Assembly (NCBI GenBank): GCA_046597065.1
Contig: JBKJLI010000003.1
Coordinates: 2,807 to 66,806 of the forward strand
Direction of reading: 5' to 3'
Length of the DNA stretch: 64,000 nucleotides
Source: Candidatus Saccharimonadia bacterium
Lineage (GTDB): Bacteria; Patescibacteriota; Saccharimonadia; UBA4664; SCTI01
The position numbers and the translations under genes are program-made. Of the stretch, positions 1 to 64,000 are shown in pieces (position 1 is the first letter of the stretch; each line of letters begins with the position of its first letter). A model generated the notes under the pieces. The model was not told the origin of the DNA, made no database searches, and saw only the letters and a program-made list of their open reading frames with translations.

Positions 1-304
1 CAACCGGTGCTTCCCCTACTGGTGCCGGAACCGGTTCTGGTAAAGGCGCCTCAGTTGCAACCGGCTGAGTCTCTAGAGTTTCATTAATCAGCGGCTCAAG
101 CTCGGGAGTGGCAACCGGGGTTACGGGCAATGGGATGGGCGCACCCGATACAATCTGAGCCGCGCCTCCCGGGTCGGTCGATAATAAGTTCATTGAAGGG
201 TTTACCGAAGATTGGTTTTGAACGCCAGAATCCCCACCTAAATCACCAAGATTAGGCGCGGAAACATTTGATCCTACTGCAGCATTGGGGTTGGAAGGAT
301 CCAC
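1..304 (-). CDS. Partial CDS (N-terminal part, runs off the left window edge): Pro/Val/Ala-rich low-complexity hypothetical protein
   Basis: Minus-strand frame starting at GTG (~302-304) behind an AAGGG RBS-like tract stays open for ~100 codons to position 1. It translates to VDPSNPNAAVGSNVSAPNLGDLGG...PLPEPVPAPVGEAPV. There is no in-window stop, so it is absent from the ORF track. Confidence 0.3.
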   Translation of the reverse strand, partial: MDPSNPNAAVGSNVSAPNLGDLGGDSGVQNQSSVNPSMNLLSTDPGGAAQIVSGAPIPLPVTPVATPELEPLINETLETQPVATEAPLPEPVPAPVGEAPV

Positions 305-413
305 AAATACCCTTTTTTATCTGTTGGTTTGCGTCTTTTTATACACTCCGACGTGCTTACAATTTTACCGGTTATGCTTACCTGGCGCAACCCGTTAATT
401 CATTAACTTTTTA

Positions 414-679
414 TTAAACGTTGGCGAAAAGAGTGATTATGTTTTTAGAAACTTTAATAAATCCGGTGTTAATTTCGATATCAACCGTTTCGTAGCCGGT
501 ATTTACCTTTACGATCCCCTTTGGCAGCAGCGAAAAAAAGTTGCTGTGATCAACCAACACATCAAAACTACCGGTTTTGTTAACGCCCGACACGCTAACC
601 GCCGCCCCCTGATAAAAAACTTGGTAGGGCGAAAACACCTTAACGTTTAATTTAGCTTTAACATTGGCGGTGGTTGCCA

Positions 680-680
<1 letters not shown>
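414..680 (-). CDS. atpC: F1Fo ATP synthase epsilon subunit
   Basis: 88-aa beta-sandwich-like protein immediately downstream of atpD and overlapping it at 680. Operon position is typical of atpC. Confidence 0.7.
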
Positions 681-2938
<2,258 letters not shown>

Positions 2939-2942
<4 letters not shown>

Positions 2943-4363
2943 GCCCGCACCTGCACGGCCGAGGCTGCCAGAAGTTGTTGAACCACTGGGTTGGGATCGG
3001 CGTTTTCGGCGAGTTGGGCCGATTTTTCGGCCGCCTGCTTTTTAAGCATAGGGATATTAAGTGATGCCCGCCCCTCGCCGGCCATTACCGTTGCCAGCAT
3101 TAAGTACTGCGTATTTAGGTCGTATAACTCGCTTGGTGGTTGTTTATAAATATCATATATGGCTTTACCCAATGCCAAATCAGCCTGAGTTTGGGGCGCA
3201 AGCTCTGATCCGAACTGCGAAAACTCTGAGGCCTGGCGAAAATCGGCCAACTTTTTAAACAGCAGCCCAGATAGTATCTTCCACTGGTTGTGCTGCACTC
3301 GGCCACCCACACGCGAAACGCTTAGGCCCACGTTTACAGCTGGTCTAATCCCGCGCCTAAAGCTATTTTGGTCGAATATAATCTGCCCGTCGGTGATACT
3401 CATTACGCTAGTGGGCAAGTAAGCGGTAATGTCATCGTTTGGTGTTAGTACCACTGGTAGCGCCGTTAAGGTGCCACCACTGCTGGCCAGTTTGCCGGCT
3501 CGTTCAAGTAGCGAAGAGTGGGCATAAAACATGTCGCCGGGGTAAGAGTCGCGACCGGGGCTAACTTCGGCCAGTAGGCTAAGTTCGCGATGGGCCTTGG
3601 CGTGATTGCTTAAATCGTCATAAATCATAATGACGTTTTTGCCGTCCCGCCAAAAGTGCTCACCAATTGCGCAGGCCACATACGGCGCCAAAAATGACAG
3701 GCTTAGGGCTTCAAAGGTACTGGCTACCACCATAATGGTGTTTTTCATGGCGCCGGTAGCCCTAAAGCTGGCCACCAGCGTATCAATATCCACCTGCCGC
3801 TTAGCAATTAGTACGTAAACCACAATCTGGCCGGCATTGGTTTGGTAGGTGGTTAGCTGGCGTAAAAAAGTACTTTTACCGGTTTTATTGTCTCCCAATA
3901 TGGCCAAGCGCTGCCCCAATACAAACGGAAACAGCGAATCTACAATCGACACACCAGTAACCAGTTGGTCGCTTAACATGTCGCGCTCAATAATTCCTGG
4001 TGCCGGAGCAAACACATCGTTATAGCCACTGATCGCAACCGGACCCTCCCCATCAAGCGGTTCACCCAGCACATTAATAATTCGCCCAACCAAGCCCTCG
4101 CCTACTCCGGTTTGGTAAACCTGCTGGTCTAAAACCGCCAGCATTCCCAATCGCAACCGGTTGGTTGAAAGTGCTAAGACTTCGACCAGCTGGTCACTAA
4201 CCGCCCGCACTAATCCTTGATCGCCATTTTCAAAACGGACTAGCGAGTTAATGCTCACGCCCTCTAGCCCGCGAACCTTAATTAAAAGTGAGTTGGTGCT
4301 TACAACCTCGCCGCTGGGACGGCCGTCGGCGATTAACTTGCTAAAAGCTTGGTTATCAAACAC
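2939..4363 (-). CDS. atpA: F1Fo ATP synthase alpha subunit
   Basis: 474 aa with P-loop GDNKTGKST and alpha-subunit conserved blocks (IYDDLSNHA..., ITDGQI). Confidence 0.95.
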
Positions 4364-4820
4364 GTTCTAGCACCCGCGTAAACCGCACCGGTTCTTTTAG
4401 TAACCTGGTTCGAAACGACCAGTCAAACACCTTGTTGGTGGTACGCATAATCATACCGCCACCAATATCGGGGCTAACTAAAAACTCCACCATCACTTCG
4501 GGGGAGGTGTTCTTTCTGAGCCAGCTAACCAGCTCCCGCTTCATGGTGTGGGGTGCTGTTGCCGCTAAGGTAAGACTAACGCTGGGGGCAGCCGCCAGGT
4601 GATGCTCCATCTCGCTCACCAGCGCATTAACAACATCGGCCCGGCTGCTATCGGCTCCCTTAATTTCTACAAACAGGTCGGTCGACTCAACCGAAAGCTC
4701 TGGTACAACTGCATTTGAACCGCGCTGGCGCTGATCAAGCGCGTCGGCATAGGCCTTTAACTCATCAATGCAAAAGCGCAGGTGATCTGGCGAATAGATG
4801 CTACTTGGAAGCAGTGCCAC
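4356..4820 (-). CDS. atpH: F1Fo ATP synthase delta (OSCP) subunit
   Basis: 154 aa between atpF and atpA. Helical N-terminus, conserved C-terminal region, operon position. Confidence 0.7.
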   Translation of the reverse strand: MALLPSSIYSPDHLRFCIDELKAYADALDQRQRGSNAVVPELSVESTDLFVEIKGADSSRADVVNALVSEMEHHLAAAPSVSLTLAATAPHTMKRELVSWLRKNTSPEVMVEFLVSPDIGGGMIMRTTNKVFDWSFRTRLLKEPVRFTRVLERV

Positions 4821-5427
4821 TTGTAATCTCTCGCTTTAACTCATCACGATGGCGCTCTAAGTTGGCCAGTAAGTAGCTGCGCTGCGCACCTAAATCGGCA
4901 TCTATACCCAAACTCTCTACAATATAGGCGGCCACGGCGGCACCCAACTTTTTATCAAGCTGGTCCATTAAATACTGCCGACGCTTAACCATTTCGGCGT
5001 CCATATCGCCCTCTAGCTCGGTCTGCTTTTGCTCGACGGTGGATTCCATTTTGCGCAACGCCGCTATGGCCTGTTCGCGAGCATTAGCTAAACTAACCCG
5101 GTAATCTTCAAGCTCACGCTCTACCACATCGGTGGTTAAGTTAACTATCAGTTTGTTTAATTGAGTCGAAGTTGTCGCCAAATCTTGGTGAAAACCTTTG
5201 GCGGCTGCAGCAACGGCTTGGCGGTAGGCCTCTTGAGTGCTAGTTTGCAGGCGCGCCAGTTCGGCTTCGGTAATATGAGGTATTTCTGGCAGCGGCGCCT
5301 GCTGCTGAACAGCCTCGGCCTTATCTTGTTCAACAACTTCAGTTGGCCGCCGGCTAAGCATCAGTGCCAGTAGGATTGCTCCAACGAGCACCCCTCCGAC
5401 TACCAAAATAATTTGAATGGTTGTCAT
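4801..5427 (-). CDS. atpF: F1Fo ATP synthase b subunit
   Basis: N-terminal single TM helix (IQIILVVGGVLVGAILLALML) followed by a long charged coiled coil. Operon position. Confidence 0.65.
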   Translation of the reverse strand: MTTIQIILVVGGVLVGAILLALMLSRRPTEVVEQDKAEAVQQQAPLPEIPHITEAELARLQTSTQEAYRQAVAAAAKGFHQDLATTSTQLNKLIVNLTTDVVERELEDYRVSLANAREQAIAALRKMESTVEQKQTELEGDMDAEMVKRRQYLMDQLDKKLGAAVAAYIVESLGIDADLGAQRSYLLANLERHRDELKREITSGTASK

Positions 5428-5433
5428 TTCACC

Positions 5434-6282
5434 CTACCTCGTTAACACCAAAAATGCTGCACTCATGGCCAGCCCTAAAACTAGGATACTTATTGCAATC
5501 ACCTGCCACAGCCCGCGATATATGCTCGACTGCGCCAAGGGATTTCGACCGATTGATACCATCGTACTGCGCACCGCCGAAAACAGCAAAACTCCAACCG
5601 CTATCAAAGAGCCTATCAAAATCACTGCACTCAAAATAATCCGCACCAGCGAAACTTGCTTGCCGGCCAGCTGGTTTGCAAACAGCTGTAAAAACTGCGG
5701 AACATAGGTTTTTTGCACCGGTGCAACGTAGTATGTAACCTGTAAATTGGCGGCCACCGTGCCCAGTTTAGCGGTTTTGGTGCTACCGTCGCTGCTCTTT
5801 ACTTCAACCGTTTTGGAACCATATTTAGCATCAGACTGGGCCGTACCAACCACCTTGCCCGACTCGTTGGCCTTCATCCCAACTCCAGAAATAGGTGAGG
5901 GCGCAATGATATCGCCGGCCTTAACCTCACCATTTAGGTCGCTTACAAAAGCCTCGGCCTGACCGCTGGTTGAAACCTGAAAAAGATCACCAGGGCTGCT
6001 AACTGCTAGGTTTGCTTCGGTAGTACCAACCACTACACCAATTAGTCCGGCCGAGTTACTGGTGTCAGCCAAAATTGCTTTGCCCTTTTCGCCATCTTTT
6101 AAAGCCACCAAGCTACCCGCCGAAAGCGTAGTGTCTGATCGGTAGCCCTGGCTAATAGCCGCCGCTGTTACACTTGGCGACAGTGCAAGCACCAGCACAA
6201 GTAGAGCTAGGCTATTAGCCAGCCTGCGGCCAATACCTTGAGTCATAGTTACCTTCATCTGTTTGTGCGAAATAAGCCTCAC
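5434..6282 (-). CDS. Secreted Gly/Ser/Thr-rich protein with C-terminal two-helix membrane anchor (hypothetical). It occupies the position where atpB/atpE would be expected.
   Basis: Signal-peptide-like N-terminus (RRLANSLALLVLVLALSPSVTAAA), about 180 aa of low-complexity extracellular region, then a C-terminal two-TM hairpin. No a-subunit or c-subunit signature is present. Confidence 0.45.
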   Translation of the reverse strand: MRLISHKQMKVTMTQGIGRRLANSLALLVLVLALSPSVTAAAISQGYRSDTTLSAGSLVALKDGEKGKAILADTSNSAGLIGVVVGTTEANLAVSSPGDLFQVSTSGQAEAFVSDLNGEVKAGDIIAPSPISGVGMKANESGKVVGTAQSDAKYGSKTVEVKSSDGSTKTAKLGTVAANLQVTYYVAPVQKTYVPQFLQLFANQLAGKQVSLVRIILSAVILIGSLIAVGVLLFSAVRSTMVSIGRNPLAQSSIYRGLWQVIAISILVLGLAMSAAFLVLTR

Positions 6283-6343
6283 CTCAAGGTGCGCACTCCT
6301 ATAGTTCTTACGCTAAATTATAACAGCTATATAACGGGAGTGA

Positions 6344-7378
6344 CTAGTCTTTAGTTATAGATTTGGCCGTAGTGGTTGCTAGCGGCCGTTTTTGTCGCCT
6401 GGCCACCTTACGCATATCATCAAAGCGATCAAACTCGTCTGCAATCTCGCGATCAATAATCTCTTCGAGAACGTCCTCAATCGTGACAATCCCCTGAACC
6501 TCGGTAAACTCATCTATCACCACAAATAGGTGATTGCGGGTTTTTAAGAAAGCATTCAAGGTTTCATCCAAATTGTCCTCTAAATTAACAAAGTAAACCT
6601 TAGAACGCGCTAACTGCCCGGCGGTTTTACGCTCAACATTCTGCCCCACCAAATCCTTCATAAACAGCATGCCGGCAATATCGCGCTCGGCGGCATCGCG
6701 ATGAACGGGAATCCTTGAAAACCCAGTCTTTTTTAAGTTGGCCAAAGTAGCCTTATCTAGCCTTTGATCGGCCGAAATTAAGGTGGCCACACTGCGCGGC
6801 GTCATCACCTCTTTAATTTTGCGATCACCAAAGCTAAGCGCTCCACGGGCAATCCGCACCTCGTCTTGATCAATCTCGCTTTCGGCATGAAAACGGTGCT
6901 CCTCGATAATCTTGGTCAGCTCGCGTTTAGAATATACCGTAGGAAGTTCGTCGCCCAGCATGCGATCGAGCATCCACGCAATTGGTGCGCAAACTGGATA
7001 AAAAATCCACATTATTACTTGCACAACATCGGTAAAGCGAGCGCCAATTTGCAGGGCGTAGCGAGCAATAATCGCCTGGGGCAAAATCTCACCAAAAACC
7101 GTAATCAAAGCTGTAGTTAAAATGCCGGCAATAATGCCGTGATAAACCGAGTCCAACACAATTGACAGTGTCGAGATAACTGCCACATTACCGGTTAGTA
7201 AAGTTACCAAAAGTAGGTTGCCGCGAGAACGAATTTGAAACACCTTTTTGGCATTTGCGTCGCCAAGTGCTGCCTTACGCCTAAGTTCAAAGGTGTCTAG
7301 ACTCATTAAGCCCAAATTTAAGCCCGAAAACAACGCCGCCAAAGCGATAAGTGCAATCGAAATAAGCACTAAAAACAT
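6344..7378 (-). CDS. CNNM/CorB-family transporter (DUF21 transmembrane domain + CBS pair), putative Mg2+/Co2+ efflux
   Basis: N-terminal 4-TM DUF21-like region followed by a tandem CBS-like region (EVMTPRS...; IPVHRD...). The acidic C-terminus lacks a CorC_HlyC domain. Confidence 0.7.
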   Translation of the reverse strand: MFLVLISIALIALAALFSGLNLGLMSLDTFELRRKAALGDANAKKVFQIRSRGNLLLVTLLTGNVAVISTLSIVLDSVYHGIIAGILTTALITVFGEILPQAIIARYALQIGARFTDVVQVIMWIFYPVCAPIAWMLDRMLGDELPTVYSKRELTKIIEEHRFHAESEIDQDEVRIARGALSFGDRKIKEVMTPRSVATLISADQRLDKATLANLKKTGFSRIPVHRDAAERDIAGMLFMKDLVGQNVERKTAGQLARSKVYFVNLEDNLDETLNAFLKTRNHLFVVIDEFTEVQGIVTIEDVLEEIIDREIADEFDRFDDMRKVARRQKRPLATTTAKSITKD

Positions 7379-7401
7379 AGCGCTATTGTATCAGGCCGTC
7401 A

Positions 7402-8133
7402 TTAGCCAAGTGCTCGCGAAACCGCGTAAACACTTGCCGCACCTACAACCGTTAAACCAAAAATTGGCCACGACCAACGTTCACGATGAGCCTCTGGCAA
7501 CACGCTGCTGGTACCGATATAAAGCAGAAATCCGCCCAGCAAACCAATCGCAATTGCCAGTTCTGACTGATTAAAGTTAACCAAAGTTCCAACTAGCGCA
7601 CCAACTACCGGAGCGATTGCGCCGGCCAGAAGCATGACAATTGTACGCCGTGTTTGATTGCCATGTGCCAGCATAAGGCTGACCGTATTTAAACCATCCG
7701 AAAAATCGTGCGCCACTACTGCCAGAGCCACCGCCAACCCCACCGCCGCGCTGGCCTGAAAACCAACACCGATGGCCACACCATCTAAAAACGAGTGCGC
7801 AATTAGCCCAGTCGCCGCTGCCACGCCTACTATTGGCACAGGGTGGTGGTGGTCATCTTCGGCCTCATGGGCGTGATGGGCCGAGACCGATTTTTCGAAA
7901 GCATGAAACACTAAAAAGCCGGCCAGTAATGCAACCATTGGAGCGGTTAAGGTTTGGCCACTCTCACCGGTAATGCTCACTAATTCCGGAATAATATCAA
8001 ACGCCACTACCCCAAGTACTACCCCAGCCGTTAGCCCCAAAATCTGTCGCAAATACCTACGGTAACGCAGGGCAAACAGGCCTCCGGCGAGGGTTGAAAT
8101 AAAGGCCAGCAAACCGGCAATAACGGCGTTCAT
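7402..8133 (-). CDS. ZIP-family divalent metal (Zn2+/Fe2+) permease, ZupT-like
   Basis: 243 aa with 8 TM. His-rich loop (HHAHEAEDDHHH) and metal-binding motifs HSFLDG and AHDFSDG are typical of the ZIP family. Confidence 0.8.
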   Translation of the reverse strand: MNAVIAGLLAFISTLAGGLFALRYRRYLRQILGLTAGVVLGVVAFDIIPELVSITGESGQTLTAPMVALLAGFLVFHAFEKSVSAHHAHEAEDDHHHPVPIVGVAAATGLIAHSFLDGVAIGVGFQASAAVGLAVALAVVAHDFSDGLNTVSLMLAHGNQTRRTIVMLLAGAIAPVVGALVGTLVNFNQSELAIAIGLLGGFLLYIGTSSVLPEAHRERWSWPIFGLTVVGAASVYAVSRALG

Positions 8134-8184
8134 AATCTGTTATTTATACGCCCGATTTACTTTTGCTGCAACCGTGGCGTTAAG

Positions 8185-8742
8185 TTAAGGCAGATCAATC
8201 TGCGTATGTTGATCAACCCCTCTTAAGGTATCTAAAAAGACAAAGCTAAACCGTTTTTCGTTTGCAGGCACCAAGTAGCTCAGCTGCCCCGAAACCGTCT
8301 GTCCGCTTTTAATCGGTCCGGCGTTTATTGGGTTAGGAATTTCCGCTGGCGACATTTGAAATATCTTGCCACTAGATCCTTGAACAAAAGTTTGATTAAC
8401 CGGTGCGAAGTCATAGGTATATCTTGAATGGTTAACCAGCTCTAAATCTACCACCAAAAACTTATAACCATCTGGTGGGGCCAACGGCCCATGACCGGTA
8501 GTTAGTTCGGTAGAATTTTTGATGAGCCAATCTATCGGTGCCGGCTGCACCGAAACCGTTGCCGCCGGTGCTTGAACCCTTCCACCTGCCAGTCTTAGTG
8601 CCAACAAGCCAACCATCGCACCCGAAATTAGCCATAAAACTACTAGCGTCCAACTAACCCCTTTATGAATATGGCGATGACTGCGCGGGCTTCGTGCCCC
8701 AACCTTTTTGATTTTGTGCTGTGGCTCTTTAGGGTGTTTCAT
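8185..8742 (-). CDS. Membrane-anchored DUF4352-like beta-sandwich protein (hypothetical)
   Basis: N-terminal basic tail plus a single TM, then about 130 aa extracytoplasmic domain resembling DUF4352 proteins of Gram-positives. Confidence 0.4.
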   Translation of the reverse strand: MKHPKEPQHKIKKVGARSPRSHRHIHKGVSWTLVVLWLISGAMVGLLALRLAGGRVQAPAATVSVQPAPIDWLIKNSTELTTGHGPLAPPDGYKFLVVDLELVNHSRYTYDFAPVNQTFVQGSSGKIFQMSPAEIPNPINAGPIKSGQTVSGQLSYLVPANEKRFSFVFLDTLRGVDQHTQIDLP

Positions 8743-9377
8743 TAGTTTGCCGGCCCTATGTAATAACTGTTCAAAATACTATAGGCGGCTGAGCTATGAG
8801 CGTGCTGCTGGCCGCCAGTAGCCGCCGAGCCGTTAAGGTAGCTTGTAATGTTATGGCCACAAGATGCGCTGTTAAACACGCTTTGACCACCCGGGTGACT
8901 GCCCCCAGTAACATAACTACTAATGTTGTAGTACTTAGATGAATAAATCACCCAGCAGTTTGATTGGGTATTGTGCGTGGCAATTTGGGCGGCCGAACAA
9001 GTGCCGCCGGCCTGGCCGCAGCTTGGCGCCGGCGGTGGAGGGGGTGGCGAAGTTGGGGGTGGTGTTGGCGAAGGTGTTGGAGTCGGCGCTGGTGCCGGTG
9101 AGGGGCTAGTTTTTGTGCCGGAGCTTGGGCTAGTGCCTGGAGGCGTAGTTGGGCTTGGTGTCGGCGCTGGTGCACTAGAGCCTCCGCCGCCGGTTGATCC
9201 CCCAGCTGAACTACCATCGCCAGTTGTAACGCCGTTGACTGGGGTGTTCGCAACCCCCACCGCCCCGAGCAGAGGGCCATTTGCACCTTTGGGCGCTAAC
9301 GCACCAGCGACAATTACCGTTAACATGCTACCGGTAAAACTTATTAAACAAATTGCGACTAGGGTTTTTAACTTCAT
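8742..9377 (-). CDS. Secreted protein with Pro/Thr/Ser-rich linker and C-terminal cytochrome b5-like heme-binding domain
   Basis: Signal peptide followed by a PT-rich linker (SPSPAPAPTPTPSPTPPPTSPPPPPPAP). C-terminus carries HNTQSNCWVIYSSKYYNISSYVTGGSHPGG...CGHN, matching the cyt-b5 pattern H..W.I...VY.I..F...HPGG plus a second His. Confidence 0.6.
   Translation of the reverse strand: MKLKTLVAICLISFTGSMLTVIVAGALAPKGANGPLLGAVGVANTPVNGVTTGDGSSAGGSTGGGGSSAPAPTPSPTTPPGTSPSSGTKTSPSPAPAPTPTPSPTPPPTSPPPPPPAPSCGQAGGTCSAAQIATHNTQSNCWVIYSSKYYNISSYVTGGSHPGGQSVFNSASCGHNITSYLNGSAATGGQQHAHSSAAYSILNSYYIGPAN
8990..9240. repeat. Low-complexity GC-rich tract (GGN/CCN periodic) encoding the Pro/Thr-rich linker of the cyt-b5 protein
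   Basis: Visible runs of ggcg/ggtg/ggag repeats. The overlapping antisense ORFs 8948..9286 and 8971..9495 are artefacts of this tract. Confidence 0.6.
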
Positions 9378-10690
9378 GACATTGCAAACTCTTCTGAATG
9401 AATTTTACTCTTTTTTATTCCCATTTTGGAAATTTGACCCTTCATGGCGGCCATCATTGGTGGCGGTCCGCACAATAATACTTCGGCATTGCTAATGTCA
9501 CCTGAATGCTCGCTAATCTTGGCAGCGTCTAAAAAGCCCACCTCGTCTGCGATGATTGGAATAACTCTCAGCGCACCATTGCTTTTAGTTACCAAACCAG
9601 ATAAGTAGTCCCAATCAATTAATTCAGCCTGGCTCTTTACACTATAGTAAAGGTCGACCTTATAATCACTGCCGACATCGCTAGCCATGCTTAAAAATGG
9701 AGTAATGCCAATGCCTCCGGCAATCCATATTTGGCGCTTTGAATGAAAGTTTTTAAAAGAAAAACGACCGTAAGCGCCCTCTATCATCACCTCTTGCCCA
9801 GCAAGATTGTTGGCAATCGAAACCAGCGTTTTGGTGTAGCTCCCCAGGCTTTTGACGGTTATGGCTAAGCCTTCGGCGTTACTATTTGAAGAGATCGAAA
9901 ACGGATGCCACTCATGCGATAAACCCTCTGAACGGAAGCTTACAAACACAAACTGACCAGCCTTAAAATCAATACGCCGACCTTTAGGTACCATCGTTAA
10001 TGTCACCACTCCCTTGGTTGGTTCGGCCACGTTGGCTACCTCGTAGTTATAGTGGCGTACAAAAAACCGCGGCAATAGTGTGCGGTAAACAAAGGCTGCG
10101 GCTGCAAGAGCCAACATGGCATACAAATATAGTCTTAGCGAAGGATTTGAGTTGGTGTCACTAGAAACCAATGCGATATGAAGCACCATTAACAACAAAA
10201 CCACCCCAAGAAACTTGTGGGTAATTAACCAGATACGATAGGGTAGCGAAATATAGAAAGTCACCACCATTAGGCCAATAAAAATCCAAAGTGCCAGGAT
10301 GCCAAGCGTAGTGGCAAAGTTGGCTACAAAGGGAATCAATAAATCCGAACCAGCACGAAGTGAGGTTGGAGTTAAGCGTAAAGCCAAGGTTATGGGGTGC
10401 ATTAGCAATACACATAAAGCTAACCCACCCAACAAGTGGTGAGCAATATACACCTTATTTAACCCACCAAACAAGTCCTCAAAAACCGGTATACGCGTGG
10501 CCAAAATCATGTTTTGACAAAACAGTACTGCTGCCACAATCCCTGATAATCGCCCAATACTCCCAAGAGCTAAAACAAGATTGCCAAAGCGCTCGCTCAA
10601 CGGGTACATAGTCGCCCACATCACAATTGGAATAAAGGCTGATAAAAATACCAACGGCCAGCCCAACCGCCAACTTCGAACTAAATTCAT
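9374..10690 (-). CDS. NOX/ferric-reductase (FRD) superfamily membrane flavocytochrome (bis-heme TM domain + FAD + NAD(P)H domain)
   Basis: 6 TM region with paired His (HHLLGG...LLMH; THKFLG...VLH), FAD motif HPFSIS, NAD(P)H motifs GGIGITP and CGPPPM. Confidence 0.75.
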   Translation of the reverse strand: MNLVRSWRLGWPLVFLSAFIPIVMWATMYPLSERFGNLVLALGSIGRLSGIVAAVLFCQNMILATRIPVFEDLFGGLNKVYIAHHLLGGLALCVLLMHPITLALRLTPTSLRAGSDLLIPFVANFATTLGILALWIFIGLMVVTFYISLPYRIWLITHKFLGVVLLLMVLHIALVSSDTNSNPSLRLYLYAMLALAAAAFVYRTLLPRFFVRHYNYEVANVAEPTKGVVTLTMVPKGRRIDFKAGQFVFVSFRSEGLSHEWHPFSISSNSNAEGLAITVKSLGSYTKTLVSIANNLAGQEVMIEGAYGRFSFKNFHSKRQIWIAGGIGITPFLSMASDVGSDYKVDLYYSVKSQAELIDWDYLSGLVTKSNGALRVIPIIADEVGFLDAAKISEHSGDISNAEVLLCGPPPMMAAMKGQISKMGIKKSKIHSEEFAMS

Positions 10691-10787
10691 ATACCTATTC
10701 TAGCCACTGCCCCAACCATAAGCAATTCACTGTTTTATCTGATTAATTAGCCTTTGGGCCAGCCAATTCTCAGTTAAAAATGCTATT

Positions 10788-11222
10788 ATGGTGGTTATGC
10801 AACCAGCAGTTCTGCAAGTATACAGCCGCTATATCGCCTTCGCCCAGGCCTCTATTGCCACCGTTGGCAGCCTATTTTTGAGCGAAATCCTTCACCTGCC
10901 GCCCTGCGTTCTGTGTTGGTACCAACGCATCGCTATGTACCCACTAGTCATCATTATGGCTGTTGGTATTTTGCGACGAGACCAAAAAATATACCAATAT
11001 GCTCTGCCGCTTGCTACCATCGGTTGGGTAATCAGCTTTTACCACAGCCTGCTGCAGTGGCACATTATCCCCGACAAGTTGGCGCCCTGCGTTCAGGGAA
11101 TCTCCTGCACCACTGTTCAAGTGCACCTACTCGGGTTCATTACAATTCCGTTTATGGGGCTAACCGCCTTTAGTATTATTATTGCAGCCCTAATAGTTGA
11201 GTGGAGGAGTAGTTCTAAATGA
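10788..11222 (+). CDS. dsbB: Disulfide bond formation protein B (DsbB/BdbC family)
   Basis: 4 TM with CxxC in the first extracytoplasmic loop (PPCVLCWYQRI) and a second Cys pair (APCVQGISCTT). Confidence 0.7.
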   Translation: MVVMQPAVLQVYSRYIAFAQASIATVGSLFLSEILHLPPCVLCWYQRIAMYPLVIIMAVGILRRDQKIYQYALPLATIGWVISFYHSLLQWHIIPDKLAPCVQGISCTTVQVHLLGFITIPFMGLTAFSIIIAALIVEWRSSSK

Positions 11223-11851
11223 GTCGCGAAGCCAAAATTTTAATTGCCATTCTAGTAGTAATTGTAGGAGGCATGATTGCCTTATTCTCGCTTGGCGGCG
11301 GATCTAGCACTCCTACCACCAGCGTTGATCAGTCCAAACTAGTTAAGGCCGATAGCCACAAACAGGGCAGTGGCCCCGTTACATTAGTAGAGTTTGGTGA
11401 CTACCAGTGCCCCAGTTGCGGCGTCGCCTTCCCTACCATTCAGAAGCTGCAAACCGAGTACGATGGCAAAATAACCTTTGTGTTCCGTCACTTCCCCCTT
11501 ACTACAATCCACAAAAATGCCATGATTGGAGCCGAAGCGGCCGAGTCTGCTGGTAGCCAGGGCAAATATTTTGAGATGCATGACAAGTTGTATTCCAACC
11601 AGGCTAAGTGGAGCGAGTTACCCGACCCCACCGATACGCTAGTTAGCTACGCGGCTGAAATAGGCTTAGACATAGACAAGTTCAAAAAAGATCTAAGCGA
11701 GAAAACTCATAAAAGCCGCATTGAAGCCGACCAGGCCGATGGTAATAGCCTGCAAATTCAGGGCACACCCACTATTTACATAAATGGCGAGCAACAAACC
11801 GCCTTCGATTACGCTACGCTTAAAGCCGCTGTCGACAAAGCCCTTAAGTAG
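11219..11851 (+). CDS. DsbA/BdbD-like thiol-disulfide oxidoreductase (thioredoxin fold, membrane-anchored)
   Basis: N-terminal TM anchor, CPSC active site (FGDYQCPSCG) and cis-Pro region (QGTPTIYING). Start codon overlaps the dsbB stop. Confidence 0.75.
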   Translation: MSREAKILIAILVVIVGGMIALFSLGGGSSTPTTSVDQSKLVKADSHKQGSGPVTLVEFGDYQCPSCGVAFPTIQKLQTEYDGKITFVFRHFPLTTIHKNAMIGAEAAESAGSQGKYFEMHDKLYSNQAKWSELPDPTDTLVSYAAEIGLDIDKFKKDLSEKTHKSRIEADQADGNSLQIQGTPTIYINGEQQTAFDYATLKAAVDKALK

Positions 11852-12632
11852 AAATTTCCAATTTAGATAGGGGCAACTTTAATTCAAAAGTTGTTTTGCC
11901 CTTTTGACTATAATCAAGTTTTATTTCTCCAGAGAAATCATTTTCAATATAGTTTTTTGCCATTGTTAATCCTATGCCAATTCCGCAACCCTGTTTTCTA
12001 GCTGAACAAAATGGCTCAAATATGGTTTTGCGCGAACTTATTGGAACTCCTCCAGCGCTATCGGTTATTTTGATAAAAAGATGTTGGTCCTTAGTTTCAG
12101 TTGCGACCATAACAACCCTTGGCTTAGTGCCGCTAGCTGGGTATGCGTCAATTGCATTGGCGATCAAGTTTGCTACTACTTTGTTAAACTTAACCGGATC
12201 TCCGAAAAGTCTTACACCGTCACCATTACTCTGGATTACAACACCACTATGCCGTGCCTTATACCCGAGTACTTCTACGACTCGCTTAATCTCTTGTTCG
12301 ACTTCAAAAAACTGTTGGTCACTTTTACCTTGAAGTTGAATCCTTAAGGCTCCAACGTATCTTTCGATGCACTTTAATGACATTTTGGCTTCTGTTAATT
12401 CGGCGCTCTTCACCTTATCTTCCAAACTCTCGATATTTGCCGATAAGGCCACCAATGGATTAGCAATATCATGGACTAGGCCCGAAGTTAATCGGCCAAA
12501 CTCAGCATAAATGTGAATCTCTTTATCTACGATCAAATAGGCTTTAAGCAAGGGATCTACCTTTATATAGATTAACCAAGCCGTCAGCGTGATAAATATC
12601 AGAGTTACTCCAAATGTGATGACATCGAACAT
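11844..12632 (-). CDS. Sensor histidine kinase (minimal sensor domain)
   Basis: Single N-terminal TM, H-box LVHDIANPL, N box NLIANAIDA, G boxes DSAGG and GCGIGIGL. Confidence 0.75.
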   Translation of the reverse strand: MFDVITFGVTLIFITLTAWLIYIKVDPLLKAYLIVDKEIHIYAEFGRLTSGLVHDIANPLVALSANIESLEDKVKSAELTEAKMSLKCIERYVGALRIQLQGKSDQQFFEVEQEIKRVVEVLGYKARHSGVVIQSNGDGVRLFGDPVKFNKVVANLIANAIDAYPASGTKPRVVMVATETKDQHLFIKITDSAGGVPISSRKTIFEPFCSARKQGCGIGIGLTMAKNYIENDFSGEIKLDYSQKGKTTFELKLPLSKLEIST

Positions 12633-12655
12633 TTTTGATACTCATACAATCCGGC

Positions 12656-13360
12656 TCATGCCACCAGTTGTTTAGTGTTATTGGCTCTAACATTAGGATC
12701 TAACTTATAGCCAATACCATGTATGGTTTGAATTAACTTGATTTCAAAAGGTCGATCAACTTTGTCTCGCAAGTATTTGATGTGTACATCGATTGCATTG
12801 GTCCAAAGATTATCATTCATATCCCATACGTGATCTAATATCATCTGCCGGGTTAAAGACTTGCCGTTATTAAGCATCAGATACTCTAGTAAATCAAACT
12901 CTTTGCGCCTTAAACTTAGCTCGATGCCATCTCTTGAGCAGGTACGGTTAGCCGAATCCAAGATTAAGCCTCCAACTGATATTTCGCTGGAGGTTATGTT
13001 AGCACTTTCGCGTCTTAGAAGGGCTCGAATTCTAGCCTTCAACTCTTCAAGGCTGAATGGTTTTGTTAGGTAATCATCCGCACCCAAATCTAATAGTGAA
13101 ACCTTTTCATCAATCTCGACCATGCCCGTTAATATAAGGATTGGAGTTGAGTTACCATTTGATCGTAAGTCTTTACAAACTGATTTGCCTGGCTTATCTG
13201 GCAGGTCAAGGTCCAGTAAAATTACATCGTACTCACTAGTATCTAGGTAGCTATAACCTTCTTCCGCTGTTGCCGCGGCGTCAATTATATAGCTGTTTCT
13301 AAGCCCTCTTTTTAATGCGGAGCTCACATATTTATCATCTTCAATGAGTAAAATTCTCAT
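12656..13360 (-). CDS. OmpR-family response regulator (REC + winged-helix)
   Basis: MRILLIEDD...DVILLDLDLPD receiver domain. C-terminal trans_reg_C helix (TRQMILDHVWD...IHGIGYKL). Confidence 0.85.
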   Translation of the reverse strand: MRILLIEDDKYVSSALKRGLRNSYIIDAAATAEEGYSYLDTSEYDVILLDLDLPDKPGKSVCKDLRSNGNSTPILILTGMVEIDEKVSLLDLGADDYLTKPFSLEELKARIRALLRRESANITSSEISVGGLILDSANRTCSRDGIELSLRRKEFDLLEYLMLNNGKSLTRQMILDHVWDMNDNLWTNAIDVHIKYLRDKVDRPFEIKLIQTIHGIGYKLDPNVRANNTKQLVA

Positions 13361-13614
13361 GATTGCCTTTCCTTAATGTTATTGTGGCAGCCCATTGTTA
13401 AATATTTATTAAATTCTTTCCTTGTTATTCTATTGCCTCCCACATGAGCTGTTCATATTGCGATAATACAGATTGAAGATTAATTATTCCTTTACTATGC
13501 CACTTTTTATAAACTGTTAAGTAAATAAAAAACGCCTATCGCGCTTTTTTCTTAACATAAACAATACAGATTAGACTAGATAATACTCATAATGATTAGT
13601 GAAGCAGAGTTAGC

Positions 13615-13899
13615 CTACAGGACTGAATGAAGCCATAAAAAGGTCAGGGCCCCAACAGCCATTACGCCGCGAATTGATTCTAATACTAGGGTCTGACCGG
13701 TATGGCGGGCATTGGCCAAAACGATAATGCCAATGGCGCCGACTAAATTCAAAAAGTGATACCAAGCACTATCAACCGAAATCGCATTAAAAGTTGTTAA
13801 ACCGTAAGCGAGCAATATTGCAAACGCTCCAATCCAGCCGATTTCATCTATTATGCGATTCTTGGCACTTTTACTCATAGCGTAATCATACCAAAGCAT
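13615..13899 (-). CDS. Small integral membrane protein (hypothetical, 3 TM)
   Basis: 94 aa with three hydrophobic helices. No recognisable motif. Confidence 0.35.
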   Translation of the reverse strand: MLWYDYAMSKSAKNRIIDEIGWIGAFAILLAYGLTTFNAISVDSAWYHFLNLVGAIGIIVLANARHTGQTLVLESIRGVMAVGALTFLWLHSVL

Positions 13900-13929
13900 A
13901 AGCAGTTACCCAGTAAGTTATAATATTTA

Positions 13930-15165
13930 TTGAATAATTTAATACTCAATCAACCAAGGAGCCGCGTGGCCACCCCTAAATCTGCAGACCATTCCCGACC
14001 ATACTTGGTAATCCCAAAACTAATTGAACAGCCTACTTGGGGTGGCAGCTACATAGCCACAGCCAAGGGCTGGCACAGTCGTCCGCTACTGGCTAATCGT
14101 AAGATTGGACAGTCCTATGAGCTATTTTCTGGCAGCAACCTGTCGCTGGCTAAGGACTCTAGGGACTTAAATTTTATCGGCGAACTAACCGATCGAGACG
14201 CCGTGCAACTCCCGACAAAGGTTTCAAAAACCGTTTCATTAGCCGACCTATTAGCGATATCGCCGACTGAAGTACTTGGCAAAACCATTGCCAAACGCAC
14301 TGGCAACCAGATGCAACTATTAATTAAGTTTACTCAAGCTAGGGGAAATTCATTCCAGCTACACCTAAAAGACGGTGAATCTCACCCCCGATGGACTCCT
14401 AAACCCGAGTCATGGTACTTTTTTGAACCCGGCATTGCCACGCTGGGAGTTAAGCAGAATATCGACTGGCAAGCCTACGAAAGCGCAACCTACCAACTAG
14501 ATCAGGACATTAGATCTATCGGGCACAGGCTGGCATGCAATGAAATAAGCCATGCCAAAGCACTGAAAGAAGTTAATGAACACCTCAACGCAACCAACCC
14601 CCATCAACACGTAAACTTGGTTCATGTACCCAAGAACCAGTTACTAGATTTAACCGCCGGTGGAGTTCATCATTCCTGGGAGGAAGACGACCAAGCGGCG
14701 CCACTGGGAAATGTTTTATATGAGCTACAGTTAGAGGCTATGGATGATGTTTCAACTCTGCGAAGCTTTGATAAGGGGCAAATGGGGCCAGACGGATCCA
14801 CGCGAGATCTGCACATTAAAGATTATTTCGATATTATTGATCGCTCACCTGCTGCTAACGAACCAAAAACCTACCTGCGCCAACCACAGCAAATTATTAC
14901 CGGCAGCGATTATACTCTCGACCAGCTAATGAACAGCTCCTATTATGGCCTCGACCGTCTTAACTTCCACGATTCCAAAGCCATATATACTCGCAATATT
15001 GATCAGTTTAACCACGTATTCGTTAAAAATGGTCGGATTAAACTTTCAGCTGGCGATGTTGAACTAACTATTACCGGCGGGCATTCAGCTTTCATACCGG
15101 CAGTAGTCAAAAATTACGCTATCAGTGCCCAAACTCCCGACACTGAAGTATTAATTAGTTACTGA
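13930..15165 (+). CDS. Cupin-fold sugar isomerase-like protein, possible type I phosphomannose isomerase
   Basis: PTWGGSY near the N-terminus and a QLHLKDGESHP region loosely resemble the PMI WG motif and QVHP(N)..E metal-binding motif. Context with manC/gmd/fcl in this window supports a GDP-mannose route. Assignment is weak. Confidence 0.3.
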   Translation: MNNLILNQPRSRVATPKSADHSRPYLVIPKLIEQPTWGGSYIATAKGWHSRPLLANRKIGQSYELFSGSNLSLAKDSRDLNFIGELTDRDAVQLPTKVSKTVSLADLLAISPTEVLGKTIAKRTGNQMQLLIKFTQARGNSFQLHLKDGESHPRWTPKPESWYFFEPGIATLGVKQNIDWQAYESATYQLDQDIRSIGHRLACNEISHAKALKEVNEHLNATNPHQHVNLVHVPKNQLLDLTAGGVHHSWEEDDQAAPLGNVLYELQLEAMDDVSTLRSFDKGQMGPDGSTRDLHIKDYFDIIDRSPAANEPKTYLRQPQQIITGSDYTLDQLMNSSYYGLDRLNFHDSKAIYTRNIDQFNHVFVKNGRIKLSAGDVELTITGGHSAFIPAVVKNYAISAQTPDTEVLISY

Positions 15166-15189
15166 GTTATAATCATAAATAGGAATTTT

Positions 15190-15756
15190 ATGGATACATC
15201 AAGATTAGAGGCATTCAGCGACGGCGTACTAGCAATAATCATTACCATCATGGTGCTCGAAATTGTACCCCCCGGTGGTCATGATTTAAATGACTGGCAG
15301 GCCGTTGTACCCAAGCTAGTTGCCTACGTGTTTAGCTTTTTGGTCATCGCCATTTATTGGAACAACCATCACCACCTACTTAAAGCCACAAAAAATATCT
15401 CGACCGGTGTAATGTGGGCCAATATGCATCTGCTATTTTGGCTTTCTTTGGTTCCGGTTGCTACCGTTTGGGTCGGCGAGCATGAAAACTATTTGCACCA
15501 GGGCCCAGTAGCATTTTACGCATTCATTGGTTTTATGGCAGGAAGTGCATATTACATTCTGACCCGTACAATCATTAAGGCTAACCCAAGCAGCGACCTA
15601 TTGGTTAGGATCGGTAAAGACAAAAAAGGTTTGATAACTGAAATGATTTACCTCCTTAGCTTGATCATTGTTCTGTTTCAGCCTGTAATTTCGTTGGTGC
15701 TAATTGCCATGTCGGCACTAATCTGGCTGATACCCGACCGACGGCTAACCAGATAA
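15190..15756 (+). CDS. TMEM175/DUF1211-family potassium channel
   Basis: N-terminus RLEAFSDGVLAIIITIMVLEI matches the family-defining RxxxFSDGVFAIAxTLLVLE signature. 6 TM. Confidence 0.7.
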   Translation: MDTSRLEAFSDGVLAIIITIMVLEIVPPGGHDLNDWQAVVPKLVAYVFSFLVIAIYWNNHHHLLKATKNISTGVMWANMHLLFWLSLVPVATVWVGEHENYLHQGPVAFYAFIGFMAGSAYYILTRTIIKANPSSDLLVRIGKDKKGLITEMIYLLSLIIVLFQPVISLVLIAMSALIWLIPDRRLTR

Positions 15757-15766
15757 TTGATAAAAA

Positions 15767-16684
15767 CTATTTCCCGTATGGATCGTCGGGCATACTTAAG
15801 GCTTTACCTTTTTTGAACTGCTTTTGTTCGGCACCAATTACGGCTTTGTAAAAAAAGTCATCATAGCCCTTTTTGGCAACGTTGGGAGTTATTGGATAGT
15901 TCATTCGCAAAATAAAGGTCGTTATTTTAAAACCCAAACGCTGATGCGGACCAAATCTTAAGTGATACATTCGGCGGATCGGCTTTGGTAAAACGCCTAG
16001 TAAAATAATGTTCATGATGCCCCGCAGCGGCAAAGCTATAACCGGTACTGGCACATTAAAGCAAATTTGCTTGCCCACCCTGCGGGCCGATTTGGTAAGT
16101 GCCAGTTCATCGCCATGCAGTCGGCCGTTAAAATACTCCCGAAACTCTGGGTAAGTCTGCGGCGCTACCGAACGCGGCATACCGAACAGTTCGCCCAAAT
16201 AAATATAGTCCTGCCACAGCCGTTCTTTTTCATCATCAGTTAACTCGCGCACCAGCAGCTCAAATAGCACCAACGCCGAATCGGCAATGCAGGCTATCGT
16301 CCATAGCATCATGCTGGGATCAAAAGCCGAGTAATGCGTGCCGGCCTGATAGCCACCAACCTCTTTAATCAACTCACCTTTTACACGCGTATGAAGCTCC
16401 GCCACATGCTTTAGCAATGCATCGGCTGTAGCTTTATCACCAAAAAAGACCGCTTCAAACGATTCGGCGGTGCGGGCCAGCCTTTTAAAAGGTAAGTGTC
16501 GATCGCGCGTATGCTCATTTGACCCAACATAGTTACGCGGGTCGGTACCTCCAATTAATAAAGCGCGTTGGCCATATAGTAGCCCAACGATCCTATTAGA
16601 ATGCACCAGCCGCAACATCGATGTCGCTTCCGGAAAATAACCGGCGGCGGTTGGGGTTTTAGATGCAGTTTGGTGATTTTTCAT
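15767..16684 (-). CDS. DUF2236 (MpaB/LatA-like oxygenase) domain protein
   Basis: LLYGQRALLIGGTDPRNYVGSNEHT...ESFEAVFFG resembles the DUF2236 ER-bound oxygenase fold. Assignment is modest. Confidence 0.35.
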   Translation of the reverse strand: MKNHQTASKTPTAAGYFPEATSMLRLVHSNRIVGLLYGQRALLIGGTDPRNYVGSNEHTRDRHLPFKRLARTAESFEAVFFGDKATADALLKHVAELHTRVKGELIKEVGGYQAGTHYSAFDPSMMLWTIACIADSALVLFELLVRELTDDEKERLWQDYIYLGELFGMPRSVAPQTYPEFREYFNGRLHGDELALTKSARRVGKQICFNVPVPVIALPLRGIMNIILLGVLPKPIRRMYHLRFGPHQRLGFKITTFILRMNYPITPNVAKKGYDDFFYKAVIGAEQKQFKKGKALSMPDDPYGK

Positions 16685-16690
16685 GGCTAT

Positions 16691-17833
16691 CTATTTTTTC
16701 ATCAACGCCCAAACCCGACGGGCTATTTCGCCGGCTTCGTCGGTTGCAACCACAAGTACCGGCTTCGCTGCATTGGCATCTGGCGATAATCCCAGATAGC
16801 TTAAACCGTTCATTATATGGTGGCGTAAGATTGCCGATCGCTCGCCAATAGTTCCAGTAAATACCACAGCATCAACGCCATCTAGCGCAGCCACCATCTG
16901 ACCGATCATTTTTTGGATAGAGTAAACATAAATGCTTAGTTGCAAGCGGGCTTTTGGCTCGCCGGCATGGTTGCGATCAAGCAAATCGCGTAAGTCAGCT
17001 GAAAGCCCAGTTAGCCCCAACAAACCGGAATTGGTACTAAGATACTTTTCTAAACCATCGTCACTTAAATTTAAATGCTGCTTAATCGCCAAGGCCGCCG
17101 ATATATCCAGACTGCCACTGCGCGTGGCCATGATCAACCCCTCTAGTGGTGAGTACCCCATGCTGGTATCAACACTTTTGCCGTCACGAAGTGCCGTCAC
17201 GCTAGAGCCGCTTCCAAGATGGCAAACCACCAACTTTGACGCCAGTTGATGTTCGGCTTGCAGTTTAAGCACCACTGCGGCAACCGAAATGCCATGATAG
17301 CCATAGCGCTTAATACCCGCCTCACTTGCCAGACCCATGGGTACGCCATAATACCAGGCCGGCGAGGCTTTAGTTAAATGAAAGGCGCTATCAGAAATAC
17401 CATAAAAGTTCGCCCCTCTAAACTCACTCTGCAAAGCTTTGAGCTCGCGAAGTGTCGCCTCGATATGTAATGGGGCTTGCTCATGGGCAGCTTTAAGCTG
17501 ATCATGAACGTGCTGGGTAATCAAATGGTCTTGAGTAAAAAAGTCCCCTGGCGCTACCACTCTTAAACCAATGTGATCAACACTTTTATCATCGCCCACT
17601 CCCGCATACTTTTCGAGCAGCGCCGGCAGCACTCGTGCCGCCTGTTTAACGCTTTCAAGCTTGGTTCCAATAGTTTTTTTAAGTCTTGGCGAACGCAGGT
17701 TGCAAACTACCTGCTTACCGACATTTTCAAAATGCAGCTCCAGAAGACTTTGCTCATCGCCTCCGCGGTATAGCGCATACTTGCAGCTGGCGCTACCAGG
17801 ATTAGAAACTAAAATTAACCCCGCCACTGCCAC
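16691..17833 (-). CDS. ackA: Acetate kinase
   Basis: ASKHA-fold signature at N-terminus (ILVSNPGSASCKYALY), VVCHLGSGSSV, and a C-terminal ...VFTGTIGERSA region. Confidence 0.85.
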   Translation of the reverse strand: MAVAGLILVSNPGSASCKYALYRGGDEQSLLELHFENVGKQVVCNLRSPRLKKTIGTKLESVKQAARVLPALLEKYAGVGDDKSVDHIGLRVVAPGDFFTQDHLITQHVHDQLKAAHEQAPLHIEATLRELKALQSEFRGANFYGISDSAFHLTKASPAWYYGVPMGLASEAGIKRYGYHGISVAAVVLKLQAEHQLASKLVVCHLGSGSSVTALRDGKSVDTSMGYSPLEGLIMATRSGSLDISAALAIKQHLNLSDDGLEKYLSTNSGLLGLTGLSADLRDLLDRNHAGEPKARLQLSIYVYSIQKMIGQMVAALDGVDAVVFTGTIGERSAILRHHIMNGLSYLGLSPDANAAKPVLVVATDEAGEIARRVWALMKK

Positions 17834-20145
17834 GCGTCGATCCCGGGCATATCGATGCCATTAATTTTTATATACTCGGTGTTCTCATCGATCATCTGCT
17901 GGTACTTAGACACCAAATGGCGCGACTCTTCAAAGGGCATGCGCTCTTGTTCGGCTAACTTTTCAAAAATGGCGATCGCAATGTGGTAGCGACTAGTGCG
18001 ATTACGCACATGCATGTCAAACGGGGTAGTAGTCGAGCCACTTTCTACATAGCCGCGCACATCAAAGCGATTTGGGTGATGGGTGTAGTTAAACAGAATT
18101 GCTTTAAAGGTTTCGGGATAGCCGTGAAAGTTGCAAATTACCGGCTTGGTGGCGGTAAAGCAGGCCTCAAACTCCTCACGATTTAAGATTGAGCCGCCTT
18201 GGCCCAAGCCGGTACTTGTCAGCGAACTAACGTTGACGCAGCGCAAGCGCGCAGCCGGTACTTCTTGTTTAGCCAGAGCAATTGCTGCCAATATTTCTTT
18301 GGTGGTGTAGTCGCCGATCCCAGCCAGAACCACGTCGGGGTGCTCATCGCTCGCGAAATCCCAAATCATTACCCCTGCCTTTAGTTGTTTACGAGCTAGA
18401 TCAGGAGTTAACCAGCGTGGCTCTTGGGTTTTACCAGCTACCAAAATGTTAATCTGTCGGGTGGTTTGTAGCATGTGCTCTAGCACCACTAAGGTTGAGT
18501 TGCCGCAGGGTGGAAAGTATACGTTTACAAAGTCGCCTTGACGTCGCAAGGCGTCATCAATAAAGCCGGGGTTTTGGTGTGAAAAGCCATTGTGGTCTTG
18601 GCGCCAACCCGAGGATGTCAAAATGTAGTTAAGCGAGGGGATGGCCCCGCGCCACTGCACCTGTATAGACTGGTTTAAAAACTTGGCAAACTGGTCCATC
18701 ATACTTACCACTACCTGCACAAAGGCCTCATAAGAGGCAAAAACGGCATGTCGACCGGTTAGCACGTAACCTTGAGCCAAGCCCTGCAAGTTATGCTCGC
18801 TTAACATCTCCATTACCCGTCCATCTGGCGCCATATCTTTATCCCACGACTCGCTAGGCCACACCCAGGCCCTTTTGGTTTGACCAAAAACCGCATCTAA
18901 CTTGTTTGAATAAGTTTCATCTGGTGACATCATCCGAAAATTTTTGGTGGCATGATTTAAGCGAAAGACTTCTTCTAAATACAGGCCGGCCCGGCGCATA
19001 CTACTAGAGCCAACCGTACCCGGAATGCTTGCATCTTCGGCAAACTTGTCGGCAGCCGGAAGCTTTAACGGGGTATAAATACCCTCTCCGCCATTAGCAT
19101 ATGGCCGGTTTCCAATGCGTAAACTTTCGGCTGGCATGATGGCATCTACAAACTCGCCAAAACCGTGCGACCGCGTAAACAGCTCCTCGATTTTGTACGA
19201 GCGCAGCCATTGATCTAACATTTTTAACTGTTTTGGGTCGCTCTTGGCTTCAGTTAAGACAACTTGGTGCGAGGCGTAGTTGCCCTCAATTTTTAAGCCA
19301 TCCAATTCCTTAACGCCGCTCCAACCCTTAAGCGTTCGCATAATGATCATGGGCATATGCACCGGTTGGCCGGGCTTGGTGCCCTTAATCACTTGAATTG
19401 TGGCATGAGCCCAATCTAAGGTAGCTTCCATTTGAGTATGTAAATCGTTACCGCTAACTATCCGTGGTTGATAGCCGTAACCGCTAAATAATGAAGTTAG
19501 TTCCTCGTCGCTCATACGCCCAAAAATGGTTGGCGCCGAAATTTTATAGCCATTTAAATGCAGAATTGGCAGTACCGCTCCGTTAGTTCGGGGGTCTATT
19601 AGCTTATTTAAATGCCAAGCACCAGCCGCTGGCCCAGTTTCGGCCTCACCGTCACCTACCAGACAGGCAACTAACAGTTCCGGCCGGTCCATGGCGGCTC
19701 CATAGGCATTTGATAACGAATAGCCTAACTCGCCGCCCTCTAAAATCACTCCAGGCGTACCGGGGTTACTATGGCTAGGAAAGCCGTAGGGCCAGCTAAA
19801 CTTACGGCATAAATAACCAATGCCTTCATAGGTGTTAGTGGCCTCCGGATAATAATTTTGCAAAGTGCCTTCCATAAACAAATTGGCTTGCAGCGCCGGA
19901 AAGGCGTGTCCGGGGCCCAATACAAACATTGAATCTTGATTGTGCTTTTTAACCAGCCGGCTTAAATGGCTGTATGCAAAACTAACACCGGGCCCGGAGC
20001 CCCAGTGGCCAAGCAAGCGCGGCTTGATGTGCTCGGCTTTAAGTGGCTGTTCTAGTAAAAAATTATCTTGCAGAAATATTTGAGCCGCCGTTAAGTAGTT
20101 GGCCGCCCGTAAATACTTTTCTAATGATTGCTTTGAATCTGACAT
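17815..20145 (-). CDS. xfp: Xylulose-5-phosphate/fructose-6-phosphate phosphoketolase (TPP-dependent)
   Basis: 776 aa with N-terminal motif HIKPRLLGHWGSGPG. Typical XFP length and conserved blocks. Overlaps ackA by 19 nt, consistent with an operon. Confidence 0.9.
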   Translation of the reverse strand: MSDSKQSLEKYLRAANYLTAAQIFLQDNFLLEQPLKAEHIKPRLLGHWGSGPGVSFAYSHLSRLVKKHNQDSMFVLGPGHAFPALQANLFMEGTLQNYYPEATNTYEGIGYLCRKFSWPYGFPSHSNPGTPGVILEGGELGYSLSNAYGAAMDRPELLVACLVGDGEAETGPAAGAWHLNKLIDPRTNGAVLPILHLNGYKISAPTIFGRMSDEELTSLFSGYGYQPRIVSGNDLHTQMEATLDWAHATIQVIKGTKPGQPVHMPMIIMRTLKGWSGVKELDGLKIEGNYASHQVVLTEAKSDPKQLKMLDQWLRSYKIEELFTRSHGFGEFVDAIMPAESLRIGNRPYANGGEGIYTPLKLPAADKFAEDASIPGTVGSSSMRRAGLYLEEVFRLNHATKNFRMMSPDETYSNKLDAVFGQTKRAWVWPSESWDKDMAPDGRVMEMLSEHNLQGLAQGYVLTGRHAVFASYEAFVQVVVSMMDQFAKFLNQSIQVQWRGAIPSLNYILTSSGWRQDHNGFSHQNPGFIDDALRRQGDFVNVYFPPCGNSTLVVLEHMLQTTRQINILVAGKTQEPRWLTPDLARKQLKAGVMIWDFASDEHPDVVLAGIGDYTTKEILAAIALAKQEVPAARLRCVNVSSLTSTGLGQGGSILNREEFEACFTATKPVICNFHGYPETFKAILFNYTHHPNRFDVRGYVESGSTTTPFDMHVRNRTSRYHIAIAIFEKLAEQERMPFEESRHLVSKYQQMIDENTEYIKINGIDMPGIDAWQWRG

Positions 20146-20151
20146 GCTTAT

Positions 20152-20185
20152 GCTTATTGTAGTTAGCTATTAGGTTGCTAGCAAC
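20152..20185 (-). promoter_or_regulatory. Putative xfp-ackA promoter: -35 TTGCTA, 17 nt spacer, -10 TACAAT, embedded in the perfect 12-bp palindrome GTTGCTAGCAAC (20174..20185)
   Basis: Read on the minus strand: GTTGCTAGCAACCTAATAGCTAACTACAATAAGCATAAGC then ATG. The palindrome is self-complementary and overlaps the -35. Confidence 0.4.
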
Positions 20186-20206
20186 TGACAACATGCACGT
20201 AGGGGC

Positions 20207-20482
20207 CTAAGTAAAATGGCCTACAAGCAACCCAAGCATCACAATTACCCCTAAAAGACGGCGTGCAAGCGTGCTGCCGTCACTAATTTCTAGATATGCC
20301 CAAGTAAACAGAAAAGCTGCGCCCAGCCAACCAATGCCGTTTTTTAAGCTTCCGTCTGCTAAAAAGCGTACCAATATTGCGCACATAGCCCAGCCTATTA
20401 TTGGAGCATTCGGGCTTTGAGTCACCACCACCTTGCCATGCTTGTCTTTAAATAGGCGATCAAACCAGCTTTTGGCTGCCAC
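20207..20482 (-). CDS. Small membrane protein (hypothetical, 2-3 TM)
   Basis: 91 aa, hydrophobic. Start/stop overlaps the downstream gene. Confidence 0.35.
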   Translation of the reverse strand: MAAKSWFDRLFKDKHGKVVVTQSPNAPIIGWAMCAILVRFLADGSLKNGIGWLGAAFLFTWAYLEISDGSTLARRLLGVIVMLGLLVGHFT

Positions 20483-21435
20483 TAGTTACCTTCTACAATC
20501 GGCTTTATCTCCTCGTTAAAGATTTTTGAAACCATTTCGGTGTAAGTGGCAATGTTTTCTTTAAAATACTGGGGCTGACTTTTTTGAATCTGAGAAATGG
20601 TGTAATAACCAACCGCCATCATCGCGCCATAACCGGCATTTTCGGGCAGAGGCACATAAAAGCGATTTTCGGGCTTACCCCAAGTTGTGTTTTCCTCGCC
20701 AAAGCTAATAAACAACTCATCCGATGGCGCTACAGTTGTGGCATGTCGAACATTTTCAGAGGTTTCAATGTCTCTAGCGATATTGCGTCCAAATAGCTCA
20801 ATAAACTTTACGTGCAACATTCGAATAATGCCCGAAAACTGCGGCGGAATAATTAAGTAATATTTGTTGTAGCTACCAAACTCCGGCCAGTTTAGTTTAT
20901 CGGTTGAATCCAGCAGATATTTTTCGATCTCAGCCGGATCTTCGCCAGTTTCAGATAAGATCATGCCCATATAGGTAGATGCGTTATAGGTGTATGGTTC
21001 GCGGTTCTTGGGGTAGATATACTGCGCTAAATCCTCGGGCTTAGCAAAAACCTTGCTAGCCGGTGAATCGGGCGTATTGGTTATGAGCGTTACGTGTTTG
21101 CCGTATTTCTGAGCAGTCCGGGCAATGATTGGGGCATGCTTACCCCCAGATGCCGATAATAGTACTACTTCATCGATGTCTTTAATAAACTTAAGTTTTT
21201 CCTCAACATCACTTTCCGATGCATATAAAGCATTGGTGTCGCGAAAAATGATCTGACCGGCCGCCACAGCGTTACCCGAACCCACCACCAATGGCAGCTT
21301 ATAGGCATCAAGCTCCAACTTTGACAGCGGCTTTTGCTGAAACAGCTCAAGTGCCGCCAGCACAACCACATCTAAATCTGGGATCGAGTTTATGTCAAAG
21401 TTTTTTAAGGTTTCAATATGTGATGATTCTGCCAT
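20482..21435 (-). CDS. SIS (sugar isomerase/phosphosugar-binding) domain protein
   Basis: LPLVVGSGNAVAAGQIIF and VVLLSASGGKHAPIIARTAQKYGKHVTLITN resemble the SIS-domain nucleotide-fold motifs seen in GmhA/KpsF/hexulose-6-P isomerase. Confidence 0.4.
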   Translation of the reverse strand: MAESSHIETLKNFDINSIPDLDVVVLAALELFQQKPLSKLELDAYKLPLVVGSGNAVAAGQIIFRDTNALYASESDVEEKLKFIKDIDEVVLLSASGGKHAPIIARTAQKYGKHVTLITNTPDSPASKVFAKPEDLAQYIYPKNREPYTYNASTYMGMILSETGEDPAEIEKYLLDSTDKLNWPEFGSYNKYYLIIPPQFSGIIRMLHVKFIELFGRNIARDIETSENVRHATTVAPSDELFISFGEENTTWGKPENRFYVPLPENAGYGAMMAVGYYTISQIQKSQPQYFKENIATYTEMVSKIFNEEIKPIVEGN

Positions 21436-21467
21436 TTAGTTATTATACCAATCGCCTGGGCTACTAG

Positions 21468-21656
21468 CTAAGTAATGTTCAAAAAGCCAAGTAGGTGGTA
21501 AACCACAAGCGCCGGCCACACCAAAGCCTCGAAAAAACCTCCCAAAAAAGCCCAGAAATTGTGGGCATGCTGGATAAAGTAAACCAGGGCACCAATAAAA
21601 CCAAGGCCGTAAACTGCGCCTCCTCCAGCTGCTTGTGATTTGTGCATACGTGACAT
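21468..21656 (-). CDS. Small two-TM membrane protein (hypothetical)
   Basis: 62 aa, Gly-rich N-terminus, two helices. RBS AAGAGG lies 9 nt upstream. Confidence 0.35.
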   Translation of the reverse strand: MSRMHKSQAAGGGAVYGLGFIGALVYFIQHAHNFWAFLGGFFEALVWPALVVYHLLGFLNIT

Positions 21657-21683
21657 AACAATTACCTCTTATACATTAAGTTT

Positions 21684-21715
21684 GCTCCAGCTAAAATTGA
21701 AACGCAAGCTGGAGC
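21684..21715 (-). terminator. Perfect 9-bp-stem hairpin (GCTCCAGCT / 14-nt loop / AGCTGGAGC) abutting the stop codon of the YdeI-like gene
   Basis: Arms are exact reverse complements. No downstream U-tract, so it may be a stabiliser or attenuator rather than a classical intrinsic terminator. Confidence 0.3.
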
Positions 21716-21963
21716 TATTGGCGATGCATGCAGCCAGCCCAGCAGCAAGGGCGACGCTTTCCCTCAATTAATTCCATGCGCGTTCGCTCAATATGATTTG
21801 CCCGCGTTTCCGGCCTTTTAACCGATATAGCCCAACAGATCCACTCATTTCGTGCCAGCGGCGTAAGATCTACCCAAGCCGTCCAAACGTCAGGGTCTGA
21901 CTTCAGGGCAACCCGTAAGTCTGTAGGAAGTTCGTGAACTGGCCCTGATTTAACTTTATTCAT
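21715..21963 (-). CDS. YdeI/OmpD-associated family protein (PF13376-like)
   Basis: C-terminal signature WVDLTPLARNEWICWAISVKRPETRANHIERT...GKRRPCCWAGCMHR matches the family pattern (PLAR.EWI.W...ETR..RI......GKRRPCCW.GC.HR). Confidence 0.55.
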   Translation of the reverse strand: MNKVKSGPVHELPTDLRVALKSDPDVWTAWVDLTPLARNEWICWAISVKRPETRANHIERTRMELIEGKRRPCCWAGCMHRQ

Positions 21964-22017
21964 ATAAACCCACCAGCTATAGACTTAGTTATTTCTGTAT
22001 ACGTATCCTAGCGGCAA

Positions 22018-22659
22018 CTATTTTACCAACAGGTACCCAACCATCCAGAATTCACCGATAGATGCTGGGATGACTAATAAATCTGTTGCGGCTTTTTGGT
22101 CTGGCCATAAAACCAAAATGAATGCCGCCAAAATGTACCCTATACCGCCTAAAATTAAAAAACCCGATAGTATCTTAGGCATCTTGGCTTTGTACACAAG
22201 ATAACCCATTGGCACCAGCCACAAGCCAAAGAACAAATTAGACACCAGCCATATGGTTTCGTGAGTATTAAAAAGTCTGTAGGCAGAAGCAGCCAAATCA
22301 CCAGAAGTTGCGGCGTTCAGTGCACTTAGCCAGAAAGCCGATGATATTAATATTGCCGTAGCATTAATTAGCCCAAAAGCAGCCAGTGTTCCTGCAGCAA
22401 ATTCGTTCGTCTTTTTGAAAAGCTTATAAAACCAAATTGCCGTTAGTGCCTGGAATACTACCAGAGCTAATTCAGCTGCAATCCCAATACGTGCCAGATT
22501 CTCTTTATCAATTAAGTTAGCTAAGGTTGCGGCTGCATTGCCATCTACATAAAGCTGATTTCTGGCAAATAGAAACGAAACCACCCCCGATAAGGCTAGC
22601 CCTAGATAAAATAATCCCGTTAAGCGCTTGGTCGTGAAGAATTTTTTTATACCGTTCAT
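22018..22659 (-). CDS. Polytopic membrane protein (DUF4386-like, hypothetical)
   Basis: 213 aa with 5-6 TM. Confidence 0.35.
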   Translation of the reverse strand: MNGIKKFFTTKRLTGLFYLGLALSGVVSFLFARNQLYVDGNAAATLANLIDKENLARIGIAAELALVVFQALTAIWFYKLFKKTNEFAAGTLAAFGLINATAILISSAFWLSALNAATSGDLAASAYRLFNTHETIWLVSNLFFGLWLVPMGYLVYKAKMPKILSGFLILGGIGYILAAFILVLWPDQKAATDLLVIPASIGEFWMVGYLLVK

Positions 22660-22750
22660 TGTTGATATATTAACAAAATTTTCTTAATAATTATTTAATC
22701 TTAGCTCGATGCTCCCAAGCCGTTATTGAAGCTAAAACTGCAATCGCTAA

Positions 22751-23143
22751 CTAATCTCGATTAACGCTGACCAGTTTTATAATTCCCCAGACTATTAATG
22801 CGTACACCAACATCGCTACAATAGTCGCCGTTTCGAATACCGAAACGCTAATATTTCCCTGGGTAGTTGGTGTAGTAAAAATACCCAGGAATGGGGTTAC
22901 AAAAGGTTTGCTAAAAGTATAAATTGAGCTTACAAAACTATTGGCCGAATTGGCTCCTAGCATTTTAAATACAAAACGAAGTCCAAGTATTACCTCTATT
23001 GCTCCCAGCAAAAGCCAAATGGAATTTACAATCGTCCGCTGTGTCCCTGCGCTGCTAGCCGTTGAAGTACTTTTTCGCACTACTTGGGTGTCGCCTTGCT
23101 GAGTCACTTCAGTCTGATTTACGGTTTCTTCTGTATCAGCCAT
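22751..23143 (-). CDS. Membrane protein with S/T-rich N-terminus (YggT-like, hypothetical)
   Basis: 130 aa with two to three TM. Weak resemblance to YggT/Ycf19 topology. Confidence 0.3.
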   Translation of the reverse strand: MADTEETVNQTEVTQQGDTQVVRKSTSTASSAGTQRTIVNSIWLLLGAIEVILGLRFVFKMLGANSANSFVSSIYTFSKPFVTPFLGIFTTPTTQGNISVSVFETATIVAMLVYALIVWGIIKLVSVNRD

Positions 23144-23233
23144 GTCACACTCCTTGGTTATAAAGTTTCTTAAACTCTAATATAATTATACTCCTGTTGG
23201 TAAAGAGTTAAATTAACCGAATTATCATTGCGG

Positions 23234-23479
23234 CTACTTATGGCTTTGTGAATGTTTTTGTTTTGCTAAGGCCAGCCAGCCCAGTGCATTGATTGTAATT
23301 GTTACGGCAGAAAACCACAGCGACAGACTTACGTAAGTGATCGCAAAAGTTATTAAGACGCCGGCTGTGATTAAGCTGGTACTAAATGCTGGTTTGTTTT
23401 CACTGCGTAACGATGGAACCAGTGCCAGCGAAAAAATTAACGAGCCGGCTGCCAAAACAAAATCTTGCCATTTATACAT
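23234..23479 (-). CDS. Small membrane protein (hypothetical, 3 TM)
   Basis: 81 aa hydrophobic ORF lying immediately upstream of, and opposite in orientation to, the ABC-F gene (23545..25200). Confidence 0.3.
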   Translation of the reverse strand: MYKWQDFVLAAGSLIFSLALVPSLRSENKPAFSTSLITAGVLITFAITYVSLSLWFSAVTITINALGWLALAKQKHSQSHK

Positions 23480-23544
23480 GCCCTAATCATATCAAAAGCG
23501 ACTGGCGGGGTTCCTGCCATATAACCTGTGATAAGATTACGGCT

Positions 23545-25200
23545 ATGATTCTGGGTGTCGACATCGCGGAAAAAACGATTGGCGCCAAGGAACTTTTCCG
23601 AGGGCTAGAGTTTAGGTTGGAATTAGGCGAAAAGGTCGCTATCATCGGCCGCAATGGCGTTGGCAAAACAACATTGTTTAACATGCTTGCTGGCAACGAT
23701 AAAATTTTTATCGGCGAGGTCAAGGGTAGGCGCGGGCTTCGAATCGCCGCCACCAAACAAGAATTTCACGGCACTGGCGAGGTGACCTGCTACGACTATA
23801 TCTTGGACAATATTCCGGAATTCAGGGTACTACAAAAGATAATCGATGCATATCCTGAAAGCAAAGATCATAGCCAAAAAAATATCGCTGCTTATACCGA
23901 CGCCTTAGAGCGATTTTCGCAGCTCGATTACTTTTCTATTAAAGACAGAGTTTTTAATGCATTAGCGGTATACCAAATTGGACCCGAAGCGGCATTACAG
24001 CGGTTTAAAAACCTTTCTGGCGGACAAAAGCGGTTCGCCGATTTAGTGCGAGTAGAGCTATCTTACTCCGATCTGGCACTTGTAGATGAACCTACCAACC
24101 ACATGGACTATGTGGGCAAAGCAGCCTTTATTAACTGGCTCAATGATTCCTCACACGCTGTAGCGGTTATCACCCATGATCGCGACGTGCTTGCCAATGT
24201 CGACCGCATAATCGAGATTAAAGACAAGAAAGCCTACAGCTTTAATGGCAACTATCATGAGTATTTACGGCTTAATAACAGTTCAACGGTCGATAAAATT
24301 ACCGACTACGAAACCGGCCAGCGAACCCTAGATAATCTTTATAAGCAGTTAATAGCCGCTAAAACTAAAAAGTTAAACGCCAGCTCTGACTCGGCCAAAA
24401 AGTTTCGGATTATGGAGGATCGACTGCAACGGCAGTATGATGATTTGAAAGCTCAAGTCTCTAGGCCCGATTTCTGGATCGACCAAGAAAATGTCGCCAT
24501 GATGCCTGGCAAGGTTTCCGAAAAATATCATAAATATAAATCCAAAAATATCCGCATACTTGGTCATCAGGGCATCGATTCAATTCACGAATTACTCCGA
24601 ATTAATGGCCTTTCCCTTGGTTACGATCACCCACTCTTTGATTACGTTAGTTGTAATGTTTCCTCTGGAAGCCAAATTCAAATAAAAGGCCGCAATGGCG
24701 CTGGCAAAACAACCTTGGTCCGAGCCATTATTGCTGCATCCACTAGCGAAACTCCCCCATCTACTACCTTTGCGGGAGAGATCTTGCCTCATAAAAAAAT
24801 CAAAGTGGGTTTTTACGAACAGGAAATCAGCGAGCATTACTTACGCCTAACGCTTGCCGACGCAATTAAACAGACCTACCACGATAAGGACGTGCCAATC
24901 AATGACCAAAAGGTTAAGCAGATAATGGCCGACTACTTATTCGATCCTCAAATCGATGGCAGGCTTAGGGTAGAGCAGCTTTCGGGTGGGCAAAAAGCCC
25001 GTTTGCAAATAATTAAGATGCTTTGCAATAAACCGAATCTACTCATTCTGGACGAACCTACTAATCACCTAGACCTGCCTTCGGTAGAAGAGCTAGAAAA
25101 CGCCCTCACCAAGTATGATGGAGCAATAATCTTTGTGTCACACGACACCTTTTTTGCCAAAAACTTTGACGCCGAAGTCATTCAAATTGGGGAACAGTAA
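23545..25200 (+). CDS. ABC-F family ATPase (tandem ABC domains, no TMD). Likely ribosome-associated translation factor or ARE-type protein.
   Basis: Two NBDs (GRNGVGKTT...LSGGQKR...LVDEPTNHMD and GRNGAGKTT...LSGGQKARL...ILDEPTNHLD) with an inter-domain linker. The real start is probably ATG ~23545 (MILGVDIAEK...), not the track start at 23386. Confidence 0.85.
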   Translation: MILGVDIAEKTIGAKELFRGLEFRLELGEKVAIIGRNGVGKTTLFNMLAGNDKIFIGEVKGRRGLRIAATKQEFHGTGEVTCYDYILDNIPEFRVLQKIIDAYPESKDHSQKNIAAYTDALERFSQLDYFSIKDRVFNALAVYQIGPEAALQRFKNLSGGQKRFADLVRVELSYSDLALVDEPTNHMDYVGKAAFINWLNDSSHAVAVITHDRDVLANVDRIIEIKDKKAYSFNGNYHEYLRLNNSSTVDKITDYETGQRTLDNLYKQLIAAKTKKLNASSDSAKKFRIMEDRLQRQYDDLKAQVSRPDFWIDQENVAMMPGKVSEKYHKYKSKNIRILGHQGIDSIHELLRINGLSLGYDHPLFDYVSCNVSSGSQIQIKGRNGAGKTTLVRAIIAASTSETPPSTTFAGEILPHKKIKVGFYEQEISEHYLRLTLADAIKQTYHDKDVPINDQKVKQIMADYLFDPQIDGRLRVEQLSGGQKARLQIIKMLCNKPNLLILDEPTNHLDLPSVEELENALTKYDGAIIFVSHDTFFAKNFDAEVIQIGEQ

Positions 25201-25238
25201 TTAACTTTTTATGTTTATGATAGCTAGAACTGCCATAT

Positions 25239-25627
25239 TTATTTCAGCTTGAAGTCGAAAACCAAAAATGGATCGTCATCCTCGATCTTACGTCCAATAT
25301 AATCATAGTATCCCGATAGAACTTCACGCTGATGCTCTTTATCCTTATATGATTCATGTGTGCCTGTTTTGATGGGTATATTTTTAAAAATGGTCGTGGA
25401 TTTATCTTCAATCTTGGCCTTACCGACAATCTCCTTTGTGTCAGAGTTTTGAATGCTTACATTGTCTCCTACCTCGAGGTAGTCATATTTATTGCCGAAT
25501 CTGTACGTGGTTAGCTTCTTTTGCTCAAGGATAAATCGCACCAGCTCCGGCGCAAATGGAATTACATAAGCATCTGGACTGTACTCAGTAGGATTTATGG
25601 ATGTAGTATCCGGTACTCGGTAATTCA
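25239..25627 (-). CDS. ASCH (PUA-like) domain protein
   Basis: APELVRFILEQKKLTTYRF fits the ASCH signature (..I..G.KT.E.R). The start is probably the internal ATG ~25627 (MNYRVP...), because the conserved leader module occupies 25628-25686. Confidence 0.5.
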
Positions 25628-25686
25628 TGACCCCATGATAACAAAAACGACCTTTCGGTCGTTTAAGCATAAGTGCAATGGCTCAC
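25628..25686 (-). repeat. Leader module copy R5 (GAGCCATTGCACTTATGCTT-AAACGACC-GAAA-GGTCGTTT-TTGTTATCATGGGG)
   Basis: Shares the tRNA-Asn 3' flank sequence and the hairpin with R1-R3. Sequence is written on the minus strand. Confidence 0.7.
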
Positions 25687-25706
25687 CCTAAGGGACGATT
25701 TTCAAA

Positions 25707-26111
25707 CTATAATGACGGTCCAAGCCAATTACTGGGGATAGCATACTTCTCAACTGTACCAGCTGGAACATCACCGTTACCTTCAAAAATAATTGTCCAA
25801 GCGCCGTTCTGTTTTGATAAATAAATGTGACCGCCGCCGCCCTCTCCATTGGTCACTACATGCGCCAAGCTTGACTCCTTGTTCTCAATCTTGCAGTTAG
25901 TATTGCCCGTGCACTTTGCTGCTTTAAGAATTTGGTCGTCTTCACTTAAATTATTCTTAGTTTCGACTGCTTTAACTACAGTTTTTGTTGAATCATTGGC
26001 GACCTGACGTGCGGTATAAACGTATACTCCTCCGCCAACTAGCAAACTAGCTAGGAGGACAAATAATACTACTTCTAATCCGGAGAATCCTTTTTGATTG
26101 AGTTTTTTCAT
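25707..26111 (-). CDS. Type IV prepilin-like N-terminal domain protein (small pseudopilin/pilin)
   Basis: N-terminus MKKLNQKGFSGLEVVLFVLLASLLVGGG carries the class III signal G|FxxxE with Glu at +5, followed by a hydrophobic helix. Confidence 0.5.
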   Translation of the reverse strand: MKKLNQKGFSGLEVVLFVLLASLLVGGGVYVYTARQVANDSTKTVVKAVETKNNLSEDDQILKAAKCTGNTNCKIENKESSLAHVVTNGEGGGGHIYLSKQNGAWTIIFEGNGDVPAGTVEKYAIPSNWLGPSL

Positions 26112-26191
26112 GAGTGCTCGCCTGTTTTGAACTAAGAGTAGCTAAAAATAAGCATAAGTGCAATGGCTCCGAGTGGTAATGGAAGTTAGAA
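26112..26191 (-). repeat. Leader module copy R4 (GGAGCCATTGCACTTATGCTTA..., hairpin replaced by unrelated sequence)
   Basis: Conserved GTTAGAACT boundary motif at the upstream stop and CGGAGCCATTGCACTTATGCTT core. The hairpin portion is absent. Confidence 0.6.
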
Positions 26192-27010
26192 CTAGTATCC
26201 AGGGTGATCAGGAAACAACGGGTCAACGAGGCGAGCGGCCGTTAAAAGCTCTTTATCGCTAAACTTTTTCCGAATTACTTTTTCCCAACCCTCACCACTA
26301 TTACTCGGGTCGGCTGGACTAACCGATCTTTTCCAATCTAAATGCTCGGATAGCTTGTTATCTTCTGGGTTACGACGGGTGTAGTGCAGGACTTGGCAAT
26401 TAAAGATTTTTACTCCCGGCTCCTTTGATTTATCCATTTCTACCCACTGCTCAATTGTCATACGCTCAAGAATAAAGCGAAACGCAGACATAACCTCACC
26501 ATGGCACACAATTATCACTCGCTTGTCTGAGCATTCACGGTGAAGTGTATTGAGGATTGGGCGCAGGCGATTGGTAAGTTGGGCGATTGACTCACCGTTG
26601 GGAGGAATCCAATAAAATGGGTCTGTGTCCCTCTGTTTTAACGACTCTTCAGACAAATGCAGGCGCTCTTCCGGCGGCTTACTGTCAAAATCACCCCATT
26701 CTCTTTCTCTCAATAGTGGCTCAACAAACCAGTTTGGACCATCAATTTCAAGCAATCCCGCCGTCTCCACAGCTCGGGTGTAGGTTGAAACGTATCGGCG
26801 GTCGAAGAAGCCAAGTTCATTATCTTTAAGCCACCCGCCGGCTTTTTTTGCCTGTGTCCTTCCTTTAACTGTAAGTCGGTGCTGCGAGCCGTGACGACTT
26901 CGGAATGCCTTTGTATATAAACTGCTATCACCCTTCTTGGCAAAATGGGATGCCAGGTTTTGTTCAGATTGGCCGTGGCGAACAAGAATTAAGTCAATTG
27001 GCATTGCCAT
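26192..27010 (-). CDS. Histidine phosphatase superfamily (branch 1, phosphoglycerate-mutase-like) protein
   Basis: LILVRHGQSEQN (RHG catalytic motif) and a later IIVCHGEVM (catalytic His). Confidence 0.7.
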   Translation of the reverse strand: MAMPIDLILVRHGQSEQNLASHFAKKGDSSLYTKAFRSRHGSQHRLTVKGRTQAKKAGGWLKDNELGFFDRRYVSTYTRAVETAGLLEIDGPNWFVEPLLREREWGDFDSKPPEERLHLSEESLKQRDTDPFYWIPPNGESIAQLTNRLRPILNTLHRECSDKRVIIVCHGEVMSAFRFILERMTIEQWVEMDKSKEPGVKIFNCQVLHYTRRNPEDNKLSEHLDWKRSVSPADPSNSGEGWEKVIRKKFSDKELLTAARLVDPLFPDHPGY

Positions 27011-27104
27011 GTTTAATACTCCCTACTCCCATCATAACAAAAACGACACTTTCAAGTCGTTTAAGTATAAGTGCAATGGCTCCGGTTCCTACAGGATGTT
27101 AGAA
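27011..27104 (-). repeat. Leader module copy R3 (AGTTCTAAC...CCGGAGCCATTGCACTTATACTT-AAACGACTT-GAAA-GTGTCGTTT-TTGTTATGATGGGAGTAGGGAG...)
   Basis: Near-identical to the tRNA-proximal copy R1. Includes a GGGAG RBS 10 nt before the ATG. Confidence 0.75.
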
Positions 27105-27641
27105 CTATTCACTCAGGTGTTTGAGCAAAAATACCGCCGAGTTACCGTACCCGTATTGATAATCGTTAATCCTACCTGCGTTCTGGTACCCGTTCTTTGC
27201 ATAAAAATGGATAACCTTTTCATCGTCTTCATTAGTATAAACAAACATCTTGGTAGCGCTTCGCCCACGAGCTATCTGTTCAGTTGCTTCCAGTAAAAGA
27301 CTCCCAGCTCCCTGGCCGGCAAATTCTGGTTCAATGGCCATTATTACGATTACCCACTTCTCCTCGCCCTCTAAACCATTTATGGGGCTTTCTTGCTGGG
27401 TGTAAACAAAGCCAATAGTTCTGCCATTATTCAAGATGACTACGCATGCTCCACGGTTTGCGCGGATTTGCGCTGCCATTTCGTCAAAAGAGAACCATTC
27501 CGAAATGTTTGCGTCTGACGTTTTCCCGAAGGCACGCTCTGCTATGCTACGAAGTTCTGACATTTGATTATCCGACTTGAGAAGTTCTGTGTGCATACAT
27601 AAATGATACCAAAAAACGACCCTCTTGAGTCGTTTAAGCAT
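27105..27641 (-). CDS. GNAT-family N-acetyltransferase
   Basis: The acetyl-CoA binding region (EPEFAGQGAGSLLLEATEQIAR) is diagnostic of GNAT and occurs with other conserved blocks. The biological start is probably the internal ATG ~27563 (MSELRSIAER...), since the first 26 codons of the track ORF translate the leader-module hairpin. Confidence 0.65.
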   Translation of the reverse strand: MLKRLKRVVFWYHLCMHTELLKSDNQMSELRSIAERAFGKTSDANISEWFSFDEMAAQIRANRGACVVILNNGRTIGFVYTQQESPINGLEGEEKWVIVIMAIEPEFAGQGAGSLLLEATEQIARGRSATKMFVYTNEDDEKVIHFYAKNGYQNAGRINDYQYGYGNSAVFLLKHLSE

Positions 27642-27671
27642 AAGTGTAATGGTTCCTGGTGGTGATGGAAG
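27564..27671 (-). repeat. Leader module copy R2 (AGTTCTAACTTCCATCACCACCAGGAACCATTACACTTATGCTT-AAACGACTC-AAGA-GGGTCGTTT-TTTGG...)
   Basis: Same module with 2-3 substitutions in the tRNA-derived core (GGAACCATTACAC) and loop AAGA. Confidence 0.7.
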
Positions 27672-28328
27672 TTAGAACTTTAGCAGCTGTCTAACTTTCG
27701 GCATGACTTTACTGTATATAAATTCATGGCCATCATCATTTGGGTGGACGCCATCAATTAATAACGCCTCTTCGCCCTTTGCTTTAAACTCATCGTAAAT
27801 TCTGATGCAGGGAATATGATTTTCTCTACATACCGCATGGAGTATTATATTAAATTTCGTTATGCGATCATTATCATAACATTTACCCGTAGAGGAGCTC
27901 TCAAGCGGAGTAGTTTTCCCCTCGTCCACCGGAGGAATCTCGATAAAAAAGATGTTTCTATCACTATATTCTTTAGCCCTAGCCACCAATTTATTGAGCG
28001 AATTTCGATACTCTTCTTCGCTGGTCTCATACTCAATTTTACTTAGGTGTTGCTTCCGATGAAGGGAATCGTTTGTCCCCGTTGCGAATATAAATGCATA
28101 CTCTTCTCCATCCCATAGCCTAGCCTTGGTTTCGTTATCAAATCTTTCTAGAATAAGCTCGGCTGTATTCCCGTCAACACCAAGACTAAACACCTTGTTA
28201 TAGTCTTTTATACCGTTGTCGACTTCGTAGGCTTGGACTGCAGCCTTTACCCTATCGGCCCAACCACCCTTACTATCCCAAAGGCCCTGAGTAATACTGT
28301 CACCGTAAATAAATATGATCATACCCAC
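27672..28328 (-). CDS. SGNH/GDSL-family hydrolase (lipase/esterase/acyl-esterase-like)
   Basis: IFIYGDSITQG (GDS block I), a Gly-containing block, and a C-terminal DGVHPNDDGHEF (DxxH catalytic pair). The track start is GTG (28328). ATG at ~28322 (MIIFIYGDS...) is equally plausible. Confidence 0.7.
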   Translation of the reverse strand: MGMIIFIYGDSITQGLWDSKGGWADRVKAAVQAYEVDNGIKDYNKVFSLGVDGNTAELILERFDNETKARLWDGEEYAFIFATGTNDSLHRKQHLSKIEYETSEEEYRNSLNKLVARAKEYSDRNIFFIEIPPVDEGKTTPLESSSTGKCYDNDRITKFNIILHAVCRENHIPCIRIYDEFKAKGEEALLIDGVHPNDDGHEFIYSKVMPKVRQLLKF

Positions 28329-28374
28329 ATCATAACAAAAACGACCCTTTCGAGTCGTTTAAGTATAAGTGCAA
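28323..28374 (-). repeat. Leader module copy R1, the native tRNA-Asn 3' flank (TTGCACTTATACTT-AAACGACTC-GAAA-GGGTCGTTT-TTGTTATGATGTGGGT)
   Basis: Directly contiguous with the tRNA 3' end (...CCCCGGAGCCA). Hairpin is a 9-bp stem with GAAA (GNRA) loop followed by UUUUUGUU. Confidence 0.75.
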
Positions 28375-28449
28375 TGGCTCCGGGGGCCGGACTCGAACCG
28401 GCAACCTACTGATTAACAGTCAGTTGCTCTACCATTGAGCTACCCCGGA
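28375..28449 (-). tRNA. tRNA-Asn (anticodon GTT), CCA-encoded
   Basis: Minus-strand sequence TCCGGGG-TA-GCTC-AATGGTA-GAGC-A-ACTGA-CTGTTAA-TCAGT-AGGTT-GCCGG-TTCGAGT-CCGGC-CCCCGGA-G-CCA. It has a 7-bp acceptor, D stem GCTC/GAGC, anticodon loop CU-GUU-AA, T loop TTCGAGT and 75 nt. Confidence 0.9.
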
Positions 28450-28451
28450 AT

Positions 28452-28520
28452 AGTACCTAAGTACTCCGAAAGTATACTTCTCGAGACTCAACCTGGTCAA
28501 ATCTCAATCATAGGGGTATG
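28452..28520 (-). promoter_or_regulatory. Putative tRNA-Asn promoter (-35 TTGACC, 18-nt spacer, -10 TATACT) with an AGTAC-N4-GTACT inverted repeat between the -10 and the tRNA 5' end
   Basis: Minus-strand sequence is TTGACCAGGTTGAGTCTCGAGAAGTATACTTTCGGAGTACTTAGGTACTATT followed by the tRNA. The same 80-nt gap must also hold the plus-strand cfa promoter. Confidence 0.35.
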
Positions 28521-28531
28521 CTAAATGCATT

Positions 28532-29710
28532 ATGATCGAAAAACAGCTATTTGGAGCCATTCTCTCCCGCATAAAGGTTGGCGCACTTAAAGTTACCTAC
28601 TGGGACGGCAGCACCATTACCTACGGCAATGCCAAACCGGATGTTCATATTACCTTTAAGAACGTTCAAGCTGCTCGAGCGATTTTAAAAAACATGAGCC
28701 TTGGCTTTGGCGAAGGTTACATGAACGGCGATATTGAAATTAAGGGCCCCCTGGATCACGTTGGTAAGATTATCAGCGAAAACCAAAAGGCCTTTAGCCG
28801 ACTGATGATTTCGCGACTTACTAGCATTAAGGTGCCCAACACTCGCAGTCGCCAAAAGGCGCAAATTCAGCACCACTACGACTTAGGAAACCAGTTTTAT
28901 AAGCTATGGCTAGACCGATCAATGACGTATAGTTGTGCATATTTTAAAAAAGATACCGACAGCTTAGAAGTAGCTCAAGACCAAAAACGCCAGCACTTAC
29001 TACGCAAGCTGCAGCTTAAGCCGGGCATGACCTTGCTAGATATTGGAAGCGGCTGGGGCGAGCTACTATTTACTGCTGCTAAAGATTATGGCATCACCGG
29101 CATGGGTGTAACTTTAAGCGCCGAACAGTACAAGCACTGTATCGACAAAGCCAATAAACTTGGGCTCGACGATAAGATTAAGTTTGAACTGATTAATTAC
29201 CAAGATCTGGCCGAGCGAAAAAATGTTCAGTTCGATCGAGTGATCAGCGTGGGCATGTTCGAACACGTTGGAAAGCGCAACCAAAGCCAGTACTTTGGCG
29301 CCGTAGATAAGCTGTTAAAGCTTGGCGGCATATCGGTCTTGCACACCATCTTCGTTGCCCGTGATCCCGGCAACGACCCTTGGATTGATAAGTATGTTTT
29401 CCCCGGTGGCTACCTGCCTGAACTCGCCGAAATATCGCGTTCGATGGCCGAACGTGACATGCACATGGTTGATTTAGAAAGTCTGCGCCTGCACTATGCC
29501 ATGACACTGGATGAGTGGTGGAAGCGCTATGAAACCCATAAGGCTGATGTTATTAAAATGTATGATAAGCGCTTTTACCGTATGTGGCGGTTTTGGTTGC
29601 AAATGTCGTCTGCTGGGTTCCGTTACGGCAACCTAGACCTGGGGCAGATTGTATTTACCAAGGGAATAAACAATGCTCTCCCACTAACGAGAGAGCATTG
29701 GTACAAGTAA
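28532..29710 (+). CDS. cfa: Cyclopropane-fatty-acyl-phospholipid synthase (SAM-dependent)
   Basis: CMAS-family blocks: LLDIGSGWGEL (SAM motif I), DRVISVGMFEHVG, YLPEL, and a conserved C-terminal region. Confidence 0.85.
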   Translation: MIEKQLFGAILSRIKVGALKVTYWDGSTITYGNAKPDVHITFKNVQAARAILKNMSLGFGEGYMNGDIEIKGPLDHVGKIISENQKAFSRLMISRLTSIKVPNTRSRQKAQIQHHYDLGNQFYKLWLDRSMTYSCAYFKKDTDSLEVAQDQKRQHLLRKLQLKPGMTLLDIGSGWGELLFTAAKDYGITGMGVTLSAEQYKHCIDKANKLGLDDKIKFELINYQDLAERKNVQFDRVISVGMFEHVGKRNQSQYFGAVDKLLKLGGISVLHTIFVARDPGNDPWIDKYVFPGGYLPELAEISRSMAERDMHMVDLESLRLHYAMTLDEWWKRYETHKADVIKMYDKRFYRMWRFWLQMSSAGFRYGNLDLGQIVFTKGINNALPLTREHWYK

Positions 29711-29898
29711 CTCTTACCACAACGAACCGGTTAGCCTTACTTAACGTTTAATATTTTTGTGAAATTAGCACCGGTGCCATAGCACGCGGTTCAAACACTT
29801 CAAATGTGTACGAAAACAGATACTTGCGGTAACTTTTTCGCAGTTTTCGTTTGCTCATTTCCTTCCCCCTTTGTTTTTAGTTTCCGGACCGTAATAGT

Positions 29899-30519
29899 TT
29901 AGTATTTGCGAATCACTCCAATGCAAACTCCCTGTATCTTAATGGGCGTATCAGGCTTAACGATAATCGGAGCATAGGCATCGTTAGCCGGCTGCAGTCG
30001 GATGTGATTCTTTTCTTTAAAGTAGCGCTTTAGGGTAGCCTCTTCGCCATTAATCAGTGCTACCACCATTTCGCCGTTCGAAGGCACCGTCTTTTCTTGA
30101 ATCACCACATAGTCGCCCTCAAAAATACCGTCATTAATCATGGAATCGCCCTTAACTTGCAGCACGTAGGAGTGGCGAGTACCGACCATAAATGGTGGCA
30201 CTTCTAGAGTTTCGGTATGACCCGACATGGTTTGAATTGGTTGGCCGGCCGCAATAAGACCCAGAATTGGTAGGCCCACCGAACGGTCTTCATCAAAATC
30301 GTCTGGGGTGACTATTTGTAGCGAACGAGCCGAATTATCGCTTTTCTTTAATAAGCCCTTAGAAACCAGCGTTTCAACATGATCGGCCACGGTTGCTACC
30401 GATCCTAAGCTAAAAGCTTCGGCAATTTCTCGGTAACTGGGCGCGTAGCCATTAAGCTCGATCGATTGACTAATGTAATCGAGAACCTCTTTTTGTCTTT
30501 TGGTTAATGGCTCGGCCAT
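29899..30519 (-). CDS. lexA: LexA repressor (SOS regulator, S24 peptidase)
   Basis: N-terminal winged HTH (LTKRQKEVLDYI...), cleavage-site region and C-terminal S24 domain (GDSMINDGIFEGDYVVIQ...; VALINGEEATLKRYF with Ser/Lys dyad). Confidence 0.9.
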   Translation of the reverse strand: MAEPLTKRQKEVLDYISQSIELNGYAPSYREIAEAFSLGSVATVADHVETLVSKGLLKKSDNSARSLQIVTPDDFDEDRSVGLPILGLIAAGQPIQTMSGHTETLEVPPFMVGTRHSYVLQVKGDSMINDGIFEGDYVVIQEKTVPSNGEMVVALINGEEATLKRYFKEKNHIRLQPANDAYAPIIVKPDTPIKIQGVCIGVIRKY

Positions 30520-30520
30520 G

Positions 30521-30580
30521 CTCGCCTCCTATGGCTTATGTTCGTTTTTAGTATGGCGAACATTAACCGAACTGTCAAGC
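30521..30580 (-). promoter_or_regulatory. lexA promoter and candidate LexA operator: -35 TTGACA (30574..30579), 18-nt spacer, -10 CATACT (30550..30555), RBS AGGAGG. Inverted repeat ATGTTCG-N12-CGAACAT (30538..30563) straddles the -10, with an additional GTTC-N7-GTTC direct repeat.
   Basis: Minus-strand sequence is GCTTGACAGTTCGGTTAATGTTCGCCATACTAAAAACGAACATAAGCCATAGGAGGCGAGC then ATG. Arms ATGTTCG/CGAACAT are exact reverse complements. Confidence 0.45.
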
Positions 30581-30592
30581 ACCTTAACCGTT

Positions 30593-32341
30593 TTAATTAA
30601 ACTGGGGCGTGGTCACAATCGTAAAGTCAGTACTGGCCTTATAAAAAGTACTGGTTGTATCGGTGCGGATAACCTTACCGCTTAAATCCACCACGTCACG
30701 ATAAAACACCGTTTGCGAAGGCTTGGTGGCATCGGCGTCGCCAGTTACAAAATAAGGCCCCCGTATCACTCCGGTTTTGGTTTTGGTGCCAAATAAACTA
30801 AAAGTTAATGTGGTGCCAGCCATGCGTGTTTGAATCAAAATGTAGCCGGGTGTGTCATTTTTAAACTTTAGATCCACCTGGGGGTAATAAACAGTGGCAT
30901 CAACACCCGGTACGCCATAAGGCGCGGTGTAAAACTCGTTGATGGCAAAGGCATGGTTGGTGCGCTGCACAATTGGCAGTCCGGCGGTTAGGGCCGCCCG
31001 GTACAGCGTGCTCGACACCTGGCACAAACCGCCGCCGTACTGCTTTTCTTCTTTAGTACCAATAATCACTAGTGAGGGTAGGTAGCCCTGGGCCGGTCCA
31101 ACATCGCCCAGTGCCGCCCCAAAACTAAACACCTCACCCGGTTTAATTAAAATGCCATCATAAATTGCCTGCCCCACTCGCACGTTGGTTAATCGCGCCG
31201 CCGAGCTTCCCGGAAAAGTGCTGTACCCCAGCCCGATCTGCTCTTTAAGCCCCAGCGTGTCCAGGTTGCCTTCATTAACCGCCGCCTTGGTGTTAGCTGT
31301 AACCAGGGCGATCGTGCGGTTGCCGTCTGGTTTTCCCAATGTCGCAATAATGCTATCGGTCGCCTTGGCCTCGTCAACTTTCAACCCGTCTTTGCTGGGT
31401 GATTCAACCACCAACTTGCCGCCGGACATCGAAAGCCCGGCGTTTTGAGGCTCGCGATTAACTTTTGCGGCCAGTTGCTGCACAAACACCTCTACCTTTG
31501 GCCGGCTGATAACCAGCTTTACATTGCCCTCATTGGGGTCCTCGTAAAACGATTTCAGGCCGGTTAGCATGTCGGTGCGATAACCGGCAGCGCTAACGTC
31601 TATCCAGCTTATTATCGAGGCTTGATCGATGGTTTGGCTAACCGCCTGCGCCGTGGCCGTTAGCGGCGCCGATACAAAGGTGGCGGCTTGATCTTTGGCC
31701 AGCGCCAAAGTGTCCTCATTAATACTGGGAGTAATTAAATAAACCGGCGCCTTAATTTCGGAATCATCCATTTGGCCAAGGCGCGAATTAATTAACTGCA
31801 CCAACTGCCCGCGGTTAACTCGCTTGCCGGGTTGCGACGGCTTTACCGATACCTGCCCGCCCTCAAAGCTCAACCTGGCATTGGCCACCGGGCTGGTAAC
31901 GTCAGTATCCACTTGGTCCAAAAATGGCGTTAAACTAGTGTCGTTATAGTTAAACCGCTCAATGGAAGAGTTGCGCGCCAAAATTGAGCGAGAATAAATC
32001 TTCAAACGGTTAATTAAACTACCGCTGCGACCGTAATCTAGCGCGGCCTGCGCCGCCGCCTCATCATACTTAATACCCAGGCCCGAAACTGGAATCCGCA
32101 AAGTGGTTTGGTTGTACTGAACCGCAACTTGCTGGCCTTGATAGTCTGCCGCCGCAGTTTTTATGGCCTCTACCGTTGCCGATTTGCTTAAGCCGCCCGC
32201 ATAAACCCCGTTTACGCTGACTCCAGGAAGCACCTTGCCGGCATAAACGCCTGCAAAACCAATTAACCCCAAAACCACAATCACCACGAGGGCAACCCCA
32301 ACGCCTAATAGATAATGAGTTTTAGATGAAAACGGTTGCAT
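30593..32341 (-). CDS. VanW-family protein (membrane-anchored, YoaR-like)
   Basis: N-terminal TM. C-terminal VanW-domain block QYGGGLCQVSSTLYRAALTAGLPIVQRTNHAFAINEFYTAPYGVPGVDATVYYPQVDLKFKND. Confidence 0.7.
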   Translation of the reverse strand: MQPFSSKTHYLLGVGVALVVIVVLGLIGFAGVYAGKVLPGVSVNGVYAGGLSKSATVEAIKTAAADYQGQQVAVQYNQTTLRIPVSGLGIKYDEAAAQAALDYGRSGSLINRLKIYSRSILARNSSIERFNYNDTSLTPFLDQVDTDVTSPVANARLSFEGGQVSVKPSQPGKRVNRGQLVQLINSRLGQMDDSEIKAPVYLITPSINEDTLALAKDQAATFVSAPLTATAQAVSQTIDQASIISWIDVSAAGYRTDMLTGLKSFYEDPNEGNVKLVISRPKVEVFVQQLAAKVNREPQNAGLSMSGGKLVVESPSKDGLKVDEAKATDSIIATLGKPDGNRTIALVTANTKAAVNEGNLDTLGLKEQIGLGYSTFPGSSAARLTNVRVGQAIYDGILIKPGEVFSFGAALGDVGPAQGYLPSLVIIGTKEEKQYGGGLCQVSSTLYRAALTAGLPIVQRTNHAFAINEFYTAPYGVPGVDATVYYPQVDLKFKNDTPGYILIQTRMAGTTLTFSLFGTKTKTGVIRGPYFVTGDADATKPSQTVFYRDVVDLSGKVIRTDTTSTFYKASTDFTIVTTPQFN

Positions 32342-32388
32342 AATGGCTATAAGTATAGACTAATTTATGCCTCTAGCGAGCGGTTACT

Positions 32389-33330
32389 CTACTTGAGTCG
32401 GCTCTCTATATTTCTCAGAACAGCGTGCTGCTCCTCGGTTTCAGCGTGTTGCCGCAATATCATCAAATTAGAATTGAGCCTAGCCTCAAGTATAGACAAG
32501 TCGTTCTCGTCACCCGTCGTGCGAACGTCTTCATAACCTGACTCCCTGGCTCGAAGAACCGCCTCTGCTTCCCGCTGAGCTGTATCAAACTGGGTTGGCG
32601 CCCTTCGAATCTGTTCGGGCTGCACTACAACATCGGGTAAAACACCACTCTCGGCGTCATATTTCCTACCAGCTTTCCATGCCGCCTCATCTCCTCTTAA
32701 AGTATCTAGCCGGCTTTCATATCTTTCCATCTGGGCGGCGTTTCTTAAAATACTAGCCTCATCCTCATCGCCAATCGCCTCGGCTACTCTAGCCTCTTCA
32801 TTAAGAGATTTTTCGGTTGCATGCAAGAGGGAGGCCCGAGAAAGCGCACTAGCCGCCGCTTCGGCCATCGCCCTAGCTTTTTCGGGGTCATCAACTCTAT
32901 GCTTTGACCCCGCTTCTGCTTGTCTTGGCTCTCCTGCGAGCTCTTGCTCCTCATCATAGATGGCAGCTGCAGCGTCCGCAGCCCTTGGCGCCTGCTCTCT
33001 TTTGGCAGCTGCTCGGTTCCGCTGTTTCTGAAGCTCCGACCCAAGCTTGGCTATTTCTTGCTTACGCTGACGACCGGCTTTTGTTAGCCCCAATCTGTCA
33101 AGAAGTGTGCTTTCTTCTCGAGCTTTTTCGAGTGACGCTTCGAACTTACCCGCCAACCTTTCGCTTGCCTGAGCGTCAGTGATATAACGATCCATATGAT
33201 TAGCCGTCATTTGATCGCGACCTTCGTCCGTTTCACCGGTTTGTGCACCAACCTCGTGCCCTAAGTTTGCGGCTTCATTTTCTCCGGCTCGAAACTCTGA
33301 CTCTCCGCTAGATTCACCCTTTTCGGGCAT
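32389..33330 (-). CDS. Highly charged Ala/Glu/Arg-rich predicted coiled-coil protein (hypothetical)
   Basis: 313 aa of low-complexity charged helix-forming sequence. No catalytic motif. Preceded by a degenerate copy of the cassette leader module. Confidence 0.45.
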   Translation of the reverse strand: MPEKGESSGESEFRAGENEAANLGHEVGAQTGETDEGRDQMTANHMDRYITDAQASERLAGKFEASLEKAREESTLLDRLGLTKAGRQRKQEIAKLGSELQKQRNRAAAKREQAPRAADAAAAIYDEEQELAGEPRQAEAGSKHRVDDPEKARAMAEAAASALSRASLLHATEKSLNEEARVAEAIGDEDEASILRNAAQMERYESRLDTLRGDEAAWKAGRKYDAESGVLPDVVVQPEQIRRAPTQFDTAQREAEAVLRARESGYEDVRTTGDENDLSILEARLNSNLMILRQHAETEEQHAVLRNIESRLK

Positions 33331-33344
33331 GACATTTCCTCTTT

Positions 33345-33385
33345 TGGCTTGCTTATGGTGTGATCATAACATAGAAGCATAAGTG
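33345..33385 (-). repeat. Degenerate, hairpin-less copy of the cassette leader module (CACTTATGCTTCTA-TGTTATGATCAC)
   Basis: Forward strand tgatcataaca-tagaagcataagtg is co-linear with the R1-R5 forward sequence atcataacaaaaacgac[hairpin]gtttaagcataagtgcaatgg. A separate 7-bp-stem hairpin (CCCCGAG..CTTGGGG, 33391..33410) lies just upstream. Confidence 0.4.
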
Positions 33386-33538
33386 AAACTCCCCGAGCTG
33401 ACGCTTGGGGCAGCGCGTGGGAATGAGTGCAGCCCTTGCCACCCAACAGCTGTGCATATGCCATTTTGACTGAAAAATATTTCAATATGCTCGACCAAGA
33501 ACTACAGACTACCGAGAATTGCTCCGCATAGAGCTTGG

Positions 33539-34051
33539 CTAGCTAAGATCAAGTTTTCTTAGGTCATCGAAGCGATTCAATTGCACCGGAATCATATTGT
33601 CCGGCAGTTCATCTGACTTAAACCATCCGTACTCTGCCGTTTCATCATCTAATACGTCATTATGTTCAACTGGTCGTGCCAGAAAGCTTACAACCCAGCG
33701 ATGCTCACTATGCTTATCACCCGGAAAGCTATCTAAGTAAACGCCCAGTACCCGGCCCAACTCCACCGTCCAGCCGGTTTCCTCTTTGGTTTCCCTAATC
33801 GCGGTTGCGGCGGGCTTTTCGCCGTAGTCAGAGAATCCACCCGGTAGTGCCCAAGTTCCCTTCATCGGATCAATTGCCCTTTTTACTAACAACACCTCCC
33901 CTTTTTCATTTAATGTCAGGGTTTCGGCGCTGGCCGCATTCCTAACTAGCGGCCAAAGTATGCCATGAGTTTTACAGGTGGGCAATTGGTTATTGTAATC
34001 AAATTGGTCACCACATATATAGCACCTTTGAGGTATAGTTTTTTTGCTCAT
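33539..34051 (-). CDS. NUDIX hydrolase with N-terminal Cys4 zinc-ribbon, possibly a GDP-sugar hydrolase
   Basis: Nudix box GGFSDYGEKPAATAIRETKEETGW (G.5E.7REUxEExGU). N-terminal CxxC...CxxH ribbon. Start overlaps the manC stop, which is consistent with the gmm/wcaH role in GDP-fucose loci. Confidence 0.7.
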   Translation of the reverse strand: MSKKTIPQRCYICGDQFDYNNQLPTCKTHGILWPLVRNAASAETLTLNEKGEVLLVKRAIDPMKGTWALPGGFSDYGEKPAATAIRETKEETGWTVELGRVLGVYLDSFPGDKHSEHRWVVSFLARPVEHNDVLDDETAEYGWFKSDELPDNMIPVQLNRFDDLRKLDLS

Positions 34052-35175
34052 AATGAGAGTCCGTTTTTTTGCACTCGCCCAGACAGCTTCTTAGCCGCCT
34101 CGCCCACTAGCTGAGACTGCTCCTTGGCGCAAACCAACAATCCATCTGGTGTATCAACTACAATTACGCCCGATAGACCAATCACTACTACCGGCTTACC
34201 CTGGCTCATCACCATCACGTCATCGCTATCAATTAACTGCACGTCACCCTTAATGGTGTTGTTTTTGGAGTCACTCATCACATTATGCAAATCAAAAAAT
34301 GATCCAATATCAGCCCAGTCAAAACTACCGCTGACAACCATTAAATCCGGCACTTTTTCCATTAAGGCTGTATCAATTTGCTGACTGGGCAATGCTAAAT
34401 ATGACTGCTCCAGCTTTTTACCTTTAATAATGGCATCTTCGAGCGACTCATATCCCAGCATTAAGTCTTTTGCATGCTCCTTCATTTTAGCGAGAAACAC
34501 CGATCGAGGGGCGGCGAACAAACCCAAATTCCACAGGTAATTTCCGTCTTTCAAGTAGCCCTCGGCAACCGTTTGTGAGGGCTTTTCAACAAACTTCACT
34601 ACGTTGGAAACCGACATGCCTCCGCTTTGCTCCAACTCATCGGCCAGCTCCATATACCCAAACCCAGTGGCCGGATAAGTTGGTTTAATGCCAATTAGCG
34701 TTATGCGTTTGTGCTTAGTCGAGGTATTTCCAGCTACTTTTACCGTTTTAGCAAAGGCCGTTTCATCAGAAATGTGATGATCGGCGTGTAAAAACACCAC
34801 CGGTTCATCGTCGGGTTCAATAGTTTGCATATGTGCCATAGCGAGCAAAATGCAAGATGCCGTTCCGCGACGACCAGGTTCAACAATAATGTGTTTGGCA
34901 TCTAGATATGGAAGCTGTTCTGCTACTTCATTAGAATGCGACCGCTCGGTTATCACGTATATCTTACTTGTAACCAAACAAGCTCGCTTGTAGGTGTTCT
35001 GAAGCAGCGAACTTTGGCCGGTTAGTTTAAGTAAGTGTTTGGGATGGTTGCCTTGTGAAAGCGGCCACAGTCGCGTACCTGATCCTCCAGCGATAATTAC
35101 GATAATCATTTCTTGATTATACACGCCTATTTTTGTATAATCGTAAGCAGTTAGGGGCAAACAAATTGGCCGCAA
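34048..35175 (-). CDS. manC: Mannose-1-phosphate guanylyltransferase (GDP-mannose pyrophosphorylase)
   Basis: The track ORF start is 35175. The probable biological start is the internal ATG at ~35109 (MIIVIIAGGSGTRLWPLS...). Nucleotidyltransferase motif IIAGGSGTRLWPLS...PKHLL. A TATAAT box lies 8 nt upstream of that ATG. Confidence 0.8.
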   Translation of the reverse strand: MRPICLPLTAYDYTKIGVYNQEMIIVIIAGGSGTRLWPLSQGNHPKHLLKLTGQSSLLQNTYKRACLVTSKIYVITERSHSNEVAEQLPYLDAKHIIVEPGRRGTASCILLAMAHMQTIEPDDEPVVFLHADHHISDETAFAKTVKVAGNTSTKHKRITLIGIKPTYPATGFGYMELADELEQSGGMSVSNVVKFVEKPSQTVAEGYLKDGNYLWNLGLFAAPRSVFLAKMKEHAKDLMLGYESLEDAIIKGKKLEQSYLALPSQQIDTALMEKVPDLMVVSGSFDWADIGSFFDLHNVMSDSKNNTIKGDVQLIDSDDVMVMSQGKPVVVIGLSGVIVVDTPDGLLVCAKEQSQLVGEAAKKLSGRVQKNGLSL

Positions 35176-35717
35176 AAATATACAAAAACAAAACAGTTTT
35201 AATCACCCTCGTCGTCATCGCAGTCATAGCGATGGGGGCGGCCGTTTACGTTTATATTAAAATGCACCAAGAATCCGATTCTACTCCGGTAAATAAAAAC
35301 CTTGGTCAAGAAACCACTCAAACCAAGCAAAATGCCGGGCCGGCAACCGACAAAACCATTAACAATGGCTCGTCTACTGCGCCCGTGCCAAACCCTAGCC
35401 ATCCGGTAAGCAGCTTAGCCAAGCCAATAGGCCCCAACAATAATACCGGTACAGTAAGCCTATCCGGTGCCACCGGCATGGAGTCGGTTTGTCGTTCGGT
35501 ATCTGGGGCCAGCTGCTATATTCAAGCCAGTAAAGATGGAAAAACGATTAAGGTCTCAGTGGCCAAAACGGTTGGCAGCGATACAGCTAGTGACGGAGTC
35601 ATACTAGATTGGGATGCCAACCAGTTAACTGTCGGAACATGGATCATCCAGGCTGTAGCTAGTAAGGATGGCCAAACCGCCAGCTCTGATCCTCAAACAC
35701 TTAGGGTTAATTCATGA
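35133..35717 (+). CDS. Membrane-anchored S/T/N/P-rich protein with C-terminal Ig-like domain (hypothetical)
   Basis: The start is uncertain: TTG at ~35166 behind an AGGGG RBS, or an upstream codon. It has an N-terminal TM (VLITLVVIAVIAMGAAVYVY), then a low-complexity linker and an ~80-aa beta-rich C-terminal domain with a Cys pair. The stop overlaps the next gene's start. Confidence 0.45.
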   Translation: MYNRKQLGANKLAAKIYKNKTVLITLVVIAVIAMGAAVYVYIKMHQESDSTPVNKNLGQETTQTKQNAGPATDKTINNGSSTAPVPNPSHPVSSLAKPIGPNNNTGTVSLSGATGMESVCRSVSGASCYIQASKDGKTIKVSVAKTVGSDTASDGVILDWDANQLTVGTWIIQAVASKDGQTASSDPQTLRVNS

Positions 35718-38008
35718 AGCATTTATTAAAACTCCCCCTCTTACTTCTTGCCATCGCTTTCACCAGCATCATAAGTGCTGGCTCTGCACATGCTTATAGT
35801 AACTCTCGACTAATGGACGATGTTATTTTTGATAACTCTAATAGTATGAGTGAGAGTCAGATCCAAACCTTCCTAGCTGGAAAGGGGCCATGCTTAGCTA
35901 ATTACAGCGATGTTGACCCAAATTGGAATGGCACCACCTGGAGCTATACGGGTAGCGTGTCGGCCGCACATATTATCTACAAAGCTAGCCAACAATGGGG
36001 CCTTAATCCTCAAGTGATTATTTCGACCCTGCAAAAAGAAGAGAGTCTGATTACCGGCACCAGCTGCGACGCCTGGCGCTACAACTCAGCCATGGGATAC
36101 GGCTGTCCCGATTCCGGCGGCTGCAACGCCAAATACGCCGGCTTTACCCGCCAGGTACTGTGGGGCGCTTGGCAGTTAAAGTTTAATAAAGAACGCGCCT
36201 ACGGTAATACCGCCTGGGACGGCGACGGCGATATTGTCTATGTTGGCCTAATGACCGCCGGCGATCGGCGCCGCTGCACGACCTGCTCGCTGGTTAGCTA
36301 CGATGGCAACGCAACCATAGACGGCCAAGTTATCCATATGGACAATGGCACCACCGCCTCGCTATACACCTACACTCCCCACCTCGGCCAGTCATTCCCG
36401 GGGATATTTGAAGGCTGGTTTGGGAGTGTGCTTGTGCCAACGTATTCATGGCAGCTTGTTGATCAAAGAGTTAAAATTTATGGCACCAATACCGATTTTG
36501 ACCCCACTCCAGGTATTACTGCTGGCGACAGGTTCGTTATTTACTTCAAAGCTCTTAATACTGGTACGGCCACTTGGAGTAATAGCGGTCCCAGCCCTAC
36601 CAGGGCTGGGACTTCACAGCCCTATGATAGAACCAGCGTATTCTGTGAAGTATCTTGGATAAGTTGCAGTCGACCGGTGCAAATGCAAGAAGCCACCGTT
36701 TCCCCCGGCCAAACCGGTACCTTTATGTTCGCGGCCCAGGCTCCAGCCACGCCGGGTACATATAACGAGCGCTTTAATCTTTTGGCGGAGGGAGTCTCCT
36801 GGATGAGCGACATTGGGTTGTATTATCATCTCAAGGTCAACCCGGCTGATTTTAAATACTCACTTGTCAGCGATACGCTTCCTACGCAATTAGCTTCTGG
36901 GTCTAGTGGATCTGGAGCCGTTACTTTGCGCAATGACAGTAACTTCACTTGGTACAATGCACCTAAATTCCCAATCCGAATAGGGGCAACTTCGCCAAAT
37001 GATCGGGTTTCGGCTTTCCGAGACTCGTCATGGATAGGCTCGACGCGCCTGGCAAATCAAGCTGAGTTCTCGGTAGCGCCTGGCCAACAAGCGACATTCA
37101 CCGCCACCCTACATGCTCCTCAGGCTGCCGGTACCTACAATGAATCTCTTGGCCTGGTTGCCGATGGCATTGCCTGGGCCGGCCAATCCTTCAATCACCC
37201 CGTCACAGTAAAGCAAAACTATGATGCCAGCCTAGACTCAACATCAACGTCGATAATCTCCATGGGTGGAGCCGAACGTAAGCTGGTCACCCTTAAATAC
37301 TTAAACACTGGGCTGCTGACTTGGTCCAATGCAGGCGCAAACCCTGTTCGCATTAGTACCAGCTCACCAAGTGATAGAAGTAGTGGATTTTGCTATCAAA
37401 GTTGGATCGCCTGCCATCGACCCACCCAATTACTCGAAAGCTCGGTTGCACCGGGCCAAACCGGTACTTTTCAGTTTTATGTTGAGGGTCGTCCATGGTT
37501 TAATTCAAATCCATACTTTGAGAGCTTTGGCCCCATAGCAGAGGGTTTGGTAAGATTTGGAGCTGTGGCCCAAGTTCGAGTAAACTACACTCACCAGTCA
37601 TACTCGTGGAGTTTGACCGATCAATACGCACATACAGTTGGGCCCGGCCCAACACCTGTAGACATGGCTACCATGAGCCCTGGCCAGACCATCATTATCG
37701 GTTTTAAGGCTAGAAATACGGGTAGTGCTACCTGGCTCAATGACGGTGGTTTCCCGCTCAGAGTTGCAACATCGCGACCGACTGACAGATCAAGCGCCTT
37801 CTGTTCAAATACGTGGATCGCCTGCCATCGTCCGGCACAAATGCTCGAGGCCTCTGTGGCACCAAATCAGATTGGTACTTTTGAGTTTGAGTTTAAGGCT
37901 CCGACCGGCAGTCCGGGGCTACATAGTGAATATTTTGTACCAATCATCGAAAGCTACTCTTACCTAAGCGATATAGGCCTATATTATCGGACGAATGTCT
38001 CTCCATAG
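35714..38008 (+). CDS. Large secreted protein: signal peptide, N-terminal lysozyme/lytic-transglycosylase-like domain, and four tandem ~120-aa beta-sandwich-like repeats
   Basis: Signal peptide MKHLLKLPLLLLAIAFTSIISAGSAHA. N-domain has ASQQWGLNPQVIISTLQKEES, resembling the SLT consensus (A...G..P..L.AIA.qES). The same block recurs in the CHAP protein at 62413..63606. Each of four repeats carries NTG.ATWSN...DR.S.F...WI.C.RP.Q..E..V.PGQ.GTF.F...P...GTYNE.F.L.AEG. Confidence 0.65.
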   Translation: MKHLLKLPLLLLAIAFTSIISAGSAHAYSNSRLMDDVIFDNSNSMSESQIQTFLAGKGPCLANYSDVDPNWNGTTWSYTGSVSAAHIIYKASQQWGLNPQVIISTLQKEESLITGTSCDAWRYNSAMGYGCPDSGGCNAKYAGFTRQVLWGAWQLKFNKERAYGNTAWDGDGDIVYVGLMTAGDRRRCTTCSLVSYDGNATIDGQVIHMDNGTTASLYTYTPHLGQSFPGIFEGWFGSVLVPTYSWQLVDQRVKIYGTNTDFDPTPGITAGDRFVIYFKALNTGTATWSNSGPSPTRAGTSQPYDRTSVFCEVSWISCSRPVQMQEATVSPGQTGTFMFAAQAPATPGTYNERFNLLAEGVSWMSDIGLYYHLKVNPADFKYSLVSDTLPTQLASGSSGSGAVTLRNDSNFTWYNAPKFPIRIGATSPNDRVSAFRDSSWIGSTRLANQAEFSVAPGQQATFTATLHAPQAAGTYNESLGLVADGIAWAGQSFNHPVTVKQNYDASLDSTSTSIISMGGAERKLVTLKYLNTGLLTWSNAGANPVRISTSSPSDRSSGFCYQSWIACHRPTQLLESSVAPGQTGTFQFYVEGRPWFNSNPYFESFGPIAEGLVRFGAVAQVRVNYTHQSYSWSLTDQYAHTVGPGPTPVDMATMSPGQTIIIGFKARNTGSATWLNDGGFPLRVATSRPTDRSSAFCSNTWIACHRPAQMLEASVAPNQIGTFEFEFKAPTGSPGLHSEYFVPIIESYSYLSDIGLYYRTNVSP
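36440..38005 (+). repeat. Four tandem in-frame ~360-390 nt coding repeats (protein-level domain repeats) within the 764-aa secreted protein
   Basis: Repeats begin near residues 243, 372, 498 and 618. Conserved anchor residues are listed in the CDS entry. Nucleotide identity is low and the repeats are diverged. Confidence 0.6.
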
Positions 38009-38056
38009 CACTTAGGACATTTTACTGCTGAGCTGGTTTTTGGTAGAATCCCTGAT

Positions 38057-39010
38057 ATGTCGATCCCATCCCCAGTGTTTTGGAATAAGAAAAAAGTGCT
38101 TGTTACCGGCGGTAGCGGGTTTCTTGGCTCACGCTTGGTCGCTGAGTTGAATAAGCTTGGAGCCAATGTCTTCGCCCCGAGCCACAGCGAGTTCGATCTA
38201 GTGCATGAAGATCAAATTAAAAAAATGTACGCCAAATACCCCGAAATTGATACCGTTATTCATTTGGCGGCTGTTGTCGGTGGTATTGGCGCTAATCGGG
38301 AGCACCCCGGGTCGTTTATGTACGACAATCTCATGATGGGCACCCAGCTATTACATCAAGCTTATGTCAATAATATCCCCAAGTTTGTTGCTCTAGGAAC
38401 CGTTTGTGCTTACCCAAAACACACACCGGTACCCTTTAAAGAAGATGACCTCTGGAACGGCTACCCAGAAGAGACTAATGCTCCATACGGCCTGGCGAAA
38501 AAAATGATGCTTGTCCAAAGCCAGGGTTACCGAGAAGAGTATGGATATAACTCCATATTTCTGTTGCCGGTAAATCTTTATGGTCCTGGAGACAATTTTA
38601 ACCCGTCTAGCTCGCATGTTATACCTGCCTTAATCAAGAAGTGTGTTGATGCCGTTGAAAATAATCAAGACGAGATTGAGGTTTGGGGTGACGGATCAGC
38701 CAGTCGTGAATTTCTATACGTTGATGATGCCGTACGCGGCATAATTCTTTCAGCTGAGAAATATAATAAAAGTGAGCCAGTAAACCTTGGATCTGCCTTT
38801 GAACTAACTATTAAGCAGTTAGTGGATATTATCACTAGGGAAACTGGGTTTAAGGGAAAGGTTGTTTGGGATACTTCAAAGCCAAATGGACAACCTAGAC
38901 GTAAACTCGATGTATCTCGCGCCAAGAATGAGTTCGGTTTTCTCTCAAAGATCAGCTTCGACGAGGGCTTGAGCAAGACGATTGATTGGTACAAAAGGCA
39001 CCAGAGTTGA
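38057..39010 (+). CDS. fcl: GDP-L-fucose synthase (GDP-4-keto-6-deoxy-D-mannose 3,5-epimerase/4-reductase)
   Basis: Rossmann motif [10 protein letters not shown], catalytic Y..K (APYGLAKK), and blocks [53 protein letters not shown] closely matching Fcl. An extended -10 (TGGTAGAAT) lies upstream. Confidence 0.85.
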
Positions 39011-39828
39011 GCACAACTATCATAAGGCCAAGCCGTAAGCTAACAATTGACCTAGCTGAGCTTTGGCGATACCGAGAATTGTTCTACTATTTTGCCTGGC
39101 GTGACATTAAGGTGCGCTACAAGCAAACGGCTATTGGTGCAGGCTGGGCCATCTTTCAACCTTTCATCACAATGGTTGTCTTTACGCTATTTTTTAATAA
39201 AGTTGCAGGCATTCAGGCAAACGGCGCCATACCATACGCTATTTTTTCGTACTCTGGATTATTGTTTTGGCAGTACTTTTCTAACGCTTTAACCCGTTCG
39301 AGCAATAGCCTGGTTGATAATCAGTCGGTAATAACAAAAATCTACTTCCCGCGGATTATCCCCCCCATTTCTAGCACCATTGTGGCTCTAATTGATTTTT
39401 TCTTTGCATTTTTAATTTACCTTGGCCTGCTTGTCTACTTCCAAATATCCCCTGGAGTAGTCGGCATTCTGTTGTTTATACCCGCAATTATTATTACCTT
39501 TATTGCGGCGGCCGGTTTGGGATTATATCTCGCGGCTCTCAACGTTAAGTATCGCGACGTCAAGCAGGCGCTGCCATTTTTTATTCAAACCGGGCTTTTT
39601 TTAACTCCCGTTATCTACCCTGTGTCTCTTGTGCCGGAAAAATACCAGTGGTTGCTGTACTTAAACCCGATGACTGGAGTTATTACTACAATTCGCCATA
39701 CTTCACTCCACGTTGGTGATCTCAATTGGGGTCTAGTTAGTATTTCAGTGATATCCGCTCTCCTGATGTTTGCATTTGGGCTGTACTACTTCAAGACTAA
39801 AGAACGTGAATTTGCGGACATAATATGA
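38986..39828 (+). CDS. ABC-2 type polysaccharide exporter permease (Wzm/TagG-like)
   Basis: 280 aa with 6 TM. N-terminal [24 protein letters not shown] block typical of Wzm/KpsM-type permeases. Confidence 0.8.
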
Positions 39829-41081
39829 CAGATCCAGTCGTTCAAATTAGCGGTCTGTCCAAGGTGTACCAAATTGGCCATGAGGACCAGGTTGATCGAG
39901 GATCCTTGCGAGAAGCGATTACTCGAACCCTTAAAAAGCCGAGCGAGCTTTTCACCGGCCACCGAGTAGCCCAAGAGAAATTCTGGGCTCTTAAAGATAT
40001 AGCCGTGGAGATCAACCGAGGTGATGTGGTTGGCCTGATTGGCAGAAATGGATCCGGCAAGTCAACCCTACTAAAAATACTGTCGCAGATTGTCGAGCCG
40101 TCTGAAGGAGAGGTAATACTCAACGGCAACAGCGCCAGCTTGCTTGAAGTTGGCACCGGTTTTCACCCTGAGCTCACCGGGCGCGAAAACATCTATTTTA
40201 ATGGTTCGATTTTAGGTATGAGTCGTAAAGAAATTGAAGCTAAATTTGCCGAAATTGTCGAGTTCTCGGAAATTGAAAGATTTCTCGACACACCGGTGAA
40301 GTTCTACTCTTCTGGTATGTACGTACGTCTAGCATTTGCGGTCGCGGCTCACCTTGAGCCCGATATCCTCATTGTCGACGAGGTGCTGGCGGTCGGTGAT
40401 GCTGCATTCCAACGTAAAAGCTTAGGCAAGATGCGTGACGCCACTCAAAATGCGCAACGTACGGTTATTTTTGTAAGCCACAGCATGGAATCCATTCAGA
40501 GTATTTGCAATAAGTGCATTTGGCTAGACTCTGGTAAGGTGATCGCCATGGGAGAAACCTCCAAAATAGTTGAGCGGTATATGTCGTCGTCAGGAGCACT
40601 CGAGCGCCCGGCGCTTAAAGATCGTACCGACCGCAGGGGTAATGGCGATGTTCGCCTAACAAGCCTAAAGGTACAAGACTCAATTCAAGAAGACAAGCGA
40701 GTTTCCCTGAACCTGCAGTTAAATAATCTAACATCAAGTGTGTTCAAGGATGCAAAGCTATCGATCGACATTTACGATGGTACGGGCGTCCACGTGAGCA
40801 ACCTCTTAAACTACACCGTCAAGCAGCAAGTGAACATTAAACCTGGCTCAAATAAGATTCAAATTGAAATAAGCAATTTCTGCCTAGCCCCCGGGCGCTA
40901 CAGTCTGAACGTTTTTATTGCGTCAGACCAATTAAATAAGAAGCTATTCGATTGGGTCGAAGATGCCTCCCAACTCTTGGTCCAGCCATATGATTTCTAC
41001 GGCACAGGTAGCGTCCCGAGCTTTAGTGGTAAGTTTGTATACTTAGACTATGATTACAAAGCTGAAAAACCGAGTCGGTAG
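39825..41081 (+). CDS. ABC polysaccharide exporter ATP-binding protein (Wzt/TagH-like) with ~170-aa C-terminal extension (candidate carbohydrate-binding domain)
   Basis: NBD with GRNGSGKST, LSGGM-like YSSGMYVRLAFAVAA, DEVLAVGD, H-loop SHSM. A predicted beta-rich C-terminal domain follows (RLTSLKVQDS...FVYLDYDY). Confidence 0.8.
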   Translation: MTDPVVQISGLSKVYQIGHEDQVDRGSLREAITRTLKKPSELFTGHRVAQEKFWALKDIAVEINRGDVVGLIGRNGSGKSTLLKILSQIVEPSEGEVILNGNSASLLEVGTGFHPELTGRENIYFNGSILGMSRKEIEAKFAEIVEFSEIERFLDTPVKFYSSGMYVRLAFAVAAHLEPDILIVDEVLAVGDAAFQRKSLGKMRDATQNAQRTVIFVSHSMESIQSICNKCIWLDSGKVIAMGETSKIVERYMSSSGALERPALKDRTDRRGNGDVRLTSLKVQDSIQEDKRVSLNLQLNNLTSSVFKDAKLSIDIYDGTGVHVSNLLNYTVKQQVNIKPGSNKIQIEISNFCLAPGRYSLNVFIASDQLNKKLFDWVEDASQLLVQPYDFYGTGSVPSFSGKFVYLDYDYKAEKPSR

Positions 41082-41742
41082 GCTTCTGTCTCGCCAAAAT
41101 ATCGGCAATGGTATTGTTTCCTATTCACAAGAAGGTGAAGATATGGTTCTCAGACGCTTTGTGGGCGACTCAGCAAAGGGCTTCTATATTGATATAGGAG
41201 CACACCATCCCTCGCTTTACTCAAATACAAACTACTTCTACCAAAGGGGTTGGAGCGGTATAAATATTGACGCAGACCCAACCCTAATGGAGGCATTTTC
41301 TAAATATAGAACCCGAGACATAAACCTAGCGGCTGGAGTGGCAACAGACTCTGGTGATCTTACTTTTTATATTTTTAATGATCGGGCCCTCAACACCTTT
41401 AACCCAGAATTGGCAAAAGAGCGCAGCGAGCTGGAGCATTATCACATAATTGAAGAAGTTAAGATAAAAGTACAACCCCTCGGGGCACTACTCGAAGCTC
41501 ACCTTCCCAAAGAACAATCAATTGACTTTATGTCTGTCGATACCGAAAGCTTAGATTTTGATGTCTTACGTTCAAATAACTGGGGAAAGTTCCGGCCAAG
41601 ATATATCTTGGTTGAGTGCTTGGAAATAAATGATTTGAGTAAAATTGCTCGTGATCCGATAGCGATATTTTTGACTGAAAAGAATTACAAGCCCGTTGCA
41701 AAAACTCTTTATACGGTTCTCTTTGAGGACTGCAAAAAGTGA
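41050..41742 (+). CDS. FkbM-family SAM-dependent methyltransferase
   Basis: GFYIDIGAHHPSLYSNT...GINIDADP...LTFYIFN matches the FkbM domain core. The start is probably an internal ATG. Confidence 0.6.
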   Translation: MITKLKNRVGRLLSRQNIGNGIVSYSQEGEDMVLRRFVGDSAKGFYIDIGAHHPSLYSNTNYFYQRGWSGINIDADPTLMEAFSKYRTRDINLAAGVATDSGDLTFYIFNDRALNTFNPELAKERSELEHYHIIEEVKIKVQPLGALLEAHLPKEQSIDFMSVDTESLDFDVLRSNNWGKFRPRYILVECLEINDLSKIARDPIAIFLTEKNYKPVAKTLYTVLFEDCKK

Positions 41743-43304
41743 CGCAGCCACCAGTCGCATTATTTGTGTTCAACCGCTATGAAAAGCTACCCGAAACTTT
41801 GGCCTGCCTTAAGCACAATAAAATCACTAAATTATATATATTTTGCGATGGCGCCAGAGATGCCAAAGATGAGTCTGCGATCACCAAAGTGCGTGCTCAC
41901 ATAAAAAATATTACGTGGATTAAACCAACTATTGTTGAGCATCAAAAAAATCTTGGGCTGAGCGAGTCTATTGAGTTTGGCCTTGCCCGAATTTTCAGAC
42001 AACATGACCGGGTGGTGGTGGTTGAGGACGACGTATGTGTTGCGCCAGGGTTTTATCAATATATATCTGAGGCTCTTGAATTATATAAAGATAAAAGTGA
42101 TGTTGCCGGGGTAACGGGCCTCCGCTATCCGTTCGACCAAGAAGGTCTCAACGGATACCCATTCACCGCCTTTTTTGCCCCCCGATTTTCTTCTTGGGGT
42201 TGGGGCACGTGGAGAAGGTTCTGGCATAGTCGAACTCTTAGCAGCCAAGTATTGGCCAAGCAAATATCAAACCAAAATCTGAAACTTGATACTGGTGGTA
42301 GCGACATGATTGCAACTTTCAACGGCTACCTTAGTGGCTCCCTTAAGGGGTCATGGGATGTCTGCTGTGCCGCAAATATGCTCGTAAACCAACAATACTT
42401 TGTTTGGCCGAGCTGGAATATGGTGAGAAATACTGGGCTGTTGGGTGGTACTCACTCAAGCGAACATTTGCCCGGTTGGGAACTCCGCTGGGAAGGCGCA
42501 CCAAAAAGCTTGAAACTCCCCCGCCAGATCAGCGTTAATGATAAAATTATGACAGAGTTTTTAGACTTCTTCGCCGAGATTAAACCAAAAGGAGACCACA
42601 TGACATCACGGGTACGAACATTGGGTGGCAAAGTTAAGAGAAGGTTGATAGGAATGCGGCCCGAAAAGGCCAACAAGCCCCACCCGTCAGAATATACTAC
42701 GACCGACGGCCCCATGGAAGTGCCGGTGCAAATCGAAGCTTATTTTATCGCTCTCAATAACTATATAACCGAGGGTGATAGCGTATTGGATGTTGGCAGC
42801 GGCTTGGGTTATGGACTCAACCTGCTTTCAATCAAGTCGGGTTCGGTGGCGGGCGTAGACATTGATGAAAAAGCTATTGCTTACACAAAGTCTCACTATT
42901 GGGGCAGGAATCCAAAACTAAAGGAATTAAAAGTGTACGACGGATATCATCTACCCTATAAAGATAAGTCATTTGACGTAATCACCACTATTGACGTCTT
43001 AGAGCATGTTGAGGACTATGACGCATACATTGATGAGTTACTAAGAGTTGCCAGAAAGGCAGTGATAGTTAGCACTCCTAACCGCCGAGAGGAGCATACA
43101 AACCCCGACGGTACACCAAAAAATCATTGGCATCTGCGTGAATGGTCGCGAGCGGAGCTGGATGAAATTTTGCGGCGGCATGACGTGGGCATTGAATGGC
43201 ACCACGTAAATGGCCCGTGGGAAGGCCCATTTACGGTGACTAAAGAATTAGCTGCAGACACGATGACATTAACCCCCGTGCTTTTACCCAAGAGCAAGTC
43301 GTAG
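41739..43304 (+). CDS. Bifunctional protein: N-terminal glycosyltransferase-like domain fused to C-terminal class I SAM-dependent methyltransferase
   Basis: N-domain has a DxD-like acidic motif (VVVVEDDVCV) in a GT-A-like context. C-domain has SAM motif I VLDVGSGLGYG and motif II/III (VITTIDVLEHV). Confidence 0.5.
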   Translation: MTQPPVALFVFNRYEKLPETLACLKHNKITKLYIFCDGARDAKDESAITKVRAHIKNITWIKPTIVEHQKNLGLSESIEFGLARIFRQHDRVVVVEDDVCVAPGFYQYISEALELYKDKSDVAGVTGLRYPFDQEGLNGYPFTAFFAPRFSSWGWGTWRRFWHSRTLSSQVLAKQISNQNLKLDTGGSDMIATFNGYLSGSLKGSWDVCCAANMLVNQQYFVWPSWNMVRNTGLLGGTHSSEHLPGWELRWEGAPKSLKLPRQISVNDKIMTEFLDFFAEIKPKGDHMTSRVRTLGGKVKRRLIGMRPEKANKPHPSEYTTTDGPMEVPVQIEAYFIALNNYITEGDSVLDVGSGLGYGLNLLSIKSGSVAGVDIDEKAIAYTKSHYWGRNPKLKELKVYDGYHLPYKDKSFDVITTIDVLEHVEDYDAYIDELLRVARKAVIVSTPNRREEHTNPDGTPKNHWHLREWSRAELDEILRRHDVGIEWHHVNGPWEGPFTVTKELAADTMTLTPVLLPKSKS

Positions 43305-43306
43305 AT

Positions 43307-43987
43307 ATGGCGTACAAGCAAAACTTGGGCGACATGATGGTAAAACCAGACGGTTATTATGCCAATATCCGCAATGAGATGCTGCCCTACATCCCCAAAA
43401 ACCCTAAGCGCGTTTTAGAAATTGGCTGTGGGGAGGGATTATTCGGAGAAAAGCTTAAGGAACTATATGGTTGCGAGGTTTGGGGGATTGAATTATTCCC
43501 CGAGTCAGCCGCAGTTGCCAAAAAGAATCTTAATAAAGTATTGGTCGGCGATGTAGCGGTAGCTATTGATAAGCTGCCTAATAACTATTTTGACTGCGTG
43601 GTGTGCAACGACGTTTTAGAACATCTTGAGGATCCCTATAGCGTGATCGAGCGGCTCAGAGCCAACCTTGTTAAGGGCGGCGTTATTGTTAGTTCAATAC
43701 CCAATGTTAGATACTTCCATAACCTTTATTCATTAATAATGGCGAAGGAGTGGGAGTACCAGGATGCTGGCATCCTAGACAAGACTCATTTGCGATTTTT
43801 TACTATTAACAGTATTCGAAACATGTTCACTCGACACGGTTATGACGTAATAAGTCTCGAGGGGATTAACCCGATGACCCAATTCCCCTGGGAGTATCGA
43901 GTAGCAAACATCCTCTTTAGGGGTAAGTTAGCCGACACTAAGTTTATGCAGTTTGCTTGCGTCGCCCAAAAAAGTGATGCTAGTTAA
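43307..43987 (+). CDS. Class I SAM-dependent methyltransferase
   Basis: VLEIGCGEGLFG (motif I), CVVCNDVLEHLEDP (motif II/III region). Confidence 0.7.
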   Translation: MAYKQNLGDMMVKPDGYYANIRNEMLPYIPKNPKRVLEIGCGEGLFGEKLKELYGCEVWGIELFPESAAVAKKNLNKVLVGDVAVAIDKLPNNYFDCVVCNDVLEHLEDPYSVIERLRANLVKGGVIVSSIPNVRYFHNLYSLIMAKEWEYQDAGILDKTHLRFFTINSIRNMFTRHGYDVISLEGINPMTQFPWEYRVANILFRGKLADTKFMQFACVAQKSDAS

Positions 43988-44783
43988 AAGCCGGTTGCGC
44001 CGCTGGTTCCCCCGGAGATCTATCGGCAATAAGCTGGTAAGGTTTGCTCGCGGCAAATCCGCTACGGCTGTTCGCCCAGTTGATTTTCAAAAAAATATTG
44101 AGGTAATAATTCCCTGCTACAACCATGCCTCAAACTTGGGTGAAGCCTACCGCAGCATTCTAGGCCAAACCTGGAGGGACCCAATCTCAATAACACTAAT
44201 AGACGATAACTCAACCGATAACACTTGGGATGAAATAAAGCGCCTAACATCAACTACTAAAAATCCCCGCATTCACATTAAGATCATTAAAAACACTTCT
44301 AATTTAAGACAATGGGGTTCGCTAAATAAAGCAATTGCCGATTCTTCTAATCAATTAATTATCGTTTTAAATGATGATGATATGTTGGTACAAGATGCCA
44401 TTGAAAAAATTGTGACTGCATTTGATTCCAGGCACGATGTTTACATGGTTGGGGGCTCAAGCATATGGTTTGATGGCCAAACTAATACTGCCCACGAGCC
44501 ACTTCCATTTGAAAAACTTAATCTAGTGATAGCGGAACCCCACCTTGTTGAAGGCTACATCGAACTTAATGATTTAAATATGACCCACAGCTCCTGTGCT
44601 TTTATGCGCGTTGCCTGGGAAGCTGTTGGCGGGTACTACCCAAAGCATAAGCGTATTAGCCCTCAAGCCAATGAGGATCGCGACTTTCAGATGAGAGTAA
44701 ATTCACTGTTTTGCGTGGGGGTGTTTAAGGATTACCCGCTGGCTTTTTGGCGAACAGACAGCTCGCACGGCAAGGATTTTTGA
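43953..44783 (+). CDS. GT2-family glycosyltransferase
   Basis: IEVIIPCYNHASNLGEAYRSILGQTW...ITLIDDNSTDNT and a later NDDDM (DxD) motif. The biological start is probably an internal codon, because the track ORF overlaps the upstream gene. Confidence 0.7.
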   Translation: MLASPKKVMLVKSRLRRWFPRRSIGNKLVRFARGKSATAVRPVDFQKNIEVIIPCYNHASNLGEAYRSILGQTWRDPISITLIDDNSTDNTWDEIKRLTSTTKNPRIHIKIIKNTSNLRQWGSLNKAIADSSNQLIIVLNDDDMLVQDAIEKIVTAFDSRHDVYMVGGSSIWFDGQTNTAHEPLPFEKLNLVIAEPHLVEGYIELNDLNMTHSSCAFMRVAWEAVGGYYPKHKRISPQANEDRDFQMRVNSLFCVGVFKDYPLAFWRTDSSHGKDF

Positions 44784-45970
44784 TGCTACTGATACGAATC
44801 ATACAAAAAACGCGGTTGTGGGCATTCGCCTGGCGATATGGTGTACAAATTGAAGAAAATGATCCGCCACGAGTCATTCATTACTCTACGCGCAAAGTAG
44901 ACCCTGCGGCTAAGTATGCGCTGCTAGCTTACCTTTCAGTGCCAATAATAGAAAATATGGCTGGCATTAAGGCGCGCGCCTTCAGCAACTATGGCCTGGC
45001 TGTGAGCTGGGCTAATGCCCTGACCCGGCTTGGCTATGTTGTTGATATTATTAATTGGGACGATACTGCTTTTGTCCCAAGGCAGAAATATGATTTGTTT
45101 GTTGCCCACGGTGCCAAGAATTTTTCATCAATTTACCAGAAGATGCCCAAGAAAATGAAGACTATATACTTTTCAACTGGCAGTTATTGGCGTTTCCATA
45201 ATGTCGAAGAAAAAAAACGCTTTAAGTACTTCAAAGATCGTCATGGCCGCACCCTCCCCCTCGACCGCTACATTTATGAAAGCGAGGAAGCGGCTAATAA
45301 AATGGCTGACGGTATTATTTGTCTTGGAAACCAAGCTCTAGCGGAAACCTATAAATCCTTTCATGGTGTTTACGCCCTGCCAATAGGCAGTTTTGCTGAA
45401 AACAAGAGTCTGCCCCAAAAAGATTTTGTTAAAGCCAGAGAAAACTTCCTGTTTTTTAGTGGTGGTGGCAACGTACATAAGGGACTTGATTTACTAATTG
45501 ATGCCTTCACGGATAGCGACCTGCACCTCTACATCGCTACCCGTCTTGACCCTGAGTTTGAGCGGTTTTACCAGAAACAACTTTACTCAACAAACAATAT
45601 TCATTACGAAGGATTTGTAAGCATTGGTTCAGACCGTTTTTACAAGCTGATTAATAAGTGTGGTTTCGTAATACTGCCCTCATCAAGCGAGGGATCCCCA
45701 GGGTCGGTCGTTGACTGTATGCAGCGTGGTTTGATCCCGATAGTTACTACCAATGCACATCTTGATGTTGAGCCCTTCGGTTACACCATCAAAACTACTA
45801 GCGTTGATGGTATCCGTGATTTGGTAAGAAAGGTTAGTCAGCTTCGGCCAGATAAGCTGTTGCTCCAGTCTACTGCATCAAAACAAACTGCTATTACCCG
45901 ACACTCTATAACTAAATTCGAAGACACGTTGAGAAACTATATTTCAGCGGTCGCCGGGGGTAGAAAATGA
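44747..45970 (+). CDS. GT-B fold glycosyltransferase (GT4-like)
   Basis: C-terminal half contains the nucleotide-sugar binding pattern (FFSGGGNVHKGLDLLIDAF...GFVILPSSSEGSPGSVVDCMQRGLIPIV). The N-terminal start is uncertain. Confidence 0.5.
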   Translation: MANRQLARQGFLMLLIRIIQKTRLWAFAWRYGVQIEENDPPRVIHYSTRKVDPAAKYALLAYLSVPIIENMAGIKARAFSNYGLAVSWANALTRLGYVVDIINWDDTAFVPRQKYDLFVAHGAKNFSSIYQKMPKKMKTIYFSTGSYWRFHNVEEKKRFKYFKDRHGRTLPLDRYIYESEEAANKMADGIICLGNQALAETYKSFHGVYALPIGSFAENKSLPQKDFVKARENFLFFSGGGNVHKGLDLLIDAFTDSDLHLYIATRLDPEFERFYQKQLYSTNNIHYEGFVSIGSDRFYKLINKCGFVILPSSSEGSPGSVVDCMQRGLIPIVTTNAHLDVEPFGYTIKTTSVDGIRDLVRKVSQLRPDKLLLQSTASKQTAITRHSITKFEDTLRNYISAVAGGRK

Positions 45971-47103
45971 CAATTGGTTTAGTGGCCCTGACCTACGAGC
46001 CCGGTACTGCCGGCGGTATTGAAACCTATTTCCTAGATCTTGTACGCACACTTCAAGAAATTGATAAAACAAATAAATATATCATTTTCACTCGCCCGCA
46101 TGTCAAAAATAAAATAAAAATTACCAATCGCAAATGGCAGGTAGTTGGGATAGCTGACAGCTGGTATATGAAAGTCGCCCGAAAATTACGCATATCGCGT
46201 CTGTGGCCAGGGCTAAGCGAGGCTGGATTGGTTAACCAGCATAATTGCGCAATAATCCACTTTCCTTTCCAGGTTATCTACCCCCATAACCTACGGGGGC
46301 CAAAGGTTTTATCGTTTATGGATATGCAGCAAGAATTCTATCCAGAATTTTTTACAAAGGAAGATTTAACGGCCAGGCGCCAGGCATACCGATCGTCCTG
46401 TGAGGAAGCCGACCATATCATTGCGATCTCTGATCACACTAAATCGACTTTGGTAGACTGCTATAATCAAAGCCCGGCTAAAGTTTCCGTTGTACACCTG
46501 GCGTATAACGCGCATCTTTATGGCAAAAAGTCGATTGCGGCCGGGCCCAAGCTTAAGTTGCCTTACTTTTACTACCCAGCTGCCAGTTGGCCCCACAAGA
46601 ACCATGGGCGGTTACTCGAAGCTTTCGCTCTAGTGTTAAAAAAACGCCCCGAATTCTCGCTGGTACTGTCAGGTATTAAGAAACGAGATGACGGGATTAT
46701 TTCAAGAGAAGCCCAGAAGCTAGGCATCGAGCATAAGGTAACCCAGCTAGGATATCTACCATACGAACAACTCCCCGACGTCTACCGGCACGCAACGGCT
46801 CTTGTCTTTCCCTCGCTTTTTGAGGGTTTTGGAATCCCATTACTTGAGGCCATGGCTTCATCGTGTCCGGTGGCGGCCTCAAATTCCACCTCAATACCAG
46901 AGATTGCGGGCGACGCCGCCGCCTACTTTGATCCTATGGATGTATCAGACATTGCTGATAAAATGGTTAGGCTAGCGACCAATCCCGGTCTTAGAAATAG
47001 GCTAATTCGTGCTGGATTAAAACATATGGAGCTTTTTTCAGATGAGAAAATGGCGACTCAGACACTTAATATTTATGTGCAAGTAGGAGCTCAAGATGCA
47101 TAA
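45967..47103 (+). CDS. GT4-family glycosyltransferase
   Basis: EX7E motif region FPSLFEGFGIPLLEAMASSCPVAASNSTSIPEIAGDAA. Confidence 0.8.
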   Translation: MTIGLVALTYEPGTAGGIETYFLDLVRTLQEIDKTNKYIIFTRPHVKNKIKITNRKWQVVGIADSWYMKVARKLRISRLWPGLSEAGLVNQHNCAIIHFPFQVIYPHNLRGPKVLSFMDMQQEFYPEFFTKEDLTARRQAYRSSCEEADHIIAISDHTKSTLVDCYNQSPAKVSVVHLAYNAHLYGKKSIAAGPKLKLPYFYYPAASWPHKNHGRLLEAFALVLKKRPEFSLVLSGIKKRDDGIISREAQKLGIEHKVTQLGYLPYEQLPDVYRHATALVFPSLFEGFGIPLLEAMASSCPVAASNSTSIPEIAGDAAAYFDPMDVSDIADKMVRLATNPGLRNRLIRAGLKHMELFSDEKMATQTLNIYVQVGAQDA

Positions 47104-48019
47104 AAAAACGCCCAGCTTGGCGCTTGTAACGCCAGTGTTCAATCGTAAGAATTACACTAAAAGATTTTTGACCTCATTGAACTCTCAAACCTATCGAGAT
47201 TTTGTCGTCATCATTACTGACGACGGCTCTAGCGATGGCACCTCAGGCATGATTAAAGAACTTTTTCCAGATGTAATCCTATTAACTGGTGATGGTAATT
47301 TATGGTGGTCGGGTGGCACAAACTTGGCAGCCAAGCACGCTATTGCGCTTGGGATCCCCCTCATACTCACTATTAATGATGATATTGAGCTGCCTGATGA
47401 TTACCTCGAAAATATTATGGCTTGTGGTAAAAAAAATCCCCATGCGTTAATTGGATCAAAAGTATGTTACAGAGATGACCCCAAGCGTGTATGGTACTTT
47501 GGCGCAAAATTTAGCACTAAAACTGGTGATATGGCCCACATTACGGGTCAAGATAGCGACTTTACCAAAACGGCCGCCTCGGAGTGGTTGACGGGGATGG
47601 GGGTGCTAATCCCGGCTGATGTTTTTAATAAAGTAGGATATTTTAATCGCTCTGAATTTCCCCAGTACTTTGGCGACGCTGAATTTTCGGTTAGGGCAAA
47701 AAATGCCGGATACGGTCTACTGGTCTGTCCGGATGCTCGAATTTATGCTGATGTCAGTGCCCAATGGGTGCTCAATCAGATATCTAAGCCGACTCTGCGT
47801 TTCCCGATAGAGCTGCTTACCTCTATCAGATCTCCCTACCAGCTAAAAACTAGGCTCCTATTCTACCGGCGACACTGGCCAAGACACTGGCAACTATCGG
47901 CATTAAAACTTTACGGCTGGACTTTAAAAGGTCTCTATATTAGTTATTTTGCAGCCTACATTAAAAAATTCCTGGGGATTAAGTCCTTTAAAGGGCTTTT
48001 CAATCGGGAGCAAAGATGA
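47096..48019 (+). CDS. GT2-family glycosyltransferase
   Basis: LALVTPVFNRKNYTKRFLTSLNSQTYRDFVVIITDDGSSDGT. DxD-like INDDIEL. Confidence 0.8.
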   Translation: MHKKTPSLALVTPVFNRKNYTKRFLTSLNSQTYRDFVVIITDDGSSDGTSGMIKELFPDVILLTGDGNLWWSGGTNLAAKHAIALGIPLILTINDDIELPDDYLENIMACGKKNPHALIGSKVCYRDDPKRVWYFGAKFSTKTGDMAHITGQDSDFTKTAASEWLTGMGVLIPADVFNKVGYFNRSEFPQYFGDAEFSVRAKNAGYGLLVCPDARIYADVSAQWVLNQISKPTLRFPIELLTSIRSPYQLKTRLLFYRRHWPRHWQLSALKLYGWTLKGLYISYFAAYIKKFLGIKSFKGLFNREQR

Positions 48020-49155
48020 GAGTCGCGATTGAAGCGAGTATACTGACGCGCGACCTTAAAACCGGCACGTACCATTATTTGCGCAATCTACTGGAACCAC
48101 TAAGCACCCATGGTGGTGGCAATACTTACTCCCTGTTCTACTTTAGGACTAGACACGCCCTTGAGCTTGGAGCGGCTACTGGAAAGTTTAAGTCACATCT
48201 CATATGGTGGTTCCCAAGAAGATTATATAACTTGCTTTTGCGTACGCCCTTTGCCCCGCCAATCGACCTATTGGCTGGGATAAAAGCTGATGTTTATATA
48301 TTTCCAGCATTTGTTAGATGGCCGCTGCTTTGGAACCAGAAGTCCATTGTTATCATCTACGACCTTAGTTTTATTACTTCTCAAAAAACTCAGCTGTCCT
48401 GGTTTAACTGGTATCTTAACCGGGCGGTTCCAAAATCCGTCAAGAAAGCCACCAGGGTTATAACTATATCTAAAAATAGTGAGCGAGAAATAATTGAGAA
48501 TCTGGGTGTAGACCCAACAAAAATTAGTGTGATAACTCCGGCAGTCGATCATGGAGTATATCGACCAGCAACCAGTCCAGAGGTCGCCGCGGTTAAGCAA
48601 AAATATGGTATTAAGAGTAAATACATTCTGTTTCTAGGGACCCTCGAACCGAGAAAAAATGTGACCGGTATCATTGAAGCGTATCGCTTGCTACGCCCTG
48701 AAATAAAGAAGCAGTACCAGCTGGTGTTGGCGGGTGGAAAGGGTTGGCTCGATGGAACGATACTTGATTTAATCAATCAGCTGCCTCGTGAGCAGGTTGT
48801 GAAAACCGATTACGTTGAAGAGGCAGACGTACCGGCACTATACTCGGGGAGCTCTGTGTTTGTTTATCCCTCACTTTACGAAGGCTGGGGGATGCAAGTA
48901 CTTGAGGCCATGGCGTGCGGGGTGCCAGTGGTTACGGCAAATAACTCCTCGCTACCTGAGGTTGCCAGTGACGCCGCTATCTTAGTTGAAGCAACAGACA
49001 CCTTGGCAATTTCCAAAGCAATCAATAAAGTCATAACTGACCCCGCCCTAGCAGCAGCTATGCGAGCAAAGGGTATTGCCCACGCCAAAAAGTTTACCTG
49101 GGAGGATAGCGCAGAAAAACTAAAAGCGGTTATAGAGCAAGTCGACAAGCAGTAA
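48016..49155 (+). CDS. GT4-family glycosyltransferase
   Basis: YPSLYEGWGMQVLEAMACGVPVVTANNSSLPEVASDAA (EX7E). Confidence 0.8.
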   Translation: MRVAIEASILTRDLKTGTYHYLRNLLEPLSTHGGGNTYSLFYFRTRHALELGAATGKFKSHLIWWFPRRLYNLLLRTPFAPPIDLLAGIKADVYIFPAFVRWPLLWNQKSIVIIYDLSFITSQKTQLSWFNWYLNRAVPKSVKKATRVITISKNSEREIIENLGVDPTKISVITPAVDHGVYRPATSPEVAAVKQKYGIKSKYILFLGTLEPRKNVTGIIEAYRLLRPEIKKQYQLVLAGGKGWLDGTILDLINQLPREQVVKTDYVEEADVPALYSGSSVFVYPSLYEGWGMQVLEAMACGVPVVTANNSSLPEVASDAAILVEATDTLAISKAINKVITDPALAAAMRAKGIAHAKKFTWEDSAEKLKAVIEQVDKQ

Positions 49156-50148
49156 CTATCGGCGCTGCTTGGCGCCCTCAATCTCTAGATCATTTTTAAC
49201 CATCCTTGAGATTAACTGCTGAAAATTAACTTCCGGCTTCCAACCTAACTGTTTGTTAGCCTTGGCTGGATCGGCCAAGAGCATGTCGACTTCGGCCGGG
49301 CGCATAAAACGTTTGTCTTGTACCACATAAGGTTTCCAGTCCTTGATGCCCGCCTCCGCGAAGGCTACATCGAGTAGCTCTTTGATTGAGTGAGTTTCGC
49401 CCGTGCCGAGCACATAATCATCTGGTTTGTCTTGCTGCATCATCATCCACATACCGCGCACATAGTCCCCTGCAAAGCCCCAGTCCCGCTTAGCATCTAG
49501 GTTGCCCATAACAAGCTTGTCTTGCAAACCCAGCTTGATTCTGGCCACGCTGCTAGTCACTTTCCGGGTCACGAACTCATAACCTCGCCGCGGAGACTCG
49601 TGGTTGAATAGGATGCCGCAAGAGGCATGTATACCGTAACTCTCTCGGTAGTTTATGGTCATAAAATGACCATAAAGCTTGGCCGCACCATACGGGCTTC
49701 TGGGATAAAAAGGAGTTTTCTCGCTTTGAGCGTGGTTTTGGACTCCTCCGAACATCTCGCTGGTAGATGCTTGGTAGAAACGAATGTTACCCTTTCCGCC
49801 ATCAAATATCCGTACGGCCTCTAAGATCCTCGTTACCCCCAAGCCACTAATGTTGCCGGTAATCTCGGGCTGATCAAATGACAGCTTAACGAAACTAATT
49901 GCCCCTAAGTTATAGACTTCATCGGGCTGAGATTCTTCAAAAGCTCTCAATATTGAGCCCATATCAGTCAGATCGCCCTCAATTAGCCTAACGCCGGGGA
50001 TCTCGCGCTCAACTTCTGAACGCTTGGGGTTATGCTGGCCACGTATTAGGCCATAAACTTCGTAGTTCTTACTTAGTAGTAGCTCGGCTAAGTACATGCC
50101 GTCTTGACCAGTGATTCCGGTTACTAGTGCGCGCTTTGGGTTACTCAT
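49156..50148 (-). CDS. gmd: GDP-mannose 4,6-dehydratase
   Basis: ALVTGITGQDGMYLAELLL (Rossmann + GxTGQDG), YGAAKLYGHFMTINYRESYG (Y..K catalytic), 330 aa. This is the only minus-strand gene inside the glycan locus. Confidence 0.9.
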   Translation of the reverse strand: MSNPKRALVTGITGQDGMYLAELLLSKNYEVYGLIRGQHNPKRSEVEREIPGVRLIEGDLTDMGSILRAFEESQPDEVYNLGAISFVKLSFDQPEITGNISGLGVTRILEAVRIFDGGKGNIRFYQASTSEMFGGVQNHAQSEKTPFYPRSPYGAAKLYGHFMTINYRESYGIHASCGILFNHESPRRGYEFVTRKVTSSVARIKLGLQDKLVMGNLDAKRDWGFAGDYVRGMWMMMQQDKPDDYVLGTGETHSIKELLDVAFAEAGIKDWKPYVVQDKRFMRPAEVDMLLADPAKANKQLGWKPEVNFQQLISRMVKNDLEIEGAKQRR

Positions 50149-50200
50149 AAATATCCTTTTCTACTGATTGCCGTAATGGTATTTATGATACCATTACCCT

Positions 50201-51511
50201 GTGAGATTTATTAAACAAATCTGGCCTTTTTTATTGCTCGCCAGCCTTCCGTTTGAGCGTATTCCATCGTATGACCTAGCTATTTTGGGGCATAGCGTTA
50301 CAGTTAGGTCGGGCTTGATCATTGGCGTTGTTGGCATTGCTCTTTTCGGCTGGATAACCGCTAAGAATCTAAAACTGAATTTCAAGGAACCCGAAACCTG
50401 GCTGGTAAGCTATCTGGTCGTGGCGCTACTGTCTATTTTATTCACCCTCAATCTTCCACGTTCGCTAATTGCGGCCACCGCCACACTGATTGTCTTAGGC
50501 ACGTCCCTTGTTGTGGCGCAGGTTTTCGAAAAAGTGGCATTGGAAAAAGTTTATATAACCCTGTTCATAGCGAGTGTCGTAGTCTCGATCATTGGTCTCT
50601 ACCAATTCTTTGGCGATGCTTTTGGATTGCCCAGAAGCCTTACCGGTCTACGCGAAATATACACTAAGCAGGTATTCGGGTTCCCTCGAGTTCAGTCGGT
50701 TAGCCTGGAGCCACTATTTTTTGCTAACTTCTTGATTATTCCTATACTACTAACTGTAGGCCTGCTCTACACAAAAAAAATTAGCGGCCCTAAGTACTGG
50801 CTCGGCCTGTTTCTGTTCACTTTAACCCTTGGCCTGACGCTATCACGCGGAGGCTACTGGGCAACTGCAGGCGGACTTATAATCGTCGTTGTGGCACTCC
50901 GGAAACTCGGATCGTTAAAACGCGTTGCGGCACTATCGGCCACCATGCTGCTTGGTGTCGCCTCGGCGGTCTTAATGATTTACGTCACCGCTCAAATTAC
51001 AGGTGGTGGTAACAAGGGCGATGCTGCAGTTAGTAACTATGTGCATCAATCGAAGAAAGTCAGCTCGGCTCAAAGTGCCGATTCCGATCGAGTGGTTAAT
51101 CGCAAACTGGCTCTGGAGGCTTTTGCCGAACGCCCAGTAATCGGTAATGGGCTGGGAGCATTTGGCACCTACGCCCAGCGCAATGACCCGGTGTTTTACG
51201 CGTCTACTGATGCCGCGACTGTAAACAACGAATATCTCGAGATTTTGGCCGAAACTGGGTTACTCGGCTTTATTTCTCTGGCAGGCTTCGTAATCACATT
51301 GATGATTTCGGGCATCAATGCATTAAATAAAACTACGGACACTAACGTAAAAGCATGGATAGGATCGTTACTGGCTATCTGCGTCGCTTTTGGCATTCAA
51401 TACAACTCATTTTCCACGCTCTACATTATGCAAATATGGGTGATGATTGGAATCTTAATGGCCTTAGTTGCAAATGCAAATTCGTCGAACAGCTCAAAAT
51501 CTAAAGCCTAA
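50201..51511 (+). CDS. Wzy_C-family protein (O-antigen ligase / polymerase / O-oligosaccharyltransferase-like), about 11 TM
   Basis: Polytopic. TLGLTLSRGGYWA sits in a large external loop and resembles the Wzy_C signature shared by WaaL and PglL/PilO. Start is uncertain. Confidence 0.5.
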   Translation: MRFIKQIWPFLLLASLPFERIPSYDLAILGHSVTVRSGLIIGVVGIALFGWITAKNLKLNFKEPETWLVSYLVVALLSILFTLNLPRSLIAATATLIVLGTSLVVAQVFEKVALEKVYITLFIASVVVSIIGLYQFFGDAFGLPRSLTGLREIYTKQVFGFPRVQSVSLEPLFFANFLIIPILLTVGLLYTKKISGPKYWLGLFLFTLTLGLTLSRGGYWATAGGLIIVVVALRKLGSLKRVAALSATMLLGVASAVLMIYVTAQITGGGNKGDAAVSNYVHQSKKVSSAQSADSDRVVNRKLALEAFAERPVIGNGLGAFGTYAQRNDPVFYASTDAATVNNEYLEILAETGLLGFISLAGFVITLMISGINALNKTTDTNVKAWIGSLLAICVAFGIQYNSFSTLYIMQIWVMIGILMALVANANSSNSSKSKA

Positions 51512-53009
51512 AAGCTTATTGCTCCTACTTAAGCGTGTGCGCACTGAATGGCAACAACGCGTATATTTTGATTACTTATTTTTAGCAATAATCTGTCTAT
51601 CTGCGGTCGCTCTCAATATAGTTTGGAGAAATATTGAAACCAGGCCGCCGCACTGGGATATGGCAAGACACCTCTGGACCAGCTTGCAATACTTTAATAA
51701 CTGGTCAAACCATAGTATTAATGCGCTACTCAACCAGTATTTTTATTACCCTCCCCTAATCTATTGGGTCAGCATCCCAGTCTACTTAATCTTTGGTGCA
51801 TCGGTTAGCTCTGCCGTTTTAGTAAGTAACCTGTTCTTACCAATACTAGTATTTTCAACTTACGGGATAGGCCGCAGACTTTGGGGTCGGCTTGTCGGGC
51901 TATCTTCGGCTATTGTTGTAATGTCTTATCCAATTGTCACCAGCCAGTTCAAGGAATACCAGTTAGATGCGCCGCTAATGGCTATGGTTGCGCTGGCCGT
52001 TCTAGCTTTAATTCTAGCTCGTGAGTTTTCAATTAAGTGGATGAGTATGGCATTTGGGGTCGTATTTGGGTTGGGGATGCTAACGAAGTGGACCTTCATT
52101 GTAGCCATAGCCGCTCCACTGGCAATGGCATTAATAATAATGTCTTTGCGGGTCTATAAAACTCGAAACTATAGACCCCTCCAATATGTTTTTGTGGCGG
52201 GATTAATCGCCTATACTATAGCCAGTATCTGGTACCTGCCCAACCAAGTGCAGTTGAGGATCGATATGAGCAGCAACGGGGTGGCTCAAGCTCTCGCAGA
52301 GGGCGACCCAATACCTGGATCTTTTAATGCATATAGCTGGTACGCGGCTACACTGCTTAACGTACAAGTCTATCTGCTGCCAATACTACTGTTCTTTGTC
52401 GGCATTACCCAGAGCATCGCCCACAGAAAATCCTTCACTATCAATAAGTACCTATGGGCGACATTGATTGGATGCTATATTGGTTTTTCCTACCTTCCCA
52501 ATAAGGATGCTCGTTATACTATGGTGCTTTTGCCCGCCCTGGCAGTGCTTTCGGTTTATTGGATTCATTATTTGAAAAACCGGATAAAGTTGACGGCTGC
52601 CATGGCCATCATGCTAGTAAGTTTACTTATGTACTTCACTTTCAGCTTCGGCCTGCCCTTGGCACCGAAGCAAATTAGTTTAAATCGCCCAAATGTAACG
52701 CTGTTTGCCCAGCACGGATATATTATCGGCGCACCAACTAACGAGCTATGGCATCAAGAGGAAATATTTAAGTCTGTTGCCGGTAAAAGTTTGTCTATAA
52801 ATTACTCGGGACCGGAATCAATCTGGTTTAACAATTGGGGCATAGCATACTACTCAAACCTTTACCATGTGGCGCTGGTGTCTGACTCCCGAAAGGCTGA
52901 TCGCGTTGCTATCAGATCTAGCTCAACGGTTGTTGCGCCCGACGGTTTTCTAGAAAAACATATCTATTGCCTGCCAGATGGCACCAATCTATATATTTAT
53001 CAGAAATAG
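51468..53009 (+). CDS. GT-C fold membrane glycosyltransferase (ArnT/PMT-like, GT39/GT83-type)
   Basis: 12-13 TM. The first external loop has RPPHWDMARHLW and YYPPLIYW, typical of ArnT/PMT-like GT-C enzymes. Start is uncertain. Confidence 0.45.
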   Translation: MQMQIRRTAQNLKPKSLLLLLKRVRTEWQQRVYFDYLFLAIICLSAVALNIVWRNIETRPPHWDMARHLWTSLQYFNNWSNHSINALLNQYFYYPPLIYWVSIPVYLIFGASVSSAVLVSNLFLPILVFSTYGIGRRLWGRLVGLSSAIVVMSYPIVTSQFKEYQLDAPLMAMVALAVLALILAREFSIKWMSMAFGVVFGLGMLTKWTFIVAIAAPLAMALIIMSLRVYKTRNYRPLQYVFVAGLIAYTIASIWYLPNQVQLRIDMSSNGVAQALAEGDPIPGSFNAYSWYAATLLNVQVYLLPILLFFVGITQSIAHRKSFTINKYLWATLIGCYIGFSYLPNKDARYTMVLLPALAVLSVYWIHYLKNRIKLTAAMAIMLVSLLMYFTFSFGLPLAPKQISLNRPNVTLFAQHGYIIGAPTNELWHQEEIFKSVAGKSLSINYSGPESIWFNNWGIAYYSNLYHVALVSDSRKADRVAIRSSSTVVAPDGFLEKHIYCLPDGTNLYIYQK

Positions 53010-53033
53010 CTGTTCAGCCCTATAATAGTCTCT

Positions 53034-54143
53034 ATGAAAATCATTATTGATGGCCGGATGATTGGCTGGACCGGAATTGGCCGCTACTCCATCGAACTGT
53101 TAAACCACCTCCAAGAGATAGACCAAGATAACGAGTACGTTGTGCTGGTTCGTAGCGTTGACTGGGATAAGTGGCAGCCAATCAGCTCTAATTTTAATCG
53201 CGTACGCTGCGACATTGAGCCTTACAGTTTAGCCGAGCAGCTTAAGCTGCCCTGGCAAATCCGCAAGCTACGGCCAGACATTGTGCATTTTTTAAGCATT
53301 AACTCCCCTATTATCGGGCACTTCCGACGGGTTACTACGGTGCATGACCTAACACTTATCGATTATGACGTTGCCCGTGGGTCGTGGATTAAGCAACAAG
53401 TTTACGGCTTAAAGCGATTGGTGCTGCGGATTCACGTTAATCTAGTTCTTAGGCGTTCTCGGCGAGTGATAGCTGATACCGAGTTTGGGCGGCAGAATTT
53501 AGTTAAGAGAAATTTGATTCGACCCAACAACGGCCACGCCATTCATTTGGGCGCCGGTATCGCGACGAATAACCTTATCAAACCTTCCCCCTATCCCCCA
53601 CTAATAAACCAAAGGTTTATCCTGGCTGTCGGCAATGCATTCCCCTACAAAAACCTCCAACGACTCATTGATGCTTATGCCCTGGCTCGGCCTAGGGAAA
53701 CCAAACTAGTGCTAGTTGGTAAGCCTGACTATTTTTATGAGCAGCTACAAACTTACGTAAAAAACAATAAAATTGTTGGGGTTCACTTTGCCGGCTTTGT
53801 GCCCGATACTCAGCTAGCCTGGCTATATCAACAAACTAGCTTATATGTTTTTCCTAGCCTCAGTGAAGGCTTTGGGCTACCGGGCTTAGAGGCCATGGCC
53901 TACGGCGCGCCGGTCGCTAGCAGCAACGCCACTTGTTTGCCTGAAGTCTACGGTGAGGCCGCTGCCTACTTTGATCCGAACGACACCGTCGACATCGCCC
54001 GGGTCATCACCGAGTTGCTGAATGACGCCAAGCTCAGCTCCAAGTTAATAAAAGCTGGGCACGAGCAGGTCGCCAAGTACTCCTGGGAGCGCATGGCCCA
54101 CCAAACCCTTGAGGTTTATAATCGAGCGCCGGGGGCAGAATAA
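53034..54143 (+). CDS. GT4-family glycosyltransferase
   Basis: FPSLSEGFGLPGLEAMAYGAPVASSNATCLPEVYGEAA (EX7E). Confidence 0.8.
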   Translation: MKIIIDGRMIGWTGIGRYSIELLNHLQEIDQDNEYVVLVRSVDWDKWQPISSNFNRVRCDIEPYSLAEQLKLPWQIRKLRPDIVHFLSINSPIIGHFRRVTTVHDLTLIDYDVARGSWIKQQVYGLKRLVLRIHVNLVLRRSRRVIADTEFGRQNLVKRNLIRPNNGHAIHLGAGIATNNLIKPSPYPPLINQRFILAVGNAFPYKNLQRLIDAYALARPRETKLVLVGKPDYFYEQLQTYVKNNKIVGVHFAGFVPDTQLAWLYQQTSLYVFPSLSEGFGLPGLEAMAYGAPVASSNATCLPEVYGEAAAYFDPNDTVDIARVITELLNDAKLSSKLIKAGHEQVAKYSWERMAHQTLEVYNRAPGAE

Positions 54144-54151
54144 GTAATTCA

Positions 54152-55561
54152 ATGTATATGAATTTGCTTAGATTCAGAAAGCTACTTGCCCAGAAAAAAT
54201 ACTGGGTTATTGTGCTTATTGCAGTCCTAACTATCTCAATGGGGGCACGGTTTAATATAAAAATGGGACTTTCGGGTGACGAGCCGCACTACCTAGTTAT
54301 GGCAAATAGCCTCAAAGTCGATCATGATCTGAATGTAAAAAATGATTACGGGCAAAAAAGATACTTGCCGTACTACCCCGACACATTAGAGCCGCACATA
54401 AATTGGGCTCTGGTACAACAGTCCGGCGAACGTTGGCATTCAATACACGGGCCAGGTTTACCTCTACTAATTCTGCCCGGGGTCGTTTTTAGCAAGCGGC
54501 TTGGGGCACTCTTGATAATGATTGGCTTCGGATTGCTTGCAGTTGTTGCCGGTATATCTATTTCAAAACTAGTAGCAAGCAAAGGGGCTTCTTTTTTAGC
54601 CGGGCTGATGTTGGCATTAAGTGTTCCATTCCTCGCTCTAGCTGGCTATATCTTCCCAGATATAGTGATCGGATCGTTAACTGCATTAACATTTTTGCTA
54701 ATTAACATGAAATCCAAAACTCTTTGGCGAGATGTGGCGATTGGGGTATTATCGGCAACACTCATTTGGGTGCACGTCAAAACCAGTCTAGTTGCGGGAT
54801 CTCTCATTTTAATTGCAGTTTGGTACATTATTGAAAGTTCTAAGGATCTTACCAATCGCAATCGCAGGCTGGCAGCATTACTTGTGCCTTTCATTCTTTT
54901 GACCGGCCTACTTCAATTCAAGTTTTACCAATGGTTCGGTGTGTTCACTCCAAATGGTATCTATAAGGGTAACAATCAGCTATTTCAGCTGAATCCGTTC
55001 AAGTCACTCTTAGCAATACTATTCGATCCATTTAAGGGTCTGCTAATAATGAGTCCTATATGGTTTTGTGCCGTCGTGGGTTTGCCAGAATGGTATAAGC
55101 GAAATAAGAAGCAATTGTTATTTGTATTAGCAATAGTATTGCCGAGTTTTTTCATTCAATCTACTTTTGACGATTGGGCCGGAGGATGGAGCCCGCCAGC
55201 ACGATATACCGTTCAATATTTACCAATCCTGCTGCCAGCACTCGCGCTTGGCCTGGAGCTAATGCTGAGTAACGCAAAGATGCGGATCTACGCATTTACC
55301 CTCATTGTGGCACAAGTTACTATCGCCGCGACCTATATATTATTCAGGACTCCATGGGACTTCGCTGGTCACGAAGCTCCGTTTATTGTTGATTTGAAAG
55401 ACTCATTACATTTGAATTGGCTACCTACAATATTTTTCGACAACCATGCAAACCCTACAAAAGCTGGGATTGTAGTTATTTTAAGTAGCTTTTTCGTGAT
55501 GACTGCTTTATTAATTTTTAAAAAGTTTAGTCAATCAAGAAACAGCCGTAAAATAAGCTAA
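54152..55561 (+). CDS. Polytopic membrane protein, GT-C-like (candidate second lipid-linked-sugar transferase)
   Basis: About 12 TM. The first external loop has GLSGDEPHYLVMANSL (DE..Y motif as in ArnT/PMT/AftA-type GT-C). Confidence 0.4.
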   Translation: MYMNLLRFRKLLAQKKYWVIVLIAVLTISMGARFNIKMGLSGDEPHYLVMANSLKVDHDLNVKNDYGQKRYLPYYPDTLEPHINWALVQQSGERWHSIHGPGLPLLILPGVVFSKRLGALLIMIGFGLLAVVAGISISKLVASKGASFLAGLMLALSVPFLALAGYIFPDIVIGSLTALTFLLINMKSKTLWRDVAIGVLSATLIWVHVKTSLVAGSLILIAVWYIIESSKDLTNRNRRLAALLVPFILLTGLLQFKFYQWFGVFTPNGIYKGNNQLFQLNPFKSLLAILFDPFKGLLIMSPIWFCAVVGLPEWYKRNKKQLLFVLAIVLPSFFIQSTFDDWAGGWSPPARYTVQYLPILLPALALGLELMLSNAKMRIYAFTLIVAQVTIAATYILFRTPWDFAGHEAPFIVDLKDSLHLNWLPTIFFDNHANPTKAGIVVILSSFFVMTALLIFKKFSQSRNSRKIS

Positions 55562-56031
55562 CCCCGCTTCTTTACCACCAGCCGGCGTCTTTTATCCTCG
55601 CCCCGGCTCTCGGTGGTAACGTGCTCGTGATCGGTAAACAGTGAGTGAATCTGGCGGCGTTCGGCGGCGTTCATTTGCGGCAGCGGCACCTCATCTTCCT
55701 CACCATCGGCCACCTTACGAGCAGCTTCGTGGGCGCGTTCGGCAAGCCGTTCTAAGCGGCCCTGGCGGTAGCTTCCAACATCTATGCGTACATACACTCG
55801 TTCGGCGGTTAGGCGCCTGATCATCATGTTTAAAACGTGCTGAAGCGCCTCTAGAGTTTCACCCCTATGCCCAATTACGTGGGCTCCGTCTTCGCTTGCT
55901 ACTGCGAGCAAAATTGTGTCTTCGTCGCGGATTACAGTAGCCTCCGCATTAACCCCAAAAAAGGCCAGCAAGTCCTCAAACTGTTGCTTGGCCGCCGCCT
56001 CAACCGCACTTCCGGTTAACTGCTCCCTCAT
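55558..56031 (-). CDS. jag: KhpB/Jag-like RNA-binding protein (KH + R3H domains), minimal form
   Basis: KH-like GHRGETLEAL and R3H (LPQMNAAERRQIHSLFTDHEHVTTESRGE..RRLVV). Conserved position downstream of yidC. Confidence 0.65.
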   Translation of the reverse strand: MREQLTGSAVEAAAKQQFEDLLAFFGVNAEATVIRDEDTILLAVASEDGAHVIGHRGETLEALQHVLNMMIRRLTAERVYVRIDVGSYRQGRLERLAERAHEAARKVADGEEDEVPLPQMNAAERRQIHSLFTDHEHVTTESRGEDKRRRLVVKKRG

Positions 56032-56873
56032 TTGCGAGCTCGCTTGCCGCCCTTTTTGCGCGCCTTGGCCTTTTTAGCTGAAGCAACCGGTTCGCTAGAA
56101 GCCAGTGTGCGAGTGGTGATCTTGCTTACTCCGGTTTCACCAACCACCTCCATTTCGTGGGCATCGCGCAGTAGCACGTGGTACTGCTGATAAACCGCAA
56201 TCGCGCTGGTAACCGTCCAGTATAGGGCCAAAGCCGAGGGCAGCGTTAAGCCGATGCCAAAGGTTAATATTGGGAAAAGGTAAATGATGTTCTGCATCAT
56301 CCGGACCTGGGGGTCGGTAGAGGCGGCGGCACCCTTGGGCTGTAGCATCTTGCTTTGGTAAAACTGGGCGGCGGCGGCGGTTAGCGCCAAAAACCAGCTA
56401 GGCTGGGCCAGGTTAATCACCCCAAACAGCGTTGGTGAAAAGCTTCCCGGGTTGGCGATAACGTTGGCCACTTCGGGGATGCGCTCAACAAAGCCGTAGG
56501 TTAGCTTGGCAATCTGGTCACCATGCACGGCGTCGCTAAATACAATGTAGATGGCAAAAAAGATTGGCAGCTGAAATAACAGCGGTAAAATTGGGGCCAG
56601 CGGGCTGGTACCCTTTTCTTTATACAAATCCATCATCATCTGGGTTTCAAGCTGGCGATCACCACCGGCCTTGGCCTTCACCTTGGCAATTTCGGGGGCC
56701 AGCGCTTGCACCTTCTTTTGCGAGTGCAGTTGCCTAGTTACTAGCGGCCAAATGGCTAGCCGGACTAAAACGGTTAGCAAAATAACCGCCAGGCCAAGAT
56801 CATGACCAGGCAGCCATCCATAAATGGCAAACAGAATGTTAAATAATGGTTGAACAAAAATTACGGTAAACAT
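56028..56873 (-). CDS. yidC: Membrane protein insertase YidC (short, Gram-positive-type)
   Basis: 5 TM with a YidC/Oxa1 core. C-terminal Lys/Arg-rich tail (KKAKARKKGGKRARK). Sits in the rnpA-yidC-jag cluster. Confidence 0.85.
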   Translation of the reverse strand: MFTVIFVQPLFNILFAIYGWLPGHDLGLAVILLTVLVRLAIWPLVTRQLHSQKKVQALAPEIAKVKAKAGGDRQLETQMMMDLYKEKGTSPLAPILPLLFQLPIFFAIYIVFSDAVHGDQIAKLTYGFVERIPEVANVIANPGSFSPTLFGVINLAQPSWFLALTAAAAQFYQSKMLQPKGAAASTDPQVRMMQNIIYLFPILTFGIGLTLPSALALYWTVTSAIAVYQQYHVLLRDAHEMEVVGETGVSKITTRTLASSEPVASAKKAKARKKGGKRARK

Positions 56874-56887
56874 ATCTAAACCTGTCT

Positions 56888-57244
56888 CTACTTGGCTTTT
56901 GAGCCGTTAATTAAATCGGCCTTGGTTAACACCTCTACCACCAGCTTTTCCAGCTGGGCGGCGGTTTTGGCGCTAAGATCGGCGCGTACCGTCACTACTA
57001 TATCGTATCCGGGGGCGACTGTCTGCCACCCGCGTTGAGCCACTCCCACGATCTGTCGACGCAAACGGTTGCGAACGGTTGCGCGTTTAGACACCTTTTT
57101 ACTGACAATCACCACCAAACGGCTTTCGGCGTTGCCATTACGGGCCGATCGCACCAGCAGCTCTGGGTTTGATACTCCCCGACCCTGCTTAAAAACCCGC
57201 GAGATTTCGCGGGGTTTTTTTAAACGGTTGGGAGCTGGCAGCAC
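56888..57244 (-). CDS. rnpA: Ribonuclease P protein component
   Basis: 118 aa, basic. RNR-like motif region (VRNRLRRQI). Immediately downstream of rpmH. Confidence 0.8.
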   Translation of the reverse strand: MLPAPNRLKKPREISRVFKQGRGVSNPELLVRSARNGNAESRLVVIVSKKVSKRATVRNRLRRQIVGVAQRGWQTVAPGYDIVVTVRADLSAKTAAQLEKLVVEVLTKADLINGSKAK

Positions 57245-57253
57245 CAGAGCGCC

Positions 57254-57391
57254 TTAAATTGCGACGCGCGTTCGGCCCTTGGCCCGACGTCGTTGCAACA
57301 CGGCTCGGCCGGCGCGACTAGACATGCGCTTTAAAAAGCCATGGACGCGTTGGCGGCGGGTTTTCTTTGGCTGATACGTTCGCTTACTCAT
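57254..57391 (-). CDS. rpmH: 50S ribosomal protein L34
   Basis: 45 aa, [45 protein letters not shown]. Below the 60-aa ORF-track threshold but unmistakable. Confidence 0.9.
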
Positions 57392-57626
57392 ACTCGAGAC
57401 ATCATAGCGGTTTTGAGCCTACAGGTCAATCCGTTGTAGGAGGTTAAAAGCGAACACTAAATTTGTTTTTCCCCGAAATTAGCCGATTTATCCCCCTTTT
57501 TACATCTGTTGCTGTATACCCTGTGGACAGAATGTATTAAAATTTCATGGTTGTGAGTTAGCCGCAATTACGGTTATGATTGAGCTATCAAACGACACTA
57601 AATTGCGTTTAAAACGGTGGAGGTTT
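57392..57626. promoter_or_regulatory. oriC part A (rpmH-dnaA intergenic): dnaA promoter region with DnaA-box-like motifs TTTTCCCCG, TTATCCCCC and TGTGGACAG
   Basis: The motifs match the TTATCCACA consensus at 7 of 9 positions. The region is AT-rich. Confidence 0.4.
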
Positions 57627-58991
57627 ATGAGTTCACAAAAGCTGTGGCAGGCTGTTCTCGGCGAGCTAGAAGTTAGCTTTACCCGGGCTCAGTTTGAAAC
57701 TTGGTTCAAGGGCACCTCGGTGATTGCCAGCGAGGACGGCTACATTGTTGTGGGCGTTCCAAACATTTTCACTAAAGAGTGGCTCGAAAAAAAGTACTGC
57801 CAGCAGATTAGTGATAGCCTAAGCCGCATTGCCCCCGACATCGAGGGCATAAAGTACACCGTTACAACGGTGGGCGGCAAGGTTAGTGGCGCTCGTGATC
57901 AAATTATTGCCCCCATCGAAGCTCCGGTAACGGTTGTGGCCGCTACTCCAACTCCCACCCAGGGTGCCAATAAAAAACTCAATCACCGCTACACTCTAGA
58001 TGGTTTTGTGGTTGGTTCTAGTAATGATTTGGCCTTTGCGGCAAGTCAGGCCGTGGTGGCTGCGCCTGGTGCCAAGTACAACCCGCTATTTATTTACGGT
58101 GGCGTTGGGCTTGGCAAAACCCACTTAATTCAAGCCATTGGAAACGAAATCAACCGTAATGATCCCTCCAAAAAAGTCCTGTATGTCACCAGCGAACAGT
58201 TCACTAATGAGTTCTTAAACAGTATTTCCGGCAAAAGCACCAAAAAATTCACCGAAAAGTACCGCAGCCTAGACGTTTTAATCGTCGACGACATTCAGTT
58301 TTTGGGCAACAAAGAACGGACCCAAGAAGAGTTCTTTCACACCTTTAACACCCTGTATGAGGCTAATAAACAGGTTATTCTTTCGAGCGATAAACCACCA
58401 CGCGACATCCCCCACCTAGAAGACCGTCTGCGCTCTCGCTTTGGCTGGGGCATGGTGGCCGACATTCAAAAACCAGACTTTGAAACCCGCGCCGCCATTA
58501 TTCAGCGCAAGGCTGCTAGTCGTGGAATAAATCTAGAACTGCCGGTTATCGAACACATCGCTCGTCATCACCAGCACAATATCCGCGACCTCGAAGGCAC
58601 CTTAACCAACATTCTGGCTCAGTGTGAGCTAAAAGACCGCGAACCTTCACTCGAGTTTGTAAACTCTATTTTAGGTGCCGCAGCACCGGCCACTAAGCGC
58701 CGCTTGGCCACCCCTAAAATGATCATCGAAAAGACGGCCGGATTCTTTGATATTAGTCCGTCTGACATTACCGGCCAGTGTCGCGATAAAGATATTGTAG
58801 TACCACGCCAAATCGCCATGTATATCATGCGCCAAGAGTTGGGTTTGAGCTTTCCAAAGATTGCCCAAAACGTTGGCGGTCGCGACCACACAACGGCCAT
58901 GCATTCGGTATCAAAGATAGAGAAGTTATTAGAGGTTAATGAGGAGCTTCGCTCCGAGGTGAGTCAGGTTCGGGAACGCGTCACCCTGTGA
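57576..58991 (+). CDS. dnaA: Chromosomal replication initiator DnaA
   Basis: Domain III Walker A GGVGLGKTHL, sensor motifs, and domain IV DnaA-box binding helix (VVPRQIAMYIMRQELGLSFPKIAQNVGGRDHTTAMHS). The probable biological start is the internal ATG at ~57627 (MSSQKLWQAVLGELE...) behind a GGAGG RBS, not the track start at 57576. Confidence 0.95.
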   Translation: MIELSNDTKLRLKRWRFMSSQKLWQAVLGELEVSFTRAQFETWFKGTSVIASEDGYIVVGVPNIFTKEWLEKKYCQQISDSLSRIAPDIEGIKYTVTTVGGKVSGARDQIIAPIEAPVTVVAATPTPTQGANKKLNHRYTLDGFVVGSSNDLAFAASQAVVAAPGAKYNPLFIYGGVGLGKTHLIQAIGNEINRNDPSKKVLYVTSEQFTNEFLNSISGKSTKKFTEKYRSLDVLIVDDIQFLGNKERTQEEFFHTFNTLYEANKQVILSSDKPPRDIPHLEDRLRSRFGWGMVADIQKPDFETRAAIIQRKAASRGINLELPVIEHIARHHQHNIRDLEGTLTNILAQCELKDREPSLEFVNSILGAAAPATKRRLATPKMIIEKTAGFFDISPSDITGQCRDKDIVVPRQIAMYIMRQELGLSFPKIAQNVGGRDHTTAMHSVSKIEKLLEVNEELRSEVSQVRERVTL

Positions 58992-59276
58992 TCAAAGTGA
59001 CAAAAAGCTGGGGGAAAACTGAGGGTATCTTGTGGGCAAGGTCCCTCTTTTTGTTGGGCCGGTTAGCATCCTGGGGAAAAACCATAACAACTTTACCCAG
59101 TTTGGCCCCAACTCGTCCCCTAAACCGTAAGCAGTTTTCCCATTGGCTGGGGACGCAAAAAGGTTTAACTCAAGCTAAAAACCAGGGCTTTCCCCACTAT
59201 CCCCACCCCCTACTACTACCCCAACTTATTTTAAAAATTACTAAAGTATAATATTAGTCACGAAAGGTGTGGATTA
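58992..59276. promoter_or_regulatory. oriC part B (dnaA-dnaN intergenic): cluster of TT(T/A)TCCCC(A/C)-type boxes, a TGTGGATTA box abutting dnaN, and an AT-rich DUE candidate (TTATTTTAAAAATTACTAAAGTATAATATTAGTC, ~59222..59256)
   Basis: TGGGGGAAAA (59011) and TGGGGAAAAA (59074) are the reverse complement of TTTTCCCCA. TTTCCCCAC and TATCCCCAC lie at ~59187..59210. TGTGGATTA at ~59265 matches the reverse complement of TTATCCACA at 8 of 9 positions. The 87-aa ORF 58988..59251 is regarded as non-coding. Confidence 0.5.
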
Positions 59277-60383
59277 ATGAAACTCAGCGTCACCCAAGAA
59301 AATCTGAATAAGGCTCTAGCTTCAGTGGGGCGAGTTGTTAGTAACCGCGCCAGTCTGCCGGTATTAAGTAATGTCTTATTAAGTGCCGATTCTAGCCAAC
59401 TTAGAATTGCCGCAACCAATTTAGAGATTGGAATAAACTACTGGATTGGCGGCAAGGTCGAAGAAAAGGGCGCCTTAACTGTACCGGCAAGGTTGTTGGG
59501 CGAGTTCGTGGGTAATCTTCCAGCCGGTAATTTAGAGCTCAGCGCCGAGGATTCCAACTTAAGTGTTAAAGCCAAACACCACAATTCGCACATTAACGGC
59601 ATATCGGCCGAGGACTTCCCTTTAATTCCAGAGGTTAAGGGTGAGCCGGTTTTAACCCTAGAGTGTCAGCCGTTTAAAGAGGCTATTGCCGAAGTGGTTC
59701 TGGCGGCTGCGCTAGATGAAAGCCGACCGGTTTTGGCTGGAGTTTTAATGCGGATTGAAGATGGAGAGTTAATCATGGCCGCCACCGACAGCTTTCGCCT
59801 GGCCGAACGTCGCATAAAGCTGCCTAAGGGTCATAAAGGTGAGTTAGACGTAATTGTTCCGGCTCGTACCATGCAAGTGCTGGTGCGGATTCTGGGTGAC
59901 AGTGAGGGCGAGGCCAGTATGCACGTAGCCGACAGCCAGGTGTTATTTAGACTCGAAAATGTTGAGTTGGTTTCGCGCACCATCGATGGCACCTACCCCA
60001 ACTACCCCCAAATAATCCCAGCTACCGAGGAAACCAACGCCACCGTTAATGTGGCTGAATTAACTCGCATCACTAAGATGGCTAATCTGTTTGCCCGCGA
60101 AAATGGCGGCGGCGTTAAGGTTGAGGTTCAAGCCGAAGGCGAGATTAGGATTATGGCGGCGGCCAGTCAAGTTGGCGAAAACACCTCTAGCGCCGACTGC
60201 GAGGTGGCTGGTGATGACGCCGAAATTTCGATTAATGCTCGCTTTTTAACCGACGCCTTAGGGGTTATAAAAACCGAAAAGGTCAGCTTTAGCACCAGCG
60301 GCAAGCTTAACCCCTGCGTGCTGCGGCCGGTTGGCAACAACACCCACGACTATCTTCACATTATTATGCCGCTGCGCTCTTAG
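59277..60383 (+). CDS. dnaN: DNA polymerase III beta subunit (sliding clamp)
   Basis: 368 aa, three-domain clamp. N-terminal MKLSVTQENLNKAL... Position after dnaA. Confidence 0.9.
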   Translation: MKLSVTQENLNKALASVGRVVSNRASLPVLSNVLLSADSSQLRIAATNLEIGINYWIGGKVEEKGALTVPARLLGEFVGNLPAGNLELSAEDSNLSVKAKHHNSHINGISAEDFPLIPEVKGEPVLTLECQPFKEAIAEVVLAAALDESRPVLAGVLMRIEDGELIMAATDSFRLAERRIKLPKGHKGELDVIVPARTMQVLVRILGDSEGEASMHVADSQVLFRLENVELVSRTIDGTYPNYPQIIPATEETNATVNVAELTRITKMANLFARENGGGVKVEVQAEGEIRIMAAASQVGENTSSADCEVAGDDAEISINARFLTDALGVIKTEKVSFSTSGKLNPCVLRPVGNNTHDYLHIIMPLRS

Positions 60384-60410
60384 CGGCTGCCGTTTAAATA
60401 AGATCAGACC

Positions 60411-61457
60411 GTGATTAAACGGCTTTCATTAACCAACTTTCGCTCCTACGCCAACACCAGCTTTGATTTTGGCCCACTGGTTACGGTTGTTGTGGGTCCT
60501 AACGCTACTGGTAAGACCAACTTGCTAGAGGCTGTGTTTGTACTAGCAACCACCCGCAGCTTTAGAGCCAAAGATCCAGAGTTAATTAACCATCAAGCCG
60601 ACTTTTACCGGATTGTGGCCGCCACCCCAAATGGTGAAATTGCCTTAGGCTATCAAAACAGCGATACCACTACCAAAAAGGCCCAGCACGACGGCGCCAA
60701 CCAAACCCTTATGCAGCATTTAGGCCACCTGCGTACCGTGCTGTTTGAGCCCAACGACTTACAGTTAATTTCTGGTGCGCCAGATCGCCGCCGCCGCTAC
60801 CTGGATTTTATCCTCACCCAAACCCAACCCAACTACTTAAAAACCCTGCATCAGTACCGAAGGGTGTTGCAACAACGCAACCGTCTGCTTTCCGACTGGC
60901 ATGGCAATGATGGCGAGCTGTTTGCCTGGAACCTTAAACTGACCGAACTGGCTACCGACATCGACACCGCACGCCGCACGCTCGTAGAGCATCTAAACCA
61001 GCGCATACCCACACTGTATGCAGAAATTGCCGGTAAGCCAGCCCAACTCGAACTAATCTACCTGGGCAGCGCCGATGCGATTAACTACTCCGATACCTTT
61101 TTGGCTCGGCTTGAATCCAACCTGTCGCGCGACATTGGTGCCGGCTTTACCACCATTGGCCCCCACCGCGACGATCTAGAGATCCGCTTTAAACAGGCCA
61201 GTACCACAGCCGTGGCCAGCCGCGGCGAAATGCGCACGGTAGTGCTGGCGCTAAAGTTTGCCGAGCTGGAATACATTCACAAACACTCTGGCATCTCCCC
61301 CATTCTTTTACTCGACGATGTTTTTAGTGAGCTCGACGGACGCCGCCGCGAGTACTTAATTAACCGGCTAGATAGCCACCAAGCTATAATTACCACAACC
61401 GACGCCGATACCAGCAAGCGCTTAGACGGAGCCACCGTAATCGAGACTAAACTATGA
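60411..61457 (+). CDS. recF: DNA replication and repair protein RecF
   Basis: N-terminus MIKRLSLTNFRSYANTSFDFGPLVTVVVGPNATGKTNLLEA (Walker A). SMC-like signature and Walker B (LLLDDVFSELD). Confidence 0.9.
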   Translation: MIKRLSLTNFRSYANTSFDFGPLVTVVVGPNATGKTNLLEAVFVLATTRSFRAKDPELINHQADFYRIVAATPNGEIALGYQNSDTTTKKAQHDGANQTLMQHLGHLRTVLFEPNDLQLISGAPDRRRRYLDFILTQTQPNYLKTLHQYRRVLQQRNRLLSDWHGNDGELFAWNLKLTELATDIDTARRTLVEHLNQRIPTLYAEIAGKPAQLELIYLGSADAINYSDTFLARLESNLSRDIGAGFTTIGPHRDDLEIRFKQASTTAVASRGEMRTVVLALKFAELEYIHKHSGISPILLLDDVFSELDGRRREYLINRLDSHQAIITTTDADTSKRLDGATVIETKL

Positions 61458-61708
61458 GTGATGATTTAAAAGACTATTTGGCCAAAAAAGCCACTCAACT
61501 GGGCCTTGAACGCGAAGATCAACTTGGCGAGATCCAAGCCTTCTTAAACCAGCTCCACCCCAACACCTACCGTGCCACCACCATTAATAATGGGGTATTA
61601 AAAATCGTAACTGCGAGCGCCCCCGCCGCCAGCGACCTCCGCCACAATCAGGTAGAACTACTCAGCCGTTTTGATTACGTAAAGCGTTTGGCAATTGTTA
61701 TCGGGTAG
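61454..61708 (+). CDS. DUF721 domain protein (DciA-like, candidate helicase operator)
   Basis: 84 aa overlapping the recF stop. NNGVLKIVTASAPAASDLRHNQVELLSRF resembles the DUF721 core (GxLxVxVxSsaWAxEL...LL..LN). Conserved dnaN/recF neighbourhood. Confidence 0.45.
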   Translation: MSDDLKDYLAKKATQLGLEREDQLGEIQAFLNQLHPNTYRATTINNGVLKIVTASAPAASDLRHNQVELLSRFDYVKRLAIVIG

Positions 61709-62431
61709 CTAATCGCCTCCGGTAGGCTCGCCACCACTTGGCGGATCGGTGCTAAGAGTCGGTTTATAAGTTACCTTGTAGTCAGATAATTTAAACCCGT
61801 GGTCAGTAATAAATTTATTCGCCTCATTTCGATACTGGGAGGTTGTTTGTGCGAATGCTGCCTGTTGTTCAGGTCGGTTCAAGATGGCGTAGGTCGTTAC
61901 ATTGATATTGAGTGAACTGTCAGGGTTAACTGTATAATCGATTTTAAAATGAGACTCTTCGTGTGGAAGGTACTGCACTAATGGTTGTTTCTTTTCCAAA
62001 GAATCGGTTTGTTTATTTACTCTGTCTTTTTCTTCTTTAGATAGGTCTGTATAGCCCTTGTACTTGATCTTGAATTTTAAAACAAAGCTACCTAATTCGT
62101 CTCCCTTAGTGCTTCTCGGTTTGACTATTGTTAGGCTATACTTTTCACCAATTTTCAAACTGGTTGAGGGTCTAAAAATCACATCCTTTCCGGAAAGGGA
62201 GAATTTCCCTTCGACATAAGGCGAAATCTTAATGCCCTTTAAGGTACTGGAATCCAGATCGCGGTTAAAACGGACCGATATATCTTGGGCATAATTGGCA
62301 TCACCATTTTGAGAAGGGTTACTCGACACGGCTCTAAAAACCAAAGCATCGAAAACCAGGTAACCAGCAATAATAAGAGCCAGTGCGGCAACCCCACCAA
62401 TTAAATACTTTCTCACTTCTGGTGCCCCCAT
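61709..62431 (-). CDS. Membrane-anchored extracytoplasmic protein (hypothetical) with Pro/Gly-rich C-terminus
   Basis: N-terminal TM (LIGGVAALALIIAGYLVF), about 190 aa beta-rich region, ending DPPSGGEPTGGD. Confidence 0.4.
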   Translation of the reverse strand: MGAPEVRKYLIGGVAALALIIAGYLVFDALVFRAVSSNPSQNGDANYAQDISVRFNRDLDSSTLKGIKISPYVEGKFSLSGKDVIFRPSTSLKIGEKYSLTIVKPRSTKGDELGSFVLKFKIKYKGYTDLSKEEKDRVNKQTDSLEKKQPLVQYLPHEESHFKIDYTVNPDSSLNINVTTYAILNRPEQQAAFAQTTSQYRNEANKFITDHGFKLSDYKVTYKPTLSTDPPSGGEPTGGD

Positions 62432-63606
62432 CCCTTTATGGTATTGTCCGATCGGTAGTTGCTGTATTTTCTTCTGGCCACCCTGTTACTCGTGTTCCCC
62501 TCGATTGTTGTTACCTCGCCGCCAGACACACTCTCGACAATACCAATATGAGTGTCATTGCCGGACTCGTCACCACTATGGTTGAAGTCAATAATATCTC
62601 CCGGCCTTGGAGTTGGAGCGCCTGGTTTGTTTTGATAATACACTCCATTAGCCTGCATCCAGGCAACAACTCCTGCTACCGCCGGCAGCCTCCAGCCCCC
62701 ACTTTCGCCCCCAGTAAACGGCTTGCCGGCCTGCTTGTATACCCAGCTTAAGAAATCGGCACACCAAAATTCAGGATGGTTATCGGTGTATGTGTTAATG
62801 GGACCGCCACAGTTACATCCGTCCGGACTTTCTTGAACATTTTTGGCCAACTCTTGCCTGGCCACATCAACAATACTGCCACCCCCCGATCCGCTACAGA
62901 CCCCGCCATCAATTCCCACTAATGCCGCAAAAACCGTAACTGCCCCTAAGTTGCTATCCTTGCCATTAACTGGTTCGTAGGGGGGATTGTAGGGCCATGA
63001 CATGTCATTGTGGCTACTATCATATTGATTCATAGCATATGGTGATTTATCGGGATCTATGCCTCCTTGTTTGTAGAGGCCGCCTCTATTGTAGGCGACA
63101 AATATCTTCTTCAGCTCATCAACTGAGTTGCTTTTACCGACTTTTACACCATAGACGTTTTGGGCATTATCCTTCATTAACTTTGCTGCGTAAGTCGCCC
63201 CTTCTTTGACGGTATGTATTACTAATCCAGGGTGGTCTGGATTTGGACTGCCAAGAGGCTCTCCGGCCAATGGCGAGGTATTTGGGTCGTTATGGTTTTC
63301 GCGGTAATGAACCGCTGCAATAAACTGCCATGGTACTCCCTCGGCTTCGGCGGCCTGGTAATCACTTTGCAATTTATTTATGGCATCAACCGTGGATTTG
63401 GGAAGATTGACACTAGTAGGAACCGATCCACTGCAGGTGCCTCCTTCGGTTGAGTAAAATTCGGATCCGTGGCTTACTGATCTAACATCTTCTTTTGAAA
63501 CCGTGGTTGCAAAGGTGATGTTCGGGAATCCAATAGCCATAAATAGCATGAAAAATAGAATGGTTTTTTTCATCACTGGGCGTACCCCGTTGATCCAGGG
63601 CCGCAC
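62413..63606 (-). CDS. Secreted peptidoglycan hydrolase: N-terminal lysozyme/lytic-transglycosylase-like domain + C-terminal CHAP (Cys/His amidohydrolase/peptidase) domain
   Basis: Signal peptide. AEAEGVPWQFIAAVHYRENHNDP block is similar to the N-domain of the 764-aa protein. The C-terminus has a CHAP pattern: Cys in FWCADFLSWVYKQAG and His in GNDTHIGIVESV. Confidence 0.55.
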   Translation of the reverse strand: MRPWINGVRPVMKKTILFFMLFMAIGFPNITFATTVSKEDVRSVSHGSEFYSTEGGTCSGSVPTSVNLPKSTVDAINKLQSDYQAAEAEGVPWQFIAAVHYRENHNDPNTSPLAGEPLGSPNPDHPGLVIHTVKEGATYAAKLMKDNAQNVYGVKVGKSNSVDELKKIFVAYNRGGLYKQGGIDPDKSPYAMNQYDSSHNDMSWPYNPPYEPVNGKDSNLGAVTVFAALVGIDGGVCSGSGGGSIVDVARQELAKNVQESPDGCNCGGPINTYTDNHPEFWCADFLSWVYKQAGKPFTGGESGGWRLPAVAGVVAWMQANGVYYQNKPGAPTPRPGDIIDFNHSGDESGNDTHIGIVESVSGGEVTTIEGNTSNRVARRKYSNYRSDNTIKGWGHQK

Positions 63607-63977
63607 TTACCAGCGCTTGTATCTAGTGAGCGACCATCGCTTGGTAGGTAATCCAGGGGGTTCAGTGTTCCGGGGTTAGCCGCATTCCCAAGAGCACCGG
63701 CTTGGTCTTGGATATTGAAGTGTAGGTGAGGGCCCTTTGAGCCACCAGTGTTTCCGGTTTTGCCAATCACATCGCCTTGCTTTACCTTTTGACCTACCGA
63801 AACACCAATTTCATTTAAATGGCCATACAGGGTCCATCTGCCATTACCATGATTTATAACTACCATATTTCCATAACCAGACGGATCTTGGGTGCCGTTA
63901 GCAATTTCAACTGTCCCATCGGCTGATGCATGAGCGGGTGTGCCAATAGGTGCGGTAATATCTATACCTGCGTGCAA
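63573..63977 (-). CDS. M23-family (LytM-type) peptidase, partial: N-terminus lies beyond the right window edge
   Basis: HAGIDITAPIGTP (HxxxD) and GNTGGSKGPHLHFNI (HxH) are the two M23 zinc motifs. The frame is open to the window end. Confidence 0.7.
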   Translation of the reverse strand: MHAGIDITAPIGTPAHASADGTVEIANGTQDPSGYGNMVVINHGNGRWTLYGHLNEIGVSVGQKVKQGDVIGKTGNTGGSKGPHLHFNIQDQAGALGNAANPGTLNPLDYLPSDGRSLDTSAGKCGPGSTGYAQ

Positions 63978-64000
63978 GTGATTGCCTCGGTCATTTTTCC

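Follow-up and report, generated by a model that had tools for sequence, protein, structure and literature searches.

To what does a bacterial NADPH-oxidase-like flavocytochrome deliver its electrons when its gene is joined to that of an extracytoplasmic cytochrome b5? Saccharibacteria are small symbiotic bacteria, and the question is raised by a locus in a 64,000-nucleotide stretch of a Candidatus Saccharimonadia contig, referred to here as the window. Genes for a NOX/FRE-like flavocytochrome, a cytochrome b5 protein and a DUF4352 protein follow one another on the minus strand (Table 1), and all genes lie at the positions and on the strand given by an initial annotation made from the sequence alone. 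The range which that annotation delimited, 7402-10690, does take in the trio and a ZIP-family permease, but the CNNM and BdbC/BdbD genes that it also drew into its reading fall outside. Reading the junctions directly, the NOX stop and b5 start share four nucleotides, ATGA (...TCATGAAG), which makes the previously proposed overlap real, and the b5 stop and DUF4352 start share one nucleotide (TAATG). The divergent gap between the NOX gene and bdbC is presumed to be the trio promoter region; a promoter scan of 5300-11300 gave no signal above chance. Shared strand in itself means little, because 680-10690 is a single co-directional gene string that includes ATP synthase genes.

Table 1. Features of the locus in window coordinates. 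All Pfam matches named here and in the text score above their gathering score.
Feature	Position	Strand	Details
CNNM+CBS gene	6344-7378	minus	Pfam
ZIP-family permease gene	7402-8133	minus	PF02535, E 1.2e-18; 51 nt downstream of trio
DUF4352 protein gene	8185-8742	minus	185 aa
Cytochrome b5 protein gene	8742-9377	minus	211 aa
Cytochrome b5 domain	8745-9026	minus	residues 118-211; axial His161 (HPGG) 8895-8897, His194 8796-8798
Gly/Ser- then Pro/Thr-rich tether	9027-9296	minus	residues 28-117; disordered in model
N-terminal hydrophobic helix of b5 protein	9297-9377	minus	residues 1-27; Kyte-Doolittle peak at residues 6-24
NOX/FRE-like flavocytochrome gene	9374-10690	minus	438 aa
Dehydrogenase motifs	9386-9907	minus	HPFS from 9905-9907, GGIGITP 9698-9718, CGPP from 9470-9472, F435 9386-9388
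Four putative haem-ligand His codons	10178-10441	minus	His84 10439-10441, His98 10397-10399, His158 10217-10219, His171 10178-10180; codons checked
Divergent intergenic region, NOX gene/bdbC	10691-10787	none	sole non-coding gap upstream of trio
DsbB/BdbC gene	10788-11222		Pfam
DsbA-like (BdbD) gene	11219-11851		Pfam
HK/RR pair	11844-13360		

The first gene product matches PF01794 Ferric_reduct (E 7e-10), PF08022 FAD_binding_8 (1.6e-11) and PF00175 NAD_binding_1 (2.9e-10), and its best solved relative is SpNOX (8qq7/8qt6), which it matches at E 1e-32 along almost its entire length. Its predicted architecture is a six-helix ferric-reductase domain holding two b haems and, C-terminal to it, FAD- and NAD(P)H-binding domains on the cytoplasmic side. 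Two putative haem-ligand pairs, His84/His98 (H-x13-H) and His158/His171 (H-x12-H), align to SpNOX H69/H83/H129/H142, the roles of which have been described (PMC11564096). By homology, the inner haem would be held by His84/His158 and the outer by His98/His171. All four His are invariant in 19 aligned homologues and in a further six-sequence alignment, distant homologues included. The dehydrogenase motifs HPFS (residues 262-265), GGIGITP (325-331) and CGPP (407-410) and the C-terminal aromatic F435 are likewise invariant across the homologues in the NOX alignments, and F435 occupies the position of SpNOX F397, whose role is known (PMC11031084). The suggested NOX/FRE identity, with its bis-His pairs, HPFS and GGIGITP, is thus upheld by the reductase profiles, the SpNOX match and the invariant motifs.

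The second product scores 41 bits against PF00173 (E 2e-10, cut-off 23.7) and matches cytochrome b5 entries in the PDB by sequence. Its C-terminal domain, as modelled by AlphaFold, overlays experimentally determined b5 structures with a TM score of about 0.7 and an rmsd of 2.6-3.0 Å, and the top 35 Foldseek matches are all cytochrome b5, with the haem-pocket helices modelled at moderate confidence (pLDDT 60-67). The axial His161 and His194 are both invariant in the core b5 family, and alignment to Scs7 sets HAHS of the window protein on HEHS. From these residues the domain, initially annotated as b5-like from its HPGG signature, is predicted to bind haem and to be of the classical bis-His HPGG type, not the Tyr-ligated MAPR-like one. 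Disulfides are suggested by two pairs of conserved Cys, C120/C127 and C141/C173, and a pair flanking the b5 core (CW...CG) is kept in all partners, as expected of an extracytoplasmic domain.

How is this domain held? The N-terminus is a hydrophobic stretch of about 24 residues, modelled as a helix over residues 2-27 (pLDDT about 89), in which M1, L11 and G25 are invariant. The sole AxA-like site has a Pro directly after it, and no AxA site occurs in the homologues. A membrane tether is therefore more likely for this protein than free secretion, the helix at its N-terminus being probably an uncleaved signal anchor; the "secreted" label given to it at first holds for a probable extracytoplasmic location with a Pro/Thr tether, but not for release. 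In the tether, residues 31-70 have pLDDT below 50. Its length is 100-215 residues in Saccharibacteria and other CPR versus about 30 in high-GC proteobacterial partners, so that it tracks envelope type, which we count in favour of electron transfer from the NOX-like protein to b5. The view that secreted b5 domains are uncommon in bacteria is only partly true: there are 364 relatives of the window domain at E<=1e-10 among 50%-identity representatives, the commonest close ones being tandem arrays of 2-11 b5 domains, and a 2021 preprint lists 185 CPR genomes in which PF00173 and a ferric-reductase-domain gene lie no more than 10 kb apart (bioRxiv 10.1101/2021.11.17.468889).

The third product, originally listed merely as a membrane-anchored neighbour on the same strand, is indeed anchored and co-oriented, but proves to be a conserved third member. 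It matches PF11611 (E 1.1e-9). A K/R/H-rich tail in the cytoplasm leads into a TM helix at residues 31-51, and residues 70-185 form an extracytoplasmic beta-sandwich, modelled with pLDDT of about 90, whose nearest structures are YcdA (4r4g), YjhA (3cfu) and MPT63. No His, Cys or Met is conserved among its homologues. Because conserved cofactor ligands are lacking, a non-redox subunit is indicated, most likely with a scaffold, docking or target-binding role, although this tentative assignment amounts to little more than the exclusion of a redox one.

The order NOX-b5-DUF4352 recurs in 17/17 species-level genomes of Saccharibacteria/Patescibacteria (GTDB representatives recovered via b5), and neighbouring NOX and b5 genes are found on further contigs. 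These 17 were retrieved with narrow search patterns, so the distribution in Saccharibacteria is patchy or under-sampled. Three loci keep the trio order amid unrelated flanks, three from other CPR lineages have it permuted to b5-DUF4352-NOX, and one has DUF4352 and NOX genes but no b5 gene call. The NOX gene is broken into 2-4 ORFs in L003/L004, L019, L028 and L036, a state that reflects assembly error or decay and shows the unit to be dispensable in some lineages. No literature on this Saccharibacteria trio was found.

More distant NOX-like genes also come with redox partners. Among the 65 metagenomic loci with enough flank to be scored, nine have an adjoining gene for a TM-anchored b5, and 15 have FMN_bind with ApbE, the published "MsrQ-like" arrangement with a flavinylated extracytosolic acceptor (PMC8238504). 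In a cultured Halomonas the NOX-like gene overlaps by 4 nt a gene in which b5 is fused to an FMN_bind-like domain; a proteobacterial-looking contig continues with a dihaem cytochrome c; and in L112 a single-b5 gene comes directly after the NOX gene, with one for a five-b5-domain protein behind it. Related enzymes would thus have interchangeable partners, b5 or FMN_bind/ApbE, which supports electron transfer from NOX to b5.

Together, these observations make it fairly probable that the three genes specify a membrane-anchored unit of three subunits for outward electron transfer. Judging from its motifs and its characterised homologue, the SpNOX-like flavocytochrome would oxidise cytoplasmic NAD(P)H at its FAD/NAD(P)H domain, and single electrons would cross the membrane through the inner and then the outer haem. 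The central step, reduction of the bis-His b5 haem by the outer haem, is one that we infer from strict gene linkage and interchangeable partners. The b5 domain, anchored by its helix and reaching outward on a tether of about 90 residues, could then donate its electron to an acceptor in the cell wall or beyond the membrane. Candidates are O2, Fe(III) or a different metal in oxidised form, and oxidised molecules of the envelope or the host. The SpNOX structural papers describe an exposed outer haem, an absent O2-binding site and direct reduction of cytochrome c. NAD(P)H-driven transmembrane transfer to an extracytoplasmic haem carrier was also the core of the initial annotation, and it is the best-supported reading because nothing named there as counting against it was observed: the domain matches b5 profiles, both axial His are present and the genes remain neighbours.

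Could O2 be the real acceptor? The enzyme would then be a true NADPH oxidase producing superoxide or H2O2 for host attack, signalling or O2 scavenging, with b5 and DUF4352 as maturation or regulatory subunits in the manner of p22phox or DUOXA. Eukaryotic NOX enzymes do require single-pass or multi-pass membrane partners, and the His spacing and the FAD and NADPH motifs match the NOX signature. SpNOX takes up O2 and makes superoxide in vitro (PMC5676040; PMC11564096), but the O2-reducing pocket of the eukaryotic enzymes is missing from it, and the authors of the SpNOX studies question whether O2 is the physiological acceptor (PMC11564096, PMC11031084). A maturation factor, moreover, needs neither an intact, invariant bis-His haem site nor a tether of 100-200 residues, and the pairing of related enzymes with FMN_bind, cytochrome c and poly-b5 argues for onward transfer. 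We regard a true oxidase as improbable.

The neighbouring genes bear on a different acceptor. In the reductive metal uptake first proposed, NOX-b5 would reduce Fe(III) or Cu(II) for import by the adjacent ZIP, as in plant FRO2-IRT1 or yeast Fre1. ZIP and CNNM do lie downstream of the trio on the same strand, by position and by Pfam, and no convincing terminator separates the trio from ZIP. Yet ZIP, CNNM, BdbC and BdbD occur within 6 kb of the trio in the window genome only, and ZIP, CNNM or any other shared transporter stands beside it in none of the other ~22 trio loci, so that these genes are not part of the conserved unit and the ZIP-coupled proposal finds no comparative support. Metal transporters of various kinds lie within ~6 kb in ~4 of ~35 NOX-b5 loci: ZIP in the window, Nramp about 5 kb off in L004, a CDF directly upstream in another locus, and VIT1 with Fur within 4-5 kb in L112. 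This is close to a rough chance expectation for compact genomes. VIT1, an Fe2+ transporter, is present in 153/1797 flavinylated MsrQ-like clusters, proposed to be assimilatory iron reductases (PMC8238504), but direct iron reduction by SpNOX is very slow, with a kcat of 0.05 s-1 (PMC11564096), and DUF4352 has no conserved metal-ligand residues. Metal uptake is accordingly an unlikely function for the trio.

A fermentative episymbiont might instead use the chain to re-oxidise NAD(P)H, with minerals, humics, or quinones or redox proteins on the host surface as the external sink and one or several tethered b5 domains as a cell-wall conduit. Genes for phosphoketolase and acetate kinase are present in the window, and a scan of the ORFs at 1-41.7 kb turned up no respiratory complexes. 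The long wall-spanning tethers are specific to the CPR versions, and the tandem b5 arrays, one of them directly 3' of a NOX-b5 pair, parallel multi-flavinylated and multihaem conduits; the NOX-like family also swaps b5 for FMN_bind partners of known extracytosolic electron transfer. Against this, the trio is patchy in Saccharibacteria, and electrons flowing outward from NAD(P)H dissipate charge and conserve no energy, as the electrogenicity of NOX enzymes illustrates. Redox balancing or extracellular electron transfer is a tentative proposal that we consider unlikely.

The cofactors themselves raise one more possibility. CPR bacteria are not known to make haem, so the three haems of the unit would need to be scavenged, and a tethered b5 could act as a haem receptor or chaperone while the NOX-like protein reduces haem iron for release or transfer. 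Haem release from a Tyr-ligated cytb5MY has been speculated for related CPR loci (bioRxiv 10.1101/2021.11.17.468889). The window b5, however, belongs by its residues to the bis-His HPGG class and is predicted to be a tight haem holder, and no trio locus has a haem transporter beside it. The same pairing is found in Halomonas, a free-living genus that would not be expected to rely on scavenged haem. Haem capture is thus very improbable.

Outward transfer through b5 remains the preferred reading. With it, a protein partner of the kind long sought for bacterial NADPH-oxidase-like enzymes has a natural candidate in the trio, and the physiological acceptor of bacterial NOX becomes testable. Compared with SpNOX of Streptococcus pneumoniae, from the bacterial NOX family (Hajjar et al. 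2017), the window protein shares homology along the whole single-chain FRD+FNR fusion, six TM helices, four His with equal spacing, HPFS, GGxGxTP, CGPP and the C-terminal Phe. It differs in having only ~25-30% identity, an extracellular C-loop about 15 residues longer in the alignment, and a gene translationally coupled to b5 and DUF4352, whereas work on SpNOX has treated it as a free-standing enzyme, and no partner of it is known. Closer in logic are MsrQ-MsrP and the flavinylated MsrQ-like systems, the latter defined as PF01794 with or without PF00175 plus an FMN_bind protein and ApbE (Meheust et al. 2021, PMC8238504). There too a ferric-reductase membrane protein, often fused to an NAD domain, feeds an extracytosolic redox protein encoded next to it, an arrangement recovered among the distant relatives above. 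The window acceptor would be a non-covalent haem b5, where those systems use a covalently flavinylated FMN_bind domain or a molybdoenzyme; genes for ApbE and FMN_bind are absent from the whole window, and DUF4352 does not belong to those systems (the term occurs 0 times in PMC8238504).

Colocalisation of ferric-reductase and b5 genes in CPR is already known from the pFre/cytb5MY/cytb5-like operon (bioRxiv 10.1101/2021.11.17.468889), all of whose products have TM helices and for which a membrane complex of unknown function was proposed. A two-component system is often near that operon, as the HK/RR pair is in the window, although this adjacency is not conserved among the Saccharibacteria trio loci. 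That operon has a Tyr-ligated MAPR-like cytb5MY and two atypical b5-like proteins instead of one bis-His HPGG b5 and DUF4352; the preprint mentions neither Saccharibacteria nor DUF4352 and states that the pairing is absent outside CPR, whereas here it is found in Halomonas and on other high-GC contigs.

Cytochrome b558 of Ectothiorhodospira vacuolata (1cxy) is also a bacterial b5 domain and matches that of the window (E 1.2e-4, TM 0.73), but it is soluble, has 90 residues and no known partner, while the window b5 is TM-anchored, long-tethered and operon-linked to a reductase. A FRE-family flavocytochrome together with a ZIP permease recalls eukaryotic reductive iron uptake. Plant Strategy I pairs FRO2 (NOX/FRE) with IRT1 (ZIP), and yeast Fre1 works with Fet3/Ftr1; in FRO2 and Fre1 the outer haem itself reduces Fe(III) chelates and no b5 relay intervenes, whereas the window reductase has a b5 partner and its ZIP adjacency is kept in no related genome. 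The Listeria Ndh2-EetA/B-PplA route, a Gram-positive case of flavin-based extracellular electron transfer (PMC9973259; PMC8238504), follows the same logic, passing electrons of cytoplasmic NADH to a redox protein tethered at the surface of a monoderm cell so that external acceptors are reduced. Its proteins are unrelated, and it depends on quinone and a flavinylated PplA, whereas the window route would be quinone-independent and use b haems only.

The genes for the flavocytochrome (NOX), the cytochrome b5-domain protein (b5) and the DUF4352 protein form a tightly packed trio, in which the NOX stop and the b5 start overlap as ATGA and the b5 stop and the DUF4352 start as TAATG. At the level of sequence, what the initial annotation described for 7402-10690 is right throughout. 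That annotation went on to cast these genes and their neighbors as a candidate module in which Fe(III) or Cu(II) is reduced before import by the ZIP permease, with BdbC/BdbD possibly maturing the secreted partner. A promoter and terminator scan of 5300-11300 gave no signal exceeding shuffled expectation, and a single tRNA is the sole Rfam match in the window.

Genes of the NOX-b5 region in the window, and split NOX-like genes in other contigs
Feature	Sequence	Coordinates	Strand	Pfam support
NOX/FRE-like protein, 438 aa	window	9374-10690	minus	Ferric_reduct (PF01794), FAD_binding_8, NAD_binding_1, above gathering scores
b5 protein, 211 aa, C-terminal Cyt-b5 domain	window	8742-9377	minus	PF00173, above gathering score
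DUF4352 protein, 185 aa	window	8185-8742	minus	PF11611, above gathering score
ZIP permease	window	7402-8133	minus	above gathering score
CNNM+CBS protein	window	6344-7378	minus	above gathering score
DsbB/BdbC	window	10788-11222	opposite to trio	above gathering score
DsbA-like thioredoxin	window	11219-11851	opposite to trio	above gathering score
Split NOX-like gene	L003	4721-6004		
Split NOX-like gene	L004	4678-6004		
Split NOX-like gene	L019	4274-5581		
Split NOX-like gene	L028	2587-3682		
Split NOX-like gene	L036	3923-5277		
Split NOX-like gene	L112	4141-5404		

Which of these genes belong together? In three contigs that carry b5 homologues (L001, L003 and L005), NOX, b5 and DUF4352 are consecutive and at least one of the two junctions is a 4-nt start/stop overlap, while their flanks are unrelated. 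A scan of one genome per species, using a 12-sequence b5 alignment and narrow peptide patterns, yielded 17 loci, all from Candidatus Saccharibacteria, Saccharimonadales or Patescibacteria MAGs, and the nearest of them place the window organism in Saccharibacteria/Patescibacteria. All 17 keep the order NOX, b5, DUF4352, so the expectation that NOX and b5 would be neighbors in related genomes is borne out. More distant CPR contigs, of Pacebacteria/Paceibacterota type, have the order b5, DUF4352, NOX, and in one distant CPR contig DUF4352 and NOX are present but no b5 gene is called. That the trio is kept when its order changes argues strongly for a functional link.

The other genes of the proposed module do not follow the trio. 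ZIP, CNNM, BdbC and BdbD are absent within 6 kb of it from all trio loci except the one in the window's own genome (L011), the only place where the window arrangement is repeated. Since none recurs, the transporters and the Dsb genes are incidental neighbors rather than module members; the coupling of reductase to permease is not conserved, and neither the ZIP-coupled uptake module nor a part for BdbC/BdbD in it is supported. Reductive metal uptake as such is one of four fates of the electrons that were considered. VIT1-linked MsrQ-like clusters offer a precedent (PMC8238504), and metal-transporter genes do lie near some NOX-b5 loci: ZIP in the window, CDF in L065, Nramp in L004, and VIT1 with Fur in L112. 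However, these amount to about 4 of about 35 NOX-b5 loci, near what chance would give by a rough estimate, and none of the transporters is conserved beside NOX-b5. When flanking ORFs were clustered all against all, the only recurrences reflected synteny within a lineage; an ABC transporter/FtsX pair shared by 5-6 related genomes is an example.

Several features of the surroundings deserve mention in their own right. F-type ATPase genes (delta, alpha, gamma, beta; window 680-4820) continue the minus-strand gene string of the trio. The interval from CNNM to the ATP synthase delta gene encodes two membrane or coiled-coil proteins of 282 aa (5434-6282) and 208 aa (4801-5427), both without a Pfam or NCBIfam match; the larger has a signal-like N-terminal segment and TM helices at its C-terminus. 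Farther along the window, a cyclopropane-fatty-acyl-phospholipid synthase (CMAS, E 2e-94; 28532-29710) is notable, as lipid metabolism is reduced in this bacterium. A PMT gene lies upstream in L003 and L004 only. An OmpR-type two-component pair is found near NOX-b5 only in the window (11844-13360; histidine kinase 11844-12632, response regulator 12656-13360) and in L007 (3772-5413), being absent from the other Saccharibacteria loci; these pairs recall the two-component systems described in a preprint at 22 of 36 CPR cytb5MY loci (bioRxiv 2021.11.17.468889).

The closest solved relative of the NOX-like protein is the NADPH oxidase of Streptococcus pneumoniae (SpNOX; PDB 8qq7, 8qt6), which aligns with residues 58-431 at E 1e-32. 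The features sought for NOX/FRE membership were a ferric-reductase TM domain with His pairs and an FNR-like domain with HPF[ST], GGxGxTP and CGPP. Pfam detects PF01794 (E 7e-10), PF08022 (1.6e-11) and PF00175 (2.9e-10). Two His pairs on TM3 and TM5, H84/H98 (H-x13-H) and H158/H171 (H-x12-H), align with SpNOX H69/H83 and H129/H142, the ligands of its inner and outer hemes (PMC11564096), and are invariant both in 19 close homologues and in a six-sequence alignment with distant ones (22-27% identity). The same alignments show HPFS 262-265, GGIGITP 325-331, CGPP 407-410 and the C-terminal F435 to be invariant. Judged by its sequence, the protein truly belongs to the bacterial NOX/FRE group in the sense of Hajjar et al. 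(2017). In several contigs the NOX-like gene is fragmented into 2-4 ORFs, with b5 and DUF4352 intact. These splits may be sequencing or assembly frameshifts or genuine decay; the MAG that has the intact locus L012 also contains L028, whose gene is a degraded second copy.

The C-terminal domain of the b5 protein (residues 129-209) matches PF00173 with E 2e-10 and 41.0 bits, where the cut-off is 23.7, and by sequence it matches cytochrome b5 entries, including bacterial b558 (1cxy). Both axial His are present and invariant in a 12-member core alignment: H161 in HPGG and H194 in HAHS, the latter aligned with HEHS of the Scs7 b5 domain. C120, C127, C141, C173 and three positions of the N-terminal helix are invariant as well. 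When the predicted model is compared with the PDB by Foldseek, the top 35 matches are all cytochrome b5 (target TM-score 0.64-0.73, rmsd 2.6-3.0 Å, about 88 columns), with a pLDDT of only 60-67 in the heme-pocket helices of the model. By profile, ligands and predicted fold the domain is thus a classical bis-His cytochrome b5. The domain is preceded by a hydrophobic N-terminal helix of 27 residues (pLDDT about 89) and a tether of about 90 residues, Gly/Ser-rich and then Pro/Thr-rich, which is disordered in the model. The hydrophobic stretch exceeds the usual length of a signal peptide, the lone AxA-like site has Pro next to it, and AxA is absent from homologues; the N-terminus is therefore read as an uncleaved anchor. 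The protein, described earlier as secreted, is more probably tethered to the membrane.

In the window, hmmsearch finds no second b5-domain ORF. Some trio loci have an extra one: L012 carries a second 211-aa paralogue past DUF4352 (5998-6630), and L008 a 390-aa b5+fn3 protein past NOX (8993-10165). Ahead of the clusters of L008 and L111 lie genes for an ECF sigma factor and for large surface proteins with fn3/Big_7 domains. A separate b5 subfamily (P0025-P0034; L009 6001-6843, L010 3626-4498) combines a signal peptide, a domain of about 146 residues with no Pfam or PDB match, a Pro/Thr linker and b5. Its predicted mature N-terminus is a His (A|HQPVF...), and the second His position is shifted. 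In L009, but not in L010, there is a NOX-like gene at a distance of two genes.

The third protein matches PF11611 at 39 bits (cut-off 25.9). A cytoplasmic tail with many Lys, Arg and His residues leads into a single TM helix, which is followed by a beta-sandwich. The model of the latter is Ig-like, with a pLDDT of about 90 over residues 70-185, and the top fold matches are 4r4g, 3cfu and 1lmi. The closest structures, B. subtilis YcdA and YjhA, YxkC and MPT63, are cofactor-less Gram-positive envelope proteins. His, Cys and Met are nowhere conserved in an alignment of 21 trio-linked DUF4352 proteins, which, along with these folds, makes a redox or metal site unlikely; an accessory subunit without a redox role is the best description of the protein. 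A single-sequence search with it matched only itself, while a profile search found Paceibacteria-type relatives. Residues 1-30 (window 8650-8742) include a semi-conserved H-[RK]-x-V right before the TM helix, also seen in trio homologues, and contact of the tail with the cytoplasmic dehydrogenase domain is possible. Published work on the Mpr DUF4352 nuclease/NTPase gave no lead for the trio setting, and the DUF4352 literature never mentions b5 or a ferric reductase.

The most economical reading of the trio is an outward relay: FAD would take up electrons from NAD(P)H and feed the inner heme, from which they would move to the outer heme, the tethered b5 and finally an external acceptor. As far as the outer heme these steps would follow from homology to a characterized enzyme. 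We infer the hand-over from outer heme to b5 from strict linkage, translational coupling, intact heme ligands, the extracytoplasmic hallmarks and the swappable partners of relatives. This part of the initial annotation, a transmembrane relay to a heme carrier, is supported, while its extension to ZIP-coupled uptake is not. SpNOX has an exposed outer heme and lacks an O2 pocket; it reduces cytochrome c directly, at 125 min-1, O2 at 48 min-1 and iron at 3.6 min-1, and its authors raise a possible protein acceptor, the physiological one being unknown (PMC11564096, PMC11031084, PMC5676040). What is missing from it is the eukaryote-type O2-reducing pocket, a conserved His/Arg near the outer heme (PMC11564096, PMC11031084). 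An outward relay to b5 agrees with the prediction from this structural work. Reduction of O2 by NOX itself is possible, but would leave a ligand-intact, tethered heme domain unexplained.

Where could the electrons go? Unloading of reducing power onto an external sink suits a fermentative organism: the window encodes phosphoketolase (XFP) and acetate kinase (16691-20145) as well as the F-type ATPase, and no respiratory genes are found among its ORFs scanned up to 41.7 kb. CPR episymbionts, Saccharibacteria included, are generally regarded as non-respiring and without electron-transport chains, and for such organisms the trio suggests a minimal route by which electrons could leave the cell. A role of the b5 protein in heme trafficking is unlikely, as bis-His coordination speaks against it. 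As a presumed heme auxotroph, the organism would need to scavenge its heme.

Partners of the wider NOX family bear on the hand-over. A metagenome scan with the NOX alignment gave 80 loci (24-38% identity), of which the 65 with at least 450 bp downstream of NOX were scored. A TM-anchored b5 gene directly adjoins the NOX-like gene in nine of these, and an FMN_bind gene followed by ApbE lies beside it in 15. Together with PF01794, FMN_bind and ApbE make up the flavinylated "MsrQ-like" extracytosolic electron-transfer system, whose PF01794 protein, often with PF00175, is thought to feed NAD(P)H electrons to a covalently flavinylated outer acceptor (PMC8238504). Five b5-paired loci have 61-70% GC and neighbors of proteobacterial type, and one b5 partner falls in a protein cluster present in cultured Halomonas species. 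The cultured gammaproteobacterium Halomonas sp. PGE1, whose genome is complete (CP053032.1, about 3.500-3.503 Mb; L109 3712-5840), has a 430-aa NOX-like gene with a 4-nt overlap into the gene for a 279-aa partner, which joins a TM helix, b5 and an FMN_bind-like domain with an SGAT motif (20.1 bits, slightly below the cut-off of 22). Further isolates, among them H. mongoliensis and H. alkalicola, have proteins of this partner's cluster too. In the high-GC locus L072 (662-3019), NOX-like and TM-anchored b5 genes are followed by a diheme c-type cytochrome (two CxxCH; Pfam Cytochrome_CBB3), which suggests a longer periplasmic chain, and a MAPR-like b5 lies upstream of NOX in contig L033. A rough neighbor-joining tree of NOX, distance-based and midpoint-rooted and so indicative only, puts most b5-paired enzymes, the Saccharibacteria clade included, in one large group, and a second b5/DUF4352-linked group closer to the FMN-paired enzymes. 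Two low-GC, CPR-like loci (L031 2562-4732, L032 3160-5290) have an ApbE-like gene abutting or overlapping the NOX-like start, and a small TM and Pro-rich ORF after the NOX-like gene that ends a few hundred bases from the contig end; flavinylation-type partners may occur in CPR too.

With the b5 domain alone as query, a search of the full library returned 364 representatives at E<=1e-10, and among the best of them many (P0084-P0108 and others) have 3-11 tandem b5 domains in 400-1777 aa, with canonical HPGG...HS domains and Pro/Thr linkers between them; no description of such arrays was found. In L112 (4141-8406) a NOX-like gene and a single-b5 gene lead directly into the five-domain protein P0085; VIT1 lies about 4 kb upstream, and Fur is found downstream at a distance of about 5 kb. 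In L034 the NOX partner has two b5 domains. The tandem proteins may be heme-b "wires", and discharge to an external sink agrees with them. The distance from anchor to b5 core is 100-215 residues in Saccharibacteria/CPR proteins versus about 30 in proteobacterial ones, which fits the crossing of a thick wall in the former and a periplasmic seat in the latter. Could these pieces make up a single system? Single and tandem b5 on long Pro/Thr tethers would then be an unrecognized extracellular conduit, independent of cytochrome c and quinones, fed from cytoplasmic NAD(P)H by SpNOX-like enzymes and discharging the fermentative reducing power of Saccharibacteria and other CPR onto the host surface or environmental oxidants, and the Halomonas pairing would mark b5 as the missing acceptor of bacterial NOX. 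As a whole we consider this proposal rather improbable. Should the poly-b5 relatives act as conduits, they would amount to a heme-b counterpart of multiheme cytochrome c and multi-flavin wires; if the trio is only an assimilatory metal reductase, it would be a modest variant of known systems.

The association of NOX with b5 in CPR is not itself new. In 2021, a preprint tracing the origins of MAPR described colocalization of CPR cytb5MY genes with putative ferric-reductase, other b5-like and two-component genes, counted PF00173 within 10 kb of PF01794 in 185 of 7645 CPR genomes, and proposed a membrane complex with an unknown, CPR-specific function (bioRxiv 2021.11.17.468889). The Halomonas pair contradicts its statement that this colocalization is confined to CPR (bioRxiv 2021.11.17.468889). 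Four points are new here, in that the literature searched, whose coverage is incomplete, did not contain them: the Saccharibacteria version, whose b5 is of the classical bis-His type and whose DUF4352 subunit is obligatory; the occurrence of the pairing outside CPR, including cultured Halomonas; its tie to the FMN_bind/ApbE alternative and to poly-b5 proteins; and its tie to the open question of the SpNOX acceptor. The literature matches listed for CPR or Saccharibacteria with ferric reductase or NADPH oxidase held nothing relevant. The tethered b5 is a concrete, genetically linked candidate acceptor for bacterial NOX, and its occurrence in cultured Halomonas opens the pair to ordinary genetics and biochemistry.

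Two known systems come close to the window unit. It works like the flavinylated MsrQ-like systems (Meheust et al. 2021), if the proposed relay holds, but is not a member of them: six-frame phmmer searches of the window at E<=1 found neither FMN_bind (PF04205) nor ApbE (PF02424), and the trio loci have none. With PF01794 and PF00173 in adjacent, overlapping genes, well within the 10 kb that define CPR pFre/cytb5 loci, it does belong among the latter, but it differs from them in having a single HPGG bis-His b5 in place of a Tyr-ligated, MAPR-like cytb5MY or the atypical CBLA/CBLB.

Follow-up and report, generated by a model that had tools for sequence, protein, structure and literature searches.

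A tRNA-Asn-anchored array of single-gene cassettes, probably integron-like, in a Saccharimonadales genome

How do five unrelated single-gene cassettes, joined in a row by a conserved junction, come to follow the tRNA-Asn gene of a Saccharimonadales (candidate phyla radiation) genome? The locus lies in a 64-kb stretch of DNA, referred to below as the window. The original prediction, made from sequence alone, held that five genes in one orientation follow tRNA-Asn and share a module, and read the module copies as att-like junctions produced by serial site-specific insertion at the tRNA 3' end. The first statement held (all five genes occupy the strand of the tRNA; Table 1); the second is supported by breakpoints between strains and by a tie to tRNA-Asn in many lineages (see below). 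By analogy, the tRNA 3' end, GGAGCCA, can be regarded as the attB- or attI-like anchor of the array. The recognisable array ends at a degenerate distal copy of the right-end element described below, adjoining the 3' end of a convergent ABC-F gene. Its G+C content, 43%, is below that of the window, 47%.

Table 1. Features of the tRNA-Asn locus (window coordinates; RE, right end; LE, left end).
Feature	Position	Strand	Sequence or remark	Evidence
tRNA-Asn promoter, sigma-70-like	28471..28500	-	TTGACC, 18 nt, TATACT	consensus scan, 10/12 matches; consensus match only
tRNA-Asn(GTT)	28375-28449	-	encoded CCA	ARAGORN; Rfam RF00005, 76.7 bits
Junction 1	28323..28374	-	left end of cassette 1	sequence, hairpin covariation, promoter architecture
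Junction 1 LE	28361-28374	-	TTGCACTTATACTT	
Junction 1 terminator hairpin and T-run	28337-28360	-		
Junction 1 extended -10	28329-28337	-	TGTTATGAT; six nt, then ATG at 28322	
Cassette 1, SGNH/GDSL hydrolase	27672..28322	-	216 aa	Pfam PF13472, E=4.9e-20
Junction 2	27597..27679	-		
Junction 2 RE	27650-27679	-	AGTTCTAACTTCCATCACCACCAGGAACCA	other-lineage RE profile, E=1.1e-3
Junction 2 LE	27636-27649	-	TTACACTTATGCTT	
Junction 2 hairpin	27611-27635	-		
Junction 2 extended -10	27603-27611	-	TGGTATCAT	
Cassette 2, GNAT acetyltransferase	27105..27596	-	163 aa	Pfam PF00583, E=8.1e-15
Junction 3	27011..27106	-		
Junction 3 RE	27077-27106	-	AGTTCTAACATCCTGTAGGAACCGGAGCCA	other-lineage RE profile, E=8.8e-4
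Junction 3 LE	27063-27076	-		
Junction 3 hairpin	27039-27062	-		
Junction 3 extended -10	27031-27039	-	then 20-nt leader with GGGAG Shine-Dalgarno-like box	
Cassette 3, histidine phosphatase (branch 1)	26192..27010	-	272 aa	Pfam PF00300, E=7.4e-30
Junction 4	26112..26193	-	no hairpin	
Junction 4 RE	26164-26193	-	AGTTCTAACTTCCATTACCACTCGGAGCCA	other-lineage RE profile, E=1.5e-5
Junction 4 LE/promoter	26135-26163	-	TTGCAC, 17 nt, TACTCT	
Cassette 4, type IV pilin-like protein	25707..26111	-	134 aa	N-terminus KGFSGLEVV and hydrophobic helix, read from sequence
Junction 5	25629..25708	-		
Junction 5 type-2 RE	25679-25708	-	AGTTTGAAAATCGTCCCTTAGGGTGAGCCA	
Junction 5 LE	25665-25678	-		
Junction 5 hairpin	25643-25664	-		
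Junction 5 extended -10	25635-25643	-	TGTTATCAT	
Cassette 5, ASCH-like protein	25239..25628	-	129 aa	Pfam PF04266, E=0.013, 16.6 bits; weak assignment
Degenerate distal RE	25203..25231	-	AGTTCTAGC..., no GAGCCA	read from sequence

Two of the assignments in Table 1 are less secure than the others. The pilin-like protein had no match in a Pfam scan and is named from its N-terminus only, while the ASCH match falls below the Pfam cut-off, yet covers the whole profile; comparison of the latter sequence with solved structures gave no match. The GNAT start was assigned from the extended -10 box of junction 2, followed by six nucleotides and ATG. Close homologues elsewhere exist for just one of the five genes, the pilin-like one (83-53% identity); a single relative of the histidine phosphatase was found, 27% identical.

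A 20-nt core, GAGCCATTGCACTTATRCTT, occurs five times in the window, always within the array and on the minus strand, once ahead of each gene (four copies exact, that of R2 with two mismatches), against an expected count of 0 in shuffled sequences. The module around it has four parts: a right end (RE), consisting of AGTTCTAAC, about 16 nt and GAGCCA; a left end (LE), TTGCACTTATRCTT, which is the tRNA trailer; a GNRA-capped terminator hairpin, present in four of the five copies; and an extended -10 box (TGnTATSAT) with ATG six nucleotides beyond. Junctions 1 and 3 are 93.5% identical over 62 nt, and the stop codon (TAA) of the SGNH/GDSL hydrolase gene lies inside the AGTTCTAAC box. Several details of the original prediction held only in part. 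The hairpin it described, AAACGAC-loop-GTCGTTTTT, is found in R1, R2, R3 and R5 and is missing from R4. The motif said to mark every distal boundary is exactly AGTTCTAAC at three (R2-R4), is AGTTTGAAA in R5, and is degenerate in the tail. As for the proposed identity of 8-9 nt to the tRNA 3' end, R3 shares 9 nt, R4 8 nt and R5 6 nt, and the match in R2 is imperfect. A further copy claimed at 33.35 kb was not borne out: it shares only CACTTATGCTT and the TGTTATGAT promoter box, without CCA, RE or hairpin.

Some junctions have variant parts with relatives at other loci. The LE of junction 4 and its 5'UTR, which ends in ...GAGCACTCATG, are also found ahead of the pilin-like homologues in L002, L008, L014, L059, L061 and L066; the type-2 RE of junction 5 (GTTTGAAAATCGTC...GAGCCA) is shared with L003, L061 and L069. 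Between GTTC and CCA the RE spans 29 nt, while the corresponding stretch of a tRNA, G53 to CCA, is 24 nt long; the RE is therefore not simply a displaced tRNA 3' end.

The 3' half of the module can be read in regulatory terms. Across the hairpin alignment 92.9% of cells are paired, four of the seven pairs are changed on both sides, and none of 500 shuffles was equally good; all four window hairpins are recognised by a terminator scan. The pattern TGnTAnnAT, six nucleotides, ATG marks the start of 12 or more real genes in the window, and such spacing implies a leaderless mRNA. In make-up, this half is a terminator and then an extended -10 promoter from which a leaderless mRNA would start. Such an arrangement is common in the window genome, although its use as terminator and promoter is inferred. 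The alternative originally offered, a shared promoter or leader, is to this extent right, for the 3' half only. The same observation favours a non-mobile accessory cluster in which an intergenic terminator-promoter unit was duplicated. That explanation is contradicted by the comparative data and all but excluded: relatives with the same flanks (LexA, CMAS, tRNA-Asn) hold other genes at the locus, strains differ by whole cassettes, and the RE half is left without a regulatory explanation while being conserved across lineages whose promoters differ.

A profile was built from 16 REs of other lineages only, leaving out the LE. On the 64-kb window it matched the three canonical REs and nothing else. 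In a survey of 567 kb from 57 sources, all 26 matches in tRNA-Asn-containing loci lay on the tRNA strand, 0.2-3.6 kb downstream. The general form of the RE is GTTCTAAC, about 16 nt (CACCAC being frequent) and (G)GAGCCA, with 6-9 nt of identity to the tRNA 3' end (CCA included) in the window and up to about 10 nt in relatives; the LE reads GGAATTAT in most relatives, versus TTGCACTTATRCTT in the window. Genes downstream of tRNA-Asn differ almost completely among about 10 Saccharimonadales lineages, and the five genes are not a syntenic core in relatives. Nor is the module a generic genome-wide repeat: dispersed copies were not seen, and each genome sampled shows insertion at a single locus only. 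In more distant lineages, inserts of 95-163 nt lie between 18-19-nt direct repeats of the tRNA-Asn 3' end, which are textbook integration footprints.

Comparison of strains with identical LexA or pilin proteins revealed differences of whole cassettes, with breakpoints within GGAGCCA and the following ~8 nt. Thus L061 and L062, which share an identical pilin protein, match at 19 of 60 positions upstream of CCA and at 60 of 60 downstream; the insert in L062 is at least 4.7 kb long, contains an Eco57I-type restriction-modification gene and has an RE at its end. L074 and L075 differ in cassettes and REs and are identical past CCA (60/60). At the tRNA itself, the sets L073/L074/L075 and L092/L093/L094 each share an identical tRNA, and their members diverge from a point 8-9 nt past CCA. 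In L002 and L017 the kinase cassette has retained its RE, but the LE that follows is a different one; generally, an RE variant accompanies the gene upstream of it and an LE variant the gene downstream. In the L074/L075 cassette a 327 aa gene is reversed and the RE remains in array orientation, which identifies the RE as a DNA boundary rather than an mRNA 3' signal. Assembly breaks occur at the tRNA CCA in L077 (5 samples); in the sample from which the window comes, they occur at R1 and R3. Several of these comparisons rest on short-read metagenome assemblies, in which misjoins at repeats are possible. The array anatomy, the tRNA-Asn link, the cassette turnover between strains and the breakpoint position are shown by these data: the locus is an integron-like gene-swapping hotspot, where relatives, near-identical strains among them, hold different cassettes at exactly the same point.

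Could this turnover reflect natural transformation and homologous recombination, with RE/LE (~30-60 nt) providing nothing more than short homology between cassettes that are otherwise unrelated, and no dedicated recombinase? Saccharibacteria are naturally competent and integrate DNA by homologous recombination (PMC10633639), a process that could contribute; moreover, no recombinase was found in any locus examined, and the LE and hairpin are homogenised in the window genome, as expected from gene conversion. We consider this reading unlikely, however. Breakpoints fall in a 15-16-nt core instead of spreading over the 30-60-nt conserved stretch, and the RE and LE variants stay with their respective genes. 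As is established for RecA generally, stretches of 7-16 nt are too short for RecA-dependent exchange. The same RE at every cassette end and the tRNA-end repeats around the mini-inserts would also go unexplained.

The junctions show no attC-type imperfect palindrome, the RE no subterminal hairpin, and no acceptor/T-arm-like helix is predicted; these results bear on three further alternatives. One is HUH-type single-strand or rolling-circle transposition (IS200/IS605 and passenger-less derivatives, IS91/ISCR) by a transposase encoded elsewhere, with insertion in one orientation 3' of the short target GAGCCA, no target duplication and asymmetric ends. In its favour, insertion is orientation-specific, directly 3' of a short, fixed sequence with which each element also ends, the ends are asymmetric, and many cassettes have a hairpin 10-15 nt inside the left end. 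Against it, the RE lacks a subterminal hairpin; the LE hairpin with its T-run looks terminator-like, and both R4 and many cassettes of relatives lack it; neither a Y1 nor a Y2 transposase was seen; and restriction to one locus per genome sampled is unlike IS elements. This makes it very unlikely. Still less probable is a role at the RNA level, in which the CCA-ending RE would be a tRNA-like processing or 'punctuation' signal cutting a long tRNA-led transcript into single mRNAs, with the repeats maintained for this purpose rather than for mobility. Every RE does end in the tRNA-terminal GAGCCA, opens with a T-loop-like GTTCNAA and lies on the tRNA strand. However, besides the missing helix, the Rfam tRNA model gave the REs no score even at E<=1, RE spacing is not that of the tRNA, the reversed-gene cassette keeps its RE, cassettes are separated by terminators and promoters, and turnover between strains is unexplained. 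A degenerate integron or integrase-less attC cluster (CALIN) would account for co-oriented, mostly single-gene cassettes, unrelated and mostly of accessory type, around a conserved intergenic site. It is contradicted by the tests and practically ruled out: the palindrome is absent, breakpoints fall at GAGCCA|LE whereas a GTTRRRY box would be cut at G|TT, promoters are present cassette by cassette, intI was not found and the anchor is a tRNA gene.

We favour, with moderate confidence, a model in which tandem cassettes without an integrase are swapped through site-specific recombination at the tRNA-Asn 3' end, with a recombinase, as yet unidentified, encoded elsewhere; the physical mechanism is unproven. 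On this reading, the tRNA-Asn 3' end is an integration hotspot holding tandem small mobile cassettes that lack an integrase. Each comprises an LE replacing the tRNA trailer, usually a GNRA-capped intrinsic terminator, an extended -10 promoter, a gene (occasionally several, in either orientation) and an RE of about 30 nt. Cassettes are gained and lost by recombination within a ~15-nt core, GGAGCCA plus the first ~8 nt of the LE; the tRNA end would act as attI and RE|LE as the cassette site. New cassettes would probably enter beside the tRNA and displace older ones outward, with decay of the older ends. The enzyme, a circular intermediate and the direction of growth are all inferred. Consistent with the statement that no integrase is nearby, a Pfam scan of 37 window ORFs detected no recombinase domain (the other ~28 of ~65 were judged by eye), and no recombinase gene is listed in the gene tables of related loci, which cover only ~10 kb of flank and no whole genome. 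The array had no match in phage, plasmid or viral collections, and a search for an excised circle or an attP-bearing phage or plasmid found none. These negatives count against the model, as do the RE length, the natural competence of Saccharibacteria and the possible misjoins noted above, and three further points. The near-identity of LE and hairpin among unrelated cassettes of the window requires a shared cassette pool or gene conversion; the conserved boxes of the RE have no assigned role; and, by inspection, a dyad symmetry such as tyrosine recombinase sites usually have is not obvious in the core.

The array is likely to represent an integron-like, tRNA-anchored system that is distinct, as the original prediction had it, from both integrons and classical tRNA islands, with the reservation that its recombinase is unidentified. 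Like integrons (IntI, attI, attC), it has a fixed entry point followed by co-oriented, mostly single-gene, functionally unrelated cassettes, a ~45 nt conserved site between genes, variable content in close strains and decaying distal ends. Unlike them, it is anchored at a tRNA 3' end instead of an attI beside intI, has no adjacent integrase gene, uses junctions that are not folded attC palindromes (with exchange at GGAGCCA|LE versus G|TT), and its cassettes bring their own terminator and promoter rather than relying on Pc. Tandem tRNA-targeting islands such as the tycheposons of Prochlorococcus (bioRxiv 10.1101/2020.12.28.424599), which insert in tandem at tRNA gene 3' ends, and the P4-type islands at asn-tRNA genes of Enterobacteriaceae resemble it in the tRNA-end repeat between successive elements, the outward displacement of older by newer elements, scattered remnants and a streamlined host genome, as well as in the 18-19-nt repeats of its more distant relatives. 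However, no more than 6-10 nt of the array repeat are held in common with the tRNA, and each unit has a dedicated conserved RE (GTTCTAAC...CACCAC...), not a partial tRNA. What defines a tycheposon is an integrase of its own together with hallmark replication genes (bioRxiv 10.1101/2020.12.28.424599), which no array element carries in any examined locus. The units here are single genes of 0.25-1 kb, in contrast to elements of several kb. CIMEs (Streptococcus thermophilus ICESt1/ICESt3 system) are integrase-less, cis-mobilisable elements that accrete beside an ICE or island. They are likewise att-flanked, devoid of recombination genes, tandem at one chromosomal site and in need of an integrase in trans, but no helper element with a cognate integrase was seen for the array, whose cassettes are far smaller, more numerous and standardised (LE, terminator, promoter, gene, RE). 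The pdif (Xer) modules of Acinetobacter plasmids are moved by a housekeeping recombinase encoded elsewhere and similarly consist of one- or two-gene units between short conserved recombination sites. The array differs in that RE|LE shows, by inspection, no 11-6-11 dif-like dyad, and in that its sites, all of them direct repeats, face the same way beside a tRNA gene; it also sits some 30 kb from dnaA and not at the terminus.

The array starts at a tRNA-Asn(GTT) gene, which has a sigma-70-like promoter upstream in a consensus scan, and continues on the same strand with five single-gene cassettes, each headed by a junction (R1 to R5). The 20-mer GAGCCATTGCACTTATRCTT occurs five times in the 64 kb, always within the array and on the array strand, where chance would give no copy at all. 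It is followed by a hairpin, AAACGAC-loop-GTCGTTTTT, in four of the five copies and preceded by an exact AGTTCTAAC in three; variants of the latter are found in R5 and at the array tail. The original prediction, that five small genes follow the tRNA and that one and the same module precedes each of them, was accurate, these counts for the hairpin and for AGTTCTAAC being the small corrections needed. The further module copy that it placed near 33.35 kb failed as such: the sequence (33360-33400, minus strand) has only CACTTATGCTT and TGTTATGAT in common with the module, without CCA, cassette right end or hairpin. It is a promoter look-alike, most plausibly an ordinary promoter.

Positions of the array genes, short inserts, gene starts and leaders
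Feature	Sequence	Position	Strand	Evidence or remark
tRNA-Asn(GTT), CCA encoded in gene	window	28375-28449	-	ARAGORN and Rfam; sole tRNA placed in window
SGNH/GDSL hydrolase	window	27672-28322	-	Pfam
GNAT acetyltransferase	window	27105-27596	-	Pfam
Histidine phosphatase, branch-1	window	26192-27010	-	Pfam
134-aa protein, type IV pilin-like N-terminus	window	25707-26111	-	
129-aa protein, weak full-length ASCH match	window	25239-25628	-	E=0.013, below Pfam cut-off
TGnTAnnAT gene starts, examples	window	7378, 13878, 21435, 22659, 23479	-	
TGnTAnnAT gene starts, examples	window	10797, 23545, 38057, 50201	+	
Mini-insert	L078	11958-12075		~95 nt, 18-nt repeats
Mini-insert	L086	18606-18769		163 nt, 19-nt repeats
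Methyltransferase leader	L073	12892-13088		
Methyltransferase leader	L074	7566-7763		
Methyltransferase leader	L075	5262-5459		

Read on the array strand, a junction comprises a cassette right end (RE), a left end (LE) that replaces the tRNA trailer, a hairpin with a GNRA-type loop and a T-run, the sequence TGnTATSAT, six nucleotides and ATG. The RE is made up of AGTTCTAAC, about 16 nt and GAGCCA, with a GTTC-to-CCA span of 29 nt in four of four window junctions and of 27-31 nt over all copies; the LE of the window junctions is TTGCACTTATRCTT. A direct repeat of the tRNA 3' end, 6-9 nt long (GAGCCA to CCGGAGCCA), is present at every window junction. With its GTTC-to-CCA span of 29 nt, against 24 nt from G53 to CCA in a tRNA, the RE is something other than a plain tRNA 3' fragment; nor is it a displaced tRNA 3' half or a mimic of the T-arm and acceptor, no helix being predicted and the Rfam tRNA model remaining silent at E<=1. 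Inspection of the RE by eye for a dif-like dyad, a LexA box or an AAGTT-CT-AACTT palindrome found only GTT/AAC to be consistently palindromic, and Rfam returned no known RNA family for the module.

The best terminator-like sites of the region, according to a terminator scan, are the four junction hairpins. Relatives have hairpins at the same junction position with different stems; in a loop-centred alignment made by hand, 92.9% of cells pair, four of seven pairs are changed on both sides, and none of 500 shuffles was as good. Besides the terminator, four of the five cassettes carry a predicted TGnTATSAT element six to twenty nucleotides before the ATG, and a promoter composed of TTGCAC, 17 nt and TACTCT is predicted in R4; no transcript data support either. 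Where the hairpin is missing in relatives, TTGCAC is placed as a -35 box (TTGCAC, 17 nt, TATAAT in locus L003; similar spacing in L059 and L066). These terminator and promoter features make the 3' half of the module regulatory, so that the alternative first proposed, a shared promoter or leader, held in part.

The TGnTAnnAT element, followed by 5-7 nt (mostly six) and a start codon, is found at no fewer than twelve other genuine gene starts in the window, against zero to four in shuffled sequences. From sequence alone we infer that this extended -10 is probably the ordinary promoter of leaderless mRNAs in the organism, and that such mRNAs are common. An ABC-F ORF (23386-25200, plus strand), listed at 604 aa, begins too early: TGATAAGAT, seven nucleotides and the ATG at 23545 yield a 551-aa protein, and the overlap with a divergent 81-aa gene disappears. 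In three relatives a 239-aa methyltransferase cassette gene has ahead of it a conserved leader, about 200 nt long and with several possible stem-loops, for which Rfam gave no match at E<=1.

The repeat belongs to a single locus. A scan for the junction core in one genome per species (185,579 species) matched only three Saccharimonadales-type assemblies and a handful of others at the chance rate, and a metagenome scan gave a few more matches. In both scans the core was present in one or two copies per Saccharimonadales contig, never in hundreds. Thus the finding that would have refuted the original prediction, a module scattered over hundreds of unrelated sites, was looked for and not obtained, and a genome-wide repeat of the REP, BIME or MITE type is ruled out, as five of five window copies lie in the array. 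When related loci were gathered through homologues of the pilin-like gene and through LexA, the same junction was found downstream of tRNA-Asn in many lineages, the LE being mostly GGAATTAT instead of TTGCAC; LexA was the first to ninth gene upstream of the tRNA wherever a retrieved locus had both. When 16 REs from other lineages were combined into a profile without the LE, it identified exactly three canonical REs in the window and nothing else at E<0.01. Over 567 kb from 57 sources, 26 of the 26 matches in loci with a tRNA-Asn were on the tRNA strand and 0.2-3.6 kb downstream. A weak RE-like remnant, AGTTTTAGCTTCAATAACGGCTTGGGAGCA, at 22690-22740 (minus strand), between YGGT-like and DUF4386 genes past the ABC-F gene, was not significant under this profile; a junction of great age or a chance similarity would both fit.

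Decisive evidence for cassette exchange comes from turnover between strains with breakpoints at the CCA. The pilin protein encoded by contigs L061, L062 and L063 is 100% identical. The tRNA of L061 leads straight into AGTAATTATCAGATAGG, whereas in L062 and L063 other genes spanning at least 4.7 kb come before this sequence, in an insert that closes in TTTGGTTCTTAGCACGTATGCTAGGGGGAGCCA; they encode an Eco57I-type restriction-modification enzyme, a PD-(D/E)XK protein and four other proteins. Identity between the two arrangements is 60/60 downstream of the CCA and 19/60 upstream. The tRNA-Asn site occupied is the same, and the insert has a canonical 29-nt RE at its end; its tRNA-proximal end is beyond the contig edge, so that the sizes of 4.7-6.3 kb (about 6.3 kb visible in L063) are lower bounds. 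A protein search with the Eco57I-like gene of L063 yielded no contig reaching further. The site therefore also accepts multi-gene defence cargo. The enzyme is of type IIG, and the genes (L062 1-4816, L063 1-6300), four of them small, are tightly packed.

The P0134 group, five contigs with identical LexA, provides a second case. Beside the tRNA, L074 and L076 have three genes in two cassettes, L075 a single 70-aa cassette and L073 a third gene set. L074 and L075 are identical at 60/60 positions right after the CCA of differing REs, and in L073, L074 and L075 the tRNAs are identical and divergence sets in 8-9 nt past the CCA. The same pattern recurs in L092, L093 and L094. A kinase cassette shared by L002 and L017 keeps its own RE, with different LEs and genes after it; the two kinds of end assort independently, REs of the GTTCTAAC and GTTTGAAAA types each occurring with TTGCAC and GGAATTAT LEs. 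In one cassette the gene is on the opposite strand and the RE is still in array orientation. Every breakpoint falls within GGAGCCA plus about eight LE nucleotides, with the hairpin and the GTTATGAT box both lying further downstream. The exchange zone thus measures some 15 nt, the last seven of the tRNA (or RE) and roughly the first eight of the LE. Together these data establish a single chromosomal address, a standard cassette design and gain and loss of cassettes at the strain level through this zone.

Assemblies also tend to stop at the array. Contig L077 (five samples) ends exactly at the tRNA-Asn CCA, position 4923; assemblies of the window's own sample break at R1 and R3; L067 and L068 start inside R3; and L009 starts 178 nt before the CMAS gene. 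Short-read breaks of this kind may reflect population heterogeneity or repeat collapse. In distant lineages, non-coding mini-inserts of 95-163 nt lie between 18-19-nt direct repeats of the tRNA-Asn 3' end, a classical integration footprint; judged by their sequence, they are likely remnants of classical integrase events.

Gene content varies between lineages sharing the neighbourhood. The LexA-CMAS-tRNA-Asn synteny of the window is found in L059 (LexA 89% identical), whose cassettes hold two pilin-like genes and a glyoxalase-like gene, and in L069 (LexA 92% identical), with two SET-domain genes, pilin-like genes and others; the SGNH, GNAT and histidine phosphatase genes of the window are absent from both. 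Of the window's array genes, the pilin-like one alone has close homologues in other loci; the SGNH, GNAT and ASCH-like genes have none in the arrays of the related loci examined. Overall, cassettes encode hydrolases, acetyltransferases, phosphatases, kinases, methyltransferases, pilin-like proteins and restriction-modification genes. A TTGCAC-type LE with a 5'UTR ending in GAGCACTCATG accompanies pilin-like genes in L002, L008, L014, L059, L061 and L069. In L066 (1619-1760), tRNA-Gln(CTG) rather than tRNA-Asn is directly followed by TTGTACTTATGCTTA and a pilin-like homologue (59% identity). The trailer and promoter thus move together with the pilin-like gene, including after tRNA-Gln, and since it travels with these genes TTGCAC was probably the original tRNA trailer and promoter of a pilin-like cassette.

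Every cassette is bounded by RE/LE on both sides and lacks a recombinase gene. Neither the 37 window ORFs nor the 10 array proteins of relatives that were scanned gave a Pfam recombinase domain; PF00589 is missing from the gene tables of related loci, where at most 10 kb of flank was readable, L097 likewise being without an integrase; and neither integrase nor replication genes occur in any cassette or array examined. No source emerged either: the core and RE/LE patterns had no match in the viral collection, a looser RE pattern gave 41 matches there, all apparently fortuitous and inside coding sequence, and junction 3, used as a BLAST query against 50,697 phage and 72,556 plasmid records, had no match.

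We lean, by a modest margin, towards site-specific recombination in trans, with the recombinase unidentified and both recombination and transcription inferred. A recombinase encoded elsewhere would join the RE/LE site of a cassette to the tRNA end or to another junction. New cassettes would enter beside the tRNA and older ones drift outward and decay, a direction proposed because the distal REs are degenerate both in the window (25203-25231) and in L074 and L075 (AGAGCTA, GGAACTAT). The LE would restore a trailer and terminator to the tRNA and insulate each cassette, whose own extended -10 promoter would then give a leaderless mRNA. Homologous recombination after natural transformation could exchange cassettes too, and competence is documented (PMC10633639); the exchange zone is, however, too short and too sharply bounded, making this explanation unlikely. 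Single-strand transposition of the HUH type is less likely still. Passenger-less IS200/IS605 elements have subterminal hairpins at both ends and rely on a Y1 transposase. The array cassettes have a hairpin at the left end only, which looks like a terminator, and no transposase was seen in the sequence read, whole genomes being outside the search.

In function the array resembles an integron: unrelated cassettes of one gene each stand in order behind an entry point and turn over fast. However, an integron has intI beside the array, with attI and Pc; none of the ORFs scanned here encodes intI, and the array starts at a tRNA gene. Its junctions do not meet the description of attC sites, imperfect palindromes of 57-141 nt (R''-L''...L'-R') that form single-strand hairpins: folding of the four junctions and the tRNA junction gave the short terminator hairpin only, without RE-to-promoter pairing (z-scores -1.6 to +0.7), and this absence of long-range pairing rules out an attC fold. 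Integron cassettes are cut between G and TT of the GTTRRRY core, unlike the breakpoints seen here, and are mostly promoterless and served by a common Pc, whereas the array cassettes have their own predicted promoters. As in tRNA-borne islands and tycheposons, direct repeats of the tRNA 3' end flank the elements, but these lack the site-specific integrase of both and the hallmark replication genes of tycheposons. CIME-like elements are similarly att-bounded without recombination genes; their cognate integrase comes from a helper element or gene in the same genome, of which 64 kb were readable here. As to mechanism, the array most resembles integrase-less elements that accumulate in tandem at a tRNA att site, with parallels in CIME-like elements and in the tandems separated by partial tRNAs described for tycheposons. 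Inspection of the aligned junctions revealed no dyad like the 28-nt dif site with its two 11-nt inverted arms and 6-nt spacer, and the array lies about 30 kb from a dnaA-like ORF. It fails the defining tests for integron and tycheposon; the only class left to it is that of integrase-less, att-bounded cassette arrays. Among the open-access full texts searched, none describes a locus of this kind in Saccharibacteria or Patescibacteria; it is likely a variant, not previously described, on known kinds of element, the main gap being the unidentified recombinase.

Genomes of candidate phyla radiation bacteria are around 1 Mb, with few recognised mobile elements and strains differing in gene content. 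The locus is a concrete, mechanism-sized unit of that variation: one address for standardised single-gene cassettes, differing even among strains with identical neighbouring proteins. If a trans-acting recombinase is at work, the locus would solve the integron problem a second time and with independent sequences, a tRNA end serving for docking and each cassette supplying its own terminator and promoter. A bolder reading, which as a joint claim we consider more apt to fail than to hold, is that Saccharimonadales, and perhaps other candidate phyla radiation bacteria, own an integron-like gene-capture system. Its entry site would be the tRNA-Asn 3' end and its cassette site the conserved RE/LE of about 45 nt; expression cassettes of one standard, self-insulated design, each with a trailer mimic, a terminator, a leaderless promoter and a gene, would be carried from strain to strain by an unlinked, possibly new recombinase, and this would be a main channel for accessory genes in such tiny genomes. 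On the practical side, tRNA-Asn plus RE is a marker for the Saccharimonadales flexible gene pool in metagenomes, the array explains recurrent assembly breaks at tRNA-Asn, and the locus is a candidate safe insertion site, with a portable expression-cassette design, for the now transformable Saccharibacteria.

ORFs at 57576-61457 (plus strand), about 30 kb from the array, have dnaA-, dnaN- and recF-like N-termini, identified by eye only; on that basis the hotspot would be near the replication origin and not the terminus. A small OmdA-domain (PF13376) gene is located at 21714-21962 (minus strand), and genes with this domain are also seen at or near the distal part of the array in L059, L061, L069, L078, L093 and L094.

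Follow-up and report, generated by a model that had tools for sequence, protein, structure and literature searches.

Intrinsic terminators, including the A-tract/U-tract bidirectional type that follows tRNA genes, combine a short G-C-containing stem and a loop of 3 to 8 nt with an immediate U tract. They lie just downstream of a tRNA gene or stop codon on the sense strand, keep their structure while the sequence turns over between lineages, and tolerate G·U pairs. Leaderless mRNAs are transcribed from extended -10 promoters in Actinobacteria and Deinococcus. Accessory genes are gathered in integrons as co-oriented, mostly single-gene cassettes with unrelated functions, and in tRNA-anchored genomic islands, such as those of Prochlorococcus, by tandem accretion of integrase-borne elements.

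Here we analyzed 64,000 nt of DNA (the window) from a Candidatus Saccharimonadia (TM7) bacterium (GCA_046597065.1, JBKJLI010000003.1:2807-66806), in which a hairpin recurs at the upstream edges of single-gene cassettes inserted behind tRNA-Asn. The hairpin shares all of the features of intrinsic terminators listed above; unlike them, it forms part of a repeated module, is carried by inserted cassettes at their 5' edge, and is fused to an extended -10 box, with the U tract supplying the TG of TGn, and its activity is predicted. The row resembles an integron in its co-oriented, mostly single-gene cassettes of unrelated accessory function, in a conserved element that overlaps each stop codon, in content that differs between close relatives, and in insertion apparently at one anchor site. 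It differs in that Pfam scans of most ORFs of at least 110 aa in the 64 kb found no IntI or other recombinase, a tRNA gene's 3' end serves as the anchor, attC-type long imperfect palindromes with R/L boxes or GTTRRRY are absent, and the cassettes have their own promoter, and often a terminator, instead of Pc. With tRNA-anchored islands it shares direct repeats of the local tRNA's last 9 to 11 nt bounding each insert, in arrays at Asn, Gln, Tyr, Arg, and His tRNAs. However, the inserts here are single genes of 0.2 to 1.4 kb without integrases, and they have a fixed 29-nt right end (GTTCTAAC-N12-tRNA end) that is 5 nt longer than the true tRNA segment.

Results

All five genes of the row are co-oriented with the tRNA gene and separated by very short spacers, and the cassette content is wholly different from that of the closest relative found. 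The elements of the row are as follows.

28375-28449, minus strand: tRNA-Asn (GTT), anchor of the array, 3' end ...CCGGAGCCA
28500-28471: promoter-like site of tRNA-Asn, TTGACC-18-TATACT
27672-28322, minus strand: g1, GDSL/SGNH hydrolase, 216 aa
27105-27596, minus strand: g2, GNAT acetyltransferase, 163 aa, ATG at 27596; extended by ORF finders to 27641 through the hairpin
26192-27010, minus strand: g3, histidine phosphatase, 272 aa
25707-26111, minus strand: g4, small protein with a prepilin-like N terminus (KGFSGLEVV), no Pfam match
25239-25628, minus strand: g5, ASCH-domain family protein, 129 aa; the public 143-aa call is over-extended
28360-28374, minus strand: 15-mer TTGCACTTATACTTA, cassette left end, immediately 3' of CCA; its final A is the first base of the stem
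27635-27649, 27062-27076, 26149-26163, and 25664-25678: other copies of the 15-mer
27650-27678, minus strand: 29-nt right-end element GTTCTAACTTCCATCACCACCAGGAACCA, a mimic of the tRNA 3' end that contains the g1 stop codon
27077-27105, 26164-26192, and 25679-25707: other copies of the 29-nt element

The hairpin, AAACGAC..GTCGTTT, was found in four of the five inter-gene repeats (R1, R2, R3, and R5). The initial annotation gave its sequences and minus-strand coordinates exactly in these four but counted five leaders, of which R4 has no hairpin.

28339-28360, minus strand: R1 hairpin, AAACGACTC-GAAA-GGGTCGTTT, 9 pairs including one U·G, then TTGTT; terminator-like
27614-27635, minus strand: R2 hairpin, AAACGACTC-AAGA-GGGTCGTTT, stem as in R1, then TTTGG
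27041-27062, minus strand: R3 hairpin, AAACGACTT-GAAA-GTGTCGTTT, weakened by a U-U mismatch and a U·G pair
25645-25664, minus strand: R5 hairpin, AAACGACC-GAAA-GGTCGTTT, 8 pairs
26112-26163, minus strand: R4 module without hairpin, TTGCAC-17 nt-TACTCT, leader ending GAGCACTCATG
33360-33392, minus strand: weak partial copy of the module without hairpin, GGGGAG-TTTCACTTATGCTT-CTATGTTATGAT, upstream of ORF 32389-33330

The R1 hairpin lies 14 nt beyond the CCA of tRNA-Asn. Stems in the window have 7 to 9 pairs, 3 or 4 of them G-C, with loops of 4 nt (8 nt in R3, where RNAfold opens both the mismatch and the U·G pair to leave 7 bp) and minimum free energies of -7.1 to -10.8 kcal/mol. Compared with shuffled sequences, the modules of R1, R2, and R5 folded with z scores of -4.9, -3.3, and -3.1, respectively, while the score of R3 (-1.5) was not convincing. 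R4 (z = -0.55) retains the upstream 15-mer, and its leader end is common to pilin-like cassettes of other genomes. A 28-nt core around the hairpin start occurs four times in the window, against zero expected. An extended pairing of CACUUAUAC with GUUAUGAUGUG proposed by RNAfold for R1 was rejected, the register being different in R2 and R5. The GNRA tetraloop, which had been put forward as part of the element, is not a conserved feature: GAAA closes R1, R5, and the hairpin of locus L075 in the closest relative, but R2 has AAGA, the R3 loop is opened, and hairpins at the same position in other genomes have UUCG, UUUG, GAUG, or CUCGU, with loops of 3 to 6 nt.

Compensatory variation had been claimed among the window copies, and one event of this kind holds: in R5, a T lost from the 5' arm is matched by a G lost from the 3' arm. 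However, seven of the nine pairs are invariant, no base pair has been swapped, and the further variation consists of a neutral C-G to U·G change and a disruptive change in the decaying R3. The in-window variation alone is no evidence of selection and is too little for statistics. Imperfect palindromes are known to be corrected by template switching, and such switching within the quasi-palindrome could also have produced the paired indel of R5. The hairpins could be passive relics, copies of the tRNA-Asn terminator that arose along with the att-like repeat whenever a cassette inserted, functional only beside the tRNA and neutral elsewhere, with the paired indel owed to template switching and not to selection. 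R3 is decaying, R4 lost the hairpin or never had it, and R1 and R3 share 94% identity over 62 nt, yet the genes that they precede are unrelated. In the closest relative (L075/L077), the hairpin, identical to that of R5, adjoins tRNA-Asn and is kept in the tRNA-proximal module only; genome and metagenome scans found no further AAACGAC hairpin homologue beyond this R5 form. Passive descent nevertheless seems unlikely to us, since stem and U tract are intact in R2 and R5, whose modules are only 61 to 65% identical to R3 (ungapped), and since other genomes also have hairpins at internal junctions away from a tRNA (L062, L063, L054, L058, L080, and L082).

The convincing indications of selection come from sequence comparison with other genomes and not from R1 to R5. 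At the same position after CCA-TTGCACTTATGCTTA, other Saccharimonadia contigs carry hairpins of unrelated sequence with varied loops, nearly all followed by a T-rich tail, and such hairpins also follow authentic tRNA genes (Tyr and Arg); CTTAAA was obligatory in the pattern of the metagenome scan, which was thereby biased to A-rich starts, though not to hairpins. In an alignment of these sequences, which was fitted to the structure and whose members are positional analogues rather than proven homologues, 96.5% of cells were paired and eight of nine pairs showed double-sided changes. This level of pairing was reached by 0 of 500 shuffles of the model-fitted alignment, and slid controls gave 39 to 65%. 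The strands also behaved asymmetrically: 7 of 15 hairpins contain G·U pairs, for which the opposite strand would have C·A, and the summed minimum free energy was -145 kcal/mol for the sense strand versus -110 kcal/mol for the antisense strand. Because unrelated hairpins occupy the same position and the G·U pairs favor the sense strand, the hairpin is, as judged from these comparisons, a selected RNA-level structure on the coding strand. The earlier proposal of selection on RNA structure is therefore upheld by structure kept despite sequence turnover and by strand asymmetry in other genomes. Searches of Rfam at the gathering threshold, and at E ≤ 5 on 25100-28500, returned only the tRNA and one chance match, so that no curated covariance model of a known cis-regulatory RNA family (riboswitch, leader, or attenuator) matched.

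Between the hairpin and the start codon, the U tract runs into an extended -10 box (TGnTATSAT), which ends exactly 6 nt before the ATG in R1, R2, and R5.

28329-28337, minus strand: R1 extended -10 box, TGTTATGAT, then GTGGGT (6 nt) and the g1 ATG at 28322
27603-27611, minus strand: R2 extended -10 box, TGGTATCAT, then 6 nt and ATG at 27596
27031-27039, minus strand: R3 extended -10 box, TGTTATGAT, then a 20-nt leader with AGGGAG (27019-27024) and ATG at 27010
25635-25643, minus strand: R5 extended -10 box, TGTTATCAT, then 6 nt and ATG at 25628

The arrangement TGnTAnnnT-N6/7-ATG has 14 instances in the window, 13 of which open ORFs of at least 80 codons, compared with one long ORF among nine matches with control spacers of 2 to 5 and 8 to 12 nt. 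It also precedes non-cassette genes (at 38057, 50201, 22659, 21435, and 7378). As in the described leaderless systems, TGnTAnnnT lies 6 to 7 nt before the start codon and there is no Shine-Dalgarno sequence; unlike in those systems, it is from spacing statistics only that we infer an extended -10 box at 6 nt to be the genome-wide architecture for leaderless mRNAs in this lineage. TTGCAC was rejected as the -35 element of the downstream -10 box, because the spacing is 32 to 34 nt in hairpin-bearing copies; it fits 16 to 18 nt only in hairpin-less copies (R4, L008, L013, L031, and L067).

Since an extended -10 box at leaderless spacing intervenes between hairpin and ATG in R1, R2, and R5, the hairpin is not a leader element, as had been supposed, and on promoter anatomy it would lie upstream of the next gene's transcription start. 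A hairpin followed by a ribosome-binding site, the order first described, is seen in R3 (AGGGAG, 8 nt before the ATG), but R1, R2, and R5 have no usable Shine-Dalgarno spacing. The warning that ORF finders translate the hairpin was justified: ORFs 27105-27641 (178 aa) and 25239-25670 (143 aa) both begin at an ATG within CTTATGCTTAAACGAC, and the public call of g5 is the 143-aa form, beginning MLKRPKGRFCYHGV. Homologue N termini confirmed the start codons given here (MIIFIYGDS in g1 versus MITFIYGDS in a homologue).

The promoters also bear on the idea that the hairpins are processing or stability elements, that is, RNase cleavage or protection sites punctuating a polycistronic mRNA made from the tRNA promoter. 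The co-orientation of the five genes and the tRNA with very short spacers fits such a transcript, the moderate stability of the hairpins makes read-through plausible, the hairpin-less R4 means that at least g3 and g4 may be cotranscribed, and each module is preceded by a tRNA-like remnant. However, every module with a hairpin also contains an extended -10 box 6 nt from the ATG, the distance usual in this genome; transcription then needs no common promoter farther upstream, and the downstream mRNA would not include the hairpin. The near-constant U tract is a hallmark of terminators and is not required of a processing hairpin, and the remnants have neither a 5' acceptor nor a T-stem partner, with no tRNA-like or other family found there by Rfam. 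We consider this role improbable.

Among the roles initially offered, that of a terminator between cassettes fits best: the hairpin is probably the stem-loop of a Rho-independent terminator serving the tRNA or the preceding cassette. A consensus scan classed R1, R2, R3, and R5 as terminator-like on the minus strand, with 5 or more T among the following 8 nt; counted after the trimmed stem, the first 8 nt contain 5 or 6 T in all four. Among the positional analogues (about 10), eight have 5 to 7 T, and L033, L040, and L054 have 2 to 4. The hairpins thus have a G-C-containing stem with a loop of 3 to 8 nt and an immediate U tract, and they lie downstream of a transcription unit, 36 to 42 nt beyond the stop codons of g1, g2, and g4 in the internal modules. 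From such anatomy we infer the actual sites of termination and transcription start. Against a terminator, the hairpins are modest (about -10 kcal/mol, with a G-C-containing core of 5 to 6 bp), and termination may therefore be partial. R4 and many copies in other genomes are hairpin-less, so the hairpin is dispensable and g3 would read through into g4; the weakened R3 suggests relaxed constraint in some copies. Nor is the strongly conserved 15-mer between CCA and hairpin explained by a terminator role.

A function in DNA, as a recombination site (attC-like, an HUH/IS200-like end hairpin, or a cruciform) or a palindromic operator serving capture or regulation, would account for the fixed distance of 15 nt from the apparent cassette junction after CCA, for an array that resembles serial site-specific insertions, and for the overlap of the stem with the -35 region of the downstream promoter. 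We nonetheless regard it as very improbable. The hairpin sequence varies among cassettes with the same flanking 15-mer, which recombinase or repressor sites should not do, the hairpin is absent from R4 and many other cassettes, and the G·U pairs make the opposite strand and a duplex cruciform worse. At 20 to 22 nt, it is the only palindrome, and attC and IS200/IS605-type end-hairpin models were rejected: attC sites are imperfect palindromes of 57 to 141 nt with R''/L'' and L'/R' boxes and R' = GTTRRRY, whereas the spacers yielded no long inverted repeat and GTTATGA does not fit GTTRRRY. The right end has no matching hairpin. A LexA operator seems unlikely as well, since the sequence of the stem differs from genome to genome.

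Pfam scans of 50 ORFs of the 64-kb window, comprising most of those of at least 110 aa, ten of which gave no match at all (including g4, g5, 4801-5427, 5434-6282, 13930-15165, 20482-21435, and 54152-55561), detected no Phage_integrase, Resolvase, or transposase domain and no IntI tyrosine recombinase. Precomputed Pfam lists for the flanks agreed with this, and no element-encoded integrase was seen in the cassettes or flanks. At L080, a large serine recombinase adjoins a tRNA-His array.

Direct repeats of the tRNA 3' end stand at the insert boundaries, as is typical of tRNA-targeted att repeats. In the window, the remnants end CAGGAACCA, CCGGAGCCA, TCGGAGCCA, and GGTGAGCCA, and at other loci the match to the local tRNA end is 11 nt (L015), 10 nt (L023), or 9 nt (L040 and L080). 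Across genomes, the 29-nt right-end element is much more strongly conserved than the genes beside it. A second class of left end, GGAATTAT, is followed directly by a hairpin and U tract (L048 and L080), and at L015 a single insert with its own hairpin lies between tRNA-Tyr and its apparent original terminator. A crossover in the T-loop-like GTTC was rejected, because it would destroy the tRNA and would leave the right junction with a true tRNA 3' half, whereas no such half is seen there. Exact matches to proteins of the flanks and cassettes came only from Logan contigs of one sample, broken at repeats, and Logan run SRR31159421 carries these contigs; scans of viral contigs with left-end and right-end motifs and blastn of the module against phage and plasmid collections gave one chance match or nothing; and literature on Saccharibacteria/Patescibacteria cassettes, integrons, leaderless mRNAs, and genomic islands yielded nothing relevant.

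Discussion

The ~60-nt module has the order [tRNA/tRNA-mimic ...CCA]-TTGCACTTATRCTTA-hairpin-U tract-TGnTATSAT-6 nt-ATG and stands at the upstream edge of each single-gene cassette of the array behind tRNA-Asn. RNA polymerase coming from the tRNA promoter or the preceding cassette would transcribe the hairpin and U tract and stop there, and the 3' hairpin so formed would protect the upstream transcript. The U tract merges into the extended -10 promoter, which would give the next gene a leaderless mRNA or, in the R3 variant, a transcript with a short Shine-Dalgarno leader. Each cassette would then be its own insulated transcription unit.

The cassette row is more unusual than the hairpin itself. 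We tentatively suggest that the module may be the 5' edge of an undescribed, integrase-less (trans-mobilized) gene-capture system of Saccharibacteria that inserts precisely after the CCA of tRNAs, although we hold this to be somewhat less than an even chance. Its targets would be tRNAs for Asn, Gln, Tyr, Arg, and His; the left bound would be TTGCACTTATGCTTA or GGAATTAT, behind which a terminator and a leaderless promoter would often be built in, and the right bound would be the fixed 29-nt GTTCTAAC-N12 element with about 9 nt matching the local tRNA end. If true, this would be a functional analogue of integrons, with the tRNA 3' end as attI and self-sufficient, insulated cassettes.

The hairpin itself is of modest practical value. 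It corrects gene starts, as the calls of g2 and g5 are over-extended through it and public annotation already contains the g5 error. Combined with the TGnTAnnnT-N6-ATG rule, it provides a usable model of the transcription unit, a terminator followed by a leaderless promoter, in a phylum with almost no transcript mapping. These reduced-genome epibionts appear to maintain a hot spot behind a tRNA gene in which individual accessory genes, coding for hydrolase, acetyltransferase, phosphatase, pilin-like, and ASCH proteins, accumulate, each as an insulated unit complete in itself. Close relatives exchange these units. A dedicated mechanism, should there be one, would give Patescibacteria a new way of acquiring genes and would offer genetic tools a natural "landing pad."

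Gene starts and predicted promoters in the array

The array is anchored by a tRNA gene; five single genes in the same orientation (g1 to g5) come after it, and a repeat (R1 to R5, respectively) precedes every one of the five:

28449-28375, - strand: tRNA-Asn(GTT)
28322-27672, - strand: g1, GDSL hydrolase
27596-27105, - strand: g2, GNAT acetyltransferase
27010-26192, - strand: g3, histidine phosphatase
26111-25707, - strand: g4, small prepilin-like protein
25628-25239, - strand: g5, ASCH-family protein

The repeat, written in RNA sense, is [29-nt element GTTCTAAC-N12-..GGAGCCA] - TTGCACTTATRCTTA - hairpin - UUUUUG - UAUSAU - 6 nt - AUG, and in R1 the true tRNA 3' end stands in place of the 29-nt element. 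Homologue N termini confirm the predicted short starts of g1 (MIIFIYGDS versus MITFIYGDS in a homologue) and g5 (MNYRVP.. versus M-x-F/Y-x-VP in approximately 70 ASCH homologues of 129 to 133 aa). The initial annotation had warned that ORF calls run through the hairpin, and this was correct. The public g5 call (P0145; 143 aa, 25239-25670, - strand) and the longest-ORF g2 call (178 aa, 27105-27641, - strand) both have their first ATG inside CTTATGCTTAAACGAC, and the 143-aa protein, MLKRPKGRFCYHGV-M..., is in its first part a translation of the hairpin, the U tract, and the -10 box. The g2 call likewise runs through the putative terminator and promoter. The true lengths are 129 aa for g5 and 163 aa for g2.

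In R1, R2, and R5, the U tract gives way to TGTTATGAT, TGGTATCAT, and TGTTATCAT, respectively, and ATG comes exactly 6 nt later. The pattern TGnTAnnnT-N6/7-ATG had 14 matches across the window, 13 of which start ORFs of 80 codons or longer. With the remaining spacers of 2 to 12 nt taken together, there were 9 matches and one long ORF. The same pattern stands before ordinary genes at 38057(+), 50201(+), 22659(-), 21435(-), 7378(-), and 23479(-), and it also marks a gene start at 13878(-). Judged from sequence, it is the probable signature of extended -10 promoters giving leaderless mRNAs, which seem to be the usual type here. With an extended -10 box 6 nt before the ATG, the hairpin therefore lies upstream of the predicted transcription start of the next gene. 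Thus, the proposal of a leader element followed by an RBS was not borne out for R1, R2, and R5, where this box separates hairpin and ATG; a leader bearing a Shine-Dalgarno sequence (AGGGAG, 8 nt ahead of ATG) exists in R3 alone. TTGCAC lies 16 to 18 nt upstream of the -10 box in hairpin-less copies, where it may act as a -35 element, compared with 32 to 34 nt in hairpin-bearing copies. A hairpin-less partial module, GGGGAG-TTTCACTTATGCTT-CTATGTTATGAT, was also present at 33360-33392 (- strand), where it precedes the ORF 32389-33330; the tRNA lies between it and the array, which is about 5 kb away.

Selection on the hairpin

The four window hairpins, all on the - strand, were exactly as first described:

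R1: AAACGACUC-GAAA-GGGUCGUUU
R2: stem of R1, loop AAGA
R3: AAACGACUU-GAAA-GUGUCGUUU, U-U mismatch plus U.G
R5: AAACGACC-GAAA-GGUCGUUU

When the whole modules were folded against shuffles, R1 (z = -4.9), R2 (-3.3), and R5 (-3.1) were well below the controls, R3 was marginal (-1.5), and R4, which has the conserved 15-mer of the cassette left end, had no hairpin (whole-module z = -0.55). Seven stem pairs are invariant; pair 8 is U.G in R1 and R2, U-U in R3, and lost from both arms in R5, and pair 9 is C-G except for U.G in R3. In total, the copies thus show a single event that touches both arms (a paired 1-nt indel), plus a neutral and a disruptive change; direct reading of the four hairpins found no base-pair swaps. 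With only four copies, which derive from one another, the variation cannot carry the selection argument that had been built on it. Imperfect palindromes are known to be "corrected" through template switching.

Scans for CCATTGCACTTATRCTTA(AA) matched many Saccharimonadia contigs, plus chance matches in unrelated taxa; named homologues of the flanking CFA synthase were found only in Candidatus Saccharimonadales/Patescibacteria. In Saccharimonadia contigs, the 15-mer follows either a tRNA-3'-end-like remnant or the CCA of a genuine tRNA: Tyr (L015, L043), Gln (L023, L038), Arg-tct (L057, L061), or Asn (the window). Ten further copies have hairpins of unrelated sequence starting right after the final TTA, most of them with T-rich tails, for example, AAATAACGGCTC-GATG-AGCCGTTATTT, AATAGACTTC-TTCG-GAAGTCTATT, AAAAGAGTCC-TTTG-GGATTCTTTT, and AAGAGCCAA-GTT-TTGGCTCTT. 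Aligned to a covariance model from the four window copies, 26 sites had 96.5% of cells paired and double-sided changes in 8 of 9 pairs, in an alignment fitted to the model whose sites are positional analogues of unproven homology. This result was reached by none of 500 shuffles, and slid controls paired only 39 to 65%. G.U pairs that turn C.A on the opposite strand occur in 7 of 15 hairpins, and the summed MFE was -145 kcal/mol in sense versus -110 in antisense.

Because the sense strand folds better, the G.U pairs are strand specific, and hairpins unrelated in sequence recur, selection acts on the RNA, and on the coding strand, to keep a hairpin at this position, whatever its sequence or loop type. 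RNA-level selection, as originally proposed, is therefore upheld by the hairpins of other genomes and the strand asymmetry. The GNRA loop is not, given AAGA in R2 and the varied loops elsewhere. Intrinsic terminators behave in this way; GNRA-specific motifs and sites for a protein or recombinase do not.

A probable terminator between cassettes

The hairpin has every sequence-level property of an intrinsic terminator and is most likely one, an element of a very well known kind; the suggested terminator separating cassettes holds on these properties. By their respective criteria, it belonged to neither attC sites, GNRA-defined motifs, nor Rfam families. Transcripts that originate at the tRNA promoter (TTGACC-18-TATACT) or in the preceding cassette would stop at the hairpin and U tract, located 14 nt past the tRNA CCA or 36 to 42 nt past stop codons, and the next cassette's own promoter would then drive its transcription. 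The window has further plausible intrinsic terminators, e.g., after 57576-58991 and 56028-56873, so the organism appears to use intrinsic termination. Given the modest stems, the weakened R3, and the missing hairpin of R4, g3 and g4 may be cotranscribed.

Around the array, a LexA gene (29899-30519, - strand) lies close by, a placement kept in contigs L075, L078, and probably L008; in the modules, we identified no motif resembling a LexA box. At 55558-61457, jag (KH/R3H), yidC, and rnpA (-) face dnaA, dnaN, and recF (+), which marks the chromosomal origin region, some 30 kb away from the array.

Cassette ends and possible mobility

The right end of every cassette is a 29-nt element starting GTTCTAAC (or GTTTGAAAA), then N12 and about 9 nt of tRNA-end match, versus 24 nt from GTTC to CCA in the true tRNA. 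By direct reading, the stop codon lies inside or directly abuts its first 9 nt. Its last 9 to 11 nt or so equal the local tRNA end (Asn ..GGAGCCA, Gln ..CCCCAGCCA, Tyr ..ACCCGGCACCA, His ..CTCGCCCCA), and an L067 GDSL homologue with only 66% amino acid identity nevertheless has an identical 21-nt right end. Cassettes stand directly behind the CCA of Asn, Gln, Tyr, Arg, and His tRNAs (window 25239-28449, - strand; L008, L015, L023, L040, L048, L067, L075, L080). In L015, one lone insert separates tRNA-Tyr from a second terminator, which directly abuts a duplicated ACCCGGCACCA. A second left-end class, (A)GGAATTAT, follows CCA at L008 2860, L040 1570, L048 455, L078 8856, and L080 4789, with a hairpin and U tract at once downstream in L048 and L080. 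Other tRNAs of the same loci lack the motif, which thus is not a general tRNA trailer. These facts fit a model of serial insertion right after the tRNA CCA, via att overlap or an approximately 9-nt target duplication, in which the hairpin would be a terminator carried by the cassette.

The closest relative found (L075/L077; CFA 85% identical, CFA-LexA-VanW flank in common) has an R5-type hairpin beside tRNA-Asn and entirely different cassettes. Pilin-like cassettes with the N terminus KGF(S/T)xxE (window 26112-26163, - strand; L005 902; L031 2663; L075 3780 and 2400) turn up in the arrays of several genomes, and L075 has two of them. Downstream of TTGCAC-N17/18 and a -10-like hexamer, they share a conserved leader with GAGCACTCATG at its end. 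The ORFs scanned in the 64-kb window contained no integrase, resolvase, or transposase domain. A large serine recombinase (Pfam Resolvase, 643 aa; L080 1466-3552) lies immediately upstream of an array-anchoring tRNA-His, and a second (548 aa; L069 395-2041) lies near a cluster with a GDSL homologue; such an enzyme is a possible candidate for mobilization. Cassette DNA of a related array, at L067 1680-3400 and including a 442-aa ORF, is markedly GC-rich compared with its AT-richer host genome and looks foreign, which suggests gene capture from other organisms.

The array is like integrons in logic and like tRNA-anchored islands in repeats but falls outside both families, and the literature that could be searched, with its incomplete coverage, yielded nothing about it. 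Overall, the array is a more novel object than the hairpin.
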